A stretch of 64,000 nucleotides of DNA from Candidatus Aenigmatarchaeota archaeon. GTDB taxonomy: Archaea > Aenigmatarchaeota > Aenigmatarchaeia > CG10238-14 > SpSt-28. This document shows, one piece after another, positions 1-64,000 of this stretch (the first letter of the stretch is position 1; each line of letters begins with the position of its first letter). Made by a program: the position numbers and the translations under genes. The stretch is from the NCBI GenBank assembly GCA_038997165.1, contig JAWBAK010000001.1, positions 485,320 through 549,319 of the forward strand, given 5' to 3'. A model generated the notes under the pieces. It worked only from the letters and a program-made list of their open reading frames with translations. It had not been told where the DNA came from and ran no database searches.

Positions 1-225
1 AATCAGAGAGAAGCACTTATGGATAAAGGAGTAAAAACAAGACAAAGCGGATATCTAGAAAGAAGATTAATAGGTGCATTAAACGATTTAAGAGTGGAAT
101 ATGACTTAACAGTTAGAGATGCTAACGATAATATAATTCAATTTATTGCTTTTGATGATGGAATAGATCCATATAAAATTGAAGGGGGAGATTTAGATGT
201 ATATGAAATCGCAAGAAATTTATAA
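1..225 (+). CDS. rpoA1: RNA polymerase subunit A' (Rpo1N), C-terminal end; gene starts before the window
   Basis: KTRQSGYLERRL and DLRVEYDLTVRD motifs; frame open from base 1; directly upstream of A''. Confidence 0.95.
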   Translation, partial: NQREALMDKGVKTRQSGYLERRLIGALNDLRVEYDLTVRDANDNIIQFIAFDDGIDPYKIEGGDLDVYEIARNL

Positions 226-1324
226 AATATATGAAAGTTTACCGGAAAATTTGAAGAAAAAAATAGATGATGCTATAAAAAAATTTAATTTAAAAGAGGA
301 AAAAAAAGAAAAATTAATTTTAAGAGTATATGAAGAATATTTAAAGAATTTAGTTGAACCAAATGAAAGTATTGGAATTTTAACAACTCAAAGTGTTAGC
401 GAACCAGCAACTCAAGCAACAATGAGAGTATATCATCTTGCTGGTACTGTTGGTTTAAAAATTACACTAGGTTTGCCAAGATTAATAGAGTTATTTGATG
501 CAAGAAAGGAAATTTCTTCTCCAACAATGATAATATATTTGAAAGAAGAATATAATAATGAAGAAAAAGCATATGAACTTGCAAATAGTATAATAGAAAA
601 AAAATTAGAAGATTTAGCTTCTCTAATAATAAATTTAAGTGATTTTACAATAGAAGTAATACCTAATAATAAGGAAGATTTTGAAGAAATATTTGAAAAA
701 TTAAAAGAAAAAACAAAGGTTTGTGAAATTGAAAAGCAAAAAAATAAAATAGTACTAATTCCCAAAAAAGAGTATGAATTTAAAGATTTAAGAATTTTAA
801 GAGATAGAATTTCAAAAATTACTATTAAAGGGATTAAAGGAATAGAAGCTGCAATAGTTAGCAAAGAAGGAAATAAATGGATTATACAAACTCAAGGAAG
901 CAATTTAAAGGAAATATTAAAGCATCCTTGGGTTGATGAAACACTAACATATTCAAATAATCCGCATGAAGTTAAAGAAGTATTGGGAATAGAAGCTGCA
1001 AGAAATTTATTATTATTAGAAATATATAAAACATTACAACAACAAGGTTTAGATGTTAATGTAAGATTTTTATCTTTAGTTGCTGATACAATGTGTTTTA
1101 GCGGCGATATAATGCCAATAGGTAGATATGGTGTTGCAGGAAGAAAAGCTAGTGTTTTAGCAAGAGCTGGTTTTGAAGAAACCACAAAACATTTAATAGA
1201 AGCTGGTGTAAAAAACTTAAAAGATGAATTAAAAGGATCTTTTGAAAATATTATGATTGGAAATATAGCAAAAGTAGGAACAGGAAGAGTAGAAATAACA
1301 ATAAAATATGGAGATAATAAGTGA
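197..1324 (+). CDS. rpoA2: RNA polymerase subunit A'' (Rpo1C)
   Basis: QSVSEPATQATM, TLGLPRLIE, LGIEAARN, SVLARAGFE motifs. Confidence 0.96.
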   Translation: MYMKSQEIYKIYESLPENLKKKIDDAIKKFNLKEEKKEKLILRVYEEYLKNLVEPNESIGILTTQSVSEPATQATMRVYHLAGTVGLKITLGLPRLIELFDARKEISSPTMIIYLKEEYNNEEKAYELANSIIEKKLEDLASLIINLSDFTIEVIPNNKEDFEEIFEKLKEKTKVCEIEKQKNKIVLIPKKEYEFKDLRILRDRISKITIKGIKGIEAAIVSKEGNKWIIQTQGSNLKEILKHPWVDETLTYSNNPHEVKEVLGIEAARNLLLLEIYKTLQQQGLDVNVRFLSLVADTMCFSGDIMPIGRYGVAGRKASVLARAGFEETTKHLIEAGVKNLKDELKGSFENIMIGNIAKVGTGRVEITIKYGDNK

Positions 1325-1568
1325 AATAAAAGAAGAAATAAAAAAAGGTAAGGCAATTTATGGATTTAGAAAGTGTTTAAAATATTTAAAGTTAAATGAT
1401 CCTAAATTAGTTATAATAGCAAAAAATATTCCAGAAAATATGAAAAACGACATATTTAGTGCTGTTGAAGATAAGAAAAAAATAGTTCAAGTAGATATGA
1501 GTAGCATCGAGCTAGGAGTTAGCTTAGGAAAACCATTTCCGATAAGTGTAATAGTAGTTAAAAAATGA
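1308..1568 (+). CDS. rpl30e: 50S ribosomal protein L30e
   Basis: GKAIYG..KLVIIAKN..ELGVSLGKPF; conserved rpoA2-L30e-nusA-S12-S7 order. Confidence 0.9.
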   Translation: MEIISEIKEEIKKGKAIYGFRKCLKYLKLNDPKLVIIAKNIPENMKNDIFSAVEDKKKIVQVDMSSIELGVSLGKPFPISVIVVKK

Positions 1569-1966
1569 GAATTTTTGATAACGAAATAATAAGAATAATT
1601 AATTTAGTTGAGAATTTATCAAATGTTAATGTAAAAGATGTTGTTATTTTTGATAATGTTATGTATATCGTTGTAGAGAAAAATCAAAGAGAAAAATTAA
1701 TTCATTTATTAGGTATTCTTAAAAAGATTTTAAACAAAGATATTAAAATATTGGAATACTCTTCAAATGTTTTTGAATTTTTAAAAGAATTAATTCCTTT
1801 TGTAAATTTTGTAAAAATAAAAAATTATAATGGAATTAAAGTAGCAGAAATAGGAATTAATAAGGTATATAAAGGAATAGTTTACGGAAGAAATAAAAGA
1901 AAACTTAAGTTATATAAAACTTTATTAGAAAGAATGTATAAAATTAACGAAATTAAAATTATTTAA
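1565..1966 (+). CDS. nusA: Archaeal NusA-like KH-domain protein (divergent)
   Basis: Synteny; KGIVYGRNKRKLK KH-like motif; IKILEYS. Confidence 0.8.
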   Translation: MRIFDNEIIRIINLVENLSNVNVKDVVIFDNVMYIVVEKNQREKLIHLLGILKKILNKDIKILEYSSNVFEFLKELIPFVNFVKIKNYNGIKVAEIGINKVYKGIVYGRNKRKLKLYKTLLERMYKINEIKII

Positions 1967-1987
1967 ATTTTTATTAATAATTTAATA

Positions 1988-2410
1988 ATGCCAGGAGAAT
2001 TTGCTGCAAGAAAATTGATAAAGAATAGAAAAAAATTTAGATGGAGTAAGTATGATTATAAATCTAGAGTTTTAGGTTTATGGAAAATGGATCCATTAGA
2101 AGGAGCACCACAAGCAAGAGGAATTGTAATTGAAAAGAGAGTTGTTGAACAAAAAAGACCCCATTCTGGATTAATAAAATGTGTAAGAGTTAAATTGATA
2201 AAAAATGGAAGAGAATTGACAGCTTTTGTTCCAAAAAGTGGAAGTATTAATTTTATTAATGAGCATGATGAAGTAATTGTTGAACCATTAGGAGGAGCGC
2301 AAAAAGGTCCAATTGGAAGTATGTGGGGAATAAGATATAAAGTTATCGCAGTTAATGGTGTATCTTTGGATGCAATAAGAAAAGGTAAAAAGCAGAAGCC
2401 AGCAAGATGA
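1988..2410 (+). CDS. rps12: 30S ribosomal protein uS12
   Basis: [43 protein letters not shown]. Confidence 0.97.
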
Positions 2411-3003
2411 GCGAACTAAAATTATTCGGTAAATGGGATTGGAACGTTGAAGTAAAAGATATTGGATTAAAAAGATATATAAATCTAAAACCTTGTATTA
2501 TTCCTAGAACATATGGAAGATATAGTCAAATAAGATTTGGTAAAGCAAATATGAATATAGTAGAAAGATTAATTACTAAGATGATGGTACCTGGACATAA
2601 GGGTAAAAAACATTTAGTTTCTTCAGCTAGATGTGTAGGAAAAACAGAAAAAATTATAAAAATAGTAAAAGAAGTTTTTGAAATAATTGAGAAAAAAACT
2701 AAGAAAAATCCTATAGAAGTATTGGTAAGAGCTATAGAAAATGCTGCACCATTAGAAGAGCCAATATCTTATCAAGTTGGAGGAATTATTGCTAGAACTG
2801 CTGTTATAGTTTCTCCGCAAAGAAGAGTTGATTTAGCGTTAAGAAATATTGTAAATTCTTGTTATAGAAGAAAAGTTGGTTTTACTAAAATGTCTGAACT
2901 TTTAGCAGAAGAAATAATTGCTGCTGCTAATAACGATATTTCGAAAAGTTATGCATTAAAAGAGAAAGAAAGAATAGAAAAAGAAGCTGAAGGTGCTAAA
3001 TAA
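2407..3003 (+). CDS. rps7: 30S ribosomal protein uS7
   Basis: [38 protein letters not shown]. Confidence 0.97.
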
Positions 3004-3793
3004 TTTTTTCTAATATTTCTCTTTGTTTTTCAGAAACTTTTTTAACAATATTTTCTAAATCTCTTGTATAGTGAATTATTAATTCTTTTCCTACTCTTCC
3101 CTGTAGCAAATCGATTTCATGCGATCTTAAATTATCAAAGAAACTTTCGAACGCCCTTCTAAAATCATATGGTTTAATATTATATTTTTTTAAATTTTTC
3201 CAATAACTTAGTTTTGATTTATATGCAATTTTTATATATTCAATGGCTTTTTCGTTTAAAATTGTTATAAAAACTTTTTTTGTCTTTCTTATTAATAATA
3301 GTTCGAAAACATAGGCATCATATATTTTTTGTTTTTTAATTTTTTCAAAATTTTTTATAAAATAAATTAGTTCATGTGTTCTTAATCCTGTTAATAGATG
3401 TAAAATTGTAGTTGCTTTTAATTTTTTTGGAAAATATTTAATTTTTTCAAGCAGTTCATCTTTATTAATTTTTTCTTCGAGTATTTTTGGAATTTTTGGT
3501 ATATACCAGCTAATGTTTGCTTTTTTTCTTAGTTCATTAAATTTTTTATAATAAATATCTACATCATTTAATGCATCTAAGAATTTTGAATATGCTGCTA
3601 ATGCCTGTAAAATATGTTTTTTTAAAGTTTTTTTATTTTCAGTAATTTTCTTAAATTCTATTGAAAAATCAACAGCATTTAAATTTAGTAAATATGAGTA
3701 TTTTTTTGCATAGTTAACTAAATTGTTAATATGAGTTTTATTAGTGCATTTTAAACTTAGAAATTCTTTAAATTTGTTCCAATCTATTTGCAT
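2996..3793 (-). CDS. Tyrosine recombinase/integrase, SSV1-integrase-like catalytic domain
   Basis: LLTGLRTHE (R), KTKK (K), YDFRRAF (R), IDLLQGR, IIHY (Y) in tyrosine-recombinase order. Confidence 0.8.
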   Translation of the reverse strand: MQIDWNKFKEFLSLKCTNKTHINNLVNYAKKYSYLLNLNAVDFSIEFKKITENKKTLKKHILQALAAYSKFLDALNDVDIYYKKFNELRKKANISWYIPKIPKILEEKINKDELLEKIKYFPKKLKATTILHLLTGLRTHELIYFIKNFEKIKKQKIYDAYVFELLLIRKTKKVFITILNEKAIEYIKIAYKSKLSYWKNLKKYNIKPYDFRRAFESFFDNLRSHEIDLLQGRVGKELIIHYTRDLENIVKKVSEKQREILEKII

Positions 3794-3825
3794 AAATTTT
3801 TAATTTTTATTTTCTAAAAAATATA

Positions 3826-4071
3826 ATGGAAGAGAGAATATTAAGAATAAACTTAAGAAAAGAATTGATTAAAAAACCAACATGGAATAGAAAAAAATTA
3901 TTAATGTTAAGATTAAAAGAAAAATTAAAAAGGATTTTAAAAGTTGATGAAATTAAAATAGGTAAAAATTTAAACGAATTTATTCAAAGACATAGCCCGA
4001 AAAAATTAACTTATAAATTTACTTTAAGAATTGAAAAAGAAGATAATATAGCAAAGGTTGATCTTGCATGA
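3826..4071 (+). CDS. rpl31e: 50S ribosomal protein L31e
   Basis: ERILRINLR...IKIGKNLNEFI; conserved L31e-aIF6 linkage. Confidence 0.85.
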   Translation: MEERILRINLRKELIKKPTWNRKKLLMLRLKEKLKRILKVDEIKIGKNLNEFIQRHSPKKLTYKFTLRIEKEDNIAKVDLA

Positions 4072-4736
4072 AATACGAGCTTATAAATTATAATGGCGAT
4101 TCAAATATTGGTATTTTTTTAAGAACATCCGAAGACATAACTTTAGTTCCTAAAAATATTGATAAAAAAATTACTGAAAAAATAGAAAAAATTCTTAAAA
4201 CTGAAATTATTGAATGTAAAATTTGGGATTCATATTTACTTGGAATATTTTCGTGTTTAAATTCTAATGGATTAATTTTACCAAAAACAATTTTTGATAA
4301 TGAATTTAATTTTTTTAAATCGTTAGATTTAAATATTGGAATTATTGATTGCGATTATAATGCTATTGGAAACTTAATCCTTTGTAATGATTATTCTGCA
4401 ATTGTAAGTCCATTAATTGATAAAGAAAGCTTAAAAATAATTAGAGATGTTTTAAATGTTGAGGTTATTGTTAGAAAAATAATGAAAAATAATTTGGTTG
4501 GTTCTATGGCTTATGTAACTAATAAGGGAATTTTATTTAATAGAAATATAAATGAGGATGAAGCAAAAGAAATTAGTGAAATATTTAAAGTGAAAAGATA
4601 TGGTGCAGGAAGTGTAAATATGGGAAATATTTATGTTTCTGTTGGTTTAATTGCAAATTCTAAAGGAATAATATTTGGAGAAAAAACTAGTCCTTATGAA
4701 ATTCAAATAGCATTAGAAGCTTTTGATTTTATTTAG
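4068..4736 (+). CDS. eif6: Translation initiation factor aIF-6
   Basis: SNIGIF, AIGNLILCND, GSVNMG, LIANSKG, TSPYE. Confidence 0.93.
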   Translation: MKYELINYNGDSNIGIFLRTSEDITLVPKNIDKKITEKIEKILKTEIIECKIWDSYLLGIFSCLNSNGLILPKTIFDNEFNFFKSLDLNIGIIDCDYNAIGNLILCNDYSAIVSPLIDKESLKIIRDVLNVEVIVRKIMKNNLVGSMAYVTNKGILFNRNINEDEAKEISEIFKVKRYGAGSVNMGNIYVSVGLIANSKGIIFGEKTSPYEIQIALEAFDFI

Positions 4737-4878
4737 TATATGTATATTTGAGGAAAAAATATATATTAGTGATTTAAAATATATTATAGGGCTTGTTCCG
4801 TCATTGTTTCGAGAGAGCATTTGCTCTATGAAGATGAGAAACAATATCCTACAAGCCTATAGTATCAGATGCCTTAAT

Positions 4879-4912
4879 GGCATCTGGTGATAGAGAAAAA
4901 GTTGTAGTGGTA

Positions 4913-4915
<3 letters not shown>
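4879..4915 (+). other. 5' strand of the 16S pre-rRNA processing stem with bulge-helix-bulge
   Basis: ggcatctggtgatag-agaa-aaa-gttgtagtggtaatt pairs with 6395-6431 and forms a canonical 3-4-3 BHB. Confidence 0.9.
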
Positions 4916-6390
<1,475 letters not shown>

Positions 6391-6394
6391 CTAG

Positions 6395-6431
6395 AATTAC
6401 CACTACAACTTCTAATCTATCACCAGATGCC
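6395..6431 (+). other. 3' strand of the 16S processing stem (BHB partner)
   Basis: aattaccactacaac-ttct-aat-ctatcaccagatgcc is complementary to 4879-4915. Confidence 0.9.
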
Positions 6432-6499
6432 AATTTCAAAAATTCTCAAAATTAATAAAAAATTCGAATTCTAAAAATAAATTATAGGTTAGATTATAA

Positions 6500-6585
6500 G
6501 CGGGGGTCGCCTAGCCTGGCCAAGGGCGCTGGGTTGAGGTCCCAGTGGCTTAGTGCCTTCGTGGGTTCAAATCCCACCCCCCGCA
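6500..6585 (+). tRNA. tRNA-Leu(GAG)
   Basis: Cloverleaf; ctggg-tt GAG gt-cccag anticodon arm; long variable arm; TTCAAAT T-loop. Confidence 0.95.
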
Positions 6586-6618
6586 GTCGAATAATTGCTC
6601 TATACATTTTAATATTTT

Positions 6619-7338
6619 ATGGGCTATTTAGAAATAATTATATCATCAACAATATTTTTAATGTTATTGGTAACAGCTTTTCTTTTCTTGAATTATAGAT
6701 TTCAAGAATATAAATATATAAATTCAGAAATTTTTTATAAAGAACTTTTGCTTTCATATTTTGATAGGCTAATATATTCTAATCCAAACGTTTATAAAGA
6801 TTTGGTTATTAAAATTTTTGAAATTAATATTAGCGAAAGTGATAATCAAGTTATTTATATAAATTTCAATGTTAGTTGTGAAAAGAAAATAAATGTAACA
6901 TCTATAAGAATTTATAATTCTAATTTTTCTGAATTAGCATTTAAAATAAAAGATTATGATGTTTGTAGCGATAATAGTTTATATAGAGCTAATATATCAA
7001 TTTTTTTACAAAATTTTTCTAACAAAGAAATTTTATATGTTTTTATGTCATCTAGTTATGGAAATCCAATATTATATGATTTTGAAGAAAATTATAAAAA
7101 TGCAAGTTATAAATATATAGGCACTATTACTTTAAAGGGTTTAGATCTTTTTACTTTTGAAAATATTGTAGAAGAATATTGTAAAAATAGAGGAGAAGTC
7201 GAGATAGAGGTTTTTGAAAATGAAAATATAATTATGAGTTGTAAAAAAAACAAAGCTGGAAATGTTTTTTCTTTTAATATGCCTATTTTATCGATTAATG
7301 GAAAAAAACTAAATATAATTTTTAGAATTTTTGAATAA
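6619..7338 (+). CDS. Pilin-like membrane-anchored hypothetical protein
   Basis: MGYLE plus hydrophobic N-terminal helix resembling a class III signal peptide; first gene of the cluster. Confidence 0.55.
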   Translation: MGYLEIIISSTIFLMLLVTAFLFLNYRFQEYKYINSEIFYKELLLSYFDRLIYSNPNVYKDLVIKIFEINISESDNQVIYINFNVSCEKKINVTSIRIYNSNFSELAFKIKDYDVCSDNSLYRANISIFLQNFSNKEILYVFMSSSYGNPILYDFEENYKNASYKYIGTITLKGLDLFTFENIVEEYCKNRGEVEIEVFENENIIMSCKKNKAGNVFSFNMPILSINGKKLNIIFRIFE

Positions 7339-7339
7339 A

Positions 7340-7726
7340 ATGGAAAAATTTTTAGAATTGGCAATTTCTTTTACTATTTTATTATCTTTTATTTTTGTTT
7401 TTCTTTTTTATTCTTCCAATTTATATTTAGAAGATGATGAAATAATAAAAGTTAAAATTTATAATGTTTTAAACTCTTATAATCTTGAAATAAGAAGCTA
7501 TGCGTTTTTAGGAAAAACAACTGAAATAGAAAATATTTTAAAAAATGAACTTCCAAAAATTTATGATTTTAAAGTTTTGATTTGTTATGAAAAAAATTAT
7601 GATGAATGCTTTAAAAATATAAAGTTTAATGCAAATAACGTTTTTTCTGTAAGTTATTTTTTTTCATCTAACTTTACTAACTATGAAAATATTGAATTAA
7701 TAATATATGCTTGGAAAAAAATTTAA
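7340..7726 (+). CDS. Pilin-like membrane-anchored hypothetical protein
   Basis: MEKFLELAISFTILL N-terminus (Glu then hydrophobic helix); ATG at 7340 preferred. Confidence 0.55.
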   Translation: MEKFLELAISFTILLSFIFVFLFYSSNLYLEDDEIIKVKIYNVLNSYNLEIRSYAFLGKTTEIENILKNELPKIYDFKVLICYEKNYDECFKNIKFNANNVFSVSYFFSSNFTNYENIELIIYAWKKI

Positions 7727-8267
7727 ATCACAATTTTTTATAATTGCAACAGGAATATTTATATTAATTTTTAGTGTTAACTTTTTTTATTTTGGATATT
7801 TAAGTAAAAAAACTAATTATCCAAGCAATTTAATAATTTTAAGAACTATCGATAATTATCTAACAGAAGCAAACCTTCTTTTGGAAAATGAAAAAATTTC
7901 AGAATTTTTTAGTTTTTCAGAATTTTTTATTAATACTTCTAAAAAAAGAAATTTTATTATAGAAGTTTTGTTTTCAAATATTAGTTTAGATTCTTCTCAA
8001 AAAAAGATTAATTTTGAAATATATCTTTTTTCTGAAAGAGAATATTTTTTAAATATTTCTTCTGATATAGATTTCTTAGCTTTTAATTTAGAGCCAAGAA
8101 TTTTAAAAAATATAAATATTAGTTTTGAAAATTCTCAATTAATTAATATAACTATTTTTAATTCATCTTTTTTTATAGTAAATTGTGAATCAAATTGCAA
8201 ATTTTTAATTTCTATGGGTTATAAAGATGATATAAAAATAATTAAATCTTTGCTTTTGAAAAGCTAA
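7707..8267 (+). CDS. Putative type IV pilin-like protein
   Basis: KKFKSQFFII class III-like motif followed by a hydrophobic helix. Confidence 0.6.
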   Translation: MLGKKFKSQFFIIATGIFILIFSVNFFYFGYLSKKTNYPSNLIILRTIDNYLTEANLLLENEKISEFFSFSEFFINTSKKRNFIIEVLFSNISLDSSQKKINFEIYLFSEREYFLNISSDIDFLAFNLEPRILKNINISFENSQLINITIFNSSFFIVNCESNCKFLISMGYKDDIKIIKSLLLKS

Positions 8268-8284
8268 AGAGTAATTTTATATTT

Positions 8285-8749
8285 ATGAAATTATTATCGG
8301 AATTTGTTTCGAAAGTTTTGATTTTTCTTATTTCTATTATAGCTATTTCTATAGCTTTACTTTTTTTAAATCCTATAATAGATAGGAATTTAAATTCTAT
8401 TTCAATTCAAGAAGCCATTTCTAATATGAAAAAAATTGAAGCTATAAGTAAAGAAGTTTTAAGCGAAGCAATAGGATCTCAGAGAGTTTTAGAGATTAGA
8501 ATTTATAGAGGTATTTTATATGTTAATAATAGTTCAATCGTTTATATTCTAGAATCAGATAATATTCCTTTAGAAGATTTTACTAAAAAAGATGGAAATT
8601 TATTTATTAAAAAAATTGGTAATACTTTTTCTATAACTTTAAATTTTGAATATGCAAATATTGTTGGCAATGTTTATTTATCTAGTGGAAATCATAGAAT
8701 ATGTATTCTTAAAGATGCTGAGCTAACAATAAAAGTTTATGTTTGTTAA
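8285..8749 (+). CDS. Putative type IV pilin-like protein
   Basis: MKLLSEFVSKVLIFLISIIAISIAL N-terminus; GSQRVL motif. Confidence 0.6.
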   Translation: MKLLSEFVSKVLIFLISIIAISIALLFLNPIIDRNLNSISIQEAISNMKKIEAISKEVLSEAIGSQRVLEIRIYRGILYVNNSSIVYILESDNIPLEDFTKKDGNLFIKKIGNTFSITLNFEYANIVGNVYLSSGNHRICILKDAELTIKVYVC

Positions 8750-8757
8750 AATTTTTT

Positions 8758-9624
8758 ATGAGATTAATATCTAATACAATATCTCTTTCTATTTATATAA
8801 TTTTATCACTTTTTTTAATATCTTTTTTTTTATCTATTACTTTTAAAGAATTAATTGAAAAATCTAGAATAAGTAGCACTTTTTTACAAGTAATAGAACA
8901 ATTAAGATTTTTAGATGCTACAATTTTATATTTAAACAGTTTAGATATAGGTTCAAAAACAAGTATAAAGATTTATATTCCAGAAGGAAGATTATTAGTT
9001 AAAGATGGTAAAATATTTTATGAATTAGAAACTGTTTCAACTTTTGAATTTCTTAAAAATATTGTAAGATCTTTTAAAAATTTGGCATTAATATTTAGAA
9101 ATGTTAGTATAAAATGTGAAATTAGAGAAAATAATTGTTTAGAAAGCGAGGAATGCATTTTTTCTATGTATAAATTAAATAATTCTCATATAGCAGATTG
9201 CAATTCTTTAAATTATCCTTATAAAATTTGTTGTAAAGATTTAGAAATTAGAAAAGCTGAGACTTGTTATGAAAAAGAGTCTGAAATTCTTAGAATTTTA
9301 AAAGATGAAAACTCTCATGCAGGTTTTAATAAATATTCCTTTAGAATTTGCTCATATCCAATAATTTTATGTTCTTTAAAGAATAAATGTAGCAATAATG
9401 AAATTTGTGTAGCGTCTTTTTATAAAGATTTTAATTCTCATGCAGCTGTATGTAATTATTATCCAAATAATCTTTGTTGTTATTCTTCTATTTCAGAAAT
9501 AGGTAAAATAATTCTAAGTTATTTAGATATAGAAATTATTGGTAATTTTGTAATTTCTAAAGGAGAATATACCTTAGTAATAGAAAAAATCGATTTTAAT
9601 AAAATAAAAATTTATGTATTATGA
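8758..9624 (+). CDS. Putative pilin-like protein with Cys-rich insert (three NSHxA repeats)
   Basis: MRLISNTIS N-terminus; repeated C..E.CIFS...NSHIADC / NSHAG / NSHAAVC units; paralogous frame to 8285. Confidence 0.6.
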   Translation: MRLISNTISLSIYIILSLFLISFFLSITFKELIEKSRISSTFLQVIEQLRFLDATILYLNSLDIGSKTSIKIYIPEGRLLVKDGKIFYELETVSTFEFLKNIVRSFKNLALIFRNVSIKCEIRENNCLESEECIFSMYKLNNSHIADCNSLNYPYKICCKDLEIRKAETCYEKESEILRILKDENSHAGFNKYSFRICSYPIILCSLKNKCSNNEICVASFYKDFNSHAAVCNYYPNNLCCYSSISEIGKIILSYLDIEIIGNFVISKGEYTLVIEKIDFNKIKIYVL

Positions 9625-10094
9625 AGTTAATATCTGCTTATATAGCAACAATTATAATAGTTTTAGTAACTCTTACTATTGGATTTTTTGTTTATACTTG
9701 GTATTTTCAATTTTTTCAAAGAACTGGTGAAGAAATTGAAAGGATTGAAGAAAAACGAATTTCTTGCCAATTTGGTTCATTTATAGTTTTAACAGAAACT
9801 CTAAATTGTACTTTTGAATTTTTAAATTTTTCTTTAAAAAACAATGGTTACATAGATTTATATAATTTGAAAGTTGTTGTTTTTGATGGAATAAAGATGC
9901 ATACATTAGATGTTTATGATGAAAATGGAAATATTGCTGATATTAATAATCCATTAAAGCCTAATACTGTTAACAATTATTATGTTAATATTTCTGGAAT
10001 TTCTAAAATTTTAAGTTTAGAGTTTTTAACTCAATGTGCTAATGTAAATATAAAGATTAAAGACTTAAATATATCATGTACACAGAAAGAATAA
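9621..10094 (+). CDS. Archaeal type IV pilin/archaellin N-terminal-like protein
   Basis: ISAYIATIIIVLVTLTIGFFVYTW pilin helix; LKNNGYIDL motif. Confidence 0.72.
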   Translation: MKLISAYIATIIIVLVTLTIGFFVYTWYFQFFQRTGEEIERIEEKRISCQFGSFIVLTETLNCTFEFLNFSLKNNGYIDLYNLKVVVFDGIKMHTLDVYDENGNIADINNPLKPNTVNNYYVNISGISKILSLEFLTQCANVNIKIKDLNISCTQKE

Positions 10095-10690
10095 AAACAA
10101 TTAGTAGGGGAATAATATTAATAATTTTAGGTATTATAATAGGTATATATCCTTTTCAAATAGTTGGAAATTTTTTAGAGGTTGAAAGTATTAGGGCAAA
10201 TACTAAAAAATTTTATGAGTTATTAATACCAAATTCTATTGTTAGTGTTGAAAGTGTAAAAAAGGAGGGAGAAATGTATAAAGTTTTAGTTAAGTTGATT
10301 TTAAATAATAATGTTAATTATATTGAAGCGTGGGTATCTAAAGATTCAAATATTTTAGTTGAAGGTGTAATATACTTAAAAGATTCTATTAAAACTTTAG
10401 AAAAATATAAGAAATTTGTAGAATGTTTAAATAATAAAGGAGTAAAGATATATGGTTTATTAGATTCTCAAAATTATCCTGATGCTGCATTATTAACTTC
10501 TAGACAACTAAATTTATTGGGAAGATATTCTTATTTAATTTTTGTTAGTTGCGATGGTGATATGATGCAAGCATGTATAAATTCTGGAATAACACAATTT
10601 CCAGCAGTAGTTTATAATGATAAAGTTTATTTTGGAGTTGGAGATATTGATTGGTTTTCTAATTTAACTGGATGTAAATTTATTGATTAA
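10076..10690 (+). CDS. Membrane-anchored thioredoxin-like fold protein without CxxC
   Basis: N-terminal TM; FVECL..KGVKIYG...VSC...C..GITQFP...LTGC pattern. Confidence 0.55.
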   Translation: MYTERIKTISRGIILIILGIIIGIYPFQIVGNFLEVESIRANTKKFYELLIPNSIVSVESVKKEGEMYKVLVKLILNNNVNYIEAWVSKDSNILVEGVIYLKDSIKTLEKYKKFVECLNNKGVKIYGLLDSQNYPDAALLTSRQLNLLGRYSYLIFVSCDGDMMQACINSGITQFPAVVYNDKVYFGVGDIDWFSNLTGCKFID

Positions 10691-10727
10691 AAATAAATTT
10701 AATTTATTGTTTAATTAAATTTTATTT

Positions 10728-11498
10728 ATGTTAGAAAGAATATTATTAGTATTTTTAATTTTTATTTCAACTTTTTTTATTGCTATCTCTTATGATTGTC
10801 CATTACAATCCCATCCTTTATCCGAAATTTGTCCTATAGATGTTAATTTAAATATGAGAGGATTTAATATAACAAATGTTGGAGAAATTATTGTTAGTGG
10901 AAGAATTGTTGCATCGATTTTATGTATTGGTAATGATTGTAAATCTTCATGGCCTAGTATAGTTGAATCGGATCCATTTTGGTCTTTTAATATTAGTAGA
11001 ATAAATATAGGATATTTAATTAAAAGAGGTGAATCTGGAATTTTTCAATCAATAATTTATGAAAAAAATGGTAAAATAGGTATTGGAACTGAAAATCCAC
11101 AAGATACACTTGAAGTTATTGGTAATATAACTGCTAGTGGGATTATTAGAGCAAATAAAATATGTGTAGGAGAAAATTGTAGCGATATTCTTGGAAACTT
11201 AAGTGGTCATGGTATAAAAAATACAATTGCTTATTGGTCTAGTGAAAATACTTTAGAATCAACTCCATTTTATGTTAATAGTAATTTTGACCTTAATTTA
11301 TCTTGGAAAAGTATTTTTAATGTTCTTTGGCTTAATTCAACTTATATATATTCTTCGGATTTGATTTATTCTTCTGGAAAAGTTGGAATATCTACATATC
11401 CGGAATATTCGTTAGATGTTATAGGTAATATTAGAGTTAGAATAGGATCAACTGTTTTTACTATTGAGAATACTGGAGATGTTTTAGTAGCACTATGA
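10728..11498 (+). CDS. Secreted tail-fibre-like beta-repeat protein 1
   Basis: Signal peptide; GKIGIGTENP, LCIGNDCKSSWP, LDVIGNI repeats. Confidence 0.7.
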   Translation: MLERILLVFLIFISTFFIAISYDCPLQSHPLSEICPIDVNLNMRGFNITNVGEIIVSGRIVASILCIGNDCKSSWPSIVESDPFWSFNISRINIGYLIKRGESGIFQSIIYEKNGKIGIGTENPQDTLEVIGNITASGIIRANKICVGENCSDILGNLSGHGIKNTIAYWSSENTLESTPFYVNSNFDLNLSWKSIFNVLWLNSTYIYSSDLIYSSGKVGISTYPEYSLDVIGNIRVRIGSTVFTIENTGDVLVAL

Positions 11499-13345
11499 AT
11501 AAAAAATATATATTTAATTTAAAGTATTATATTATGAAGATTAATATAGGTTTATCTCACATATTTTTAATCTTTTTAATGACTTTACTTTTTAACACAT
11601 CTTTTTCTCAAGGAAATTTTATAATAAGAAATAAAACAGATATAAACATAGTATATTTTATAGTTAACGGAACTACTGGTAGAGTTGGTATAGGATTAAT
11701 AAATCCTCAATATAAATTAGATGTTAGCGGTGATGTTAGAGTTAGTGGTAACTTATTTGTAACTAGTGGAATTAATATTGGAGGTGATTTAAGTATAGGA
11801 GGAAATATAGTAATAACTTCAGGAAGAGTAGTACAAAATATAGCTAGTGTTGGAACTAATTTAATTCCTTCTAGTGATAATTCTTATGATTTAGGTAATT
11901 CAACTCATAGATGGAGAGCTGTTTATGCAAGTGGATATTATATTGGCGCTACTCAAATAATTGATAGTTCAAGAAATATAATAAATGTTAATTGGGTTAA
12001 TGCAACTAATATAAACGCAACTCAATCAATAAGAGCAAGTATTATTTATCAAGGAAACAATCAAGTTATAGATACGATAAGTGCAAATGCACCAATTACT
12101 GTAAGTAGAAGTGGAAGTTCAGTAACTATTGGACTACAAGCAAGTGGAGTAACAGCAGGAACTTATGGATCTGCATCACAAGTACCTCAAATTCAAGTTG
12201 ATGCATATGGAAGAATAACTTCTGCAAGCAATGTTAACATTGCTATTGATGCTAGCCAAATTGTTTCTGGAATAATTTCTTCTGCGAGATTAGATAGTAA
12301 TATAGCTTGGTTAAATAGAACTCAAACATGGACAGCCCCTCAAACATTTAATGAAAACGTATGGTTTAATAAAAATGTTTTTATAGTCGGCAATATTTCT
12401 TATGTTAATGTTCAAAATTTAAACGTTAATGGAAGTTTCGTTCCAATAGCTACCGGAGTTTTTAGTTTAGGAAGTCCAGAATACAAGTGGAAAGATATAT
12501 ATGGAATAAATATATATGGAGATAATGTTTATTCTGGAGGTAATTTGGTATTAACAAACGTAACCAATTTTGCTAATTCAGCAGATAGTGACATTACAGT
12601 TAGTGGAACTTATAATAGCCTTAATTTACAAATAAGAGCTGGAGCTGTTGGAACAAATGAATTAGCTCAAATTTCTTGTCCTCCAAATCAGGTATTAGCT
12701 TCGATTGGTGGAGGTAGTTATACTTGTGTTGATGTAAATCCAGCAAATGTTATTAATGGTACTGGTCAGCCAGGACAAATAGCTTATTTTTCATCTACTA
12801 ATACATTAAGCGGAAGTAATCAGTTATTTTTGGATACTACGAATTGGAGAGTTGGTATAGGAACTACTTCACCAGTTAGAAAATTAGATGTGGTTGGAGA
12901 TATTAATGCAACTCAAGCAATTTATTCAAGCCAAGGATATTATGTTGGCACAACTCAAATAATAACTTCTGGAAGAGTATTACAAAATATAGCTAATGTT
13001 GGAACCCATTTAATTCCTTCTAGTGATAATGCTTTTGATTTAGGTAGTTTAACTAATAGATGGAGATGGGTTAATGCAACTAATATAAATGCAACTCAAT
13101 CAATAAGAGCTTCTCAAATTTGTATAGGAAATGATTGTAGAAGTGCATGGCCAACTTTAGTAGAAACTGATCCATATTGGAATTCAAATATAACTGCTAT
13201 TTCAGCTAATTATTTAATTAAAAGAAGTCCAACCGGTATAGCTCAATCGATAATTTACGATGATGGAGCTAAAGTAGGAATTGGAACAAATTCTCCAGCT
13301 GGTTTATTGCATATTAGAGGAGGAGATATAATAATAGAAGTGTAA
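11495..13345 (+). CDS. Secreted tail-fibre-like beta-repeat protein 2
   Basis: Signal peptide; GRVGIG repeats, IPSSDNSYDLG..RW, GVTAGTYG..VDAYGRITSA motifs typical of phage tail fibres. Confidence 0.75.
   Translation: MNKKYIFNLKYYIMKINIGLSHIFLIFLMTLLFNTSFSQGNFIIRNKTDINIVYFIVNGTTGRVGIGLINPQYKLDVSGDVRVSGNLFVTSGINIGGDLSIGGNIVITSGRVVQNIASVGTNLIPSSDNSYDLGNSTHRWRAVYASGYYIGATQIIDSSRNIINVNWVNATNINATQSIRASIIYQGNNQVIDTISANAPITVSRSGSSVTIGLQASGVTAGTYGSASQVPQIQVDAYGRITSASNVNIAIDASQIVSGIISSARLDSNIAWLNRTQTWTAPQTFNENVWFNKNVFIVGNISYVNVQNLNVNGSFVPIATGVFSLGSPEYKWKDIYGINIYGDNVYSGGNLVLTNVTNFANSADSDITVSGTYNSLNLQIRAGAVGTNELAQISCPPNQVLASIGGGSYTCVDVNPANVINGTGQPGQIAYFSSTNTLSGSNQLFLDTTNWRVGIGTTSPVRKLDVVGDINATQAIYSSQGYYVGTTQIITSGRVLQNIANVGTHLIPSSDNAFDLGSLTNRWRWVNATNINATQSIRASQICIGNDCRSAWPTLVETDPYWNSNITAISANYLIKRSPTGIAQSIIYDDGAKVGIGTNSPAGLLHIRGGDIIIEV
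11654..11830 (+). repeat. Module A, identical to 13531-13707
   Basis: Direct base-by-base match at offset 1877. Confidence 0.92.
11832..11968 (+). repeat. Module B, identical to 14822-14958
   Basis: Direct match at offset 2990. Confidence 0.92.
12851..12995 (+). repeat. Module C, near-identical to 14692-14836
   Basis: Direct match at offset 1841 with a few substitutions. Confidence 0.9.
12997..13261 (+). repeat. Module D, identical to 13725-13989
   Basis: Direct match at offset 728. Confidence 0.92.
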
Positions 13346-13398
13346 ATAAATAAAATATAAGTTTAAAATTAAAAAATATTAAAAAGAAAAGATATTTT

Positions 13399-16050
13399 AT
13401 GAAAACAAAAAATTTTTATATTGTTTTGTTTTTGATATTTATTTTTATTAATATTTATAAACTAGACTTGGTTAGTTCTCAAGTATATAAAGATTTTATA
13501 ATTAGAAATATTTCTAATACTTCTACTGTTTATTTTATAGTTAACGGAACTACTGGTAGAGTTGGTATAGGATTAATAAATCCTCAATATAAATTAGATG
13601 TTAGCGGTGATGTTAGAGTTAGTGGTAACTTATTTGTAACTAGTGGAATTAATATTGGAGGTGATTTAAGTATAGGAGGAAATATAGTAATAACTTCAGG
13701 AAGAGTATTGCAAAATATAGCTAGTGTTGGAACCCATTTAATTCCTTCTAGTGATAATGCTTTTGATTTAGGTAGTTTAACTAATAGATGGAGATGGGTT
13801 AATGCAACTAATATAAATGCAACTCAATCAATAAGAGCTTCTCAAATTTGTATAGGAAATGATTGTAGAAGTGCATGGCCAACTTTAGTAGAAACTGATC
13901 CATATTGGAATTCAAATATAACTGCTATTTCAGCTAATTATTTAATTAAAAGAAGTCCAACCGGTATAGCTCAATCGATAATTTACGATACAGGAACAAA
14001 TGTTGGAATTGGAACAACTTCACCAAGCTATAAATTAGATGTAGTTGGAGATATAAGAAGTACAGGAAGTGTGATAACTTCAATTGTAAAAGCAGAGGCT
14101 CCTTATACTTACGTGGGACAGGCAGATAATCTATTAGGAGTGGCTAGACTTATGCCTAATGCTTTCGGTTTTAATCCACCTTATAAAGTTGAAGAATATA
14201 ACCCAGGAAGTGGTACGTGGAACGACATAACCCAAAATTACACTTGGGGATATATCACAGATTTAAGGGGAACAGAAGTGGCAATTCCATTGGCAGCTAA
14301 TGTAGATAAGACTATTAGATTTTACTTTAATATAGGAGGCTGGAGTGGGGGAGATCTAACTGCCATTGTATTATATGCAAGATGGATAAACAGCCTAAAA
14401 CAAGTAAAGGTTGAATCTTCGACAACTTCAGATTTCTCAAGTGGAGTAACCACAAGATTAGATTGGAACGGAAATATAGGACATTGGGATGAGGTAACTC
14501 TTTGGCGCTTGACAAGTAGAACTGGCGGTGATACTTATATTAGAGTCACTTTCACTTTTATGAGAACAAGTGATGGAGAAATAAGGATAAGGGAGCTAAT
14601 GGGATTAAGTTATGCGGCTGTCGGTAGAATATTTGAAGGATATGTTCCATATAGTTGGGATCACAATAAAAATGTTTTCTTTTTGGGTAATGTTGGAATA
14701 GGAACTACTTCACCAGTTAGAAAATTAGATGTAGTTGGAGATATTAATGCAACTCAAGCAATTTATTCAAGCCAAGGATATTATGTTGGCACCTATCAAA
14801 TAATAACTTCTGGAAGAGTATTACAAAATATAGCTAGTGTTGGAACTAATTTAATTCCTTCTAGTGATAATTCTTATGATTTAGGTAATTCAACTCATAG
14901 ATGGAGAGCTGTTTATGCAAGTGGATATTATATTGGCGCTACTCAAATAATTGATAGTAATAGAAATTTGGTTAATATTAATCAAATTATTGCTGATGGT
15001 CCAATGAACATAGATAGTGGAACTTTATATGTAGATTCGGCTAATGATAGAGTTGGAATTGGAACGGCAAGTCCAACAGCAAAACTAGACGTAAGAGGAA
15101 ATATTATTCTTATTTCTCCCGATAGTGGAATATATGCATATGAAATGAGAAGAACAGATGAGGATAATAATTTACATTGGTGGAGAATATGGCATATGAA
15201 CAATAATTATAGAAAGAATGCACTAGAAATTTGGGAGTATTTAGCTAATACCTCTTATGATTCAAACCCGTGTAATAATAATCCTGGAGATATATGCGCT
15301 CCTCGAATTATTATTACTAGTGGAGGTAACGTTGGAATAGGAGGTATAGTTCCAAGCTATAGATTAGATGTAGCAGGAGATATAAGAGGTCAAAATAATT
15401 TGTATGTTTCTGGAAATGTTGGTATTGGAACAACAAATCCACAAGGAAAATTACATGTTTATGATGGAACAAAAGAGTTGATGAAAGTTGTTAATGATGC
15501 TGATGTTAGTGGTATTGTTGTTGGTAGTGCTGAGGGGGGAAGACATTTAATAATTAATGATGTTCCTCAAGCACGATGGGCTTTAGCTACTGGTGATTAT
15601 GATTTGTCTTTTCAGAATGATTATGGTGGAATATGGAATACAAGAATGATAATTACTGAAAGTGGTAATGTTGGTATAGGAACTACAGCACCTAATACGT
15701 TACTTCATCTTTACAAAACTGATGGAGTTGAATTAAGAACGGAGAGTGATTGGAATTATGCAATTTTTAGAGTAAAAGTTGGTAGTAATATGGGATGGTT
15801 TGGACGAGGTATTGGATGGAGTGGAATAGGATTATATAATGATCAAGGAGGAGGTATTTTATATCTTGCAGATATAACAGGCAATGTTGGTATTGGGACT
15901 CTTTCTCCATCAGAAAAATTACATGTTATGGGAAATATAAGAACTTCTGGAAATATAACTATTGAAGGTAATTTTATAAAGGATTCTTCCAATATAAACA
16001 GAATCCAGTTTGATGCTATAAATAGAAATGTAATAATTTGGGTTGGTTAA
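13399..16050 (+). CDS. Secreted tail-fibre-like beta-repeat protein 3
   Basis: Signal peptide; about 8 GNVGIGT..P..KL(D/H)V repeats separated by variable domains. Confidence 0.75.
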   Translation: MKTKNFYIVLFLIFIFINIYKLDLVSSQVYKDFIIRNISNTSTVYFIVNGTTGRVGIGLINPQYKLDVSGDVRVSGNLFVTSGINIGGDLSIGGNIVITSGRVLQNIASVGTHLIPSSDNAFDLGSLTNRWRWVNATNINATQSIRASQICIGNDCRSAWPTLVETDPYWNSNITAISANYLIKRSPTGIAQSIIYDTGTNVGIGTTSPSYKLDVVGDIRSTGSVITSIVKAEAPYTYVGQADNLLGVARLMPNAFGFNPPYKVEEYNPGSGTWNDITQNYTWGYITDLRGTEVAIPLAANVDKTIRFYFNIGGWSGGDLTAIVLYARWINSLKQVKVESSTTSDFSSGVTTRLDWNGNIGHWDEVTLWRLTSRTGGDTYIRVTFTFMRTSDGEIRIRELMGLSYAAVGRIFEGYVPYSWDHNKNVFFLGNVGIGTTSPVRKLDVVGDINATQAIYSSQGYYVGTYQIITSGRVLQNIASVGTNLIPSSDNSYDLGNSTHRWRAVYASGYYIGATQIIDSNRNLVNINQIIADGPMNIDSGTLYVDSANDRVGIGTASPTAKLDVRGNIILISPDSGIYAYEMRRTDEDNNLHWWRIWHMNNNYRKNALEIWEYLANTSYDSNPCNNNPGDICAPRIIITSGGNVGIGGIVPSYRLDVAGDIRGQNNLYVSGNVGIGTTNPQGKLHVYDGTKELMKVVNDADVSGIVVGSAEGGRHLIINDVPQARWALATGDYDLSFQNDYGGIWNTRMIITESGNVGIGTTAPNTLLHLYKTDGVELRTESDWNYAIFRVKVGSNMGWFGRGIGWSGIGLYNDQGGGILYLADITGNVGIGTLSPSEKLHVMGNIRTSGNITIEGNFIKDSSNINRIQFDAINRNVIIWVG

Positions 16051-16051
16051 A

Positions 16052-17323
16052 ATGTTAGGTAAAAAATTTATTATTATAATAGTTATTTTTGCGACTTTTT
16101 CATTAGTATATTTAAATTTATTTACAACATCTATCGAATCTTTTTTACTAATAAAAAATGATAATAAAAAAATTTTAAATGAAAAAATAAATAGTAATTT
16201 AAGTTATTTTCAGGATTTAAAAACTATTGTTTTTTCAGATTTAGATCCAATATTTTGTAATATTAATTTTAATCCTCCATGGTTTGTTGTATATAATAAT
16301 GATGGTGGCTACTTAATTATTATAAGTTCGGAAGGAAATTTATTCATTAATACAACTTCTAATCTTATTATAACATCTTCTGTTAGACAAACTGGATGGC
16401 TAAATGCATTTATTTTAAGAAATTCTTCTCATATTCTTTTTGCAGCTAATAGAACTCACACTCAAATTTATGGTGGATTTGTAGAAAATGTAAATCCAAT
16501 ACCAACTACAAATAGTTTTGTAGTGAGAAATCTTTCTAATAATGTTGTTTTAGCTATTTTTAATTCTTCAGATGGAAAATTTTATTTAAGAGGAAAAGCA
16601 GTATATACTGGAAGTCAAGCTGGATGTCCCTCTGATGGTTGGTATTGTTCAGGAGATATTCGTGAATATAGAGATTATTATTGTTATGCTCCTTCTGGTT
16701 CTTGTAGATATACTGTAACTCAATCTGAAAATTGTAATAATTATGATGTTTGTCTTAATTATGGAAATAATGCGGGCTGTGGCTCAGATCCCACTGCAGA
16801 AAAAAGAGATTATTATTGTTCTAATGGTGCTTGTGTATATACTTATTCTAGTGTAAATTGTGATAGCTATGATATTTGTACAAATGTATGTGGTGGTGAC
16901 AATAAGATATATTCTTATAAAGATTATTATGTCTCTTCTTCTTGTACTTGTACTTATTCTTTAGGATCCTTAGTAGAAGATTGTACAACAAAAGCATCTA
17001 CTGATACAGATGGAGGAGATGCTCCATTTACTCAAGGAACTGTAACAGATTATGTAGGTTGTAGTGGAACAAGCTCAACTTGTAATGTTTATAATACTTA
17101 TACGGATTATTGTTCTAGTAGTACAACTTTAGTAGAATATTATCCGAGCGGTAGTAGTTATGGAAGTAAAACGTATGATTGCTCTGTATTTTGGACTTGT
17201 GATATTTGTTATGGGCAACAAGGTTTGCGATATGCTTGTTATGCATGTATTACAGGAAAATGTGCTGGTGGATGTAGTAATTCACCAGTTTCTGGTTATA
17301 CGTGTATAAATTGTGTAATATAA
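16052..17323 (+). CDS. Secreted/anchored protein with Cys-rich C-terminal half
   Basis: N-terminal TM; F(I/V)(L/V)RN modules like the fibre N-termini; very many Cys in RDYYC repeats; TDTDGGD..QGTV..DYC motif. Confidence 0.7.
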   Translation: MLGKKFIIIIVIFATFSLVYLNLFTTSIESFLLIKNDNKKILNEKINSNLSYFQDLKTIVFSDLDPIFCNINFNPPWFVVYNNDGGYLIIISSEGNLFINTTSNLIITSSVRQTGWLNAFILRNSSHILFAANRTHTQIYGGFVENVNPIPTTNSFVVRNLSNNVVLAIFNSSDGKFYLRGKAVYTGSQAGCPSDGWYCSGDIREYRDYYCYAPSGSCRYTVTQSENCNNYDVCLNYGNNAGCGSDPTAEKRDYYCSNGACVYTYSSVNCDSYDICTNVCGGDNKIYSYKDYYVSSSCTCTYSLGSLVEDCTTKASTDTDGGDAPFTQGTVTDYVGCSGTSSTCNVYNTYTDYCSSSTTLVEYYPSGSSYGSKTYDCSVFWTCDICYGQQGLRYACYACITGKCAGGCSNSPVSGYTCINCVI

Positions 17324-17394
17324 ATTTGTTTAGATTATAATAAAATAAAATACTTTGTTTATTAATTTTGATAAAATTTTTAAAACAAATTTTT

Positions 17395-17581
17395 AAAATT
17401 TAAATATATTTTACAAGCTAATATATAGTTACATTCTCGTTTTAAAGAAAAATCATTTATAATCACAACTAAATTTATTAATACAACTTTAATTTTTTAT
17501 TGTAAATAACATTAATGAATTCTAAATTCTTTTTTCTTTAAAACTTTACTTTCTCTCATCAATTTTCTGCTTTAATTTTTT
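17395..17581 (-). pseudogene. Decayed duplicate of the SWIM zinc-finger gene at 21344-21640
   Basis: caagctaatatat..tacattct..aatcacaactaaatt..tctaaattc..gctttaattttt aligns with ~21370-21575 with indels. Confidence 0.8.
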
Positions 17582-17869
17582 AGTTCAAAAGCAATCTATG
17601 TAATCTAAATTGGTAGCAATTTTCTTTACTTAAACATTAGATTTTATTGCTACTATCTAACGTCTAAAGTTAAACAATTATTTCGAAACAAGTTCTCTAA
17701 ATTGTACTTCAATAAATAATTAAAAAGATAAAAGGTATAGAAAAGGAAAAGTTAAGTAAACTTAACTTTATTTTTCTAAAAAGTTTCTATCCTTACAAAA
17801 AATCTAGAAAGATAATATTGCATATAATAATTTAATAATTTAGACTATTCAAAAATTAACATAATATTC

Positions 17870-18283
17870 ATAAACTCAAAAAAGAGCAAGCCAAATAGAA
17901 GCAAACTTATCAGAAATGAAAAACTTAGATAATGATTTATCAAAAATTGCTTTATTGCTAGTAAAAACAAGTAAAGAAAATATCAAGCAATTCAAAACTT
18001 TATGCTAATAAATGATAGCACAACAATGACATACGAAATATCAGTTTATTTATTAAACGATGATATTAAATATTTTAAAAAACAAAGAATTTACTTTTTT
18101 GAAAATTATAGAACACCGATTACTGGACACATAGATATTTTACAGATAAGAAATGGTTTAATTCACATTTTAGATTATAAGCCAAATGCTGAAAAAGTAA
18201 ATGCAATTAATCAATTAACAATTTACGCTTTGGCCTTAGCAAGCAGAACAAAACTTGCCGTTAAAGATTTTAAATGTGCTTGA
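17870..18283 (+). pseudogene. PD-(D/E)XK nuclease remnant
   Basis: ITGHIDILQ...HILDYKP...QLTIYALAL motif; truncated at both ends. Confidence 0.65.
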
Positions 18284-18478
18284 GTTAATCCAATAGAAAA
18301 TTTTCATCACAATTGAAAAAAGTATCTCAACAGAAGGTTAACTTGTTAAAAATAACAAAGCTAAAGAGACAATTGACTGATAAGCTTGCTGAAAATTTCA
18401 AAATGCTGGGTTTGATGATAAAATTTGTTTTGAATTTTTTTTCCTTTACATGCCGTTTTAACTTTATTTTGATAGCGT

Positions 18479-19756
18479 TTAATCTTGTTTTAACAACCAT
18501 TTCCATAAAGGTATGCATTTAATTTTTTTGTTTTCAAAATTTAACTCATCTTCATAATCCCAAGTAATTATTAATAAATCTTCGCATTTTAATAATTCAC
18601 TTGCTTTAATTAATGCCCTTATTTCTCTTTTTTCTATTTCATCTTTATTAGATGCATATGTTACTTGAATTAATTGCTTAATCTTTAACCCTTCTTTAAT
18701 TACAAAATCTACTTCATACTCATTAGTTTTAAAATAATATATTTTGCTTAGTGGTCTATAGTTCGTGCTTCTGAGTAATTCTAAGTAAACTGTATTTTCC
18801 ATCTTTTTTCCAAAATCTTTTTCAAATCTAACTAAATTAGATAAACCTAAATCACAAATATAAATTTTGTTTGGCCAGCTTTTTCTTTCATATAAACTTT
18901 TTCTAAATTTTTCTACACAAAAGCAAAAAAATATATCGGAAATTTTATCGAAATAATTATAAATAGTCGATTTTGTTTCAACTTTTAGGTTTGAAGTTAC
19001 ATAGTTAGCTATTTTCCTTATACTAATCTCTTTTGAAAAATTTTGAAGAATAAATTCAAAAATTAAAGATGCCACATTTATACTTTTTATACCAAACCTT
19101 TCAACAAAATCTCTATAGAAAATTAAATCGAAATATTCTTTAAGAAGTTTTTCTTTTTTCTCAAAAAATAATACAACTTCTGGATATCCACCCCATTCTA
19201 AGAATTCTTCTAAAAGTTTCTTTATTTTTATTTCCTCATCTAGAGAAATAAATTGCTTTATTTGTATTTCTTTAAACTTTAAAAATTCTCTAAAGCTTAA
19301 TGGTAATAAAATATAGCTTAGGCTTCTTCCTCTAAGTTGCGTTGCAATTTCCTTAGAAAGCAGTTTTGAAGAAGAACCTGAAATAAAAACATAATATCCC
19401 ATATCAAGTAGTGATCGAACTAAGGATTCCCAACTATTAATTACTTGAATTTCATCCAAAAAAATATTTTTAACCTTTTCATTAAAATAATTTTCATAAA
19501 TTCTCACTATTTTTAAAATTTCTTCTGGAGTAACATTTCTGAATGCAATATTTTCAAAATCGAAATAAATACTTTCACTTTCCTTAGAAAATAGTTTAAG
19601 TAAGAAATATGATTTTCCAGCTCTTCTTGGTCCAATTATGCTTATTACTTTATTTTTTATCTTTTCTACTTTTAACTCTCTTTCTATAATTTTTTCTTTT
19701 TCTATCCTTTCTTTAATAGATTTAAAGAATTCTATTACTAGTTTTTCATCAAACAT
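18479..19756 (-). CDS. AAA_14 ATPase with DUF4143 C-terminal domain
   Basis: GPRRAGKS, FLDEIQ, SGSSSKLL, LRGR, GGYPE, MEN.V, EVDFV. Confidence 0.92.
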   Translation of the reverse strand: MFDEKLVIEFFKSIKERIEKEKIIERELKVEKIKNKVISIIGPRRAGKSYFLLKLFSKESESIYFDFENIAFRNVTPEEILKIVRIYENYFNEKVKNIFLDEIQVINSWESLVRSLLDMGYYVFISGSSSKLLSKEIATQLRGRSLSYILLPLSFREFLKFKEIQIKQFISLDEEIKIKKLLEEFLEWGGYPEVVLFFEKKEKLLKEYFDLIFYRDFVERFGIKSINVASLIFEFILQNFSKEISIRKIANYVTSNLKVETKSTIYNYFDKISDIFFCFCVEKFRKSLYERKSWPNKIYICDLGLSNLVRFEKDFGKKMENTVYLELLRSTNYRPLSKIYYFKTNEYEVDFVIKEGLKIKQLIQVTYASNKDEIEKREIRALIKASELLKCEDLLIITWDYEDELNFENKKIKCIPLWKWLLKQD

Positions 19757-19765
19757 AATAATTAT

Positions 19766-19805
19766 TATGACATTTTAATTTAAATTTGTCATAGTGATTA
19801 TGACA
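19766..19805. promoter_or_regulatory. Three TATGACA/TGTCATA half-sites upstream of the ATPase; possible operator
   Basis: tatgaca 19766, tgtcata 19787, tatgaca 19799 around a TTTAAA box. Confidence 0.45.
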
Positions 19806-19807
19806 TT

Positions 19808-21075
19808 TTACATATAATTGCTTTTTGCTTCTAATACTAACCATTTCCATAAAGGTATGCATTTAATTTTTTTGTTTTCAAAATTTAACTCATCTTCATA
19901 ATCCCAAGTAATTATTAATAAATCTTCGCATTTTAATAATTCACTTGCTTTAATTAATGCCCTTATTTCTCTTTTTTCTATTTCATCTTTATTTGAAGCA
20001 TAAGTTACTTGAATTAGCTGTTTAATTTCTAAGCCTTCTTTAATTACAAAATCTACTTCGTTTTGCTGATAATCTTTAAAGTAAAAAATTTCAATTAGTG
20101 GATAAATATTTGTTTTTCTAAGTAATTCTAAAAATACACAATTTTCCATTAATTTTCCTATATCTTGTGAAAACCTTACTAAAACTGAAATTCCTGTATC
20201 AACAATATATACTTTTTTTGGCCAGCTCCTTCTAATATAAACACTTTTTGAAAATTTCTCAACAAAAAAATATCTTGTAATTTATCAATATAATCGTAAA
20301 GAGTCCTATTAGTAAAACTGACCCTTTCTTTTATATTTTTTCCTATTTTATTTATACTAATTTCTTTTCCAAAATTTTGAAAAATAAATTCAAATAAAAA
20401 TCTTCCTAGCTCAAAACTTTTAATTTTATGTCTTTCAACAAAATCAGAAAGAAATATTTCATCAAAATATCTTTTTAACAATTTTTCTTTTTCATCACTA
20501 AAAACAACTTCTGGATATCCACCTTCTTTTAAATACCTATCTAAAAGCCTTAATAACTTACCTCTTTCTTCAAAAATATAATATTCTTTAATTTCAAATT
20601 TATTGGCAATTAAAAATTCTCTAAAGCTAAATGGTAATAATAGATAACTTATTGTTCTTCCTCTTAATTGGGTTGCTATTTCTTTTGGTAATAATTTAGA
20701 CGAAGAGCCAGTAATAAAAATTCTATAATCTCTATCAATTAAAGTTCTTACTAAGCTTTCCCAATCCTCAACAAGTTGGATTTCATCAAGTAGAAGAGTT
20801 TTTGGAGAAAATCCCTTAACTTCAACAAAAATCTTTAAAATTTCGAAAAAATCTCCCACTTTAATATTTCTAAAAGCTAAATCTTCAAAATTTACATAAA
20901 GAGAATCCTGGTAGAATTATTTAAAAGATAAAGCATATACCATGTTTTTCCACCTCTTCTTGGTCCTAAAATAGAAATTGCTTTATCTTTAACATCCTTT
21001 ACTTCTAACTCTCTTTTAATTCCTCTAAATTTTCTTTCCCTTAGGAAATAATCCTTTATTAATTCTTTGTTTATA
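19808..21075 (-). pseudogene. Frameshifted second AAA_14/DUF4143 ATPase
   Basis: GPRRGGKT (~20945-20970), LLDEIQ..GGYPE (20179-20859 ORF) and MENCV..EVDFV (19808-20149) lie in separate, disrupted reading frames. Confidence 0.88.
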
Positions 21076-21343
21076 ATAATATAAATTTTTAATAAAATTT
21101 ATATCTTAGAAATATATAACTAAATTTTTGCATTATTAAGTTTATTACTAGCTTTATTAATGTTTTCCCTATTTTTAAATGTTTATACTAATAGTTTAAA
21201 GATTTAAATAATAATTATACTAGAAGTAAAAACAGCCAGTTATCATAGGAAAATTATCAAAATTATATTTTTATCAATTATTTCACAAAGTATACGTTAA
21301 ATCTTTATTATTTAGAGCGGAAGTTACTTTAGTTATTTTTTAT

Positions 21344-21595
21344 TTATTGGTAAAAATTATTTTTCATAAAAATTTTGCAAGCTAATATATGGCTACATTC
21401 TTGTTTTTTAAGGGAAAACCATTTACAATCACAACTAAATTCATTTTTAATTTTATCATAAATAACGTAATGAATATCTTTATCTCCTTTAACAGTAAAG
21501 TGAATTCTAAATTCATTTTCAAAATCTTTTAAAACTCTACCTTCTCTTACTAATCTTCTTGCTTTAATTTTTTTCCATATTGCTTTAACACTCAT
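21344..21595 (-). CDS. SWIM zinc-finger protein
   Basis: FSCDC...ECSHILA (CxC-x-CxH); start at MSVKAIW preferred. Confidence 0.85.
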   Translation of the reverse strand: MSVKAIWKKIKARRLVREGRVLKDFENEFRIHFTVKGDKDIHYVIYDKIKNEFSCDCKWFSLKKQECSHILACKIFMKNNFYQ

Positions 21596-21602
21596 AATTT
21601 TT

Positions 21603-22286
21603 TTAAATTTTATGTAAATAAGAAATGCCCAAAATTCCAAAAAAATTACAAAAATATGAAATAAGAATAAAAGATTTAGTTTCTTGGTTTGTTAATCCAA
21701 GAAGAGCAACTCCAAATTCATCTGGCAGAGGCGATGCTATAATTATTATTGCCAAAATTTTTATTAAAAAATTATAAATTTTTGATGAATAAACTTTATT
21801 CATCATTAATTTAAATCTGAAAGAAAAAATTAAATTAGAAAATGGAAATATTCTATAGAAAATTGAATCTTTAAAATAAAATTTGTTATTTATATCTTCC
21901 CAAATCAATTTTATTTCTTCTTTTAAATTAACTTTTACAAATCTAAAAATCAAATAATCTCCAATAACACTTCCTAAAGCTCCTATACTTGCTATGATAA
22001 ATGGATTTAGCACTTTTCCAAAAGAGTAAAAAATGGCAATTGATGGAGCTACAGATAAACTAAATGCATAAAAAATTCCACAAATAAAAATTCCTAAATA
22101 ACTTAAATTTCCTACTTCTTTTGCAAAATTATCAATTACTTTGCTTTTGATCAAAAAGATTCCAAAAATTATGCTTATTAATAAAAGGGTTAGATTTTTA
22201 TATCTCCACTCTAGTTTTTTAAGTTTTCTAATAACTTTTTCAATAGATTTCTCTCTTTTTCTATCAATAAAAGAATATTTTTTCAT
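21603..22286 (-). CDS. Multi-pass membrane protein (DedA/VTT-like)
   Basis: GALGSVIGDYLIFRF and ASPLPDEFG motifs; several TM helices. Confidence 0.6.
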   Translation of the reverse strand: MKKYSFIDRKREKSIEKVIRKLKKLEWRYKNLTLLLISIIFGIFLIKSKVIDNFAKEVGNLSYLGIFICGIFYAFSLSVAPSIAIFYSFGKVLNPFIIASIGALGSVIGDYLIFRFVKVNLKEEIKLIWEDINNKFYFKDSIFYRIFPFSNLIFSFRFKLMMNKVYSSKIYNFLIKILAIIIIASPLPDEFGVALLGLTNQETKSFILISYFCNFFGILGISYLHKI

Positions 22287-22294
22287 GAAATTTA

Positions 22295-23014
22295 TTAATC
22301 TTTTACAGTATAATATAATCTTTTTCTATCTTTTCCTCTATTTTCAATTTTTAGAATTTCTATTCTTCCAATTTCTTTAGTATTTTTTACATGTGGTCCA
22401 CCATCTGCTTGTATATCTATATTTGGGATTTCAACAATTCTTATTTTTTCAATATTTGGTAAACTTCTATTAGCTAGTTTAACAATTCCAGGAATTTTTA
22501 ATGCCTCTTCTCTAGGTAACCAATAAATTTTTATTTCAATTCCTTTTTTAATTATTTCATTAGCTTCATTTATAATTTCTTCAAAAATTTTTTTAACTTT
22601 ATTCATGTCTCCTTCTATTGAATAATCATCTTTTGCATATTCATAATTAATATCACCACCAGTAACTAAAGCTTTATATTTTTCATATAATAATGCAGAA
22701 ATTATATGAGCTGAAGTATGTAATTTCATTTTTCTATATCTTTTTTCCCAATCAATTTCACCTTTTATTATATCGTTAACTTTAAAACTTGGAATTCTAT
22801 TCAAAATATGAATTGTTTCATTATCTTTTTTAGAAGCAGTTACTTCATATTTTTCATTATTAAAATAAATAAATCCGCTATCAGCTTGTATTCCACCACT
22901 TCCATTATGAAAAGCGGTTTGATCCAAAATTATTTCATTATTATTTATTTCTAAAACTTTTGCTTCAAATTCTTTAATATAGCTATCTTCTTGATATAAA
23001 AGTTTTGTTCTCAT
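22295..23014 (-). CDS. alaXM: Alanyl-tRNA editing protein AlaX-M
   Basis: LDQTAF..GG..D.G, HTSAH, QADGGPHV. Confidence 0.93.
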   Translation of the reverse strand: MRTKLLYQEDSYIKEFEAKVLEINNNEIILDQTAFHNGSGGIQADSGFIYFNNEKYEVTASKKDNETIHILNRIPSFKVNDIIKGEIDWEKRYRKMKLHTSAHIISALLYEKYKALVTGGDINYEYAKDDYSIEGDMNKVKKIFEEIINEANEIIKKGIEIKIYWLPREEALKIPGIVKLANRSLPNIEKIRIVEIPNIDIQADGGPHVKNTKEIGRIEILKIENRGKDRKRLYYTVKD

Positions 23015-23066
23015 AAATAATTGGATATGATATATATTTTTAAGTTAAGATAAAAAATAATATTAA

Positions 23067-23975
23067 ATGTTTATGGATAAAATAAGTATTAATTATCGAT
23101 ATTTTGCATTTTTTTTCCTTTTTTTAGTTGCTTATTTAGTTTTTTTCCATTTTTTAAAAATTGTTTTAGAAGAATTTTTTCCAAATTTAAAAACAAACAT
23201 TTTAGATATAATAAATTTAATTTTCATTATAATAATTGCTTATTCTATTCCAAATATTATAACTATAAAAAATGGAGAAGTTAAAATTAAAAGTGAAGTT
23301 AATAAGCTAAGAAATTTAATAAGAATTTTATTTTTTATTCTTGTAGCAATTTATTTAGTAACTTTAATAATAAGAGATCCTGTATTTGGAGTTGCAAGCG
23401 GAACTATAATTGGTTTAGTTTTTGGTTTGGCTTTGCAACCAATTTTATCAAATTTATTTAGCGGCTTAATAATTCTTTCAACAGGTTTTATAAGAGTTGG
23501 AAATAAAATAAGAATAATGTCACCTCAAATTCCATATGCAGCTGCAGTAGCTACATATAAATTTTTTTCAGATGATGCAATACCAATAGGATATAAAGGA
23601 ATTGTTGAAGAAATTAGTATCTTTTATACTTCAATAAGATTAGAAAGTGGAGTAAGATTAAAAGTTCCGAATTCTGTTGTTTTATCAAGCGGTATTATAG
23701 AAAAATTAGAAGAAGAAGAAGTTAGACTAATAAAAGTTAGGTTTGAATTTCCAATAAGAAAAATAAATGAAGATGAAATTTTAGAAACAATAAAAGAAAG
23801 GATTGAAAAAATTGAAGGTGTTAAAAGAGTTGCTGTTATGTTTTCAGAGCAATCGGATAAAGAGCATGTAATCATAGAATTAAAAATTGATATAAAACAT
23901 AGAGAACATAAAGTAGTTAAATCTCAAATAATTAAAGAACTAATTAAGATTTGGAAAGAAGTTCAAAAAAACTAA
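23067..23975 (+). CDS. mscS: Small-conductance mechanosensitive channel
   Basis: GLALQPILSNLFSG, GIVEEI..FYT, VPNS. Confidence 0.9.
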   Translation: MFMDKISINYRYFAFFFLFLVAYLVFFHFLKIVLEEFFPNLKTNILDIINLIFIIIIAYSIPNIITIKNGEVKIKSEVNKLRNLIRILFFILVAIYLVTLIIRDPVFGVASGTIIGLVFGLALQPILSNLFSGLIILSTGFIRVGNKIRIMSPQIPYAAAVATYKFFSDDAIPIGYKGIVEEISIFYTSIRLESGVRLKVPNSVVLSSGIIEKLEEEEVRLIKVRFEFPIRKINEDEILETIKERIEKIEGVKRVAVMFSEQSDKEHVIIELKIDIKHREHKVVKSQIIKELIKIWKEVQKN

Positions 23976-24058
23976 TAATGCCTAATATTTTAATTTTTTT
24001 AATCTAAATCTTAAAGTAAAGATTAAAGATGTATGTATGGGCTTTATAAAAACTAGAA

Positions 24059-24151
24059 AGCCCCGGGAGGGATTTGAACCCTCGACCTCCTGCTTTCTTT
24101 AGCAGGTAGCGCCATACAAGGCAGGCGCTCTACCTGCTGAGCTACCGGGGC
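24059..24151 (-). tRNA. tRNA-Thr(TGT) with 20-nt intron at 37/38 (24095-24114)
   Basis: Reverse-complement cloverleaf GCCCCGG...CCTGC-CT TGT A[intron]A-GCAGG; relaxed BHB. Confidence 0.9.
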
Positions 24152-24161
24152 TTAAACCTTT

Positions 24162-24244
24162 CGCCGGGGGTGGGATTTGAACCCACGCGGGCACAAGCCC
24201 ACCGACTTAGCAGGTCGGCGCCTTAGCCACTTGGCTACCCCGGC
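24162..24244 (-). tRNA. tRNA-Ser(GCT)
   Basis: ccgac-ct GCT aa-gtcgg arm; long variable arm. Confidence 0.95.
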
Positions 24245-24283
24245 ATAAGTTAAAATATAATTATTATTAATTAAAATAAAAAA

Positions 24284-24826
24284 TTATTCTATACAACAAT
24301 CGACAAATTTTTTAACTAGGTTTTTAAATTTATCAAAAAATTTTTCTTTTGATTTTATTTCTTCTTTTATTTCTTTATCTTTTTCTATTTCCTCTTTTAC
24401 TTTATCTAAATTGTACATTCCCAAATTTAATGCCCAAAACATAGTATAAGTTTTATAAGCTTTTCCAAAATATTCATGAGCTTTTTCTTTATTATTGCCT
24501 AATAATTTTGTAGCAACTTCATTTAATCGCATCGTAGCAGCTAACAAATGTTTAGAAATACACCAAACTTCGGCACCTTCTTCAACATTTTTAACTATTT
24601 CTTTCATTAATTCTTTTCTTAATTCTCTTACTTCATTTAATATTTCAAAATATTTTTTATTTCCAGTTTTTACTCCAGACATAAACAAATGCTCTTCTAT
24701 AGAAATTAAATTCATTATTGCAAAAGATAAATCTTCATCTTTCGAAATATCTAACTTAACATTTTCATCTTTTAGTTTTTCTAGAATTTCATTATATTTT
24801 TTTTGTAGTTCTTCTCTTTTTTTCAT
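24284..24826 (-). CDS. Hypothetical helical protein
   Basis: EDLSFAIMNLISIEEH, WCISKHLL, C-terminal DCCIE. Confidence 0.75.
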   Translation of the reverse strand: MKKREELQKKYNEILEKLKDENVKLDISKDEDLSFAIMNLISIEEHLFMSGVKTGNKKYFEILNEVRELRKELMKEIVKNVEEGAEVWCISKHLLAATMRLNEVATKLLGNNKEKAHEYFGKAYKTYTMFWALNLGMYNLDKVKEEIEKDKEIKEEIKSKEKFFDKFKNLVKKFVDCCIE

Positions 24827-25272
24827 ATTAATATTTTTTGTGGCATATAAATTAATAAACTTATTATTAGTAAAAAGGCTATTGGAATTATAACTTTTTG
24901 AAATTTAAAATAAACTTTACCATTATTTTTCCTTAGCAAATAATTATTGAAAAGTTCAGAAGAAATAATAGTAATCATTCCAAAAAAACTTCCTAATAAA
25001 AATTCGTCAAAAATCCAAAATTTCGGATAATAAATAATATAATTAAAATAATATAAGGGAAAATAGCTTAAAAAGAAAAACAAAAATAAAAATAAGGGTT
25101 TTCTGAATAAAAATTTTATTCTTTTATTATCTAACCATTTAATAAAGATTAAAAATAAAATAAAAATAAACGCTCCACTCCATAAACCTACTATTAAATC
25201 ACTTACTCCCAAATATCTAGATAGAATACTTCCACCCAACATAATTGGTGGACAAATTACTGGACAAACCAT
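24823..25272 (-). CDS. Hypothetical membrane protein with N-terminal CPxxC
   Basis: MVCPVIC, SRYLGVSD, KVYFKFQKV; overlaps the downstream gene. Confidence 0.75.
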   Translation of the reverse strand: MVCPVICPPIMLGGSILSRYLGVSDLIVGLWSGAFIFILFLIFIKWLDNKRIKFLFRKPLFLFLFFFLSYFPLYYFNYIIYYPKFWIFDEFLLGSFFGMITIISSELFNNYLLRKNNGKVYFKFQKVIIPIAFLLIISLLIYMPQKILI

Positions 25273-25305
25273 TATTAATAAATTTTTTAATTTTTAAAAA
25301 AGATT

Positions 25306-25376
25306 TGCGCCGGCCGGGATTCGAACCCGGGCTACCGGCTTGGCAAGCCGGTGTCCTACCTCTAGACTACCGGCGC
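25306..25376 (-). tRNA. tRNA-Gly(GCC)
   Basis: ccggc-tt GCC aa-gccgg arm; GCGCCGG acceptor. Confidence 0.95.
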
Positions 25377-25400
25377 ATAAAAAATTAAAAAAAATAAATT

Positions 25401-27599
25401 TTAAGCTTCGATTTCTGGCTTTGGAATTTCCTCTTTTAAACCTTTTCTTTTTCTAATTGATAAAACTGTTTTTTCAAATAATTCTTGAGGCAATTCTTCA
25501 TATGTAACTTCTAATATACTATAAAATGCTCTTCCACTTGTCACACTCTTTAATGCAGCATCCAATCCAAACGATTCACTAACAGGTATTTTTGCGATTA
25601 TTATACCAGCACCGCTTTCTTCTTTTATATCTAAAATTTGAGATCTTCTCTTCTGTAATTCATTTATAACATCGCCAACTAATTCATAGGGAACATCTAT
25701 TCTAATTATTTGCTTGGGTTCATAAAGAGTTGTATTAGCTAATAACATAGCTTGTCTTATTCCCCATTTAAATGCTGGAATTATTTGTGCAGGACCTCTA
25801 TGAACAGGATCTTCATGTAATTCAGCATCAACTATTTTAACTTTTAATTTCATGCATGGTTCTCTAGCTAGTGGTCCATCTTCCATAGCTTCTTCAAAAG
25901 CTCTTATTACCATTTCAATAACTTCATTCATAAATTGTACACCTTTTGTCAAATCAATCAATACATTTCTATTATGTATTGCAACAACGTTTTTTGCATC
26001 TTCTCTATCCATTCCTAATTTAATCAATTTTTCGATTAATTTTGGATCTTTTTTAGTTTTCAAATATGCATGTTCAGGTAATTCTCCACTAATAAATGCT
26101 TGATATACACTTTCTTCTAAAGGTTCTACTATTATATAAAATCTATTATGTTTATTTGGACTTTTTGCTTCTATAGGATTTGAATTTTTACCTTTAACAA
26201 CCTCTTTATAAACAACGATTGGATTTGAAACTACTATATCAAAACCAAGTTCTTTCAATTTTCTTTCTACCTTTGCTTCAATATGTAACTCTCCTAAACC
26301 ACTAACTAAGTATTCTCCTGTTTCTGTATTAATTTTTACTCTTAGTACGCTATCTTCTTTTGCAATTTTTTGTAATGCTTCAACTAACTTAGTTAAATCT
26401 TGTGGATTTTTAGGTTCAATTGCTTTTGTAACAACAGGTTCAAAAATATGTTTTATTTCTACAAAAGGAGTAATAATATCATCTGGCTCACAAATAGTTT
26501 CTCCAGTAAATGCTTCTGGAATTCCTACTATCGCTACAATATTTCCAGCTAGTACTTCATCTACAGGAATTCTTTGAATTCCTTTATAAATTGCGACTTG
26601 TTGGACTTTAGAAACTTTTTGATTGGAAACTAAGTAAATATCTTTTCCTTTGTAAATTTTTCCGCTAAAAATTCTTGCTGTTGCTACGAAACCAACATGT
26701 GGATCTGGAATAACTTTTGTAACAATAGCCGCTAGTTTTCCATTAGAATTTACTTCTAACATATCTTTTCCATATTGACTATTCAAATCTCCTGGCCAAA
26801 TTTTTTCTAATCTATATTTTATTGCTTCTTTTGGGCTAGGTAAATGTTTAATTATCATATCTAGAACAACTCTATGTAAAGGTGCTTTTTTAGCTAATTC
26901 TTCTTGCTCATCGTTTAATACCATGTTAATTATATCTTTGAATGTTATTCCTGTTTCTTGCATATATGGTAATGAAATTGCCCATCTTTGTTTTGCAGAA
27001 CCAAAAGCTACACTACCATTTTGAACATTTACGTACCAAGAATTTCTAAATTGTTCTTCTGCATATTTTTGTATTAATAAATTAACTTCTTTTATTAATC
27101 TTTCAAACCTCTCTAACATTTGTTGAGAAGTTAGTTTAACTTCCTTTATTAATCTATCAACTTTATTAATAAATAATACAGGTTTAACTCTTTCTCTTAA
27201 TGCTTGTCTAAATACTGTTTCTGTTTGAGGCATTATACCTTCTACAGCACAAATTAACACTATTGTACCATCTACAGCTCTCATAGCTCTAGTAACGTCG
27301 CCACCAAAATCAACATGACCAGGAGTATCTACTAAGTTAATTAAATAATCTTTTCCTTTATAGTTGTGAATCATAGAAACGTTTGCACCATAGATTGTTA
27401 GTTGTCTTTCTCTTTCTTGTTCATCAAACCAAGTATACATTATTTTACCCGCTAACTCCTCAGCTAGCATTCCTGCACCAGCCATTAAGTTATCAGTTAA
27501 AGTTGTTTTTCCATGGTGAACATGTGAAGAAGTAGCAACATTTCTAATTCTATCTGGATCTTTCATAACCTCTTTAATTCTTTCTATCATTTCAGCCAT
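25401..27599 (-). CDS. fusA: Elongation factor 2
   Basis: GKTT, DTPGHVDF, NKVD, HEDPVHRGPAQ diphthamide loop. Confidence 0.97.
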   Translation of the reverse strand: MAEMIERIKEVMKDPDRIRNVATSSHVHHGKTTLTDNLMAGAGMLAEELAGKIMYTWFDEQERERQLTIYGANVSMIHNYKGKDYLINLVDTPGHVDFGGDVTRAMRAVDGTIVLICAVEGIMPQTETVFRQALRERVKPVLFINKVDRLIKEVKLTSQQMLERFERLIKEVNLLIQKYAEEQFRNSWYVNVQNGSVAFGSAKQRWAISLPYMQETGITFKDIINMVLNDEQEELAKKAPLHRVVLDMIIKHLPSPKEAIKYRLEKIWPGDLNSQYGKDMLEVNSNGKLAAIVTKVIPDPHVGFVATARIFSGKIYKGKDIYLVSNQKVSKVQQVAIYKGIQRIPVDEVLAGNIVAIVGIPEAFTGETICEPDDIITPFVEIKHIFEPVVTKAIEPKNPQDLTKLVEALQKIAKEDSVLRVKINTETGEYLVSGLGELHIEAKVERKLKELGFDIVVSNPIVVYKEVVKGKNSNPIEAKSPNKHNRFYIIVEPLEESVYQAFISGELPEHAYLKTKKDPKLIEKLIKLGMDREDAKNVVAIHNRNVLIDLTKGVQFMNEVIEMVIRAFEEAMEDGPLAREPCMKLKVKIVDAELHEDPVHRGPAQIIPAFKWGIRQAMLLANTTLYEPKQIIRIDVPYELVGDVINELQKRRSQILDIKEESGAGIIIAKIPVSESFGLDAALKSVTSGRAFYSILEVTYEELPQELFEKTVLSIRKRKGLKEEIPKPEIEA

Positions 27600-27622
27600 A
27601 GTAATAAATTATTTAAAAAATA

Positions 27623-27814
27623 CTAATAAGATCTTTTTCTTTTTTTGTTTCCTATTTTTGTTTGCCAGCTATATTTTCTCCATTTAGAATCGGGATATCC
27701 ACAAAAAGCACACCTTTTTTTTCTTATATGATAAGAAAAATGGCCACATCTTCTACATCTTATATGCAAATCTTTTTTGGCTTTTAAACCTAGAGAGGGA
27801 GTACCTTTTGTCAT
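27623..27814 (-). CDS. rpl37e: 50S ribosomal protein L37e
   Basis: [20 protein letters not shown]. Confidence 0.95.
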
Positions 27815-27823
27815 ATTAAATTA

Positions 27824-28045
27824 CTATGCTGTTATTATATAGCTGATAGAATCACCTCTTATTAATATCTCTTCAACTTTTTTTCTTTCGTTTTGATTAG
27901 ATATTTCTACATCATAAAGCCAAAGATTTAGATGTAAGTCAGCTGCTTTTAAGTTTCCTATTATCTCTTCTCCACTTTTAAGTTTTACTATTATTTTTTT
28001 TTCTTTTGCTTTCTCTAAAGCATCTAAAGGTCTATTATCTGCCAT
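27824..28045 (-). CDS. Sm-like archaeal protein (SmAP)
   Basis: RPLDAL, D.HLNL, IRGD; conserved Sm-L37e linkage. Confidence 0.92.
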   Translation of the reverse strand: MADNRPLDALEKAKEKKIIVKLKSGEEIIGNLKAADLHLNLWLYDVEISNQNERKKVEEILIRGDSISYIITA

Positions 28046-28113
28046 GTTTCAATAAATAAAAATTAAATTTAAATATTTAAATTTAAAATAAAGATAGAAA
28101 AACTCAAAATAAT

Positions 28114-29316
28114 ATGGAAGAAGAGAAAAAAATACAATTAAAAAAATTAATAAAAGAATTAGAAAGCTATAGAGGTAGAAAGACAGAATTAATAAGTTAT
28201 TATTTACCTCCTAATTATGATATAAATTCTGCAATAGCGCAAATTTCCGCTGAAATAGCTACGGCAAGAAATATTAAAAGTGATATAACTAGAAATAATG
28301 TAATAGATGCATTAGAAAGAGTAGCAAATGCTTTGAGAAATATAGGTAAAATTGGAAAAAACGGTTTAGTAGTTTTTAGTGGAAATGTTGGAAAAGGAAA
28401 AGATGAATTTAAAGTTTGGGTAATAGAACCACCAGAACCTTTAAATTTAAAAATATATAGATGTGATAATCAATTTTTAGTTGAACCTTTAAAAGAATTA
28501 TTAAAAGAAAAAGAAATTTTTGGATTAATTGTTTTAGATTCTAAAGAAGCTACTATCGGAATTCTTAGAGGTAAAAATATTGAAGTTATTTATAATGATG
28601 AGTCAAATGTACCATCTAAAACAGTTAAAGGTGGATGGAGTCAACAAAGATATAAAAGAATAAGGGAGCAGGCATTAGAGGAATGGCTTAAAAAAATTGG
28701 AGAAAAAGCTTCTCAAATATTTTTACAAAATGACGTAAAAGGTATTTTAGTTGGTGGTCCAGGACCGATAAAAGAGGAATTTGTAAAAAACGAATATTTA
28801 GATTATAGATTAAGAGATAAAATAATTGCAATAAAAGATGTTGGATATACAAATGAATATGGATTACAAGAATTAGTTAATAGAAGTGAAGAAGAGCTAA
28901 GTAAAACTGAAGTAATTAGAGAAAAAACTATTTTGAAAAAATTTTTTGAATCGATAAGTAAATTGCAAAATAATGTTGTTTATAATATTAAAGAGGTTTT
29001 AAAATATTTAGAAATTGGGGCTTTAGAGGAATTAATAATTTCTGAAGATTTTAATTTTGGAAAAATAAAATTATTTTGTAAAAATTGTGGAAATATAAGA
29101 GAAGAAGAAAATTTTTTAGATAAAATAGATAAAAAATGTAATGTTTGTGGAAGAGAAATGGAAATAGAAGAATTTAATAATTATTTTGATAAAATTTTAG
29201 AAATAGCAAAAAATTATAATACAAAAGTTTATATTGTATCTTCTCAAACTTCTGAGGGTCAACAATTTTTATCTTTTGGTGGAATAGGTGGATTTTCAAG
29301 ATTTAAATTAGAGTAA
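28114..29316 (+). CDS. prf1: Peptide chain release factor aRF1
   Basis: TELIS, NIKS, YRCDNQF, GGPG..K, FGGIGG; GGWSQ in place of GGQ. Confidence 0.93.
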   Translation: MEEEKKIQLKKLIKELESYRGRKTELISYYLPPNYDINSAIAQISAEIATARNIKSDITRNNVIDALERVANALRNIGKIGKNGLVVFSGNVGKGKDEFKVWVIEPPEPLNLKIYRCDNQFLVEPLKELLKEKEIFGLIVLDSKEATIGILRGKNIEVIYNDESNVPSKTVKGGWSQQRYKRIREQALEEWLKKIGEKASQIFLQNDVKGILVGGPGPIKEEFVKNEYLDYRLRDKIIAIKDVGYTNEYGLQELVNRSEEELSKTEVIREKTILKKFFESISKLQNNVVYNIKEVLKYLEIGALEELIISEDFNFGKIKLFCKNCGNIREEENFLDKIDKKCNVCGREMEIEEFNNYFDKILEIAKNYNTKVYIVSSQTSEGQQFLSFGGIGGFSRFKLE

Positions 29317-29364
29317 ATAGTTCGGAAGAAATAAAATATTAAAATCAATATTTATTAAATATTT

Positions 29365-31122
29365 ATGATAATAAATTATAAAATAGAGCTTTTTTTGATT
29401 TTTTTAACTATTTTATTTTTTTCTTTAATTTCTTTTAGTGGAACTCAAGATAATTGGAAATCTTGTTGTGAAAATAAAAATATTTGCGATTATATACCAG
29501 AAGAAAGTATTACATTTGAAGGAAAAACATATTATTGTTGTAATATATCAAATACTTATGAATGGAAAGAAGAAGGATGTGAAAAAGAAGAACCACAACC
29601 GCAACCAGACGATTTATGTTTAGTTGCTCAAAACATTTTTTCTTCAAGATGTCCTTCTTCTTCAGTAAGTATTAGTTTATCTTGTGAAAGTGGAAAAGTA
29701 TGTATTTATAAAATAGAAAATGCTTATGTTTGTGATAACACTAATAAATCAAGTAATGTTATTAATAGTGGATATTATTGCATTGATAAAAAAAATCCTT
29801 ACTTTGTTGAAATTTCTCATATTCCACAATTAATTGCAACTGCAGATAATACTTATGATCCATATCCAAATTATTTTGTAAATATGCAAGGAAATAGTGT
29901 TTCTTTAACTCCCGAAAAAATTGTTATAGACAAAGAAAATATCATTTTTAATTCAAAAAGTAGAGATGAATATAATGGTCAAGAAATAAGTGGTGTAAAG
30001 TCATCTTCACTAAGATTTACTAAATCTTCTGAAGCTATGAAATCAACTAGTTTTTCAGTATCTTCTTGTCCTAATGGTGCATCATATTCAATACCAGCAA
30101 CTCATACAGCGAGTTTCGGAGGATTGAATATTGGATGGGGAAGATTAGAAGCTTATATAGTTGATCAAGCTGGAAATTCTGCTTCTAATTCAAATTATCA
30201 AGTTTATATATTTTTAGGTGCAAGAGGAGATCAACAAAATCAAAGTGGAACTGATAAAATAGTTTTTCTTAAAACTTATTGGGATTCTAGCAATGAGATA
30301 AAGATAAGAACAAATAGTTTAGGTGGAAATTATGTTAAAAAAATAAATTGTTTTGGATATAATGATAAATGTATACAAGCAAGAGATATTGTAGGAAAAA
30401 CTGACGAGTTTACAGATTGTTTATGGGTGGGTCCTTCAAACGATCCAAAAAATGTTAGAATTTATAGTCTTAAAGAAATAGTAGATTTGGAATCAAATGT
30501 TAAGGTTAATCCACCATATTTCAAAGATTATGGAAATACAATTATAATTGCTTGGGAAGATATAAAATTAAATGATTTAAGAAAATTGGCAGTTTGCTCA
30601 AAAAACGATACAGGTATTTTAGTTGATTTACCATTTTTAGTTTCTAAAAATATAAAGGATGGATTCCAATTTTTGCCTTCTACTGAAAAAAGATTTAGTG
30701 TAATATGGGAAGTGGAATATGCTAGAGAGCAAAGAGATGTAAATATTGAATGTTATCTAAATCCTACTATAGATGGAAGAAGTGCTTGTACTATAAATGA
30801 CATATTGTTTGGAAATTGTAATTTGGAGTATGGACAAAAATGTAAGTGTGGAAATTCTTTTCCATGTACTCAAAATACTGCAAAAGAAACAATAAATAGT
30901 TGCTCTGTAGAAAATCCAAGATATTTTAGCGGAATAAATAGAATAATTTGTAAAATGTATGATCCAAGAGATAAAGGTATAAGAGTTGAAATTTGGTTTA
31001 ATCATGAATTTTATTTTATGAATGGAAAAATAATAAATAAAAAATCTTTAATATTTGAAGTTGTATATGATACAATAATTCAAAACTTAATAAAAAGTTT
31101 AAAATTATTTAGTTTAATATGA
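29365..31122 (+). CDS. Secreted Cys-rich hypothetical protein
   Basis: Signal peptide; many Cys; DQAGN Ig-like motif. Confidence 0.7.
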   Translation: MIINYKIELFLIFLTILFFSLISFSGTQDNWKSCCENKNICDYIPEESITFEGKTYYCCNISNTYEWKEEGCEKEEPQPQPDDLCLVAQNIFSSRCPSSSVSISLSCESGKVCIYKIENAYVCDNTNKSSNVINSGYYCIDKKNPYFVEISHIPQLIATADNTYDPYPNYFVNMQGNSVSLTPEKIVIDKENIIFNSKSRDEYNGQEISGVKSSSLRFTKSSEAMKSTSFSVSSCPNGASYSIPATHTASFGGLNIGWGRLEAYIVDQAGNSASNSNYQVYIFLGARGDQQNQSGTDKIVFLKTYWDSSNEIKIRTNSLGGNYVKKINCFGYNDKCIQARDIVGKTDEFTDCLWVGPSNDPKNVRIYSLKEIVDLESNVKVNPPYFKDYGNTIIIAWEDIKLNDLRKLAVCSKNDTGILVDLPFLVSKNIKDGFQFLPSTEKRFSVIWEVEYAREQRDVNIECYLNPTIDGRSACTINDILFGNCNLEYGQKCKCGNSFPCTQNTAKETINSCSVENPRYFSGINRIICKMYDPRDKGIRVEIWFNHEFYFMNGKIINKKSLIFEVVYDTIIQNLIKSLKLFSLI

Positions 31123-31832
31123 GGAAAATCACCTTTAATAATAAGAACATATTAATAATATTTCTTTTTTTTAGTAGTATTTTTTTATTTATATCATTTT
31201 TTTATTCATTTTCTTCTTCTACAGATTGTTTAGCTTGCTATTGTGAAGGAGATGGATATTATGAAGAATATTGTGTGGATTATGATCCTCAAATAGGTGA
31301 ATGTTTAGATTGTAGAACTAGATATGTTTCGTGCATAGATGAAAATACTTGTGGTTGTGGTCAAAGAGAAGATAAATATAAATGTTATATTGAAAGAACA
31401 TGTGAAAGCAATAGTGTAACTTGTTGGTGTTCAGAAAATCGTATTACAACATATTGTGGAGAGTCTACAGATAGTGATAATGGAGATAATCCAAATATAA
31501 AAGGAACAGCGATAGATAGGTATTGTAGCAATGGAGCTTGTAAAGAAGATAGATACGAAGATTATTGTACTGGAATATGTAATAGGGAGAAATTAATAGA
31601 ATATTATGTTGAAAATGATAGAGTTAAGTATAAAGAATATTCAAATCTTTTTTCGCAAAACAAATATTGTAAAGATGGTAGTTTGCATAATGATAATAGG
31701 AAACCTTCTGTAAGTCTTAGTTTAGGTTCTCGTAACTGGGGAAATACTGATATTACTGAAACTCTTAATTGTAATGATCATGATGAAAGTGGTTGCTGGA
31801 AATATAATTATAAAATTATAAAAGTAGTTTAG
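31119..31832 (+). CDS. Secreted Cys-rich hypothetical protein, possibly truncated
   Basis: Signal peptide; STDSDNGD..KGT..EDYC motif; ends inside an Ig-like repeat (C.D.DESGC). Confidence 0.65.
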   Translation: MRKITFNNKNILIIFLFFSSIFLFISFFYSFSSSTDCLACYCEGDGYYEEYCVDYDPQIGECLDCRTRYVSCIDENTCGCGQREDKYKCYIERTCESNSVTCWCSENRITTYCGESTDSDNGDNPNIKGTAIDRYCSNGACKEDRYEDYCTGICNREKLIEYYVENDRVKYKEYSNLFSQNKYCKDGSLHNDNRKPSVSLSLGSRNWGNTDITETLNCNDHDESGCWKYNYKIIKVV

Positions 31833-31836
31833 AATT

Positions 31837-32112
31837 TTATTTTATTATTTTTTGTGTTTCTTCTTTAAGTTTTTCAAATTTTTCTATTAAGTTATTAATC
31901 GCACTTTTTAATGCTTCTTTAGCTTTTATATTTTCTGTTTTTATCCATAATTTTGGATTAGAAAGTTCAGGATGTTCTTTTATATAAGCAGCTTCTATTA
32001 CTCCTTTAATGTTCCATAACTCTTCTCTTAAAAGATTTAGAAATGTCTCACTTTCATTAATAAATTCTATTAACAAAACATTTTCTTCTTCTCTTAAAAT
32101 CTTAAATTCCAT
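31837..32112 (-). CDS. rpoL: RNA polymerase subunit L (Rpo11)
   Basis: ESETFLNLLREEL, AAY..EHP. Confidence 0.9.
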   Translation of the reverse strand: MEFKILREEENVLLIEFINESETFLNLLREELWNIKGVIEAAYIKEHPELSNPKLWIKTENIKAKEALKSAINNLIEKFEKLKEETQKIIK

Positions 32113-32136
32113 TAATTAATTAATGATAAAATATAT

Positions 32137-34182
32137 TTAAATTTTTCCAACAAATCCGGGTTTATGGGAAATTAATTCTCCACCTAACTTCATTTTATTT
32201 AGAATTTCTTCAACATCTTCAACCCCTTGTTCTTTTGCTCTTTTTATTATTTCTTCTTCAGGTATTAAATTTCCGAAAACTTTTGATAGTTCATCGATGA
32301 TTTGTCTAACAGTTCTTATTTTACCTCTTTGAGATGTTGTAGTAACTCCTTCATATCTATCAATATCAATTGTTCCTAGATCTGGATCAAAACCAAATTG
32401 TTTTAATGAATATTTCATTAATTTTATTGCTCTTTCTGCATCTTCAGCAATAACTTCATTACTTAATCTAACTTTTGCAGATGCTTGAGATAATCTTATT
32501 AATGCTTCAAATTGTCTTAAAGTTATTGGGATTGCAGATGTTTCGCTATATTTTAATCTGCTTTCTAAAAAGAATTGTTTTATTTTATCTAATGCTTCTT
32601 TTGTCATTTTTGGAAAAATGTTTTTTCTTGCATAAGCAATGTATTTTTTTAATAGTGTTGGAGGAATAACTTCTTTAAATTTTTCTTCTTTTTTAAAAAA
32701 TCTAGTTTCCTCTATGTACTCTAAAATTTTCTCATCTCTTTCTTTATTTGGAATATCTTTTAATGCAAATTTTAAATCAAATCTACTTAATAGAGTTTCT
32801 GGTATTTCAATTTGTTCTCTTAAAGGAATATAAGGATCAAATCTTCCATATTTTGGATTTCCAGCAGCTAATATACTTGTTTTAGCTGGTAATGTAGCAA
32901 CAATACTTGCTTTTGCAATAGAAGAAGATCCTTGTTCCATAGCTTCATGTAAAGCAATTAAATCATCTTTTCTTACTTTTTCAAATTCATCAATACATAC
33001 AATACTTTTGTTTGCCATTACTACTGCTCCGGCTTCTAATACCCATCCACCTAAAAATTCTTCATCTCTAGTTACAGTAGCTATTAATCCAGCTGCAGTA
33101 GCTCCACTACCGCTAACATATTTAGCTCTTGGCATTATATTTGCTACATATTTTAATAATTGAGATTTAGCTGTGGAAGGTTCTCCGATTAATAATATAT
33201 GAATTTCTCCTCTTATTCTTGTTCCATCTGGCATTATTTCTTCGTTTCCTCCGAACATTTGTAATAAAATTGCCTCTTTTATCTCTTCTAATCCGTATAT
33301 TGTTGGAGCAATCGAATTAATTAATTTTTGATACAAATTTGGATCTCTTGATAATTCAATAATTTTTTTTTCATCTTCTTCGCTTATTTCTATATCTTCC
33401 CATTCAGTTTCTAAAGTTTCAAAATTTAGTGCATCTATAAAAATTTCCATAGTTCTTCCATAGTTTTTTCTTAATTTTCTTTGAATGCTTTTTAAAATTC
33501 CAACAACTCTTATTCTATTTCCTGGATCTGTTTTTATTCTTAATTTTGGTTCTACTAAATCTTCTTTTAAATAAACCATTATATTGCTAGGTCTTTCTCC
33601 GCTAAGAATTTCATATGGTTCTTCTATTACAATCCATCTAGCATCGTATAATTTTTCTCCGATTATATCAAAAGTTCTAGAATTACAATATGGACATTTT
33701 ATTGGTTTTTTTAAACTTCTTTCTGTTTGAATTTGCGTAATTAATCTTTTGCATTCTATACAAACAAAGATTGCTTCATATATTTCTGGTCTAACTTCAC
33801 TAGCTCTTTTTACAATTCCATCAACAACTACTAATTTTCCTAAATGTTCACTCCTTAAATTTCCTATTCTTTTTTCTAAATATTTTGGAAAATTAAAAAA
33901 CCTAATCCTAACTTTATCTTTAAGACTTGGCTCTAAATCATATAATGTTTCTTCAAAAATTTTTAAAATTTCTTCTGGATTTTCAATAAATTTTTCAGCT
34001 AATGAAATATCGAATTGCTCTAATAAAGAAAAGTCAATTAATAACCTTCTTTCATCATTTAATAAAATTCTTCCAATTTCTTTTAAATAGTATTCTTCCA
34101 AAAAATTTGAAAAAAGATTTTTTATTTCTAATTTTTCTTCCTCTTCAATTTTAACTATTTGTCTTGTTTGTAAAACTAACAT
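32137..34182 (-). CDS. mcm: MCM replicative helicase
   Basis: Zn finger, GEPSTAKSQ, LEAGA, CIDEFEK, LLSRFD, TLRQFE. Confidence 0.97.
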   Translation of the reverse strand: MLVLQTRQIVKIEEEEKLEIKNLFSNFLEEYYLKEIGRILLNDERRLLIDFSLLEQFDISLAEKFIENPEEILKIFEETLYDLEPSLKDKVRIRFFNFPKYLEKRIGNLRSEHLGKLVVVDGIVKRASEVRPEIYEAIFVCIECKRLITQIQTERSLKKPIKCPYCNSRTFDIIGEKLYDARWIVIEEPYEILSGERPSNIMVYLKEDLVEPKLRIKTDPGNRIRVVGILKSIQRKLRKNYGRTMEIFIDALNFETLETEWEDIEISEEDEKKIIELSRDPNLYQKLINSIAPTIYGLEEIKEAILLQMFGGNEEIMPDGTRIRGEIHILLIGEPSTAKSQLLKYVANIMPRAKYVSGSGATAAGLIATVTRDEEFLGGWVLEAGAVVMANKSIVCIDEFEKVRKDDLIALHEAMEQGSSSIAKASIVATLPAKTSILAAGNPKYGRFDPYIPLREQIEIPETLLSRFDLKFALKDIPNKERDEKILEYIEETRFFKKEEKFKEVIPPTLLKKYIAYARKNIFPKMTKEALDKIKQFFLESRLKYSETSAIPITLRQFEALIRLSQASAKVRLSNEVIAEDAERAIKLMKYSLKQFGFDPDLGTIDIDRYEGVTTTSQRGKIRTVRQIIDELSKVFGNLIPEEEIIKRAKEQGVEDVEEILNKMKLGGELISHKPGFVGKI

Positions 34183-34224
34183 TAAATAATTAGGAAAGAG
34201 ATATTATAAAGATTTATATTATTT

Positions 34225-34770
34225 TTAATATGGTTCAAAACATTTCGAACTTTTTATTTTTTTAATCAAGTTTTCTAATTCTTTTTTTACCTCTTCAACT
34301 TTTTTTCCACCTGTGCAAATTATTTTTCCACTTTTAAATATTAAGAATACTAATTTTGGTTCAGTTTTTCTATAAACTAATCCAGGAAATTGTTCTGGCT
34401 CAAATTCTGCTTCTTCTAATTCATATGCTAAACAATTTAAATCTATTTCCCCTTCTAATTTTACCGAAGCAACAATATTTTCAACACTTTTCTCTGCCTT
34501 AGAAACATCTACTCCAACATTTTTTAATCTTTCTAACATAATTTTTAATGCTTTTTCAACATCTTCCATTCTTCTGTTTCCAGTACAAATTATTTTTCCA
34601 CTTTCAAAAATTAAAAATGAACATTTTGGATCTTGTAATTTATAAACTAATCCAGGAAATTGTTCCGGCTCGAATTCTATATCTAAGTATTTCTTTAATA
34701 ATTTATCAATTGGAAGTTTTTGATCAAATGTTAGTGAAACAACAATATTTTCAATAGTTATCTCTTCCAT
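34225..34770 (-). CDS. tbp: TATA-binding protein
   Basis: Two ENIV..EPEQFPGLVY..LIF.SGKIICTG repeats. Confidence 0.97.
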   Translation of the reverse strand: MEEITIENIVVSLTFDQKLPIDKLLKKYLDIEFEPEQFPGLVYKLQDPKCSFLIFESGKIICTGNRRMEDVEKALKIMLERLKNVGVDVSKAEKSVENIVASVKLEGEIDLNCLAYELEEAEFEPEQFPGLVYRKTEPKLVFLIFKSGKIICTGGKKVEEVKKELENLIKKIKSSKCFEPY

Positions 34771-34785
34771 TTAATATATAAAATA

Positions 34786-35193
34786 TTAAAAATATAAATT
34801 TTCAAATTCATTCAAAAATGTATTTAAATAATCAATTGATAAAACAAAAATATCCTCTTCCTTTATTGGTTGAAACGTAGCATTTAAAAAAATCATTAAT
34901 CCAAATATTTTTTTATTTACTTGATATTTTTTATATTCTCTAAACTTTTCTTTAAATTTTTCAATTTCTTTTTTCACATTTTTAAAATTTGAATATTCTT
35001 TCTTCCATTTTTTACATTCTATTAATAGTATTTTATTTTGCTTTTTTGCAATTAGATCAAATTCTTTATAATTTAGAAATTTTATTCTTACATTTTTACT
35101 AATTTTATAATTAAATTTTTCAAAAACTTCTGCAATAAAATTTTCAAAATATTTCCAATCTCTTTCTTCTAAAAATTTCTTTAAACTTTCCAT
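34786..35193 (-). CDS. Mrr-like PD-(D/E)XK endonuclease-fold protein
   Basis: WKYFENFIA, EFDLIA, IECKKW. Confidence 0.75.
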   Translation of the reverse strand: MESLKKFLEERDWKYFENFIAEVFEKFNYKISKNVRIKFLNYKEFDLIAKKQNKILLIECKKWKKEYSNFKNVKKEIEKFKEKFREYKKYQVNKKIFGLMIFLNATFQPIKEEDIFVLSIDYLNTFLNEFENLYF

Positions 35194-35202
35194 AATATAA
35201 TA

Positions 35203-35856
35203 ATGATAATTGCTGGAATAGATGAGAATGGTAGAGGTTGTATTATTGGACCGTTAGTAATTACTGCTTATTTTATTGATGAAGAAAAAATTAATGAGTT
35301 AGAAAAAATTGGCGTTAAGGATTCAAAAAAGTTAAGTGAATATAAAAGAGAAAAAATATTTGAAAAATTAATTGAAATAGGAAGTTATATTCAAGAGATA
35401 ATTTCTGCAAAAGATTTAAATTATCTTATGTTAAAAAAGAAGATGAATTTAAATGAAATAGAGTTATTAGGAATTTCAAAGTTGATAAATAAATCTAATG
35501 CAAAAATTTACTTTATTGATGCACCATTCAATCCCAAAAAGTTTAAAGAAAAATTAATGTTACTTTTAAAAAAAGATGTTGAAATAGTTGCTGATCATAA
35601 AATGGATGAAAAAAATTTAGTAGTAGCCGCTGCAAGTATAATTGGAAAAGTTGTTAGAGATAGGGAAATCGAAAAAATAAAAAGAGAAATAAATTTTGAT
35701 TTTGGGAGCGGATATGTAAGTGATGAAAAAACAAGAAATTTTCTCGAGAAAGTTTTTAGAGAAAGAAAAGATTATGATTTTATAAGAAAAGCTTGGATAA
35801 CTTATGAAGAAGAAAGTAAAAAAATAAAATTAAAAAAGATTATAGATTTTATATGA
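35203..35856 (+). CDS. rnhB: Ribonuclease HII
   Basis: GIDE.GRG..IGP, VKDSK, AAASI.GKV.RD, GSGY.SD. Confidence 0.96.
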   Translation: MIIAGIDENGRGCIIGPLVITAYFIDEEKINELEKIGVKDSKKLSEYKREKIFEKLIEIGSYIQEIISAKDLNYLMLKKKMNLNEIELLGISKLINKSNAKIYFIDAPFNPKKFKEKLMLLLKKDVEIVADHKMDEKNLVVAAASIIGKVVRDREIEKIKREINFDFGSGYVSDEKTRNFLEKVFRERKDYDFIRKAWITYEEESKKIKLKKIIDFI

Positions 35857-36113
35857 AAAAAATCAAAAGTTTGTATATTTTTGAGAAAAATAAGGAAAAA
35901 ATCTTATTTATAATTTTAGGTATATTAAATTCTTTTATAACTTTTAAGTTTTATTATTTTGATTTAATTGGTTTGTCAATTCCAATATTAATTTTTTTAA
36001 TTTTTTCTTATTTTCTAGGCAAAGAAAAAAACTTTTTTAAAATTATTGAAAGATATGCTTTGATATATTTTTTTTCCTGGATTTTAGCTCTTACAATTTT
36101 AATTAATATATAA
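35853..36113 (+). CDS. Small membrane protein
   Basis: Three hydrophobic segments; overlaps the rnhB stop. Confidence 0.6.
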   Translation: MKKIKSLYIFEKNKEKILFIILGILNSFITFKFYYFDLIGLSIPILIFLIFSYFLGKEKNFFKIIERYALIYFFSWILALTILINI

Positions 36114-36120
36114 TTTTATT

Positions 36121-36666
36121 TTAAAGCAGTACATTTCCTACAATTAATTTATATTCATCTTTATCATCTAATTCTTCTTTTATTCTTTCTTTAATCATTT
36201 TTTCTGGACTCATTAAAAATTTAATTCTATTTTTTAAATCTTCAAAACTTTCAAATGGCTTAATTTTTCTTTCTCTTAAAATATCTTCTAAATGTTTCTT
36301 TCCTATTCCTCTGAATAATTCAAGTGCATGCATTTTTGGAGTTAATGGACCCGCTATATTAAAAATTTTTATTAATCTTTTTTCATTTTGTTTTATTAAA
36401 TTATCTAATACTTCATCTAAAACTGATTGGGCAATTGGCGATAATTCACTTAACTTTATTTTTCTTATAATTCTTTGTGCTTTATCTCTCAATCCACTTC
36501 CAATATAAATTTTTTCATTTACTTCTACTTTTACATTTGGTTTTAAACTTACTTCTAATAAATTAAAATATTTATCGCCAATACCATGTACAATAGGAAT
36601 CTTTAAAGCGCTTCCTGGTTTTCCTGTTGGAAAATAATCTAATACAATAATGTATTCGTCTTTCAT
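36121..36666 (-). CDS. DUF655 RNA-binding protein
   Basis: IVLDY, FNLLE, RDK, MHALEL..GIGKK, PFESFED; L21e-RpoF-DUF655 synteny. Confidence 0.92.
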   Translation of the reverse strand: MKDEYIIVLDYFPTGKPGSALKIPIVHGIGDKYFNLLEVSLKPNVKVEVNEKIYIGSGLRDKAQRIIRKIKLSELSPIAQSVLDEVLDNLIKQNEKRLIKIFNIAGPLTPKMHALELFRGIGKKHLEDILRERKIKPFESFEDLKNRIKFLMSPEKMIKERIKEELDDKDEYKLIVGNVLL

Positions 36667-36678
36667 TATTTAAAAATT

Positions 36679-36993
36679 TTATATTTTATTTACAATTTCT
36701 ATTATTTTTTTCTGTTTTTCTTCATCAAAAAACTTTATGCTTTTTCCAAAAAGTATATTTAAATCTTCAATACTTTCTGGTAAATAGTCCAATATCATTA
36801 CTATTTCATTCTCTTTTAATCCCAAGTTTTTCAGTTCTTTTTTTATTTTTTCAATCTCTTCTATTTTTATTTCTTTCTTTATAGAATTTTTTATATTTTC
36901 AACTATAGAATTAATTGAACTATTTGTAGTTTCTCCTCTAATAATTTCTAATGCTTCATACTTTGTAATATATTTTTCTTCTAAAATTTCCAT
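36679..36993 (-). CDS. rpoF: RNA polymerase subunit F (Rpo4)
   Basis: Synteny; ILEEKYIT..EA, ILDYLPES.EDL. Confidence 0.8.
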   Translation of the reverse strand: MEILEEKYITKYEALEIIRGETTNSSINSIVENIKNSIKKEIKIEEIEKIKKELKNLGLKENEIVMILDYLPESIEDLNILFGKSIKFFDEEKQKKIIEIVNKI

Positions 36994-37004
36994 AAAAATT
37001 ATTT

Positions 37005-37274
37005 TTAAGTTAATCTTCTTAAATGTTGTGGTAATGCAATTATTATTTTTTCCTTAAATTTATCTTTTACTTTAACTAAATAGGCATTTCCTCTTTTTTC
37101 TATAATACTTCCTATTTTTCCTTGAAATCTATGATGTGGCATTCCATTTTGAGATGATGGATCAATATCAATAATAACCTTTTCGCCTATTTTAAACTCT
37201 TGAAAAAATCTAGATATACCTTTTCTATGATGTCCAATTTTTAATTTTTTTCTAGATTTACCTCCCTTTGCCAT
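37005..37274 (-). CDS. rpl21e: 50S ribosomal protein L21e
   Basis: IDPS..GMPHHRFQGK.G, P.HL. Confidence 0.95.
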   Translation of the reverse strand: MAKGGKSRKKLKIGHHRKGISRFFQEFKIGEKVIIDIDPSSQNGMPHHRFQGKIGSIIEKRGNAYLVKVKDKFKEKIIIALPQHLRRLT

Positions 37275-37301
37275 ATAATTTATTTTAAAAAATTTAAATT
37301 T

Positions 37302-37796
37302 ATGAATGAAAAATTAAAGGCAAAAATAGAAGCAATACTGTTTGCTGCATCTAAACCTATTTCAATTCTTCAACTTTCAAAATTAATAAACGAAAGTGAA
37401 GAAAATGTGAAGAAATGTTTAGAAGAATTAATAAAAGAATATGAAAATTCGAATAGAGCAATAGAAATTGTTGAAACACCAGAAGGATTCGAGATGAGAA
37501 TAAAAGCTGAATATAGAAGCGAAGCTTCTAAGGTTGCTGCATTTAGTGATTTGGGTTTAGGAACGCTAAAAACATTAGCATTAATAATTTATAAATATCC
37601 AATAAAACAAAGCGATATTGTAAAAATTCAAGGAAATAGAGCATATGATTATATTCGAATTTTAGAGAAAAAAGGTCTAATAGTTTCTAGAAAAGTAGGA
37701 AATACAAAAATTTTAATACCAAGTCAAAATATTGAAAAATATTTTGGTATGAAGATAGAAGACATAAAAAAACAAATTGAAAAATATATTCAATGA
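37302..37796 (+). CDS. scpB: SMC-Scp complex subunit ScpB
   Basis: IEAILFA, LKTLALI.YK.PI.QS.IV. Confidence 0.92.
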   Translation: MNEKLKAKIEAILFAASKPISILQLSKLINESEENVKKCLEELIKEYENSNRAIEIVETPEGFEMRIKAEYRSEASKVAAFSDLGLGTLKTLALIIYKYPIKQSDIVKIQGNRAYDYIRILEKKGLIVSRKVGNTKILIPSQNIEKYFGMKIEDIKKQIEKYIQ

Positions 37797-38512
37797 GAAT
37801 TTTTTTAACTTTAAATCCATCAAAAGATGTTTATTCTCAAATTGAGTTAGCTAAAAAATTAGGATTTGATGGAGTTGAAATTGTATTAGAAGATGATATG
37901 AGAGAAGTTGTTGAAAAAGAAAAAGAAAAAATTAAAAATAAGTTAGAAAATTTAGGAATCTATGCTTCTTTTCATCTTCCGAATTGGCTTAATATTCTTA
38001 ATAGAGATGATTTAAAAGAAATTTTTCATTTATATAAAATTGTTGAATATTTTAATTCTTTTGGTGTTTTACATATTTTTTCTGATGATGAAAAAAGTAT
38101 TAAAAAATATAAAATAATTGAAAAAGAAATAAAAGATAAAAATCTATATTTTGAGAATTTATTTCAAAGAACTGAAATATTAGAAAATATTTTTGTTTTT
38201 AATTTAAAGTTTGTTATTGATATTTCTCATTTTTTAACTGCTAATCCTTTTCCTAAATTTAAAGAATTTTTACTAAAAAATAAAAATAAGATATTTCATT
38301 TTCATTTTTCTGATATTAATGGAATTACTCATTCTCATTTACCTTTAGGAAAGGGCATTTTACCAATTAAAAAAATAATAGAAATTTTAGTAGAATATTT
38401 TAATGATAGGTCAATTTCTTTTGAAATTTTTGAAACAGATATTCCTGAATTAGACTTTGAAATTTCTATTAAGATTTTTAAAAATATAATAGATAAATAT
38501 GGAAAAAAATGA
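37793..38512 (+). CDS. Sugar-phosphate isomerase/AP endonuclease 2 family TIM-barrel protein
   Basis: GFDGVEI, FENL, DISH, HFSD..HLPLG.G. Confidence 0.8.
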   Translation: MRIFLTLNPSKDVYSQIELAKKLGFDGVEIVLEDDMREVVEKEKEKIKNKLENLGIYASFHLPNWLNILNRDDLKEIFHLYKIVEYFNSFGVLHIFSDDEKSIKKYKIIEKEIKDKNLYFENLFQRTEILENIFVFNLKFVIDISHFLTANPFPKFKEFLLKNKNKIFHFHFSDINGITHSHLPLGKGILPIKKIIEILVEYFNDRSISFEIFETDIPELDFEISIKIFKNIIDKYGKK

Positions 38513-39206
38513 AATTGTAAAGTTTTTAGAAAGAGAATATAGCTTTGAAGTTTTTAAATCGATATATTCAAAATGTTTTGACTTTTTTATTAAAAAAGGA
38601 GAAACTTGTTTCTTTATAAAAATATATGAAAATTTAAACTCTTTGAATAAAAAAATTAATGAAGATTTAATAAATCTAGAAAGATTTTTAGATGCCAATT
38701 CAATAATTATAAGTAATAGAACCTCTAGAGAATATTTAAAAGATTATATTTATATTAGGAAAAATATTAAAGTTTTTAATTTTAAAACCTTTATAAATTA
38801 TCTTAGAAACGATGAAATACCAATTTATAGATATGGAAAATTAGTAGCAAATATAGATTTTGAAAAAATGAAAGAAAAAAGAATAAAATTAGGTTATTCT
38901 CTGTCAACTTTAGCTAAAAAATTAAGAGTTTCAAAAAAACATTTATTTGAAATAGAAATTGGAAGAACAAAACCATCTTATTTTTTAGCAAAAAAAATTG
39001 AAAAAATATTAGAGGAGAAATTAATTATTAATTCTAATAAAAAACGATATAGTTGCGATGATAAAAAAGTTTTTAATTTTTCAAATTTTTGTTCTATTAA
39101 AGGTATACGAGATGAAAACAAAAAATATGTTATTCCAAAAAATAATCCCAAAGCTTTAGAAGAAACTGAACAAATTGCAGAAATATTTAATTTGAAAATA
39201 ATATGA
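38499..39206 (+). CDS. Archaeal Cro/C1-type HTH transcriptional regulator
   Basis: CFDF..K N-domain; R...GYSLSTLA..L.VSKK...IE.G HTH. Confidence 0.8.
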   Translation: MEKNEIVKFLEREYSFEVFKSIYSKCFDFFIKKGETCFFIKIYENLNSLNKKINEDLINLERFLDANSIIISNRTSREYLKDYIYIRKNIKVFNFKTFINYLRNDEIPIYRYGKLVANIDFEKMKEKRIKLGYSLSTLAKKLRVSKKHLFEIEIGRTKPSYFLAKKIEKILEEKLIINSNKKRYSCDDKKVFNFSNFCSIKGIRDENKKYVIPKNNPKALEETEQIAEIFNLKII

Positions 39207-40423
39207 TTTTTAGAGGTTGGGTAGAGGATATAAAAGATGTCGGAAAAGTTAAGTTTATAATACTTCATACATCTAAGGAGGATTATCAAGTTACATGTAG
39301 AAAAGATTTGATGGAAAATTTTGAAGAAGTAGAAAAATTAACATTACAAAGTGCAATAGAAGTTGAAGGAGAGTTATTAGAAAAGGGCATATCGAAAAAA
39401 TACAAAGAGATATTAGCAAAGAGAATTAAAATAGTTAGTTTAGCTCCAAATATTTTACCAATAGATCCAAGTGGAAAGGTTAATTATTCTCTAGACAAAA
39501 AACTTGATTGGAGATTTTTAGATTTTAGAAATCATAAAACTCTCTCAATAATTAAAATCCAAAATACAATTTTAAGATCCTTTAGAGATTTTTTTAGTAA
39601 AGAAGGATTTATTGAAATTCAACCACCAATAATTATTTCTTCTGCTAGCGAAGGTGGTGCAGATCTATTTAAAATTAATTATTTTGAAAAAGAAGCTTAT
39701 CTAGCACAAAGTCCTCAATTATATAAGCAAATGGCAGCAATAAGTTTAGAAAAGGTTTTTTGTGTTGTACCAATTTTTAGAGCAGAGAAACATAATACTT
39801 TATACCATCTAAACGAGGTTAGAAGTTTAGATATAGAGGTTGCATTTGCTAATCACGAAGATGTTATGAAATATTTAGAGAGATTTTTTGTTTATACATT
39901 AGAAAGAATTCAAAACGAAAATGAAAATGAATTAAAAGAATTAAATGTTAAGTTAAATATACCTCAATTACCATTAGATAGAATTAAATATGAAGAAGCG
40001 ATACAAATTTTGAATTTAAATTTTGGAGACGAAATAAAAAGAGAACATGAAAAAATGCTATGCGAAAAAATTTCTGAAGCATTATTTATAACACATTTTC
40101 CAAAAGAGCACAGACCTTTTTATACTATGTTAAACGATGAAAACAAAAATATTACAAATTCCTTCGATTTTCTATATAAAGGTTTAGAATTAGCAAGTGG
40201 AGCACAAAGAATTCATATCCCAGAATTATTGGAAATGAGGTTAATTGAAAATAATTTAAATCCAAATAATTTTAAAGAATATATAGAAGCATTTAAATAT
40301 GGAGCTCCACCACATGCTGGATGGGCAATAGGATTAGAAAGATTTACAATGAAAGTTTGTAATTTAGAAAATATTAGAGAAGCTACGATGTGGCCAAGAG
40401 ATAGATTTAGATTAAATCCTTAG
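39203..40423 (+). CDS. aspS: Aspartyl-tRNA synthetase (archaeal; probably non-discriminating)
   Basis: RGWV, LAQSPQLYKQ, FRAE, SGAQRIH, PPHAG..IGLER. Confidence 0.93.
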   Translation: MIFRGWVEDIKDVGKVKFIILHTSKEDYQVTCRKDLMENFEEVEKLTLQSAIEVEGELLEKGISKKYKEILAKRIKIVSLAPNILPIDPSGKVNYSLDKKLDWRFLDFRNHKTLSIIKIQNTILRSFRDFFSKEGFIEIQPPIIISSASEGGADLFKINYFEKEAYLAQSPQLYKQMAAISLEKVFCVVPIFRAEKHNTLYHLNEVRSLDIEVAFANHEDVMKYLERFFVYTLERIQNENENELKELNVKLNIPQLPLDRIKYEEAIQILNLNFGDEIKREHEKMLCEKISEALFITHFPKEHRPFYTMLNDENKNITNSFDFLYKGLELASGAQRIHIPELLEMRLIENNLNPNNFKEYIEAFKYGAPPHAGWAIGLERFTMKVCNLENIREATMWPRDRFRLNP

Positions 40424-40441
40424 CTTTTTATTTTTTAAAAG

Positions 40442-40837
40442 CTAAATTATATTTATTACTTTTATATTATGTTTTTTAAGTTCATTTATTATAAATTTCC
40501 TATGACATTTCCAATAAAATTTTTCAGCACACATTATACAAATATTTTTATCTTTAGAAAATTCTAAAAGTTTTTTAAATCCATCTTTAAATTCATAAGT
40601 TTTAATATATTTTTCATAACCTTCTTTTCTAAAACCACCAAGATTTTCTAAATGAACATATTTAATATTATTTTTGTTTAAAACATCTTCTAAAACTTCC
40701 TTATTAAACCAAGGAAACTTTTTACTTTTTGGAAATCTTCTAACATCTATCAATATTTCAATGTTATATTTTTTAAGTAAATTTAAAAAATCTTCCAATT
40801 TTCTATTGCTATGACCTATTGTATAAATTTTTTTCAT
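40442..40837 (-). CDS. DUF488 protein
   Basis: YTIGHS, DVRRFP, MCAE..WKCHR. Confidence 0.9.
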   Translation of the reverse strand: MKKIYTIGHSNRKLEDFLNLLKKYNIEILIDVRRFPKSKKFPWFNKEVLEDVLNKNNIKYVHLENLGGFRKEGYEKYIKTYEFKDGFKKLLEFSKDKNICIMCAEKFYWKCHRKFIINELKKHNIKVINII

Positions 40838-40862
40838 AAATAAATTCTTTTTACTAAGTATT

Positions 40863-41189
40863 ATGGAAATAAGCTTTGAAGAGTTTAAAAAAATAGAAAT
40901 GAAAATAGGAAAAGTAATAGATGTACAAGATATACCAAATTCTAGGAACTTAATAAAGCTTATAGTAGATTTTGGTAATGAAAAAAGACAAGCAATAGCT
41001 GGATTAAAGAATTATTTCAAAAAAGAAGATTTAGTAGGAAAAAAATTTGTTTTTGTAACTAATTTGGAAAAAAAGAAATTTATGGGGGAAATTAGTGAAT
41101 GTATGATTTTAGCTGCCGAAGATGAAAATAAAAATCTTTCTCTAATAATTCCTGAAAAAGATATAAAGGAGGGAAGTATAGTAAGATAG
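40863..41189 (+). CDS. tRNA-binding OB-fold protein (Trbp111/MetRS C-terminal-like)
   Basis: ISFEEF, VDFG...Q.IAG, VTNL, SECMILA. Confidence 0.9.
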   Translation: MEISFEEFKKIEMKIGKVIDVQDIPNSRNLIKLIVDFGNEKRQAIAGLKNYFKKEDLVGKKFVFVTNLEKKKFMGEISECMILAAEDENKNLSLIIPEKDIKEGSIVR

Positions 41190-41190
41190 A

Positions 41191-41481
41191 ATGAAAGTTT
41201 TAATATTAGAAAAAATTAAGTTAGAGAAAGTCGAAGAAATTTTAAAGAAAAACGAAAAATTATCTATACTTTCAATTTACTTTAGAGAACTAAAAGACAT
41301 AGAGCTTAAAGATAAATTTGCTTTAATTTTGGACGGTCCAGAAGAATATATAAAAATTGCAACAGAATTAATTCGAGAATTTACAGAAATTCCTAATGAA
41401 GAATTGGAAGAAAAAATAATCAAAAAATTTAAAGAAGAAAACTTAAAAGCTAGTGAAGGTTTAGGATTTTTATTTTCATAG
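41191..41481 (+). CDS. Hypothetical protein
   Basis: 96-aa ORF with host-like composition; C-terminal A.EGLGFLF. Confidence 0.7.
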   Translation: MKVLILEKIKLEKVEEILKKNEKLSILSIYFRELKDIELKDKFALILDGPEEYIKIATELIREFTEIPNEELEEKIIKKFKEENLKASEGLGFLFS

Positions 41482-41650
41482 AGCAATTTTTGTTTGAAAA
41501 ACTTTTCCTCACATTTTTTATCTCATTATGATTATTTTTTTCAAAATAATAATTAGAAATGTTTTGTACGTTTATATTCTTGTTTAAAATTTTCGTTTCT
41601 GTTTTTATTTCTCTTTTAAGAATTAAATATTAAAACAATAATATTAGTAT

Positions 41651-41725
41651 GCCCCGGTAGCTCAGCAAGGATAGAGCGGCGGCCTTCTAAGCCGTAGGTC
41701 GCGGGTTCAAATCCCGCCCGGGGCA
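41651..41725 (+). tRNA. tRNA-Arg(TCT)
   Basis: gcggc-ct TCT aa-gccgt arm; cloverleaf. Confidence 0.95.
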
Positions 41726-42098
41726 TCCTAATTTCTTCAAAGCCCATCTATGGAGTATGAAAAAATTAAAGAGAAAAATAATAGAAATTTAGTTTACTAA
41801 GTTTTTTATGCTTTATCTTTGAATAGTTTTTGAATAATAAGACACCTTCTAATATCACACTATCATAAACTTCTTTTTTGGTTTTTTAGGCACTAACTCA
41901 ACTTTTATTATATATCCATATATCTATCTTCTATTCAGAACTTTGTTCTTTTACCAATATAAATATCTCTTATACGCATCGTACCTCTTATTTTCTATAC
42001 TTTTTAGCAAATAAAAAATAACAATTAAAATAACTATAAATAAACTAGCATAAAAGGACTCAATAGAGATTAGATGTTTTATTCCCCATATTTTGTTT

Positions 42099-42965
42099 TT
42101 AATAAATCAACTTTAATTTGCAAAATCCGCAAATTTTTTGACTTGTTGGTTCTCCACAAATTTCACATTCTATATACTTTTCTTTTTTAGTTTCTATAAT
42201 TTTCTCGATTTTTTTATTAAACCTTATAATTCCTCTTATAAGTTCTAAATTAAAATTATTAAAATTCTTATCTGAAAACTCTAAAATTTGAAAGATTTTA
42301 TAATCTTCTTTTCTATTTAAATAACAACAAAAATTTGGAGAGTATGGACAGCTAATTTTCGTTATTGGTATACTTTTATATTCACAATACATTTTGTTTT
42401 CGTGTGGGTAAGCAAATATTAATGGTCTAATTTTTATTAGCTGTTTAGGATGTTCACTTTTTAACTTTGGTAAAATTTTTAGATTCCAATCAAAATTTCC
42501 ATGCATTAAATTCTTATAATAATTTATTAGCATGTCATACATATGATGCCCTGTAGCTATTTTTGTAGCTCCTAATTCTCTAGGAATTTTATTCATTAAG
42601 TATCTTTTTATTAATCCGCAAATAGAACAAATTGGTCTTTTTAGTATTTTTGAAATTTCCAAAATATCTAAATTAAATTCTTTTTTTACATTAGTTATGT
42701 AAAGTTCTACACCTAAAAAATTACATATTTTTTCTACTTCTTCTTCCAATCTATCTGAATATCCAAAACCTAAATTAATATGGTAAGCAAAAACTTTAGC
42801 ATTTAAATTCTTTTCTTCAATATACTCTTTTATTAAAGATAGAGCAGCTGAGCTATCTTTTCCTCCACTTATAGCAACAAATATTCTATCTTTATTTTCT
42901 ACAAGTTTATATTTTTCAATAGTTTTAAAAACTTTTTTTCTATATTTTTCAATTTCCTTATTCAT
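42099..42965 (-). CDS. TtuA/Ncs6 (TtcA family) tRNA thiolase
   Basis: SGGKDS PP-loop, CSIC, ATGH, IRPL, CPY, C-terminal CxxC..CxxC. Confidence 0.88.
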   Translation of the reverse strand: MNKEIEKYRKKVFKTIEKYKLVENKDRIFVAISGGKDSSAALSLIKEYIEEKNLNAKVFAYHINLGFGYSDRLEEEVEKICNFLGVELYITNVKKEFNLDILEISKILKRPICSICGLIKRYLMNKIPRELGATKIATGHHMYDMLINYYKNLMHGNFDWNLKILPKLKSEHPKQLIKIRPLIFAYPHENKMYCEYKSIPITKISCPYSPNFCCYLNRKEDYKIFQILEFSDKNFNNFNLELIRGIIRFNKKIEKIIETKKEKYIECEICGEPTSQKICGFCKLKLIY

Positions 42966-42994
42966 AATTTATCAAATTTAAATATATAGTTTTT

Positions 42995-43735
42995 ATGAGT
43001 ATTCGAAGAATTTCAACTGGAATTAAAGGCTTGGATGAAAAAATTGGTGGTGGTTTTCCAAAAAATTCTATTATATTAATTACTGGAAATCCTGGAACAG
43101 GTAAAACAATATTTTGTATTAATTTTTTGTTAGAAGGTTTAAAAAATAATGAAAGTGGTGTTTTAGTTTTAACTGAGCAAAAAATTGAAGATTTAAAAAC
43201 AGATGTTTTAGAAAGTATGAATATAAATTTAGAAGAATTTGAGCAAAAAAGATTGCTTAAAATATTGGAATTAGAACCAGAATTATCATTTTCTCCAAAA
43301 GTTTTTGAATCAGAAAAAGAAATAGGAAAAATTATTAAATTTTATATATTTAATTTAGTTGAAAAAATAGAAAAAGCTGTGAAAGAAGTTAATGCAAAAA
43401 GATTAGTAATAGATTCTATTTCAATATTAGAAAGTTTTATTAAAGACGAATATTTAAGAAGGACTGCACTAACATTTTTTATAAAAAGATTAAAAAATTT
43501 AGATGTTGTAACTTTAATAACTTCATCGCCTTCAGAAAAATTTAAAAGATTAACAATTTCAGGTATTTTAGAATTTCTCGTCGATGGTATAATAAAATTG
43601 GAATATAATCCAAAATCAAAAGAATTTAAAAGAACCTTAACAATTTTAAAGATGAGAAGAAGTAAACATGTAGAATTTATTTTACCATTTCATATAACTA
43701 ATGAAGGAATTAAGCTAATAGAAACCTCTTTTTAA
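42995..43735 (+). CDS. KaiC/RAD55-like ATPase
   Basis: ISTGIKGLD, GNPGTGKT, LVIDS, DGII.L, KMR. Confidence 0.9.
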   Translation: MSIRRISTGIKGLDEKIGGGFPKNSIILITGNPGTGKTIFCINFLLEGLKNNESGVLVLTEQKIEDLKTDVLESMNINLEEFEQKRLLKILELEPELSFSPKVFESEKEIGKIIKFYIFNLVEKIEKAVKEVNAKRLVIDSISILESFIKDEYLRRTALTFFIKRLKNLDVVTLITSSPSEKFKRLTISGILEFLVDGIIKLEYNPKSKEFKRTLTILKMRRSKHVEFILPFHITNEGIKLIETSF

Positions 43736-43764
43736 TTTCCTAATTAAATAGAATCAATTTATTT

Positions 43765-44376
43765 ATGGATGAAAAGGCAGATATTAAAAATATTATTGAA
43801 AAGTTTGAAAAATCAAGAGTAATATTATTAAATTTTAAAGATTGGAGCGGTTTAAATCTTGATCAACAAATAGCCAAAATAATTAAGCATTTAGTTAACA
43901 ATAAAAAAATGAAATGTGTTTATATTTCTATAAGAAATCCTTCAAATTATTTAATTGAAATATTTAAAAGTTTTGGAATAAATCTTTCAAATATTTTATT
44001 TATAGATGTTATATCTCAATACGTTTATGTTTCATCTCCAGAAATTTTAGTTTCATCTAAAGTTAAAATGGAAGAAAAATTAGAAAATGTAATAATGTTA
44101 AATTCACCTTTTAATTTAACAGAATTAGGAATATTATTTCTTGAAATTTCTTCTTCTTTTAAAGAAACTAGAGATGTTTTTATAGTTTTTGATTCTTTAG
44201 ATTCAATACTTCTTTATGTTGATAGAGAAAAATTTCTTAAGTTTTTTCATTTTTTTGTATCAAAATTGAAAATGTTTAAAACTTTAGGAATTTTTATTTT
44301 TTCAAAAGAAAAGGAATCGATTATTGAAGATATAAAATATTTGGTTGACGAAATTTACGTTTTGATTGAAAAATGA
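43765..44376 (+). CDS. Inactive KaiC/RecA-fold protein (DUF835-like)
   Basis: CVYIS, FIDVIS, VFDSL, LVDEI; no Walker A. Confidence 0.7.
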   Translation: MDEKADIKNIIEKFEKSRVILLNFKDWSGLNLDQQIAKIIKHLVNNKKMKCVYISIRNPSNYLIEIFKSFGINLSNILFIDVISQYVYVSSPEILVSSKVKMEEKLENVIMLNSPFNLTELGILFLEISSSFKETRDVFIVFDSLDSILLYVDREKFLKFFHFFVSKLKMFKTLGIFIFSKEKESIIEDIKYLVDEIYVLIEK

Positions 44377-44403
44377 TTAGATTAATATTTTTATTATTAT
44401 TTT

Positions 44404-44775
44404 ATGGCTAATGCAATAATAACATATCTAATATTATTAAGTATTTTAAGTTTAATAATTGGAGCTTTAGAATCTTTAATTTTGTTTTTTTTCTCTTCAA
44501 ATTTTTTTATTTCGAAAGAAATGAGAAAAATTTTAAAAAATTTGTTTCTTTCAATCTTTTTCATTTTACTCTATTTTATTTCAAATATTTTATCTTTATT
44601 TTTTTATGAAGTTCAAATAAGTTTATATATTGCTCTTTTTCAAACAATTTTTGCAATTATAGGAATTTCTTTTTTAATTTATACATCTATTTTAATTTAT
44701 AATTTAGCTTTAGAACTTGGTTTTCAAAGCCCAAAAAATAAAAGAAAAATAGAAAGATTTCTTAAAAAGGAGTAG
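44404..44775 (+). CDS. Small three-TM membrane protein
   Basis: Three hydrophobic helices; co-oriented with the KaiC pair. Confidence 0.65.
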   Translation: MANAIITYLILLSILSLIIGALESLILFFFSSNFFISKEMRKILKNLFLSIFFILLYFISNILSLFFYEVQISLYIALFQTIFAIIGISFLIYTSILIYNLALELGFQSPKNKRKIERFLKKE

Positions 44776-45727
44776 ATAAAAATTTTATCAAACTATAGTT
44801 GTTATTCAATCGAAAAGCTCTTTTTATTCCAAATTTTTCAAATTTGAGTAGATCGTTAAAATTATATTTTTCTTTTATTTCTGGCTTCAAAGATTTTTTT
44901 GGATCGCTATACATTAAATTTCCGTTTTCGTCATATTCAAAATCTTTATAGCTAAGTTTATAATCTCTTATAAGAAAACTTGCTCTATAAAGTCTTTTTT
45001 CTCTTTCCTTACTTTCTGGTTTTTTATTTTCTAGTGGAGTATTTTCTATTGGTTCAAAAGCTGAATAATAAACTCTTTTTAGATTTAATTTTCTATATAA
45101 GTATTCTGTAGTTTCCAATATTTCTTTATCGCTTTCTTCTTTTACTCCTACTATAAATTGTGTTACTAAATCAATTTTTTTACCTCTTTTTCTATAATAT
45201 TCAACAATTCTGCTTAATAATTTTAATCTTTTCAATACATCTTGCTTAAAAGATAAGTATAATTTAACTTCATCATAATATTGTTGTGAAGGAAATTCAA
45301 TATTTATTCCTACTCTATTAGCTAATTCTACAGCTCTTTTCATCAATTCTATATCGATTCCTGGCATTAATGTTAGATGAATATAGTTATTGTAATTTAA
45401 TTTTCTTAGCTCTTCTACTATTTCTATTTGTTTTTCTGAAGTTAAAATTGGATCTTTAATTATTCCACTAGATAGAAACAATCCATTAATTTTCTTAGCC
45501 CTAGTTAATTTTATTGTTAAATTTACTAATTCTTCTTTTTTCCAAATAGTTCGTGTAATTCTTCTTTCGTTTCTATATGGACAAAATAAACAGTTATTTA
45601 TACAAGAATTAGAAAGTAGTGTTTTTAATAATGGAATTTTTTTGCCATTAGAAGAAGCTAAAAAAATTGGACATTTTTCTAAATTTGTTCCATAAGTTAA
45701 AAATTTCCATTTTTCAGTAAAACTCAT
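44762..45727 (-). CDS. Radical SAM protein, putative DNA modification/repair family (TIGR03916-like)
   Basis: LLKTLLSNSCINNCLFC, GLFLSSG, TQFIVG, RVYYSAF, RE.RLY.A.FL.R.Y. Confidence 0.85.
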   Translation of the reverse strand: MSFTEKWKFLTYGTNLEKCPIFLASSNGKKIPLLKTLLSNSCINNCLFCPYRNERRITRTIWKKEELVNLTIKLTRAKKINGLFLSSGIIKDPILTSEKQIEIVEELRKLNYNNYIHLTLMPGIDIELMKRAVELANRVGINIEFPSQQYYDEVKLYLSFKQDVLKRLKLLSRIVEYYRKRGKKIDLVTQFIVGVKEESDKEILETTEYLYRKLNLKRVYYSAFEPIENTPLENKKPESKEREKRLYRASFLIRDYKLSYKDFEYDENGNLMYSDPKKSLKPEIKEKYNFNDLLKFEKFGIKRAFRLNNNYSLIKFLSTPF

Positions 45728-45812
45728 ATACTAATTTTATATAAATTTAGAAAAAATTCTATCACAATCTTTATTGCACGCAATAATACTAACTTAAAAT
45801 TTTTAAGTTTAA

Positions 45813-47039
45813 TTAATAGTTATTTTCTATTTTTTTGAGAATATCAAAAAAATAAGATATCTCTTCTTTTGTATTATATAAATATAAACTTGCTCTTACA
45901 GTTCCGCCACTTTCAAAGAGATTAAGATATTTCATTAGTGGATGTGCACAATGATATCCACTTCTTACTGCTATACCTTCTAAATCTAATAACTTTGCTA
46001 TTTCATGTGGCTTCAAATAATCATGTATAAAAGAAAATATTGGAGCTCTATTTTTGTAATTCTTACTGCCAACTAATTTAAATTTTCTAAGTTCGCTAAA
46101 TCTATCTAAGAAATATCTAGTTAATTCACTTAAATATTTTTCGATATTTTCCATTCCAATGTTTTCTAAAAATTTAACTGCTTCAGCAAAAGCTATAGCA
46201 TCTACTATATTAGGTGTGCCTGCTTCAAATTTCCATGGTAAATCATTCCATATTGCCGAATAAAAATCAACATCCTTAATCATATCCCCACCAAACAAAA
46301 ATGGTTCCATTTCTTCTAAAATATCTTTTTTTCCATATAAAATACCTATACCTGTAGGACCGAGCATTTTATGAGAACTAAATACTAAGAAATCTGCATC
46401 TAATTTCTTAACATCTATTTTAGTATGAGGAGCACTTTGCGCAGCATCTATTATAACTATTGCTTCATTTTCATGAGAAATCTTAATAATTTCTTCTATA
46501 TCGTTAATACTTCCTAAAACATTTGAAATATGAGTTATAGAAACAATTTTAGTATTTCTGTTTATTTTTTCCTTAAACTCTTCTACATTTATTTTATAAT
46601 CTTTATTCAGACCAACATAAGTAAGCTTACAACCAATTTTTTTAGATACAAACTGCCATGGTAAAATATTTGAATGATGTTCCATCACACTTATTATTAT
46701 TTCGTCATTTTTGTTTAAATTTTTTAATGCATAAGAATATGCGATTAAATTTATAGATTCAGTAGTATTTCTTGTAAAAATTATTTCTTCAAAAATTGAA
46801 TTTACAAAATTTGCAACTATTTCACGAGCATTTTCATATTCATCACTTAACTCTTGACTTAGAGTATAAATTCCTCTATGTATATTTGCATAATAATTTT
46901 CATATATTTCTTTTATTTTTTCTATTACAGCTTTTGGTTTTTGAGTAGAAGCAGCGTTATCAAAGTAAATTAGCTTTTTATTATTAATTTTTCTTTTCAA
47001 TATTGGAAATTCTTCTCTTATTTTTTCTACATCAAACAT
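45813..47039 (-). CDS. sufS: Cysteine desulfurase SufS
   Basis: YFDNAASTQKP, EHHSN, SSHKMLGP, RSGYHCA. Confidence 0.95.
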   Translation of the reverse strand: MFDVEKIREEFPILKRKINNKKLIYFDNAASTQKPKAVIEKIKEIYENYYANIHRGIYTLSQELSDEYENAREIVANFVNSIFEEIIFTRNTTESINLIAYSYALKNLNKNDEIIISVMEHHSNILPWQFVSKKIGCKLTYVGLNKDYKINVEEFKEKINRNTKIVSITHISNVLGSINDIEEIIKISHENEAIVIIDAAQSAPHTKIDVKKLDADFLVFSSHKMLGPTGIGILYGKKDILEEMEPFLFGGDMIKDVDFYSAIWNDLPWKFEAGTPNIVDAIAFAEAVKFLENIGMENIEKYLSELTRYFLDRFSELRKFKLVGSKNYKNRAPIFSFIHDYLKPHEIAKLLDLEGIAVRSGYHCAHPLMKYLNLFESGGTVRASLYLYNTKEEISYFFDILKKIENNY

Positions 47040-47268
47040 TTTTTATAATTTCTAAGATTTCAAAAATCTCATCTTTTTTAAAATTATAAAAAAGTATTTC
47101 CCCATATTTAAAAATTAAAATTTCTTTTTCTTTTTTACTCAATTTTATTGAGTCCTCATTTTTAATAACAACTTTATAATCTTTGAAAAGATTAGCTATT
47201 TTTTCAATTTCAATCTCTTTATCAAATTTTAATGAAAAAGCACCCCCACAAATTTCTCTAAGTTTCAT
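47032..47268 (-). CDS. Small protein, possibly a ThiF/MoeB C-terminal-domain-like fold
   Basis: EICGG...ILIFKYGEILF; overlaps the sufS start. Confidence 0.55.
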   Translation of the reverse strand: MKLREICGGAFSLKFDKEIEIEKIANLFKDYKVVIKNEDSIKLSKKEKEILIFKYGEILFYNFKKDEIFEILEIIKNV

Positions 47269-47313
47269 AAAATAATAAAATATATAAATATTTTATTATA
47301 ACAGTGTTATATT

Positions 47314-48006
47314 ATGAAGATGCTTAGAGTTAAAAATTTAAGCGCAAAAATAGAAAATAAAGTTATTCTAAAAGATATTTCTTTCGAAATAGATAAAAAT
47401 AGTATATCTGCAATTATAGGCCCAAATGGAAGCGGAAAAACAATTTTAGCTAGATGTATATTAAACGATAAGCTAATCGAAAAAAGTGGTAAAATTTTTT
47501 TTGAAGATATAGATATTACAAATTTAGAAACAGACAAAATAGCTAAATTAGGTATTTATCTTTCGATGCAACAACAACCAGAAATAGAATATATAAAAAC
47601 ATTTCAATTTTTAAAATATTTAGGATTTAAAGAATTAGAGGAAATTAAAAAAATAGGAGAAGAATTATCCTTACCAAAAGATTTCCTAGAAAGAGGAATC
47701 AATGAAAGATTTTCTGGTGGAGAAAAAAAGAAATTTGAATTATTGCTAATTAAACTATTAAATCCAAAACTAATAATTTTTGATGAAATAGATTCTGGAT
47801 TAGACATTCAGTCTATAGATTATTTAATAAATTTTATAGAAAATGAACTAAGAAATGGAAAAACTTTTTTAATTATTTCTCATAATGTAAACTTTCTAGA
47901 AAGAATGAACATAAAGAAATTCTTTGTTTTAGTGAATGGGGAAATAAAAAAAGAAGGTAATAAAGAAATTTTAGAAATAATTAAGAAAAATGGTTTCAAT
48001 ATTTAA
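47314..48006 (+). CDS. sufC: Fe-S assembly ATPase SufC
   Basis: GPNGSGKT, FSGGEKK, DEIDSGLD. Confidence 0.93.
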   Translation: MKMLRVKNLSAKIENKVILKDISFEIDKNSISAIIGPNGSGKTILARCILNDKLIEKSGKIFFEDIDITNLETDKIAKLGIYLSMQQQPEIEYIKTFQFLKYLGFKELEEIKKIGEELSLPKDFLERGINERFSGGEKKKFELLLIKLLNPKLIIFDEIDSGLDIQSIDYLINFIENELRNGKTFLIISHNVNFLERMNIKKFFVLVNGEIKKEGNKEILEIIKKNGFNI

Positions 48007-49393
48007 AGATATAGAAAAATTAAAAGAGAAAGATTGGTTTAGCTCAAATTATATTCCAGAAAAAATAATTAAAGGTCCTTTAAATGAAGAAAAAATTAAA
48101 GAAATTTCAGAAATAAAAAATGAACCAAAATGGATGCTTAAGAAAAGATTAGAAGGTTTTAGAGCATTTAAGAAGTTACCTATGCCTAATTTTGGACCCA
48201 AAATAGAAATAAATTTCGATGAAATAAACTACTTTTCTTCTCCACTATATCCAAAACCAAGAAGTTGGGATGAACTACCAAGCTTTATAAAAGAAACTTT
48301 TATTAAATTGGGTTTATCAAAAAAAGAAATTGAAATTTTAGCTGGAATCGAATTTCAATTCGATTCAATCCCTATATTTAAAAAAATAAGAGAAAAATTA
48401 GAAGAACTTGGAATTATATTTACTAGCTTAGATGAAGCAATAATTAATTATCCGAAACTTGTTAAAAAATATTTTGGCAAAATTGTAAGTCCTTATGAAA
48501 ACAAGTTTGCCGCATTGAATACTGCAGTATGGAGTGGAGGAGTATTTATCTATATACCAAAAGATGTAAAATTAGAATTTCCTCTTCACGCATATTTTAG
48601 AGTTAATTTAGAAAAAATGGGTCAATTCGAAAGAACATTAATTATTGCAGATGAAAATAGCGAAGTAAACTATGTAGAAGGTTGTAGTGCTTCTATATAT
48701 TCGATAGCATCTTTACATGCTGCAGTAGTTGAAGTTATTGCAAAGAAAAGATCTAAAGTAAAGTATTATACAATACAAAACTGGTCTAAAAATGTATATA
48801 ATTTAGTTACTAAAAGAGCATATTTAGAAGATTATTCAAAAGTTCAATGGACTTCTATAGAGTTAGGAAGCAAAGTCACAATGCTTTATCCTTCTTTAAT
48901 TTTGAACAATAATTGTTTAGGTGAAATATATAATCTTTCTATAGCTCATAATAATCAACATATTGATAGTGGAGGAAAATTAATTTTTAATGGAAAAAAT
49001 TCAAAAGGATTAATAATTTCCAAGGGTATTGCTATTGGAGAAAATGCTAAATCAACAAGCAGATTTGATATATTTATCAACAAGAACTCTGAAAATTCTA
49101 TTGTAATTTCTAAGTGCGACTCTCTTTCTATAGATAATGGTAAAGTAGAAACAATACCAAGAATAGTAGTTAACGAAAATAAATGTTATTTTAATCATGA
49201 AGGTAAAAACGAAATTATAGATAATGAAAAAATTTTCTTTTTAACTTCTAAAGGTATTAATGAAAATAAGGCAAAAGAATTAATATTTTTTGGTTTTATA
49301 GACGATATCATTAATAACTTACCTGATTTTTTTAAGTTAGAATCGAAAAAGATACTTTCTATTAATTTAGAGGAGTATGGAGGTTTTGGCTAA
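47990..49393 (+). CDS. sufB: Fe-S assembly scaffold SufB
   Basis: EPKWML, NKFAALN.AVWSGG, GQFERTLI, YVEGCSA, LHAAVVE. Confidence 0.95.
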   Translation: MVSIFKDIEKLKEKDWFSSNYIPEKIIKGPLNEEKIKEISEIKNEPKWMLKKRLEGFRAFKKLPMPNFGPKIEINFDEINYFSSPLYPKPRSWDELPSFIKETFIKLGLSKKEIEILAGIEFQFDSIPIFKKIREKLEELGIIFTSLDEAIINYPKLVKKYFGKIVSPYENKFAALNTAVWSGGVFIYIPKDVKLEFPLHAYFRVNLEKMGQFERTLIIADENSEVNYVEGCSASIYSIASLHAAVVEVIAKKRSKVKYYTIQNWSKNVYNLVTKRAYLEDYSKVQWTSIELGSKVTMLYPSLILNNNCLGEIYNLSIAHNNQHIDSGGKLIFNGKNSKGLIISKGIAIGENAKSTSRFDIFINKNSENSIVISKCDSLSIDNGKVETIPRIVVNENKCYFNHEGKNEIIDNEKIFFLTSKGINENKAKELIFFGFIDDIINNLPDFFKLESKKILSINLEEYGGFG

Positions 49394-50027
49394 TAAATTT
49401 GGAAAATATTTAGATGTAAATAAAATTAAATATAGAGAAAAAATAAGCAGAGAATTAAAAGTTAATAGTGATAAAACTTATCTATACACTAAAAACAATT
49501 TATATGAAGAAAAACTGGAAATAGAAAGTTGTAATTTTTATTCTAATATAAGAAATAGTATAGTTATTAGAAAAATTTTTGCTACAAATTCGAATATTTA
49601 TATAAAAATCAAATCAAATTCATTTATTTTAATTGATGAAATACTTTCAACAGGAAATATAAAATATTTTCTTTATGGAAAAGCAAAAGAAGGATATGTT
49701 TATCTTAAATTAAGTCCAAATTCAAATAGTTATATTAATTCTAATATGAAACTTTTTGTTACTAAAAAATTAGTTTCAATAGGTAGTATAGAAATAAAAG
49801 AAGAATCAATAAATTCTATAGCTAACTTACACAAAGTTTTTTATTTAAAAAACAATTCGATATTAGTTTCTATTCCTATAATAAACGTTGAAAATGATAG
49901 TTCAAAGGCTTTTCATTCTTCTAAAATAATTAGACTAGATTATGATCAAAAGTTTTTCTTAATGAGTAAAGGACTAAATGAGAAGAATATCGAAAATTTA
50001 ATATTAAGATATTTCGAATCAATTTAA
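49377..50027 (+). CDS. sufD: Reduced SufD-like protein
   Basis: SIP.I.V...AFHSS...QKFFLMSKG C-terminal SufBD motif. Confidence 0.7.
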   Translation: MEVLANKFGKYLDVNKIKYREKISRELKVNSDKTYLYTKNNLYEEKLEIESCNFYSNIRNSIVIRKIFATNSNIYIKIKSNSFILIDEILSTGNIKYFLYGKAKEGYVYLKLSPNSNSYINSNMKLFVTKKLVSIGSIEIKEESINSIANLHKVFYLKNNSILVSIPIINVENDSSKAFHSSKIIRLDYDQKFFLMSKGLNEKNIENLILRYFESI

Positions 50028-50127
50028 AAAATAAAAAAAGAAAGAACAAATTGAAATATATAGACTACTAAAATTTTTTTTATGATTTCTTTTTTGATTT
50101 ACAACCTCTTGGCATAATATTTTATTT

Positions 50128-50796
50128 TTATTCTTTTATACTTTTATATACAAACCACCAATCATAACCTTCTAATTCTTTTTTAGCTAATTTTTCACTG
50201 TACTCTTTAGCTTCACTAAGATTTCTTCTTGGAGGTATTATAACTTTATCTCCTATTAATTCGTTATTTGGCCAATTTGCAGGTATAGCAACTTTATGCT
50301 TATCACTAGTTTGTAAAGCCTTAATAATTCTCAATATTTCATCAATATTTCTACCTATTTCTTGTGGATAGAACAACATTACTCTTACAATACCTTCTGG
50401 ATCTATTATATATACACCTCTTACTGTATTTGTTCCTTTAGTAGGATGAATTAATCCTAATTTTTTAGAAATTTCTCCTAAATCATCTGCTATAATTGGA
50501 AATTTTATTTCTACCCCTAATTTTTCTTTTATCCATTCTATCCATTTTATATGACTAAAGACTTGATCAATGCTTAAACCTAAAAGTTCTGTATTTAATT
50601 TTTTAAATTCTTCGTATCTTCTTTGAAATGCTACAAATTCTGTTGTACAAACTGGTGTAAAGTCTGCTGGATGAGCAAATAGTACTAGCCACTTTCCTTT
50701 ATAGTCTCTAGGTATTACTTTTATACCATCCGTTGTTACTACTTGCATTTCTGGAAACTTGTCTCCTAAGCGTATTATGTTAGTTTCACTATTCAT
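50128..50796 (-). CDS. Peroxiredoxin (Prx6, 1-Cys type)
   Basis: [25 protein letters not shown] without flanking Cys. Confidence 0.93.
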
Positions 50797-50901
50797 ACTA
50801 ATATTTTATCAAAAAAGTATAAATATTTTTCTTTTTAATAAAAAAATTTATCAAAGCGATACAAAGTTGTTATTTAAATAATTTAATATTCTAAAATTTT
50901 T

Positions 50902-51309
50902 ATGGAAAAAGAAATTTTATTAAAAATGCTTTTAAAAGGTTATTCAAAAAAAGAAATAGCAAAAAAATTAAATAAATCTGAAGTTGCCATAAGAAAGAAA
51001 ATACAAAAATTAAGGAAAGAAAAAATATTATTAGGATTTAAACCAATAATAAATTTCAAGCGCGTAAATCTTTTTTATTCAATAACAGGAATAGATGTAG
51101 AGCCTGAAAAGTTAATCGACATAATAGAAAAATTAAAATCGTATAATGAAGTCTTTTCAATATATCTTACTAGTGGTGATCATACTATAATTGTTGAAAT
51201 TATAGTAGATGATATTAAAGAATTAGAAGATTTACATAAAAAAATTTCTTCTATTGATGGAGTCAAGAGAGTTTGTCCATCTATATTATTAGACATTATA
51301 AAAGTTTAG
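50902..51309 (+). CDS. Lrp/AsnC transcriptional regulator
   Basis: N-terminal HTH; SGDH, GVKRVCP. Confidence 0.9.
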   Translation: MEKEILLKMLLKGYSKKEIAKKLNKSEVAIRKKIQKLRKEKILLGFKPIINFKRVNLFYSITGIDVEPEKLIDIIEKLKSYNEVFSIYLTSGDHTIIVEIIVDDIKELEDLHKKISSIDGVKRVCPSILLDIIKV

Positions 51310-51358
51310 CAAAATTACTTTTTATATTGATTTGTATATAAGAGAAATATTTGAAGAT

Positions 51359-51775
51359 TTATAGATTCAATTTCTTAATAAATTCGTATGCAAGTCTTAA
51401 ATTTTCTTTATCTTCTTCAAAATTTAACAAATTAATCGCTTCTTCAAAATTTAACCATTTAAAATCTTCATGCTCCCAAGATATTTTTACATCTTTTGAT
51501 TTAGCTCTTGCTAGAAAAAATATAGCTTTTTTTCTTATTAACTTTCTATGAAGCCAATAAGAATATTCATATTCCCTTCTAAAACCAGGAATAAATTCAA
51601 CATCTAAATTTGTTTCTTCTTTTATTTCTCTCTTTGCTGCTTCTATTTCGCTCTCATTTTTTTCTTTTTCTCCTTTAGGAAACCCCCAATAATTTGGATA
51701 TTTTAAAACTAAAAACTCAATATTATCATTTTCTTTATAAAAAATAATAGCTCCACAAGATACTTTTTTAATCAT
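51359..51775 (-). CDS. NUDIX hydrolase (Ap4A hydrolase-like)
   Basis: WGFPKG..E..E...AAKREIKEET, ISWEH. Confidence 0.9.
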   Translation of the reverse strand: MIKKVSCGAIIFYKENDNIEFLVLKYPNYWGFPKGEKEKNESEIEAAKREIKEETNLDVEFIPGFRREYEYSYWLHRKLIRKKAIFFLARAKSKDVKISWEHEDFKWLNFEEAINLLNFEEDKENLRLAYEFIKKLNL

Positions 51776-51830
51776 AAAAGTATTAATTATATCGAGATAA
51801 AATTTAATTAAAAAAACTTAGAAAATAATT

Positions 51831-52661
51831 TTAACCAAATTTATATCCAAATTTTTCTAATATTTTTTTCATTTTTAAACTATCTTGCTCTAAAATAGGA
51901 CTTTCAGAAATTATCGTTATATTTTCAATTTTTCTTTCAATTAATGTTTTTGCTAAATCCTCAAATTTTGGATGAGAATTTATATTAGTGTGTATATCAA
52001 CAAACTTTTTTGTTTTTAAATTAAATTTAACATTGGAAAAATGTGTATGATAATATTCAAAATTAGCTAAATCAAAAATTTTATCAAAATCAATTTTTCC
52101 ATTATTATATGCAAAAATATGTGCAAAATCTATACAAATACTAAATTGCTTATTATTAATTTCGTTTTTTAATTTTATCAGAGTTTCAAAATCTGCAAAT
52201 TGAGAAGATTTTGCCATCGTTTCATAAAGTAGAATAGAATTCTTAATTTTTAGTTTTTTCATTTTATTTAATAATTCTATTGTTATTTTTTTCATCCTTT
52301 CAAAAGCTTCTTCTTTACTTAACTTTCCATAATAAGCTGCATGAACAACAACAAATTTTGCACCCATTATTTCTGATAATTTTAAACACTTTAATATCAA
52401 TTCTTTACTTTTTTTAACTGTTTCTTCTTTTTCACTAAGTAAATTAATAAAATATGGGGCATGTATACTTAATTCAACATCTAATTCTTCTGCAATCTTT
52501 CCAACTTCTTCTGCGCTTTTTTCATTTAAATATATATTTCTTACGAATTCTATTTCCATTGCATTTAATCCTAAATTTCTAACTTCTTTAATTCCTTCTA
52601 TTGTATTTTTATTTTTCGAAGAAAGTGTAGTTGGTAATCCAGCTGGTCCTAATCTTATCAT
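51831..52661 (-). CDS. nfo: Endonuclease IV (archaeal type)
   Basis: GPAG, EIEFV, SIHAPYFINL, ETM, DFAH, ISESP. Confidence 0.88.
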   Translation of the reverse strand: MIRLGPAGLPTTLSSKNKNTIEGIKEVRNLGLNAMEIEFVRNIYLNEKSAEEVGKIAEELDVELSIHAPYFINLLSEKEETVKKSKELILKCLKLSEIMGAKFVVVHAAYYGKLSKEEAFERMKKITIELLNKMKKLKIKNSILLYETMAKSSQFADFETLIKLKNEINNKQFSICIDFAHIFAYNNGKIDFDKIFDLANFEYYHTHFSNVKFNLKTKKFVDIHTNINSHPKFEDLAKTLIERKIENITIISESPILEQDSLKMKKILEKFGYKFG

Positions 52662-52664
52662 AAA

Positions 52665-53282
52665 TTATTTATAGAGATTTTTCATATTTTTCAAAAAACT
52701 AATCAAAAATCTTATTGTCGCTAAATCAAATTCTTCTAAATTTTTTCCAGTTATTTCTATTAAATTTATTCTATGAACTTTAATGTATGTTTCATTAGAA
52801 AATAAATAAGATTTTAAAAAAACATAATATTCTCTATTTGAAATGTTTAATTCGTATAAATCTGTTTTTAATTTAATTAAGTTAATTCCAATTTCTTCAT
52901 TATACTTTTTTAATTCAAACTCTAAAACATTTTTTACTTTCGAAATTATTTCAGCTGCTTGAATGGCTGTTGCTTGATTGTTATCTTTTTCAAGAATAAC
53001 AATACTTAAATTTTTATAAATTCCTAATGCTAATGAGTATGTAGATAAATTTAGCATGCTTTCATTCGGAAAAACCTTAATTTTATAAGAATTAGATATA
53101 GGTCTTCTAAATTCTATCAAATATCCTTTATAATCAAAATAAAATTCTTTAGCCTTTTGTAAGTTATAATTGTAACTTAAAAAATAAATTAGAAAAGACA
53201 AAAGTATAGTTAATAAAATGAATGCAATAAGAAATATATTAATTTTAATTTTGATAATTTTTTTTCTGCTAGGTTTTTTCAT
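52665..53282 (-). CDS. Membrane-anchored hypothetical protein
   Basis: Basic N-terminus plus TM helix; start at MKKPS preferred. Confidence 0.65.
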   Translation of the reverse strand: MKKPSRKKIIKIKINIFLIAFILLTILLSFLIYFLSYNYNLQKAKEFYFDYKGYLIEFRRPISNSYKIKVFPNESMLNLSTYSLALGIYKNLSIVILEKDNNQATAIQAAEIISKVKNVLEFELKKYNEEIGINLIKLKTDLYELNISNREYYVFLKSYLFSNETYIKVHRINLIEITGKNLEEFDLATIRFLISFLKNMKNLYK

Positions 53283-53970
53283 ATCTATTATTATTATTAA
53301 AAATATAAATTTTTCCAAAAGGTTCTTCTTGCAAAGTTTTAATTTTTTTCTCTAACTCTAATTGAAGAATTGAAAAAAATTTAATATATATTTCTTTCCA
53401 CTCTCTTTTCTCTAAAATTTCTTCAAAAAAAATTTTTTCTCTATTTTTTATTAATTCCAAAATTTTTTGAAAAACTTCATTAATAATCTTATCTATATCA
53501 ATTTCTTCTATTTTATTTATAATATTTTCTTCAAGAATTTTTCTTTTAAGAAGTCTTTTTTCTTTTTTTTCTTTTTGAGCTAAAATCTTTTTTAGCGAAA
53601 AAATTAATTCATCTAAAGTTACTTGAGATATTGGTAACCTTTTAATGGGTAAATTTAGTTCTAAATTACTAATATCTATTTGTGGTAAATCTAAAATTTC
53701 TCTAATTTTTTCTTGAATTTCTTGTTCTTTTGGAAATAACAAATCAACTTTTAATTTTAATAAAAAAATTGCAATATATAGAACTTTTGCTGGAATTCTA
53801 AAATCTAGTTCTTCTGCTTTTCTTATATATTCTAAGAATTTATCACAAAGTCTAACTAAATCTATATCATAAGGATTTAAATTTTCTATTTCTACTATAT
53901 AATAAATTAATTTTTCCCAATTTCCGCTTTCTATAATTTCAAAAATGCTAATATTGCTGCTATCTTGCAT
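53269..53970 (-). CDS. scpA: Kleisin ScpA
   Basis: NPYDIDL..L.DKFL, A..L..A..LL.LK, F..IL.L, QEEPFG.I; directly after smc. Confidence 0.92.
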   Translation of the reverse strand: MQDSSNISIFEIIESGNWEKLIYYIVEIENLNPYDIDLVRLCDKFLEYIRKAEELDFRIPAKVLYIAIFLLKLKVDLLFPKEQEIQEKIREILDLPQIDISNLELNLPIKRLPISQVTLDELIFSLKKILAQKEKKEKRLLKRKILEENIINKIEEIDIDKIINEVFQKILELIKNREKIFFEEILEKREWKEIYIKFFSILQLELEKKIKTLQEEPFGKIYIFNNNNRYEKT

Positions 53971-56413
53971 ATTCCTCTATTTTTAAACTAAGTATTTTAG
54001 ATTCTCCCTCATCTAAAGTAACTCCGTATAGTGTATCTGCATACTTTACGGTAATATCGTTATGAGTTATTATAATTATTTGTGTTGTTTTAGAAATTTC
54101 CTTTAATAAGTTTGCAATTTTTTCTGAATTTATTTTATCTAAAGCTGCGTCAATTTCATCCAATGCATAAAAAGCTGTAGGTTTTATTAATTGCAAAGAT
54201 AATAAAAATAAAATAGCAACTAATGTTTTTTCTCCACCAGATAAACTATCTAAATCAACGTATCCCTTTTCTGGAAATTTAACTTTTATTAGTAATCCGC
54301 TATCTAAATTACTATTATCTTCTAATTCCAATTTTGCTTCTCCTCCAACAACTTTATTGAATAAATAATTAAATCTTTCTGAAACTAAGTTTAAAGTATT
54401 AAAGAAAGTTTCTCTTCTCTTCTTTTCTATTTCATTAATCATTTCAATTACTTTATTTTTTTCTTCCTTTATTTTATCGAATTTTTGCTTTAAATTTTCG
54501 AATTCTTCCTTAATTTTCTCAAATTCATCTATTGCTTTAAAATTTATAGGTCCTAGTGATTTTAATTCAAAATAGACCTTATCATACATTATTGTAAGTT
54601 TTTCTATGTTTTCATCGATAATTTTCTCAATATCTTTAAACTCTTCTAATTCAGTTATATATCTTTCTTTTTCAGCTTCTAGTTTAGCAATTTTAATTTT
54701 ATTATTAGCAACCTTGTTTTGCAAATTAATTTTTTCGTCGAACAATTTTTTTCTTTCTCTTCTTATTTTTTCTAATTCTTTTTCATCTATTTCAGGCAAA
54801 ACTTGAATTTCTATTGGCTTAATTTTTCTTATTTTTTCTTCTAAACTTCTTATTTCTATTTCTAGCAATCTATTTTCTTCTTCTAATTTTTTAATTATTT
54901 CTCTATACTTTTCTATTTCTTTAGATTTTGAGGTATCAGTAATAATTTTTTTTACAACATATCCTCCACTAACTGCTCCGCTTCTCTCTATTAAATCTCC
55001 TTCTAATGTTACCATTCTAACTTTTCCTATTCCAACTCTTTTTGCTGTATCTAAATCTTTAATTATTAAAGTAGTACCAAAAACAAATTCAAAAGCAGGT
55101 CGAAATTTTTTATCATATTCTATTAAATCACTTGCAATTCCTATGACACCATCTATTTCTAAAAATCTTTCATCCAATCTTTTGTAATTAATTTTATCTA
55201 GAGGTAAAAAAGTCGCTCTACCTATTTTTTCCTTTTTCAAATATTCTATGCACGCTTTTGCAACTTCAAAATTTTCAACAACAATATCAAATAAATGATT
55301 AGCTGCAGCAATTTCAATTGCTAATTGATATTCTTCTGGAACTCTCATTAAATTGTGAATAGTTCCATATACACCGTTTAAACCTAAATTTAAAATTTCT
55401 TTTACCGCAATAGGAATTTCTTTTTCGCTTCTAATACTTTCTAAACTATGTATTACATTTAGTAACCTTTCAATTTCTTTTCTATTATATTCGTACTTAG
55501 TTTTTTTAATTTCTAATTCAACTTTTAAATTACTTTCCTCCTCTTTCTTACTTATTTGTTTTATAGTTTTTAAAAGTTTTTCAATTTCTTTTTCTTTTTC
55601 ATCAATTTCTTTATCTAAATTTAAAATTTTTTCAGAAATTTCCTGAATATTTTTTTCAAATTCTTCATTTTGTTTTTTAATAATTTCTATTTGATTATCA
55701 ATTTCTTCTATTTTTTTGATTAATAAAGATTTCTTAATAGTTCTTAACTCTCTTTCTAATTCTTTATATTTTAATGCTAAATTCTTTTGTTCTTCTAATT
55801 CTTTATATTTTTTATATTTTTCTGTAATTATAATTTCAAATTCTCTTAATCTTTGTTCTATTTTTTCTAGATCTTGTAAAGCTTTTTCTTTCTTTTGATT
55901 ATATTCATAAATTCCAGAAAGTTGATCGATAATTTCTCTTCTTTCCTTTTCACTCATTTCAACTATTCTAGTTACATCTCCTTGTAAAATTATATTATAA
56001 CCATCTGGCCTTAAGTTTGCAAAACTTAATAATTCTAATACTCTTTCTCTAGTTTCGGTTTTATCATTTATTTTATAAATTGTATGACCTTTTCTATTAA
56101 CTTTTCTAGTTATTATAACTTCATCGCTATCTATTGGAAATTTTCTATCCGAATTGTCAAAAATTATCGAAACAGAAGCTATATCAGCTGGCTTTTTAGT
56201 TTCAGTTCCTCTAAAAATTAATTCACTTAATTTTTCTGCTCTCATTTGTTTTGCAGAAATTTTTCCCAAAACAAAACAAATTGCATCTATTATATTAGAT
56301 TTTCCACTTCCATTAGGTCCTATTATTACGTTTAAACCATTTATAAACTGAATAACAGTTTTTCTATTAAAACTTTTAAAACCCTGTAAAATAATTTTTT
56401 TAATGTAAACCAT
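53960..56413 (-). CDS. smc: SMC ATPase with hinge and short arms (817 aa)
   Basis: GFKSF, GPNGSGKSN, hinge GRATFLPL/VTLEG..G...GG, LSGGEK, LDEIDAALD. Confidence 0.95.
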   Translation of the reverse strand: MVYIKKIILQGFKSFNRKTVIQFINGLNVIIGPNGSGKSNIIDAICFVLGKISAKQMRAEKLSELIFRGTETKKPADIASVSIIFDNSDRKFPIDSDEVIITRKVNRKGHTIYKINDKTETRERVLELLSFANLRPDGYNIILQGDVTRIVEMSEKERREIIDQLSGIYEYNQKKEKALQDLEKIEQRLREFEIIITEKYKKYKELEEQKNLALKYKELERELRTIKKSLLIKKIEEIDNQIEIIKKQNEEFEKNIQEISEKILNLDKEIDEKEKEIEKLLKTIKQISKKEEESNLKVELEIKKTKYEYNRKEIERLLNVIHSLESIRSEKEIPIAVKEILNLGLNGVYGTIHNLMRVPEEYQLAIEIAAANHLFDIVVENFEVAKACIEYLKKEKIGRATFLPLDKINYKRLDERFLEIDGVIGIASDLIEYDKKFRPAFEFVFGTTLIIKDLDTAKRVGIGKVRMVTLEGDLIERSGAVSGGYVVKKIITDTSKSKEIEKYREIIKKLEEENRLLEIEIRSLEEKIRKIKPIEIQVLPEIDEKELEKIRRERKKLFDEKINLQNKVANNKIKIAKLEAEKERYITELEEFKDIEKIIDENIEKLTIMYDKVYFELKSLGPINFKAIDEFEKIKEEFENLKQKFDKIKEEKNKVIEMINEIEKKRRETFFNTLNLVSERFNYLFNKVVGGEAKLELEDNSNLDSGLLIKVKFPEKGYVDLDSLSGGEKTLVAILFLLSLQLIKPTAFYALDEIDAALDKINSEKIANLLKEISKTTQIIIITHNDITVKYADTLYGVTLDEGESKILSLKIEEYAR

Positions 56414-56494
56414 AATTAATATACGACAAAGTTAAAAATTAAATAAAATATTAAAAAATTAAACTAGATAAAATTACAATTTTATAATTTATAC

Positions 56495-56566
56495 GGGCCG
56501 GTAGCTCAGTGGAAGAGCGCCCGCCTTGCAAGCGGGAGGCCCGGGGTTCGAATCCCCGCCGGTCCA
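56495..56566 (+). tRNA. tRNA-Ala(TGC)
   Basis: cccgc-ct TGC aa-gcggg arm; G3:U70 pair. Confidence 0.96.
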
Positions 56567-56573
56567 TTTCATT

Positions 56574-57764
56574 TTATTTAGGATAAATAATTACTCTATT
56601 TCCTTTTTCTAAAGAGTTTAGATATTTTTCTAATTTTTCATAATTTTTCATTTTTGTAAAAATAATTTTTTCAAATTGCTCAAAAGAAATATTAAACAAC
56701 TTAATTAATATTGCATCATAGTACATTTTCTTAAATAAATTATTTTTAATTTTTTCAAAAACTAATCTTTGTCTTTTAATTCTACCATTTACATATTCAT
56801 TACTTATATAATCACTATAATTACTAATTATTTCGTTAATCGCCTTCTCCAATATTTGTTCTTTTTCCTTTTCAAAACCAGGAATCAATAATGAGAAAAT
56901 TATTTGCTCTGGATAAATATATGTATTTTCTAATTGCTGAACATATCCAATTCCATATTTATTTCTAAGAATTTGAAATAATTTAGAGGAAATTCCGCCA
57001 GAAAGTATTGAAGATAATGCTTCTAGATCAAAAAATTCTTCAATTTTATAATTTTTACTTAATGCAAAATATATTTGATTTTGAGTATGAAGATTTAAAT
57101 AAATGTCTTTTCCTTTCGATTTTGTAGGTATTTTTAATTTTACATCTTTATTTTCTAATTTTGAAAAATATTTTATAACCAAATCTATATGCTTTTTGTT
57201 AAAATTTCCTTCCAACAAAATGAACATATTATTTGCAGAATAATATTTTTCTTTAAATTCTTCTAAGTCTTTTTTAGTAATACTTTTTATACTTTCTCTA
57301 TTCCCAATTATACTTCTTCCATAATCAGAATTTCCAAATACTGAGTTTGGAATAGAAGAAATTAATTTATCTTCTGGATTATTCTCGTTTCTTTCTATTT
57401 CACTAAGAACAACCTTCTTTTCTTTTTCAAATTCTTCTTCTTTAAATTTTTCATTAGAAAACATTGAAAACAAAATATCAATTATTTTGTTAAAACCATG
57501 TGGAATTGTTTCTACAAAATAAAAAGTTAAACATGTTGATGTAAAAGCGTTTGAAATAGCTCCAGATAATTCTAAACCTTCATCAATTTGTTGAGACGAA
57601 TATTTTTCGTTGCTTTTAAACATCATATGCTCTAAAAAATGAGAAATTCCTGGAATTTCTTCATATATACTTCCTACATTTACTCCTATTCCAATTCCAA
57701 TATTTTTATTTTCAGTTTTTATTGTATAAATTTTTAAATTATTATCCAAAAGAATTTTATTCAT
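56574..57764 (-). CDS. M16 family zinc peptidase
   Basis: GISHFLEHMMF (HxxEH), NAFTS, SSKLFQ.LR. Confidence 0.92.
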   Translation of the reverse strand: MNKILLDNNLKIYTIKTENKNIGIGIGVNVGSIYEEIPGISHFLEHMMFKSNEKYSSQQIDEGLELSGAISNAFTSTCLTFYFVETIPHGFNKIIDILFSMFSNEKFKEEEFEKEKKVVLSEIERNENNPEDKLISSIPNSVFGNSDYGRSIIGNRESIKSITKKDLEEFKEKYYSANNMFILLEGNFNKKHIDLVIKYFSKLENKDVKLKIPTKSKGKDIYLNLHTQNQIYFALSKNYKIEEFFDLEALSSILSGGISSKLFQILRNKYGIGYVQQLENTYIYPEQIIFSLLIPGFEKEKEQILEKAINEIISNYSDYISNEYVNGRIKRQRLVFEKIKNNLFKKMYYDAILIKLFNISFEQFEKIIFTKMKNYEKLEKYLNSLEKGNRVIIYPK

Positions 57765-57772
57765 AAAAAACT

Positions 57773-59287
57773 TTAATTTATGCAGTTTTTAATAAATCCA
57801 ATAAAAATTGGATGGGGATCCAAAAATTTTGAAGAAAATTCGGGATGAAATTGAGTACCTATAAAAAATTTATGAGAAGGAATTTCTCCAATTTGCATAA
57901 TATTTTCTTCTTCTTTTGAAGTCCCTGAAAATATGAATCCATTTTTTTCTAGAATCTCTACATATTTTGGATTTACTTCATATCTATGTCTAAATCTTTC
58001 TATAACTTCTTCTTTAGAATATAATTTATAAGCTAACGTACCTTTTTTAATTTTAACTATTTGCCCACCTAATCTCATAGTTGCTCCATATTTTTTCTCT
58101 TTTAGCAATTCTTTTTGCCAAGGTAATAAATCTATTATAGGATGTGGAGTATTTTCATCTATTTCTGTTGAGTTTGCATTTTTTAGGTTACAAACATTTC
58201 TTGCAAATTCTATTGCTTTAATCTTTCCTATAGTTTCAATAGAACCAAATCCACCAGGAACTATTATACCATCGATATTCTTTAATTTATTTATTTCTTT
58301 TTTGTTATTTTCTAAAATTTTAGAATTTATAAAATTTAATAATGGTTTTACTTTAAGTGCTGCACACGCATGCTTAACAGCTTCTATAACAGAAATATAT
58401 GCATCTGGAAGCTCAAAATCCCCTATATCAAAATATTTTCCAATAATTCCAATTCTAATATGTATAGTGGAATTTTTTAAATTATTAACCAATTTTCCCA
58501 TTTTTTTAGTTTTGAAGATTTTTTAGGTAAACTAAGCTTTTCTAATATTTTATTTCCAAAATTTTGCTTTTCAAAAATTAATGGTAATTCATAAATAACT
58601 TCTAAATCTGGTGCTGAAATTATATCTTCTTTTTTGATATTACACATTTATCTAATTCTCTTTCTGATCTAGCTACAATAAAATCAGGTAAAATACTTAA
58701 TCTTCCTAAAAGTTCTACACTTTGTTGTGCAGGTTTTGTTTTCATTTCACCTAAATGTTTTGGAATTGGTAAATAAACAACATGAATAAATAATACATTA
58801 TCTCCCTCAGTTTTCATCATTCTTGCAGCTCTATAATATATTTCATTTTGATATTCCCTACAGTTCCACCAATCTCTATAAGAACTATATCTGCACGATC
58901 TTTTTCCCTATATTTCTAATCCATTCCTTTATTTCATTAGTTACATGTGGAATAGCTTCTACAGTTTTTCCTAAATATTCACCCCTTCTTTCCTTTTCTA
59001 TAACTTTATAGTATATTTTTCCAGTAGTTATGTTATGATCTTTAGTTAAATTTATTCCTAAAAACCTTTCATAATGTCCTATATCTTCGTCTGTTTCCCC
59101 TCCATCCAAAGTTACAAAAACTTCTCCATGTTCAGTTGGTCTTAATGTACTAATTAAGATAAGGATCAATTTTTATTGCAGTAACTTTATAACCTTTAGA
59201 AATTAGTATTCTTCCTATTGACGCAGTTACTATACCTTTCCCTATACCACTAATAACTCCACCACTTATAAAAATGTATGAAACCAT
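57773..59287 (-). pseudogene. pyrG: CTP synthase, fragmented
   Basis: GG.ISGIGKG, HGEVFV..DG.ETD.D.GHYERF, KTKP.Q.SV, PGGFG, RFRHRYE and QFHPE spread over several disrupted frames; GICLG segment deleted. Confidence 0.92.
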
Positions 59288-59325
59288 ATAATTTAGTAAA
59301 AAGATTTAATTTAAGCTTATTTTTA

Positions 59326-59425
<100 letters not shown>

Positions 59426-59477
59426 TTATAATTTAAATTATCTCAAAATTTAAATTAATAATTTTTATTAAATTTAA

Positions 59478-60674
59478 ATGAAGATAGGATTTATTTCTGA
59501 TTTACACTTAGGTTTTGGAAAAGAAAGAGAAATATATGAAGATTGTTTTATTTTGTTTGAAAAAATTCTATTAGAATTAGCTGAAGAATGTGAAATAATA
59601 TTTATTGCTGGTGATTTATTTGATGAAAAAGATCCAAACAACGAAACTATACTAAAAACTTTGCAGATATTTAAAAAGATTAGAAAGAAAGATAAGAAAT
59701 TGAAATTTAAAATAAACGAAAAGGAATTTGAAGAAAAAATTCCAATTATTTTTGCTATTCATGGTAATCACGATAGAAAATTAAAAGATGAAACATCTAT
59801 TTATAAAATTTTTGATGAATTAAACTTTTTTCACTATATAACTATTGGAAAAATAATTTTTGAGAACGAAAAAATTTGTATATATGCTATATCAAATGTA
59901 CCAGAAAAATATGCAAAAGATGTACTAAAAGAAAAATTAAATCCCAAACCAATTGGAAATTATTTTAACATTTTAGTTTTACATCAAAATATCTTTCCAT
60001 TTATTTATTCTCAAGAAGAAAGCAGTTTAAAAATAAGCGATTTACCAAAAGATTTTAATTTAATAGTTAATGGACACATTCATTTAAGAAATGTTGAAAG
60101 AATAGAAAATTTAACACTCTTAATATTAGGAAGTCCTATAATTACTCAAATCAGCGAAAAAGAAATTAATGAAAAAAGAGGATATAATATTGTTGAAATA
60201 GAAGATGATTCAAAAAACTTTAAAATATTTTTTAAGGAAGTTGAACTACCAAGAAAATATTATCTATTAGAATTCGAAAGCGATAATTTCAAAATAGAAA
60301 ATTTTATTCAAAGAATTAATGAAATAATAAGTAAAAATAAAGAAAAGCCAGTAATAAAAATTAAACTAGTTGGAAAAAAAGAGTTGGAAGATAGAATTCT
60401 AAAGAATATATTATCTGTTTTTGAAGATAAAGCAATAATAAGATTTGAAAATTTAATTGAAAGCGAGAAAATATTGGAAATACAAAAAGAAATTCAAATA
60501 ATAAAAGAAAAAAAGAGCATCGATGAGATTATTTTATCAGTTCTTTTAGAAAAACTGAAAGAAAAAAATTTTTCTAATTCTTTTAATTTTGAAAAATTAT
60601 TAGAGTTATTTGAAGATGGCGATGTTGATAGTTTAGTTGATATTTTAACAAAAACACAAAAAACATTAGCTTAA
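59478..60674 (+). CDS. mre11: Mre11 nuclease
   Basis: SDLHLG, AGDLFD, GNHD, GHIH. Confidence 0.93.
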   Translation: MKIGFISDLHLGFGKEREIYEDCFILFEKILLELAEECEIIFIAGDLFDEKDPNNETILKTLQIFKKIRKKDKKLKFKINEKEFEEKIPIIFAIHGNHDRKLKDETSIYKIFDELNFFHYITIGKIIFENEKICIYAISNVPEKYAKDVLKEKLNPKPIGNYFNILVLHQNIFPFIYSQEESSLKISDLPKDFNLIVNGHIHLRNVERIENLTLLILGSPIITQISEKEINEKRGYNIVEIEDDSKNFKIFFKEVELPRKYYLLEFESDNFKIENFIQRINEIISKNKEKPVIKIKLVGKKELEDRILKNILSVFEDKAIIRFENLIESEKILEIQKEIQIIKEKKSIDEIILSVLLEKLKEKNFSNSFNFEKLLELFEDGDVDSLVDILTKTQKTLA

Positions 60675-60675
60675 A

Positions 60676-63021
60676 TTGATGATTAAAAAAATTTATTTAG
60701 AAAATTGGAAATCGCATGAAAAATCTATAATCGAATTTGGAAAAATTAATTTAATTATTGGAAGATTAGGAAGCGGAAAAACTTCTATTACAGATGCAAT
60801 TTCTTATGCTTTATTGGGAAATTTTTCTGATCTAAATTCAAAAAAAATAAAATTAGAAGACATAATAATGAAAAAACCAAAAGAAAAAGATTTTGCAAAA
60901 ATTGTTCTAAATTTTTCACTTAATGAAAAAAATTATGAAATAATTAGAATAATCGAAAAAAATAAGGGAAGTTATTCTGAATTAAAAGAAGATAATAAAA
61001 TTATAAGGTCAGGAACAACAGATGTTAATGAATTTTTACAAAAATTATTGAAAATTGATTTTCAAACATTTATTAATGTTATTTACGCTGAGCAAAATAA
61101 ATTAGAATTTTTTCTGAATTTGGAAAGAGGAGAAAGAAAAGCAAGATTTGATGAAATGATTGGAGTTGAAAAGTTAGAAAGAATTAGAAAAACGTGTGTA
61201 AGTGTAAAAAATAGATTAATAGATATTCATAGAGAGAAGGAAAGATTTTTATCTCAGCTTATCTCTGAAAATTTGGATAAAAAAATAGAAGAAATAAAAA
61301 ACGAAATAGAAAAAATAGAAGAAAAAAATAAAGAACTGGAAAAAATTAAAATTGATTTGGAAACTACTATAAATGAATTAAGGAAAAAAGTTGAAATTGG
61401 CAAAAATATAGAAAAAGAAATTAACAATTTAGAAAAAGAGATTATAGATAAAAAAGCTAAAATTGATAAGATAAGTAATTTAATAGAAGAATTGTTAAAA
61501 GAAATAAAGTACTTTAACAAAGAAGATTTAGAAAAAGAAATAGATAAAATTAAAATTTATCTAATAGAAATAGAAAAAAAACTATTAAAATTAGAAGAAG
61601 ATTTAATTAAAATAGAGAAGGAAAAGGAAGAAAAATATAAAAGCTTAGTAGTTATAAAACAAAATTTTGAGAGAAAGGAAAAAATAGAAAAAAAACTCCT
61701 AGAGTTTAATAATATAGAAATCTTACTCAACGAAATAGAAAAAAGAGAGAAAGAAAAGAAAGAAATGTTAGAAAAAGTTTTAGAAAAACAAAAAGAAATT
61801 GAAAATGAAATAAAGAAAGAGGAAAAATTAGTCGATATTTTAGAAGAAGAATTTAGTATATGTCCAATTTGTGAAAGAGGAATAGATAAAGACAAAAAAG
61901 ATTTATTGAGAGAAAAGCACAAAAATCTTATAGAAAATTTATTAAAAGAGCTTAGTAAAATTAAAGATGAAATTGAGAAGACAAAAAATGAAATTGAGAA
62001 GATCGAGGAAGAAAAAAGAAATATTTTATTAAAGTTTTCTGAAAAGAAAAATTTAGAAAGAGAATTAGAAACCCTAAGTAATATCAATTATAATTTAATT
62101 GAAATTTTAGAAAAAGAAATTTTAGAAAAAGAAGATAAAATAAAAAATATTAAAGAAGAGTTTGAAAAAACGAAAGATGAAAAACATAAAAAAGAAGTAG
62201 CTAAAAAAGAAATAGAATATAATTTAGAGAAGTTTGAAAAAGTAAATAAACTAAAAAAAGAGTTAGAGAATCTAGAAAATAATTTGGAAAATTTAAAAAA
62301 TAGGTTAAAAGATTTAATTGAAATAGAAGAATATAAAAATTTAAAAAATTACGAAAATATTCTAAAAGAATATGAGTTAAAATTTGAAAATACTAAATTG
62401 GAAATTGAAAATAATAAAAAATTGCTTAATGTTTTATTACAAAGAAAAAAAGAAATTGAAGATAGAATTTCTCTTAGAGAAAAAATAAAATCTGAAAAGA
62501 ATTATTTAGAAAGAGTTATAAAAGATTTAAATATTTTAGAAATTTCTACTAAAGAAGCTCAGCTAATAGTTAGAAATAAATTAATAGATGCAATAAATTA
62601 TTATCTTTCTTTATATTGGAGAAAAATTTATCCATATAGAGATTATGTAGATGCAAGATTTATAGCTACTGAAGATGATTATATTTTACAAATAAAAGAT
62701 TCCTTAGGAAGATGGATAGAATTAGATAAAATCGCTTCAGGTGGCGAAAGAACTTTAGCAGCTATTTGCTTAAGAATAGCTTTTTCAAAAGTTTTATCAC
62801 CAATTTTAAATATTATAATTTTTGACGAACCTACACATAATTTAGATGAAGAAGCAATAACACAATTTGCAAGAATAATAAATGAGAATTTTTCAGAAAT
62901 TTTTGATCAAGTATTTATTATAACTCATGACGAAAGATTTAAAAGTATAATTAACGCAAATATAATTAGAGTAGAAAGAAACAAGTTTGAAGATCTGCCT
63001 TCAAAAGTTATAATTGAATGA
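60676..63021 (+). CDS. rad50: Rad50 ATPase
   Basis: G..GSGKTS, CPIC zinc hook, SGGE, FDEPT, THD. Confidence 0.93.
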   Translation: MMIKKIYLENWKSHEKSIIEFGKINLIIGRLGSGKTSITDAISYALLGNFSDLNSKKIKLEDIIMKKPKEKDFAKIVLNFSLNEKNYEIIRIIEKNKGSYSELKEDNKIIRSGTTDVNEFLQKLLKIDFQTFINVIYAEQNKLEFFLNLERGERKARFDEMIGVEKLERIRKTCVSVKNRLIDIHREKERFLSQLISENLDKKIEEIKNEIEKIEEKNKELEKIKIDLETTINELRKKVEIGKNIEKEINNLEKEIIDKKAKIDKISNLIEELLKEIKYFNKEDLEKEIDKIKIYLIEIEKKLLKLEEDLIKIEKEKEEKYKSLVVIKQNFERKEKIEKKLLEFNNIEILLNEIEKREKEKKEMLEKVLEKQKEIENEIKKEEKLVDILEEEFSICPICERGIDKDKKDLLREKHKNLIENLLKELSKIKDEIEKTKNEIEKIEEEKRNILLKFSEKKNLERELETLSNINYNLIEILEKEILEKEDKIKNIKEEFEKTKDEKHKKEVAKKEIEYNLEKFEKVNKLKKELENLENNLENLKNRLKDLIEIEEYKNLKNYENILKEYELKFENTKLEIENNKKLLNVLLQRKKEIEDRISLREKIKSEKNYLERVIKDLNILEISTKEAQLIVRNKLIDAINYYLSLYWRKIYPYRDYVDARFIATEDDYILQIKDSLGRWIELDKIASGGERTLAAICLRIAFSKVLSPILNIIIFDEPTHNLDEEAITQFARIINENFSEIFDQVFIITHDERFKSIINANIIRVERNKFEDLPSKVIIE

Positions 63022-63716
63022 TGAAATTCATAAAAAATTATGCATGTGTTTTTCTAAAAGAAATTTCTTCTTTAGTTATAGGAGATTTGCATATAGGTTA
63101 TGAATTTGAATTAAAAAATCAGGGAATAAATATAGCATATACAGAAAAAATAAAAGATGACATAGAGTTTTGTAGAAATAAAACCAGAGCCAAAAATATA
63201 ATTTTATTAGGAGATACAAAACATTCAATAGGATTACCTACAAATAAAAATGAAATAGAAAAATTAAAAGATTTTTTCAATTTCTTGAAAGAAAATTTTG
63301 AAAAAATATATGTAGTTAAGGGGAATCATGATGGGTTAATAGAAAAAATTATAAAAGATGAAAAAATAAATATTTATTCTTCAAGAGGTTTCTCACTATT
63401 AAAATATGGATTTTTTCATGGAAACTCTTATCCAATAAGTAGTGTGTTAAAATCTAAAATAATTTTTTGTTCTCACGCTCATTCTAAATATCTTTTACCT
63501 AAGGATAAAAAAATATACGAACTTAGAATTTTTTCTATATTTGGTTTAAAAAAAGAATTTGGAAAAAACAAAAAATTAATAATAATTCCGCCTTTTTCTT
63601 CCCTATTAGCTGGAAAAGAAATTGAAGAAGTTATTAAATCTAGTAATATTATTAAAAAATTGGTTGATGTAGAAAATGTTGAAATTTATAGCTTAGATGG
63701 TATAAAGCTTGAATAA
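63018..63716 (+). CDS. Metallophosphoesterase
   Basis: DLHIG, LGD.KH, GNHD, FHG, HAH. Confidence 0.88.
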   Translation: MMKFIKNYACVFLKEISSLVIGDLHIGYEFELKNQGINIAYTEKIKDDIEFCRNKTRAKNIILLGDTKHSIGLPTNKNEIEKLKDFFNFLKENFEKIYVVKGNHDGLIEKIIKDEKINIYSSRGFSLLKYGFFHGNSYPISSVLKSKIIFCSHAHSKYLLPKDKKIYELRIFSIFGLKKEFGKNKKLIIIPPFSSLLAGKEIEEVIKSSNIIKKLVDVENVEIYSLDGIKLE

Positions 63717-63758
63717 ATTTATTTTTTATAAAAACTATTTTATTTTTTATAATGATTA

Positions 63759-63866
63759 GGGCCGGTAGCTCAGCATGGTAGAGCGGCGGGCTTTTAGTTT
63801 GATTTACTAAAAGCTCTGAATAATGAAGAAACCCGTAGGTCGCGGGTTCAAATCCCGCCCGGCCCA
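63759..63866 (+). tRNA. tRNA-Lys(TTT) with 34-nt intron at 37/38 (63797-63830)
   Basis: GCGGG-CT TTT A[intron]A-CCCGT; CTTT/GAAG helix with 3-nt bulge. Confidence 0.92.
63797..63830 (+). ncRNA. Putative intron-encoded minimal C/D-box guide
   Basis: 10-nt antisense ACTAAAAGCT, then CTGA (63816-63819), then ATGAAGA (63823-63829). Confidence 0.55.
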
Positions 63867-64000
63867 TTTAAATAAAAATATTTAAATTTTTTAATTACTA
63901 ATCAATTATGAAAATAAATGAAAATATAACATTTTTTAATACTTCAAATTTTTTAAATAATTGGAAAAAAGATTTAAATTTAGAATTATTTTCCTTACCT

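What the first reader, a model, noticed from the sequence alone, without database searches (positions are those of the whole stretch)
6619..17323. 11-gene surface locus: pilin-like cluster, tail-fibre-like proteins and a Cys-rich protein as a candidate host-attachment apparatus
Seen: eleven co-oriented, mostly overlapping or closely spaced genes, all with N-terminal hydrophobic segments: six pilin-like, one thioredoxin-like, three GxVGIG beta-repeat proteins resembling phage tail fibres but carrying signal peptides, and one very Cys-rich protein. Fibres 2 and 3 and the Cys-rich protein share an F(I/V)(I/L/V)RN..V.F module near the N-terminus, and each fibre ends in a short hydrophobic strand (GDVLVAL, GDIIIEV, RNVIIWVG). 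No capsid, portal or terminase genes are present. Inference: an exported fibre built from tail-fibre-like parts, possibly joined end to end and displayed on a type IV pilus for host recognition.
Basis: inference. Interest (0 to 1): 0.75.

Follow-up and report, generated by a model that had tools for sequence, protein, structure and literature searches.

The report
Pilin-linked tail-fibre-like adhesin locus, DPANN archaeon
A tiny hot-spring archaeon that probably lives on other cells carries one gene cluster joining pilus-type proteins to secreted, phage-tail-fibre-like proteins, most likely its kit for gripping a host, which gives testable candidates for how such symbionts recognise hosts.

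Summary
Observation confirmed. There are eleven tightly packed, co-oriented genes at 6619-17323. Each has one N-terminal hydrophobic segment. They lie in a 652-kb hot-spring DPANN genome, and no virion genes are nearby.

Interpretation partly supported.
- g1-g6 are a reduced copy of a pilin cassette conserved across the class. Relatives have canonical MKG class III leaders and a lectin-bearing pilin. In two loci the type IV pilus ATPase/platform genes are adjacent. The g6 family matches solved archaeal pilus subunits.
- g7 is a membrane-anchored thioredoxin-like protein without CxxC.
- g8-g10 are secreted fibres. They resemble phage tail fibres and the solved trimeric Bdellovibrio MAT fibres in sequence.
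- g8 carries an invariant N-terminal 'QSHPLS' domain. It lies within 5 kb of g7 in 20 of 28 genomes that have both.
- Fibre modules are mosaic. One relative fuses them into a 2693-aa protein followed by a g11 homologue.

Not shown: trimerisation, end-to-end joining, or display on a pilus. In this genome g4 and g6 have lost the -1 Gly of the pilin leader, and the pilus motor lies about 325 kb away.

The scan earlier noted pilin-linked tail-fibre-like adhesins in Micrarchaeia (e1-3585430). Verdict: new variant of a known kind; interest 0.7.

The parts
6619..7338 (+). g1 (239 aa). N-terminally anchored protein at the head of the pilin cassette. It is a shortened homologue of the 366-431-aa proteins at the same position in relatives.
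   Evidence: ORF and hydrophobic N-terminus. hhalign of A4 against A5: 93% probability, E 3.5e-7. 81-97% identical in G005 and G001. Neither g1 nor its relatives have a K/R-G site.
7331..7726 (+). g2 (131 aa). Small pilin-like protein.
   Evidence: BLASTP to the ~130-aa proteins of relatives, most of which start MKGQ/MKGT followed by a hydrophobic helix: E 1e-5 to 6e-12.
7707..8267 (+). g3 (186 aa). Pilin-like by position only; its N-terminus reads ...KSQ followed by a hydrophobic helix.
   Evidence: Sits where relatives have 190-205-aa 'MKGQ' proteins. No detectable homology to them: hhalign 3%.
8285..8749 (+). g4 (154 aa). Truncated homologue of the 490-610-aa pilin that carries a Laminin_G_3 lectin domain in relatives. 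Its leader reads MKL instead of MKG.
   Evidence: BLASTP E 1e-8 to 1e-15. Laminin_G_3 (1.6e-35 to 3.5e-24) and DUF7289 (3.9e-6) in relatives. N-termini.
8743..9624 (+). g5 (293 aa). Pilin-like scaffold (helix 2-65 plus beta-sheet) with an inserted three-repeat Cys/His ('NSH') all-beta domain at about residues 114-258.
   Evidence: AF2 mean pLDDT 83. Alignment A8 shows three C..E.C..S..NSH..C..Y.K.CC repeats. PCSK9 C-terminal domain 7anq_A: Z 6.6, rmsd 3.2 A over 119 residues. The domain was found in 25 of 41 related genomes.
9621..10094 (+). g6 (157 aa). Archaeal type IV pilin family member; leader reads MKL instead of MKG.
   Evidence: NCBIfam UpsA at 6.3e-6, below its cut-off. Family profile A10 hits the solved pilus subunit 8fk7_A at 1.8e-12. 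6 of 11 family members hit Pfam Pilin_N, but g6 itself does not.
10076..10690 (+). g7 (204 aa). Membrane-anchored thioredoxin-like protein without CxxC and with four invariant Cys. It is the most constant neighbour of the fibre gene.
   Evidence: A1 alignment of 16 sequences. PDB 3kp8 VKOR thioredoxin-like domain, E 7.1e-5, C-terminal half only. 93 homologues in the 5.8-billion-protein set; every source name shown is 'hypothetical' apart from two jgi 'LptF permease' labels. Adjacency counts.
10728..11498 (+). g8 (256 aa). Short secreted fibre that carries the invariant N-terminal 'QSHPLS..PID.NL....N.TN' domain directly after the signal peptide.
   Evidence: A6 and A7 alignments. The motif occurs once in the whole genome. 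PHROG tail-protein hits at 1.5e-4.
11495..13345 (+). g9 (616 aa). Secreted tail-fibre-like protein.
   Evidence: PHROG hits at 1e-12 and below, including tail fibre phrog_7121 at 5.5e-7. Signal peptide. Its central part is 65% identical to residues 1382-1600 of the G012 giant fibre.
13399..16050 (+). g10 (883 aa). Secreted tail-fibre-like protein with a central beta-sandwich domain and a MAT-like beta-helix region.
   Evidence: phrog_9942 at 6.2e-29. PDB 8OND (Bd2133) at 3.5e-6 and 8OJN at 0.023.
14062..14688 (+). g10 residues 222-430. Beta-sandwich domain that resembles carbohydrate-binding modules (low confidence).
   Evidence: AF2 pLDDT 56.7, pTM 0.60. VIA Z 8.0 and 7.9 to a GH78 rhamnosidase chain and SGBP-B, plus CBM32. 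Foldseek CBM11 at 1.6e-4, plus tailspike and tail-fibre entries.
15409..15747 (+). g10 residues 671-783. The stretch aligned to the solved trimeric beta-helix of Bdellovibrio MAT fibres.
   Evidence: alignment to 8ond_A 135-223 and 8ojn_C 24-146.
16043..17323 (+). g11 (426 aa, 28 Cys). Rare Cys-rich secreted or anchored protein that follows the g10-type fibre end.
   Evidence: 12 proteins (this protein's own record at 95% identity among them) in 5.8 billion proteins, every name given being 'hypothetical'. A 62% identical homologue directly follows the G012 giant fibre, whose C-terminus matches that of g10.
11651..11930 (+). Repeat module shared by g9 and g10 (copy in g10 at 13528-13807, 95% identical). 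Further pairs: 12960-13259 with 13688-13987 (99%), and 12851-13079 with 14692-14920 (93%).
   Evidence: the repeat finder.

Best explanation
This is a chromosomal cell-surface attachment locus of a small DPANN (Aenigmatarchaeota-type) archaeon. It has two coupled modules.

Module A (g1-g6) is a reduced copy of an accessory-pilin cassette that is conserved across the class. It holds an N-anchored head protein (g1), small pilin-like proteins (g2-g4), a pilin-like protein carrying a Cys/His-rich triple-repeat domain (g5), and a pilin of a family with solved pilus structures (g6). These proteins either join a filament built by the Epd-like ('system 1') ATPase and platform genes elsewhere in the genome, or stay in the membrane as a pilin-derived platform.

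Module B (g7-g11) makes secreted, phage-tail-fibre-like fibres of the kind solved for Bdellovibrio MAT adhesins.
- The fibres leave the cell by the Sec route.
- They assemble outside the cell, presumably as trimers.
- They are held on the cell through the invariant N-terminal 'QSHPLS' domain of g8.
- The likeliest partner or helper is g7, the CxxC-less thioredoxin-like membrane protein that is almost always encoded beside the fibre, and/or the Cys/His-domain protein and the pilin cassette.
- The variable distal modules, including the CBM-like beta-sandwich of g10 and perhaps Cys-rich g11 at the g10-type tip, bind host surface glycans or proteins.
- Near-identical modules let recombination reshuffle the fibres.

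Shown: the gene content, the homologies, the conserved linkage and the mosaicism. Inferred: trimerisation, docking, who binds whom, and host binding.
For: (1) Synteny. g1-g7 are syntenic at 66-97% identity in two same-genus genomes, G001 and G005, and a different fibre follows g7 in each.

(2) Conserved cluster across the order. In nine loci of other genera the same set recurs, complete in four of them (L019, L022, L023, L025). It comprises pilins with MKG/MRG leaders, a ~500-600-aa pilin with a Laminin_G_3 lectin, g2-like and g1-like proteins in the same order, a Cys/His-domain protein, g7, and a fibre. Two T2SSF genes abut the pilins in L025, and T2SSE plus T2SSF lie 2 kb from g7 in L026.

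(3) Linkage counts over 28 g7-containing loci (16 of the order including the window, 12 of other families of the class):
- a GxVGIG or QSHPLS fibre is in the fetched stretch in 18;
- the Cys/His domain is there in 17;
- a class-III-like ORF is there in 17, by a crude pattern.

(4) g7 and the fibre domain in the phylum sample. The g7 family was found in 75 of 301 genomes and the QSHPLS domain in 43 of 301. In 20 of the 28 genomes with both, the two lie within 5 kb of each other.

(5) Position of the QSHPLS domain. It occurs once in this genome. In 44 of the 55 best cluster representatives it starts at residue 61 or earlier, in proteins of 183-4412 aa. So the N-terminal end is invariant and the rest is variable.

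(6) Fibre homology. PHROG tail-fibre hits are. g10 671-783 matches the solved trimeric MAT fibres 8OND (3.5e-6) and 8OJN. Passages of PMC10769870 describe surface fibres of a predator with an invariable N-terminal domain, swapped tips and an unknown anchor.

(7) Fusion and mosaic evidence. The G012 fibre of 2693 aa has the g8-type N-terminus, the g10 central domain (39%), the g9 central part (65%) and shared modules (77%), and a g11 homologue follows it. Its C-terminus ...NKNVIIRVG matches that of g10. g9 and g10 share 93-99% identical DNA modules.

(8) Pilin family. Profile A10 hits solved archaeal pilus subunits: 8fk7_A at 1.8e-12, 8rey_M at 3e-5 and 8gi2 at 1.7e-3. The AF2 model of g5 has a long N-terminal helix plus a sheet.

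(9) Machinery. The genome holds orthologues of the ATPase (53% identical) and the two platform genes (32-40%) that flank the cassette in relatives. A canonical MKG pilin lies beside them and a sub-threshold Peptidase_A24 gene lies on another contig.
Against: - No Pfam or NCBIfam model reaches its cut-off for any of g1-g7.
- g3 has no detectable homologue outside the genus.
- In this genus the -1 Gly of the class III leader is Leu or Ile in g4 and g6 (MKL/MKI). My strict pattern finds 0 class-III-like ORFs in the window, G001 and G005 loci. Two other pilins of the same genome keep MKG. From general knowledge of prepilin peptidases, a bulky -1 residue should block cleavage.
- The pilus ATPase and platform genes lie about 325 kb away.
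- g7 and the fibre domain are on different contigs in 8 of 28 genomes, among them G012, a 10-contig assembly.
- The two locus genes searched (g5, g7) and the QSHPLS domain have no close match in 4 of 6 other same-genus genomes (G002, G003, G004, G006; completeness 79-91%). This may be an assembly loss next to the 16S gene.
- Trimerisation was not modelled.
- The CBM-like reading rests on a model with pLDDT 56.7 and on Z scores of 8 or less, which the tool calls middling.
- The fused giant fibre holds no FxxRN motif.
Confidence: 0.6

Rival explanations
1. A pilin-derived membrane platform rather than a pilus. In this genus g1-g6 are no longer processed or polymerised. They stay in the membrane by their N-terminal helices and form a fixed base that holds g7, the Cys/His domain and the fibres.
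For: g4 and g6 read MKL, or MKI/MKL in G001 and G005, where all 8 more distant family members read K-G or K-A. Other pilins of the same genome keep MKG. g1 and g4 are much shorter than their relatives, and the lectin domain is lost. The machinery is about 325 kb away.
Against: The leader left is only two residues long, so cleavage may not be needed. The g6 family clearly belongs to filament-forming pilins. g3 keeps a K-S-Q site. Whether these proteins are processed was not tested.
Confidence: 0.17
2. Neighbours without a joint function. The region downstream of the 16S gene is simply an island of surface-protein genes, and pili and fibres act independently.
For: The fibre cassette is replaced between close relatives: G005 has a 587-aa fibre plus a 1377-aa DUF2341 protein instead of g8-g11. 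In G012 g7 lies on another contig than the fibre. No binding was shown.
Against: The linkage persists across families of the class even though gene orientation changes. The cassette and the fibre are divergent in most relatives and co-oriented here. g5 here and its orthologue in G028 fuse the Cys/His domain to a pilin-like scaffold.
Confidence: 0.13
3. The fibres serve something other than host attachment, for example cell-cell cohesion among symbionts, binding to mineral or biofilm matrix, or acting as decoys for viruses.
For: No host is known for this organism. Host binding is inferred only from analogy with MAT fibres, phage fibres and lectin-like folds.
Against: A 652-kb genome implies dependence on a host; this is general knowledge about DPANN archaea. 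Mosaic, fast-changing distal modules behind a fixed N-terminus are the pattern of receptor-binding proteins.
Confidence: 0.07
4. Remnant of a virus or a tailocin-like element.
For: There are PHROG tail-fibre hits. The fibre genes are richer in G+C (0.30-0.34) than their flanks (0.21-0.25).
Against: No other virion gene was found in the window. The fibres carry signal peptides. No close relative was found in viral contigs. The locus is conserved next to cellular pilin genes across a class.
Confidence: 0.03

Closest known systems
Bdellovibrio bacteriovorus MAT (mosaic adhesive trimer) fibres, e.g. Bd2133 and Bd3182 (PMC10769870, passages read; PDB 8OND, 8OJN)
   Same: Direct sequence similarity of the GxVGIG beta-helix units. 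Both are cell-encoded, exported, phage-like fibres of an organism that attacks other cells. Both have an invariant N-terminal domain with an unknown anchor and swapped, chimeric distal parts. The authors themselves raise a possible interplay with type IV pili.
   Different: This is an archaeon without an outer membrane. Its N-terminal domain (QSHPLS) is confined mainly to one archaeal order and was not compared with that of the MAT proteins. No S74 chaperone domain was found. The fibres are encoded in one cluster with pilin-type genes, a CxxC-less thioredoxin-like protein and Cys-rich proteins. Here the fibre is split over three genes.
Long tail fibres of tailed phages (PHROG tail-fibre families such as phrog_9942, 3269 and 7121)
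   Same: Shared repeat motifs. Both show a modular exchange of parts. A small partner gene sits directly behind the distal fibre gene, which by recalled knowledge parallels the fibre-chaperone or adhesin genes of T-even phages.
   Different: No virion genes are present. The fibres carry Sec-type signal peptides. The locus is chromosomal and conserved across a class of archaea.
Archaeal type IV filament 'system 1' / the Epd pilus of Methanococcus maripaludis (PMC13705601, section 11 read; PMC4858521, passages read)
   Same: An ATPase with two platform genes, several minor pilins and adhesin-like components. Relatives have the two T2SSF genes next to the cassette, and this genome has their orthologues.
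   Different: I did not test membership of system 1 with its own models. The machinery is unlinked here. The leaders lack the -1 Gly. No tail-fibre-like adhesins, no g7-type protein and no Cys/His domain are mentioned in the parts of those papers that I read.
Bacterial type IV pilus minor-pilin set that primes assembly and displays the non-pilin adhesin PilY1 (title seen in the reference list of PMC4858521; the rest is recalled)
   Same: A set of small pilin-like proteins in a fixed gene order sits next to a large non-pilin adhesin gene. It offers a working model for how a fibre could be presented by pilins.
   Different: No sequence or fold relationship was tested or shown. The fibres here are tail-fibre-like rather than a beta-propeller.
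Pilin-linked tail-fibre-like adhesins in Micrarchaeia
   Same: Another DPANN lineage with chromosomal tail-fibre-like paralogues that follow a pilin-like gene, with MAT named as the closest known system.
   Different: It is another phylum-level lineage. I did not see its sequences. Whether it has g7, the QSHPLS domain or the Cys/His domain is unknown.
C-terminal Cys/His-rich domain of PCSK9 (7anq_A)
   Same: It is the best non-helical structural match of the g5 insert: Z 6.6, rmsd 3.2 A over 119 residues, and also the top Foldseek rows at E 6e-3. By recalled knowledge both consist of three Cys-rich beta modules.
   Different: The score is only middling and there is no sequence similarity. This is a resemblance of fold only and implies no shared function.

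Membership tests
Archaeal type IV pilins (class III signal peptide proteins) | Short charged leader ending in K/R followed by G, A or S, then a hydrophobic helix | tested here: not met
   The helix is present in all of g1-g6. g4 and g6 read MK-L where 8 of 8 more distant family members read K-G or K-A. g1, g2 and g5 show no such site, and only g3 has K-S-Q. Relatives of g2, g3-position and g4 proteins do meet this feature.
Archaeal type IV pilins (class III signal peptide proteins) | Sequence membership of a recognised pilin family or of solved pilus subunits | tested here: met
   Met for the g6 family. Profile A10 hits 8fk7_A at 1.8e-12, 8rey_M at 3e-5 and 8gi2 at 1.7e-3. 6 of 11 members hit Pfam Pilin_N. 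g6 on its own hits only UpsA at 6.3e-6, below the cut-off. For g1-g5 no such match was found.
Archaeal type IV pilins (class III signal peptide proteins) | Long N-terminal helix packed on a beta-sheet | tested here: met
   Tested for g5 only: AF2 pLDDT 83, helix 2-65, strands 72-95 and 264-292. Not modelled for g1-g4 or g6.
Archaeal type IV filament locus | ATPase, platform protein and prepilin peptidase encoded with the pilins | tested here: not met
   In this genome the orthologous ATPase and platform genes lie at C1:163.8-167.0 kb, about 325 kb from the locus. The only Peptidase_A24-like gene is on contig 2 and scores below the cut-off. The feature is met in relatives L025 and L026.
MAT / phage-tail-fibre-like trimeric fibres | Beta-helix repeat units homologous to solved fibres | tested here: met
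   g10 against 8OND at 3.5e-6 and 8OJN at 0.023. PHROG tail-fibre families down to 6.2e-29.
MAT / phage-tail-fibre-like trimeric fibres | Homotrimeric assembly | not tested
   No multimer model of g8, g9 or g10 was made.
MAT / phage-tail-fibre-like trimeric fibres | Invariant N-terminal domain with variable distal parts | tested here: met
   The A7 domain is invariant at 12 of 40 positions over 11 loci. It sits at the N-terminus in 44 of 55 representatives of 183-4412 aa. The C-termini of relatives all differ. Homology of this domain to the MAT N-terminal domain was not tested.
MAT S74 subfamily | C-terminal Peptidase_S74 intramolecular chaperone | tested here: not met
   No Peptidase_S74 hit in g8-g10 at E up to 0.1.
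Thioredoxin-fold oxidoreductases | Thioredoxin fold | tested here: inconclusive
   Profile A1 matches only the C-terminal part (positions 156-199) of the VKOR thioredoxin-like domain 3kp8, at 7.1e-5. No model of g7 was made.
Thioredoxin-fold oxidoreductases | CxxC active site | tested here: not met
   0 of 16 aligned family members have a CxxC. The four invariant Cys are C117, C159, C167 and C200.
Carbohydrate-binding modules (beta-sandwich) | CBM-type jelly-roll fold in g10 222-430 | tested here: inconclusive
   The model has pLDDT 56.7. The best Z scores are 8.0 and 7.9, with CBM32 at 7.0, and Foldseek gives CBM11 at 1.6e-4. No Pfam hit.
Prophage / tailocin | Capsid, portal, terminase, sheath or baseplate genes nearby | tested here: not met
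   None among 47 ORFs by Pfam or 24 ORFs by PHROGs. The neighbours are ribosomal, translation and replication genes.

The most novel reading that the evidence does not exclude
DPANN archaea of this class carry a cellular counterpart of a phage receptor-binding apparatus. Exported trimeric fibres plug, through an invariant N-terminal 'QSHPLS' domain, into a base made of type-IV-pilin-derived proteins. A redox-dead thioredoxin-like protein acts as an extracytoplasmic assembly helper or dock, and a Cys/His-rich lectin-like domain is also part of the base. Host range is re-tuned by recombination between near-identical fibre modules and by swapping whole cassettes between g7 and the downstream flank. 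If so, pilins were recruited here as an anchor for virus-like fibres rather than as the adhesive filament itself.
Probability: 0.25. Interest if true: 0.85.

Novelty: new variant of a known kind. Interest (0 to 1): 0.7.

Why it matters
How DPANN archaea find and hold their hosts is an open question. The papers I read propose lectin-like proteins or pili, or describe unidentified filaments.

This locus names concrete, conserved candidates:
- a fibre family related to the experimentally proven prey-binding fibres of Bdellovibrio;
- a fixed docking domain at the fibre N-terminus;
- a constant partner gene of an unnamed family (g7);
- a new Cys/His triple-repeat domain;
- a link to type IV pilin genes, which the Bdellovibrio authors only suspected.

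It also shows an independent use of phage-fibre architecture by a cellular parasite in the other prokaryotic domain.

Full-text searches found no paper describing such fibres in DPANN:
- 'DPANN' + 'tail fiber' + 'adhesin' gave 1 paper, a review of archaeal virus entry.
- 'tail fib' + 'DPANN' + 'ectosymbio' gave 2 versions of one cryo-ET study, in which the fibre-like 'antennae' sit on the host.
- 'Aenigmarchaeota' + 'type IV pili' gave 17 papers, none on this by title or abstract.

Subscription papers and supplements were not seen.

Tried and rejected
- **Complex prediction.** g7 residues 40-204 (A1) with the 40-residue fibre N-terminal domain (A7) gave ipSAE 0.00 in both runs, so there was no verdict. 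It says nothing either way.
- **ESM Atlas.** g11 had no model and its best feature score was 0.77. The g5 neighbours were only leads: small Nanobdellota/Methanobacteriota clusters, with Class_IIIsignal in 12% of one and DUF7289 in 14% of another.
- **PDB sequence searches.** g9, g11 and the g5 profile gave nothing meaningful.
- **Foldseek on the whole g5 model.** Nothing at E 0.001 or better.
- **Viral-contig scan with g10.** No relative found. This method finds close relatives only.
- **Reverse transcriptase (PF00078) in the genome.** None found, so a diversity-generating retroelement is unlikely to be what diversifies the fibres in this 94.5%-complete assembly.
- **RNA evidence.** No RNA holder is listed among 15 runs.
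- **Metagenome contigs laid on the locus (4 runs).** Cover of the fibre part is patchy and cannot be read as absence. The joints at the repeat modules may come from other strains or from assembly across repeats.
- **hhalign of g3 against the 'MKGQ' proteins of relatives.** 3% probability.
- **End-to-end idea.** I looked for the g9/g10 N-terminal FxxRN module inside the fused G012 fibre and found none.
- **Nanoarchaeota.** I first suspected this phylum, but the source names of g7 homologues point to Aenigmatarchaeota.
- **Earlier scan findings by sequence and by relatives.** Nothing relevant.

Full report
**Setting.** The window is part of contig 1 of a 651,930-base, four-contig genome that is 94.5% complete. 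The window has about 21-25% G+C over most of its length. It holds an archaeal 16S rRNA gene at 4913-6391 and tRNA-Leu at 6500-6585. The other genes of the window are housekeeping genes: RNA polymerase, ribosomal proteins, EF-2, eRF1, MCM, TBP, SMC and the Suf system. Public runs holding this DNA are labelled hot springs metagenome. Close homologues of one gene are labelled Candidatus Aenigmatarchaeota by their sources. I therefore treat the organism as a small DPANN archaeon.

**The observation.** Eleven ORFs lie at exactly the stated coordinates on the + strand. They are separated by -20 to +53 nt. Each has one hydrophobic segment, and it is at the N-terminus. The repeat proteins, the Cys-rich protein, the shared FxxRN module and the C-terminal strings are all as described. 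No virion gene is present among 47 ORFs tested with Pfam or 24 tested with PHROGs. The last strand of g9 directly follows its last GIG unit, so it needs no special explanation; those of g8 and g10 lie further behind their last unit.

**Module A, g1-g6.** Taken alone these proteins hit nothing above a curated cut-off. The best hit is g6 against the NCBIfam UpsA pilin at 6.3e-6. The relatives decide the matter.
- Two same-genus genomes keep g1-g7 in the same order. Identities to G001 are 97, 95, 90, 90, 86, 81 and 80%, and to G005 66-89%.
- In other genera and families the same cassette appears with canonical class III leaders:
  - a g4-type protein starting MKG/MRG-x-S/T-P, 490-610 aa long, with a Laminin_G_3 lectin domain (1.6e-35 to 3.5e-24);
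  - a roughly 200-aa MKGQ protein in the position of g3;
  - a g2-type protein of about 130 aa, in most of these loci starting MKGQ or MKGT;
  - a g1-type protein of 366-431 aa;
  - an Ig-domain protein;
  - one or two g6-type pilins that hit Pilin_N.
- g1 is related to its longer counterparts (hhalign 93%). g3 is not detectably related to its counterparts (3%).
- The g6 family profile matches solved archaeal pilus subunits (8fk7_A at 1.8e-12, 8rey_M at 3e-5, Natrinema PilA2 at 1.7e-3), and 6 of 11 members hit Pilin_N.
- In one relative two T2SSF genes abut the pilins. In another, T2SSE and T2SSF lie 2 kb from g7.
- The orthologues in this genome lie at contig 1, 163.8-167.0 kb, beside a pilin with a canonical MKG leader: ATPase 53% identical, platform genes 32-40%. 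That is about 325 kb from the locus.
- A two-gene platform is the mark of archaeal 'system 1' filaments, which are reported to be common but scattered in DPANN genomes (PMC13705601, passages and section 11). I did not run that paper's models.

**Two peculiarities of this genus.**
- The cassette is reduced. g1 has 239 aa against 366-431 in relatives. g4 has 154 aa and has lost the lectin domain.
- The residue before the helix, Gly or Ala in all 8 more distant family members, is Leu or Ile in g6. The same holds for g4. A strict pattern finds no class-III-like ORF in the three same-genus loci.
- Whether these proteins are still cleaved and polymerised is therefore open. This is the basis of the first rival explanation.

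**g5.** The AF2 model (13 sequences, mean pLDDT 83) shows a 64-residue N-terminal helix and a beta-sheet, with an all-beta insert at about residues 114-258.
- The insert is a threefold repeat, C..E.C..S..NSH..C..Y.K.CC.
- In most relatives this domain sits at the start of a separate secreted protein of 300-700 aa, next to g7. In this genus and in G028 it is fused into the pilin-like scaffold.
- The only structural match that is not just the long N-terminal helix is the Cys/His-rich C-terminal domain of PCSK9 (Z 6.6, rmsd 3.2 A, 119 residues). Foldseek ranks the same domain first, weakly. I take this as a resemblance of fold only.

**g7.** Sixteen aligned homologues share a membrane anchor and four invariant cysteines, but none has a CxxC.
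- The profile matches the C-terminal part of the thioredoxin-like domain of a bacterial VKOR homologue (3kp8, 7.1e-5).
- The family has 93 members in the 5.8-billion-protein set. No Pfam domain is recorded, and the source names are 'hypothetical' apart from two jgi 'LptF permease' labels.
- It occurs in 75 of 301 sampled genomes of the phylum, nearly always as a single copy.
- It cannot be a classical oxidoreductase. An extracytoplasmic helper or dock is my inference.

**Module B, the fibres.**
- g8-g10 hit PHROG tail-fibre families.
- g10 671-783 aligns to the solved trimeric beta-helix of the Bdellovibrio MAT fibres Bd2133 (8OND, 3.5e-6) and Bd3182 (8OJN, 0.023).
- Passages of PMC10769870 describe those fibres as surface adhesins of a predator. 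They have an invariable N-terminal domain that 'would presumably tightly bind a surface element', exchanged tips, and a possible interplay with type IV pili.
- The archaeal fibres show the same logic. Directly behind the signal peptide of g8 lies a 40-residue domain, QSHPLS..PID.NL....N.TN, that is invariant at 12 positions over 11 loci.
- This domain occurs once in this genome. It is found in 43 of 301 genomes of the phylum, strongly only in the order.
- In the 1.84-billion-protein library it has 155 representatives. In 44 of the best 55 it starts by residue 61, in proteins of 183 to 4412 aa.
- g9 and g10 lack this domain. They start instead with the FxxRN module, which g11 carries twice.
- The C-termini of relatives' fibres all differ.

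**Linkage.**
- Among the 28 genomes of the phylum sample that have both g7 and the fibre domain, the two lie within 5 kb in 20. In the other 8 they are on different contigs.
- In 28 fetched g7 loci (16 of the order, 12 of other families of the class), a fibre gene is present in 18, the Cys/His domain in 17, and a class-III-like ORF in 17. The pattern used for the last count is crude and may include some Sec signal peptides.
- The orientation differs. In most relatives the pilin cassette and the g7-fibre pair diverge from each other. Here all genes are co-oriented.
- Linkage that survives such rearrangement across a class argues for a joint function. It does not prove contact.

**Mosaicism.**
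- g9 and g10 share modules of 229-300 nt at 93-99% identity.
- G001 fuses the g8-type N-terminus to g10-type modules.
- G012 has one 2693-aa fibre with the g8-type N-terminus, the g10 central domain (39%), the g9 central part (65%) and shared modules (77%). A 62% identical g11 homologue follows it immediately.
- The G012 fibre ends ...NKNVIIRVG, like g10. So the g10-type tip and g11 travel together in the two genomes that have a close g11 homologue.
- G005 has a different fibre and a DUF2341 protein between g7 and the same downstream PD-(D/E)XK gene.
- Metagenome contigs from other hot-spring samples cover the pilin part in long pieces at about 92-99% identity. They show joints exactly at the repeat modules: 11992 to 13795 in X6, and 12961 to 13795 in X2. 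Because these are short contigs laid at 85% likeness, this is only a hint.
- g11 itself is rare: 12 proteins (its own record among them) in 5.8 billion.

**Candidate binding domain.** g10 222-430 has two close homologues (81% and 63%) in other fibres. It is modelled as a beta-sandwich (pLDDT 56.7, pTM 0.60). Its best matches are a GH78 rhamnosidase chain, a Bacteroides surface glycan-binding protein, carbohydrate-binding modules and phage tailspike and tail-fibre entries (Z up to 8.0; Foldseek 1.6e-4). This fits glycan binding, but the model is weak.

**What remains unshown.** No trimer was modelled. The single complex job, on g7 with the fibre N-terminus, gave no verdict. No RNA data were found. 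The end-to-end idea has only the fusion in G012 for it, and the absence of the FxxRN module in that fusion against a simple split.

**Verdict.** The locus is real, cellular and conserved. It is best read as the host-attachment apparatus of a DPANN archaeon that couples pilin-derived proteins to MAT-like fibres. It is a new variant of a known kind, namely phage-fibre-like adhesins of cellular predators and parasites, and archaeal type IV filament loci with adhesins. Several of its components are unnamed. The scan has seen pilin-linked tail-fibre-like adhesins once before, in Micrarchaeia (e1-3585430). I did not check that finding.

Noticed in passing
window 4913-6618: The 16S rRNA gene is followed by tRNA-Leu (6500-6585), and g1 starts only 33 nt after the tRNA. 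No 23S gene is adjacent. In G005 the stretch upstream of g1 also shows the G+C-rich spurious ORFs typical of an rRNA gene (L014 14157-15529). The operon may be read through from the rRNA/tRNA promoter, and its position next to a 16S gene may explain why it is missing from several MAGs of the genus.
   Followed up: partly
window 12001-16000: The fibre genes have 30-34% G+C against 21-25% in the flanks. This could come from Gly/Thr-rich composition or from foreign origin; I did not separate the two.
   Followed up: no
window 6619-11498 compared with L015 (G001): Identity to the G001 orthologues falls steadily along the operon: g1 97, g2 95, g3 90, g4 90, g5 86, g6 81, g7 80 and g8 39%. Divergence grows towards the fibre end.
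   Followed up: no
window 11992/13795 and 12961/13795: Contigs from other hot-spring metagenomes join g9-type sequence to g10-type sequence at the shared repeat modules: X6 at depth 415, X2 at depth 73 with 33 other letters between. These are either alternative fibre chimeras in other strains or assembly artefacts across repeats.
   Followed up: partly
P0095: A 1185-aa protein is 81% identical to the g10 central domain. It starts inside the QSHPLS domain and carries DUF2341. It sits on a 4.2-kb contig that its source labels Ignisphaera sp. This could be a mis-binned symbiont contig or a hint at a host association.
   Followed up: no
L014 4040-8173 (G005): Where this genome has g9-g11, G005 has a 1377-aa secreted protein with four DUF2341 domains and a ConA-like domain. 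It is flanked by the same g7 and downstream PD-(D/E)XK gene, so the slot takes different adhesin cassettes.
   Followed up: partly
window 18479-20859: An intact AAA_14/DUF4143 ATPase gene (18479-19756, minus strand) lies next to a second copy that is split into two ORFs (20179-20859 AAA_14 part, 19808-20149 DUF4143 part).
   Followed up: no
window 24059-24151, 59327-59425, 63759-63866: Rfam finds tRNAs of 93-108 nt here. ARAGORN either cannot type them or misses them. They probably contain introns.
   Followed up: no
G000 contig 1, 163310-167019 and 479011-479436: Two pilins with canonical MKG-ISPLIAT leaders exist elsewhere in the genome. One lies beside the ATPase and two-platform locus, the other 13 kb upstream of the studied locus. 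They contrast with the MKL leaders of g4 and g6.
   Followed up: partly
L025 16122-17330 (G023): The fibre gene next to g7 in this relative begins with a masked stretch (a run of X in translation) and runs off the contig. Fibre genes are often at contig ends in these assemblies, so linkage counts are lower bounds.
   Followed up: no

Follow-up and report, generated by a model that had tools for sequence, protein, structure and literature searches.

The 34-nt intron of the tRNA-Lys(UUU) gene probably works as a half-size box C/D-type guide that directs 2'-O-methylation of the wobble nucleotide U34 in its own precursor, acting in cis and ahead of splicing. Judged from its sequence, the broader claim that the intron guides Um34, in cis or in trans, is very likely correct. 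The gene (63759–63866, + strand; Rfam RF00005, 63.4 bits) stands at the end of the 64-kb stretch of DNA analysed here (the window), and was detected by Rfam and overlooked by ARAGORN. It was the single Lys(UUU) gene found in this 652-kb, 94.5% complete Aenigmatarchaeota genome. Directly upstream, the segment 59478–63716 (+) holds ORFs that we take to be Mre11-like, Rad50-like and metallophosphoesterase-like. On the minus strand, an 817-aa ORF at 53960–56413 is presumably SMC-like, and two short ORFs at 57773–59169, which by their motifs we take to resemble pieces of CTP synthase, are possibly a fragmented gene.

The intron (63797–63830) occupies the canonical 37/38 position, behind the anticodon UUU (63793–63795) and A37 (63796), and all of its parts lie on the + strand. 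The target strand (63789–63798) comprises positions 30–37 and intron bases 1 and 2. A variable hairpin loop of 7 nt (63799–63805; 3–14 nt across the family) links it in the cis fold to the antisense guide, positions −10 to −1 (63806–63815). The guide is followed by box D' CUGA (63816–63819), a D'–C' loop of 3 nt (63820–63822; 3–15 nt across the family) and the C'-like box AUGAAGA (63823–63829). The original prediction had described a 10-nt antisense element against positions 30–37 and two intron bases with one G–U pair, and the pair listing bore this out, the G–U pair being G30–U63815. The boxes and the short loop were likewise present where they had been placed, with CUGA directly after the element. 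In agreement with the D+5 rule, the fifth base before CUGA, A63811, pairs with U63793, which is U34 and the predicted methylation site, and the register statistics given below point to the same nucleotide. AUGAAGA deviates from the C' consensus RUGAUGA, yet in the predicted structure it pairs with the D box, forming a K-loop with the pairs C63816–G63828 and U63817–A63827 and two sheared G–A pairs; covariation of the stem supports this assignment. The intron 5' end, UUGAUUU, is slightly C-box-like and was considered as a C box, but it is not conserved in relatives and was rejected. No match to the C/D sRNA families of Rfam was obtained at the gathering score, and the window matched tRNA and SSU rRNA families only.

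For splicing, GAAG (63825–63828) is in the pairing list the alternative partner of positions 32–35 in the BHB central helix. This helix has four of four pairs in the tRNA-Lys precursor, with no stable helix on the intron side, and three or four pairs in 100 of the 105 family members. The BHB geometry assigns the last two intron bases and A38 (63829–63831) to the 3' bulge. The guide fold and the BHB fold are mutually exclusive, as had been claimed, but the reason needed correction: the overlap of the C' box with GAAG is found here and in just 54 of the 105 family members, and the exclusion arises mainly because the guide takes bases that the BHB needs. In fold prediction, the protein-free guide fold was 3.9–5.6 kcal/mol more stable than the BHB fold. 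The predicted pairing probability of U34 with A63811 was 0.997 at 37 °C and fell to 0.77 at 75 °C, and that of the BHB helix was near zero. The precursor would therefore form the methylation fold first. The near-zero share of the BHB was counted against the guide reading, since it leaves the route to splicing unaccounted for.

In the proposed mechanism, the guide of a new transcript would fold back on the anticodon loop as a hairpin, leaving D' and C' free for the K-loop. In the methylation fold, the upper anticodon stem, the guide duplex and the K-loop would thus meet in a three-way junction. L7Ae would bind the K-loop and recruit Nop5–fibrillarin, and fibrillarin would methylate the ribose paired to D+5, that of U34. 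The RNA would then refold to the BHB, to be cut by EndA and ligated by RtcB. Sister introns would turn the same cassette on the 3' exon and mark position 39. It is established in the cited work that L7Ae binds K-loops, that the duplex held by Nop5 does not exceed 10 bp, and that fibrillarin methylates at D+5 (PMC9670817, PMC7994747).

The prediction called for fibrillarin, Nop5 and L7Ae, and all three are encoded in this genome, with the fibrillarin and Nop5 genes side by side; the splicing endonuclease EndA and RtcB are encoded as well. A simple genome scan gave two C/D candidates of the ordinary two-guide type, each matching 16S rRNA perfectly over 10 bp, so the C/D system appears to be in use in this genome. 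One candidate is free-standing (contig C2, about 18029, −) and the other lies beside tRNA-Pro(CGG) (contig C1, about 263694, +); in each, the 10 bp to 16S rRNA are made by the D' guide. The D guide of the candidate on C2 has 10 bp to U34 of pre-tRNA-Ser(UGA), intron bases included. Candidate stand-alone Nm34 enzymes were a sub-threshold SpoU match and a weak FtsJ-family match. In three metatranscriptomes of the same study, two mappings gave 4 and 10 partial reads on the tRNA-Lys gene, all exonic and none in the intron, and the sole loose read end belonged to a different tRNA.

The modification would likely serve to stiffen wobble pyrimidines, chiefly those of tRNAs that read split codon boxes. 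The 2'-O-methyl group stiffens the wobble base, and Cm34, Um34 and s2Um34 have been measured in tRNAs of other archaea (PMC7668247). All eight isotypes with an intron-guided position 34 read purine-ending split-box codons or are Met or Trp. Split-box tRNAs as the only targets mostly holds for intron guides, but the free-standing candidate aims at U34 of Ser(UGA). Um34 as a replacement for lost wobble thiolation or Elp3 chemistry was also considered and was not supported. An Elp3 gene is present about 1 kb from tRNA-Gln(UUG), and a TtuA/NcsA-like PP-loop protein, below all NCBIfam cut-offs, is encoded in the window (42099–42965, −) about 370 nt from tRNA-Arg(UCU). Since both genes are present, the methyl group would add to other U34 chemistry and not replace it.

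The reading as a single-guide C/D intron held up and proved too narrow, since the genome has nine introns of this kind, the Lys intron included. Fifteen 37/38 introns were parsed, and nine of them carry the guide–D'–loop–C' cassette. In seven (Lys UUU, Met CAU, Gln UUG, Glu UUC, Leu UAA, Leu CAA and Trp CCA), D+5 falls on the tRNA's own position 34. In the other two (Cys GCA and Tyr GUA), it falls on position 39, the guide pairing there with the 3' exon and the intron bases just before it. The introns of Ala CGC, Asp GUC, Ile UAU, Thr UGU, Ser CGA and Ser UGA have no cassette, and the Lys CUU, Gln CUG, Glu CUC and Arg UCU/CCU genes are intronless.

Relatives were collected from four sources: a similarity search (30 loci), a register-forcing scan of 185,579 genomes (69 matches), a guide-blind motif search that matched 72 of 121 phylum genomes (30 loci and 73 regions among the matches listed), and most long tRNA genes from three genomes outside the phylum. 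By eye, the matches of the register-forcing scan comprised 46 archaeal tRNA-Lys introns, 2 tRNAs matched by chance and 21 non-tRNA chance matches. The parser read 239 genes, 186 of them with introns; 30 genes, mostly with extra introns, were left unparsed, and 14 mis-parsed rows were left out. The relatives added Arg(UCU) at position 34 and Thr(UGU) and Lys(CUU) at position 39, giving eight isotypes at position 34 and four at position 39, twelve in all. The guide changes with the anticodon across isotypes. The box spacing was also kept, with D+5 in register in all 15 of the similarity-found introns that have an antisense run.

The register was evaluated on 133 introns that had not been chosen for it, and the boxes were not used in picking the guide; 80 of the 133 had been preselected for the GA...UGA motif, though not for its distance from the guide. 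An antisense run of at least 6 over position 34 or 39 was present in 86 introns. The NNGA box started 5 nt after the target-pairing base in 61 of these, 4 nt after it in none and 6 nt after it in 2, and the 25 register misses include true non-guides as well as cases where another run outscored. The whole layout occurred in 64 of the 133 introns, compared with a shuffled mean of 0.48 and maximum of 5 (500 rounds). Within this genome, the corresponding values were 8 of 15 introns, a mean of 0.04 and a maximum of 2 (2,000 rounds). For the Lys intron on its own, with the last 6 nt kept, 362 of 100,000 shuffles gave the layout by chance (run of at least 6, GA at D+5 and UGA downstream), and 2,223 of 100,000 gave an antisense run of at least 10 over U34.

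The kink stem was examined in 105 introns with a duplex of at least 6, the first UGA being taken without choice; this set includes the register-forced Lys introns. Both pairs were kept in 96 of the 105, compared with 55.2 after shuffling, and in 42 of 49 distinct combinations, compared with 18.9; none of 5,000 shuffles reached either value. D variants such as CCGA, UCGA, GCGA, AGGA, UGGA and AAGA are matched by changes in C'. Guide position −1 was Watson–Crick paired in 1 of 86 position-34 introns, so the working duplex probably extends from −2 to −10 (9 bp). Positions −4 to −6 are paired by construction. Guide positions −9 and −10 covary with intron bases 1 and 2 (44/66 compared with 18.5 and 37/58 compared with 19.3 after shuffling), and pairing drops to 10/41 at −11. 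An end of the duplex at −10 agrees with the 10-bp limit and with the activity that half guides, C'/D'-only ones among them, show in vitro (PMC7229835, PMC9670817). In the position-39 introns, the guide covaries with the two final bases of the intron (19/19 and 18/19), and the linker measures 5 nt in all 19. Because the guides covary with intron bases, the target would be the precursor. As relatives are not independent, more weight attaches to the occurrence in 12 isotypes.

Methylation could also involve the same guide and target in trans, with the excised (circular) intron or a second precursor methylating U34 of another pre-tRNA-Lys. For the tRNA-Trp intron of Haloferax, in vitro data point to trans action (PMC2584109, PMC4090602), archaeal introns circularise, with circles of 21–25 nt detected (PMC3326292), and a 34-nt circle would have a 20-nt spacer beside its one kink, close to the 18 nt reported to suffice (PMC7229835). 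However, the target precursor's own guide would already hold the site, and family members with introns of 25–29 nt and duplexes of 4–7 bp look too short for recognition in trans. The fixed 5-nt linker of the position-39 introns is most easily explained by a constraint in cis, even though 5 nt is also the length of the BHB strand with one base added. Trans action was accordingly considered unlikely. Many family duplexes are 6–7 bp long and closed by loops of 3–5 nt, and from these short hairpins and the stable self-fold we infer action in cis.

More doubtful is a folding switch, in which the L7Ae-bound intron delays or regulates splicing or shields the anticodon without methyl transfer. The mutual exclusion of the two folds, with the guide fold the more stable, would suit such a switch; the kink covariation speaks for structure and not for catalysis, and off-register variants exist. 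A switch, however, needs no D+5 on positions 34 and 39, the known sites of the tRNA-Trp intron, and 61 of 86 introns have the box at this offset while the neighbouring offsets have 0 and 2. It needs neither the unpaired −1 nor the end of the duplex at −10. Slightly less probable still is that the intron is a decaying relic of a longer two-guide intron and is now inactive. Longer versions with extra 3' sequence do exist (L086, L089, L102 and the Trp introns of Nanobdellota), and the Thr(UGU) intron of this genome has lost boxes kept in G003 and G004 of the same genus, but both helices show compensatory changes across families and isotypes, a sign that the short form is still under selection. 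A chance by-product, namely an inverted duplication of the anticodon loop beside a GA-rich BHB strand, deserves almost no credence: although 2.2% of shuffles of this A/U-rich intron give a 10-base antisense run and GA is common in BHB strands, the whole layout far exceeds its shuffled maximum (64/133 against 5), and the kink-stem covariation involves D variants unrelated to the BHB.

The closest known counterpart of the preferred reading, a guide for Um34 acting in cis, is the intron of euryarchaeal pre-tRNA-Trp (Haloferax volcanii; Pyrococcus sR50), which guides Cm34 and Um39 (PMC4090602, PMC2584109, PMC7994747, PMC11408192). According to the published descriptions, the two have in common a 37/38 intron with a BHB, a target at position 34 of their own tRNA (39 in the sister introns), partial pairing with intron bases and hence action on the precursor, and the same three proteins. 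The same descriptions set them apart. The Lys intron has 34 nt compared with 65–105 nt, and one D'/C' kink with one guide, whereas the tRNA-Trp intron has C/D and C'/D' with two guides. Positions 34 and 39 are served here by separate intron classes, while the tRNA-Trp intron guides both. Twelve isotypes are involved here, whereas reviews, in the parts cited, call the tRNA-Trp case unique; PMC4090602 (2014), PMC7994747 (2021), PMC11408192 (2024) and PMC2584109 name, in those parts, the Trp intron alone. The Trp intron of Sulfolobus has 7-bp complements (PMC3326292). The 66-nt tRNA-Met intron of Nanoarchaeum equitans, a proposed C/D box sRNA, is likewise a DPANN tRNA intron with C- and D-like boxes, but it is twice as long, and the cited part of its description names neither a target nor a family of several isotypes (PMC3491384).

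Free-standing wobble guides are known from Pyrococcus, for Leu(CAA), Leu(UAA) and Met, and from Pyrobaculum (sR26, sR27, sR45, sR46 and sR51; PMC6009581). As described, these also place D+5 on C34 or U34, in the overlapping isotypes Trp, Gln, Glu, Leu and Met. Unlike the intron cassette, the guides of both genera are separate two-guide genes acting in trans. Compared with a canonical bipartite archaeal C/D sRNA, the Lys intron has D' after an antisense element of about 10 nt, the conserved D+5 and a predicted C'/D' K-loop, but no terminal C/D K-turn or second guide, for which 34 nt is too short. The intron would work like the Trp intron guide and the C/D sRNAs and is a canonical member of neither, as the second box pair and the second guide are absent.

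One kink and one open-ended guide of at most 10 bp are also found in engineered halfmer guides and in human C/D-like halfmer snoRNAs (PMC7229835, PMC9670817, PMC3001065, PMC1635284). These are described as laboratory constructs or poorly conserved RNAs, whereas the Lys-type cassette is conserved, natural, C'/D'-only and tethered to its substrate. Open-ended half guides with only C'/D' were reported to methylate specifically in vitro (PMC7229835). Two published results count against the guide reading: for a C'/D' half-guide of Methanocaldococcus, 0% activity was given (PMC3001065, Table 2), and a single-site RNP methylated non-specifically (PMC1635284).

Why tRNA introns persist is an open question, and the reviews, as cited, name one archaeal case of self-guiding, tRNA-Trp. 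If the reading is true, a conserved family in a dozen isotypes would amount to a general job for introns in one phylum. The family also offers natural test substrates for two disputed points in the C/D field, namely the activity and specificity of half guides that have C'/D' only, and the cis or trans action of intron guides. We tentatively suggest, at somewhat less than even odds, a portable one-kink cassette of 25–45 nt in at least 12 isotypes of Aenigmatarchaeota, re-aimed in each at its own position 34 or 39, acting in cis, with splicing only after the methylation fold. The tRNA introns would then be checkpoints, and the Trp intron a fusion of two cassettes. The literature covered, subscription papers and supplements being outside its scope, gave no description of a one-kink, multi-isotype family of tRNA intron guides.

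The distribution of the Lys version within the phylum was sampled with an intron-blind Lys(UUU) pattern, which matched 42 of 131 phylum genomes and which genes with extra introns escape. Among 43 rows inspected by eye, 15 held Lys(UUU) introns in register, all in the order of this genome. Another 6 of the 28 Lys introns were antisense but off-register, by 2 nt in G033, G082, G133 and G507 and by 1 nt in G081 and G098. The rest comprised 7 introns without a guide, 10 intronless genes and 5 chance or unclear rows. The guide-less introns, intronless genes and off-register introns were weighed against the guide reading and suggest that many relatives can do without the device or have replaced it. 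In the Lys introns of G033, G082 and G133, two extra bases between guide and box put D+5 on C32, and from their sequences the introns off-register by 2 nt are possibly a Cm32 variant. In tRNA-Lys genes of other genera (L017, L018, L020–L025, L028, L030, L031, L200), a second insertion was observed in the 5' anticodon stem; because it adjoins the guide target, splicing order may matter there.

Outside Aenigmatarchaeota, the occurrence of the cassette was patchy. Around a Woesearchaeota-titled record, 30 loci in a sample of 151 genomes included six Cys position-39 introns, one Trp and one Leu(CAA), and further Trp cassette introns were seen by eye in the phylum of that record. In the Cys (39) and Trp (34) cassettes there (L259, L260, L268, L273–L275; L319, L321, L322, L326, L329, L333, L334), the kink is often hairpin-capped, and the 3' part is often longer. 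Around a Geothermarchaeota-titled record, the 30 loci listed from 201 genomes held one clear intron, that genome's own Lys. Both a Lys and a Cys version are present in the Geothermarchaeota-titled genome and also in the Nitrososphaeria-titled one. A Baldrarchaeota-titled record has a Lys copy at a contig end, which may be foreign.

Several other introns of this genome showed features of their own. The tRNA-Ser(UGA) and Ser(CGA) genes (contig C1, about 374715 and 396305, both +), which are missing from the genome's Rfam tRNA list, have introns of 65 and 56 nt that resemble full two-guide C/D RNAs. The D' guide of the Ser(CGA) intron matches 23S rRNA over 10–11 bp including 2–3 G–U pairs, and the target scan gave no good target for the D' guide of the Ser(UGA) intron. 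The tRNA-Thr(UGU) gene in the window (24059–24151, −) has a 20-nt intron with a 6-base complement to the 3' exon and no D'/C' boxes, which is also complementary to its own D arm; the Thr(UGU) introns of G003 and G004 of the same genus retain the full position-39 cassette (L214, L222). The tRNA-Ile(UAU) gene in the window (59327–59425, −), not called by ARAGORN, has a 25-nt intron without boxes and with a 7-base complement to its own D loop and stem. Finally, the tRNA-Tyr introns (C2:11128–11269; L217, L221) carry, in addition to the position-39 cassette, a conserved two-part complement to the D arm and the anticodon stem.
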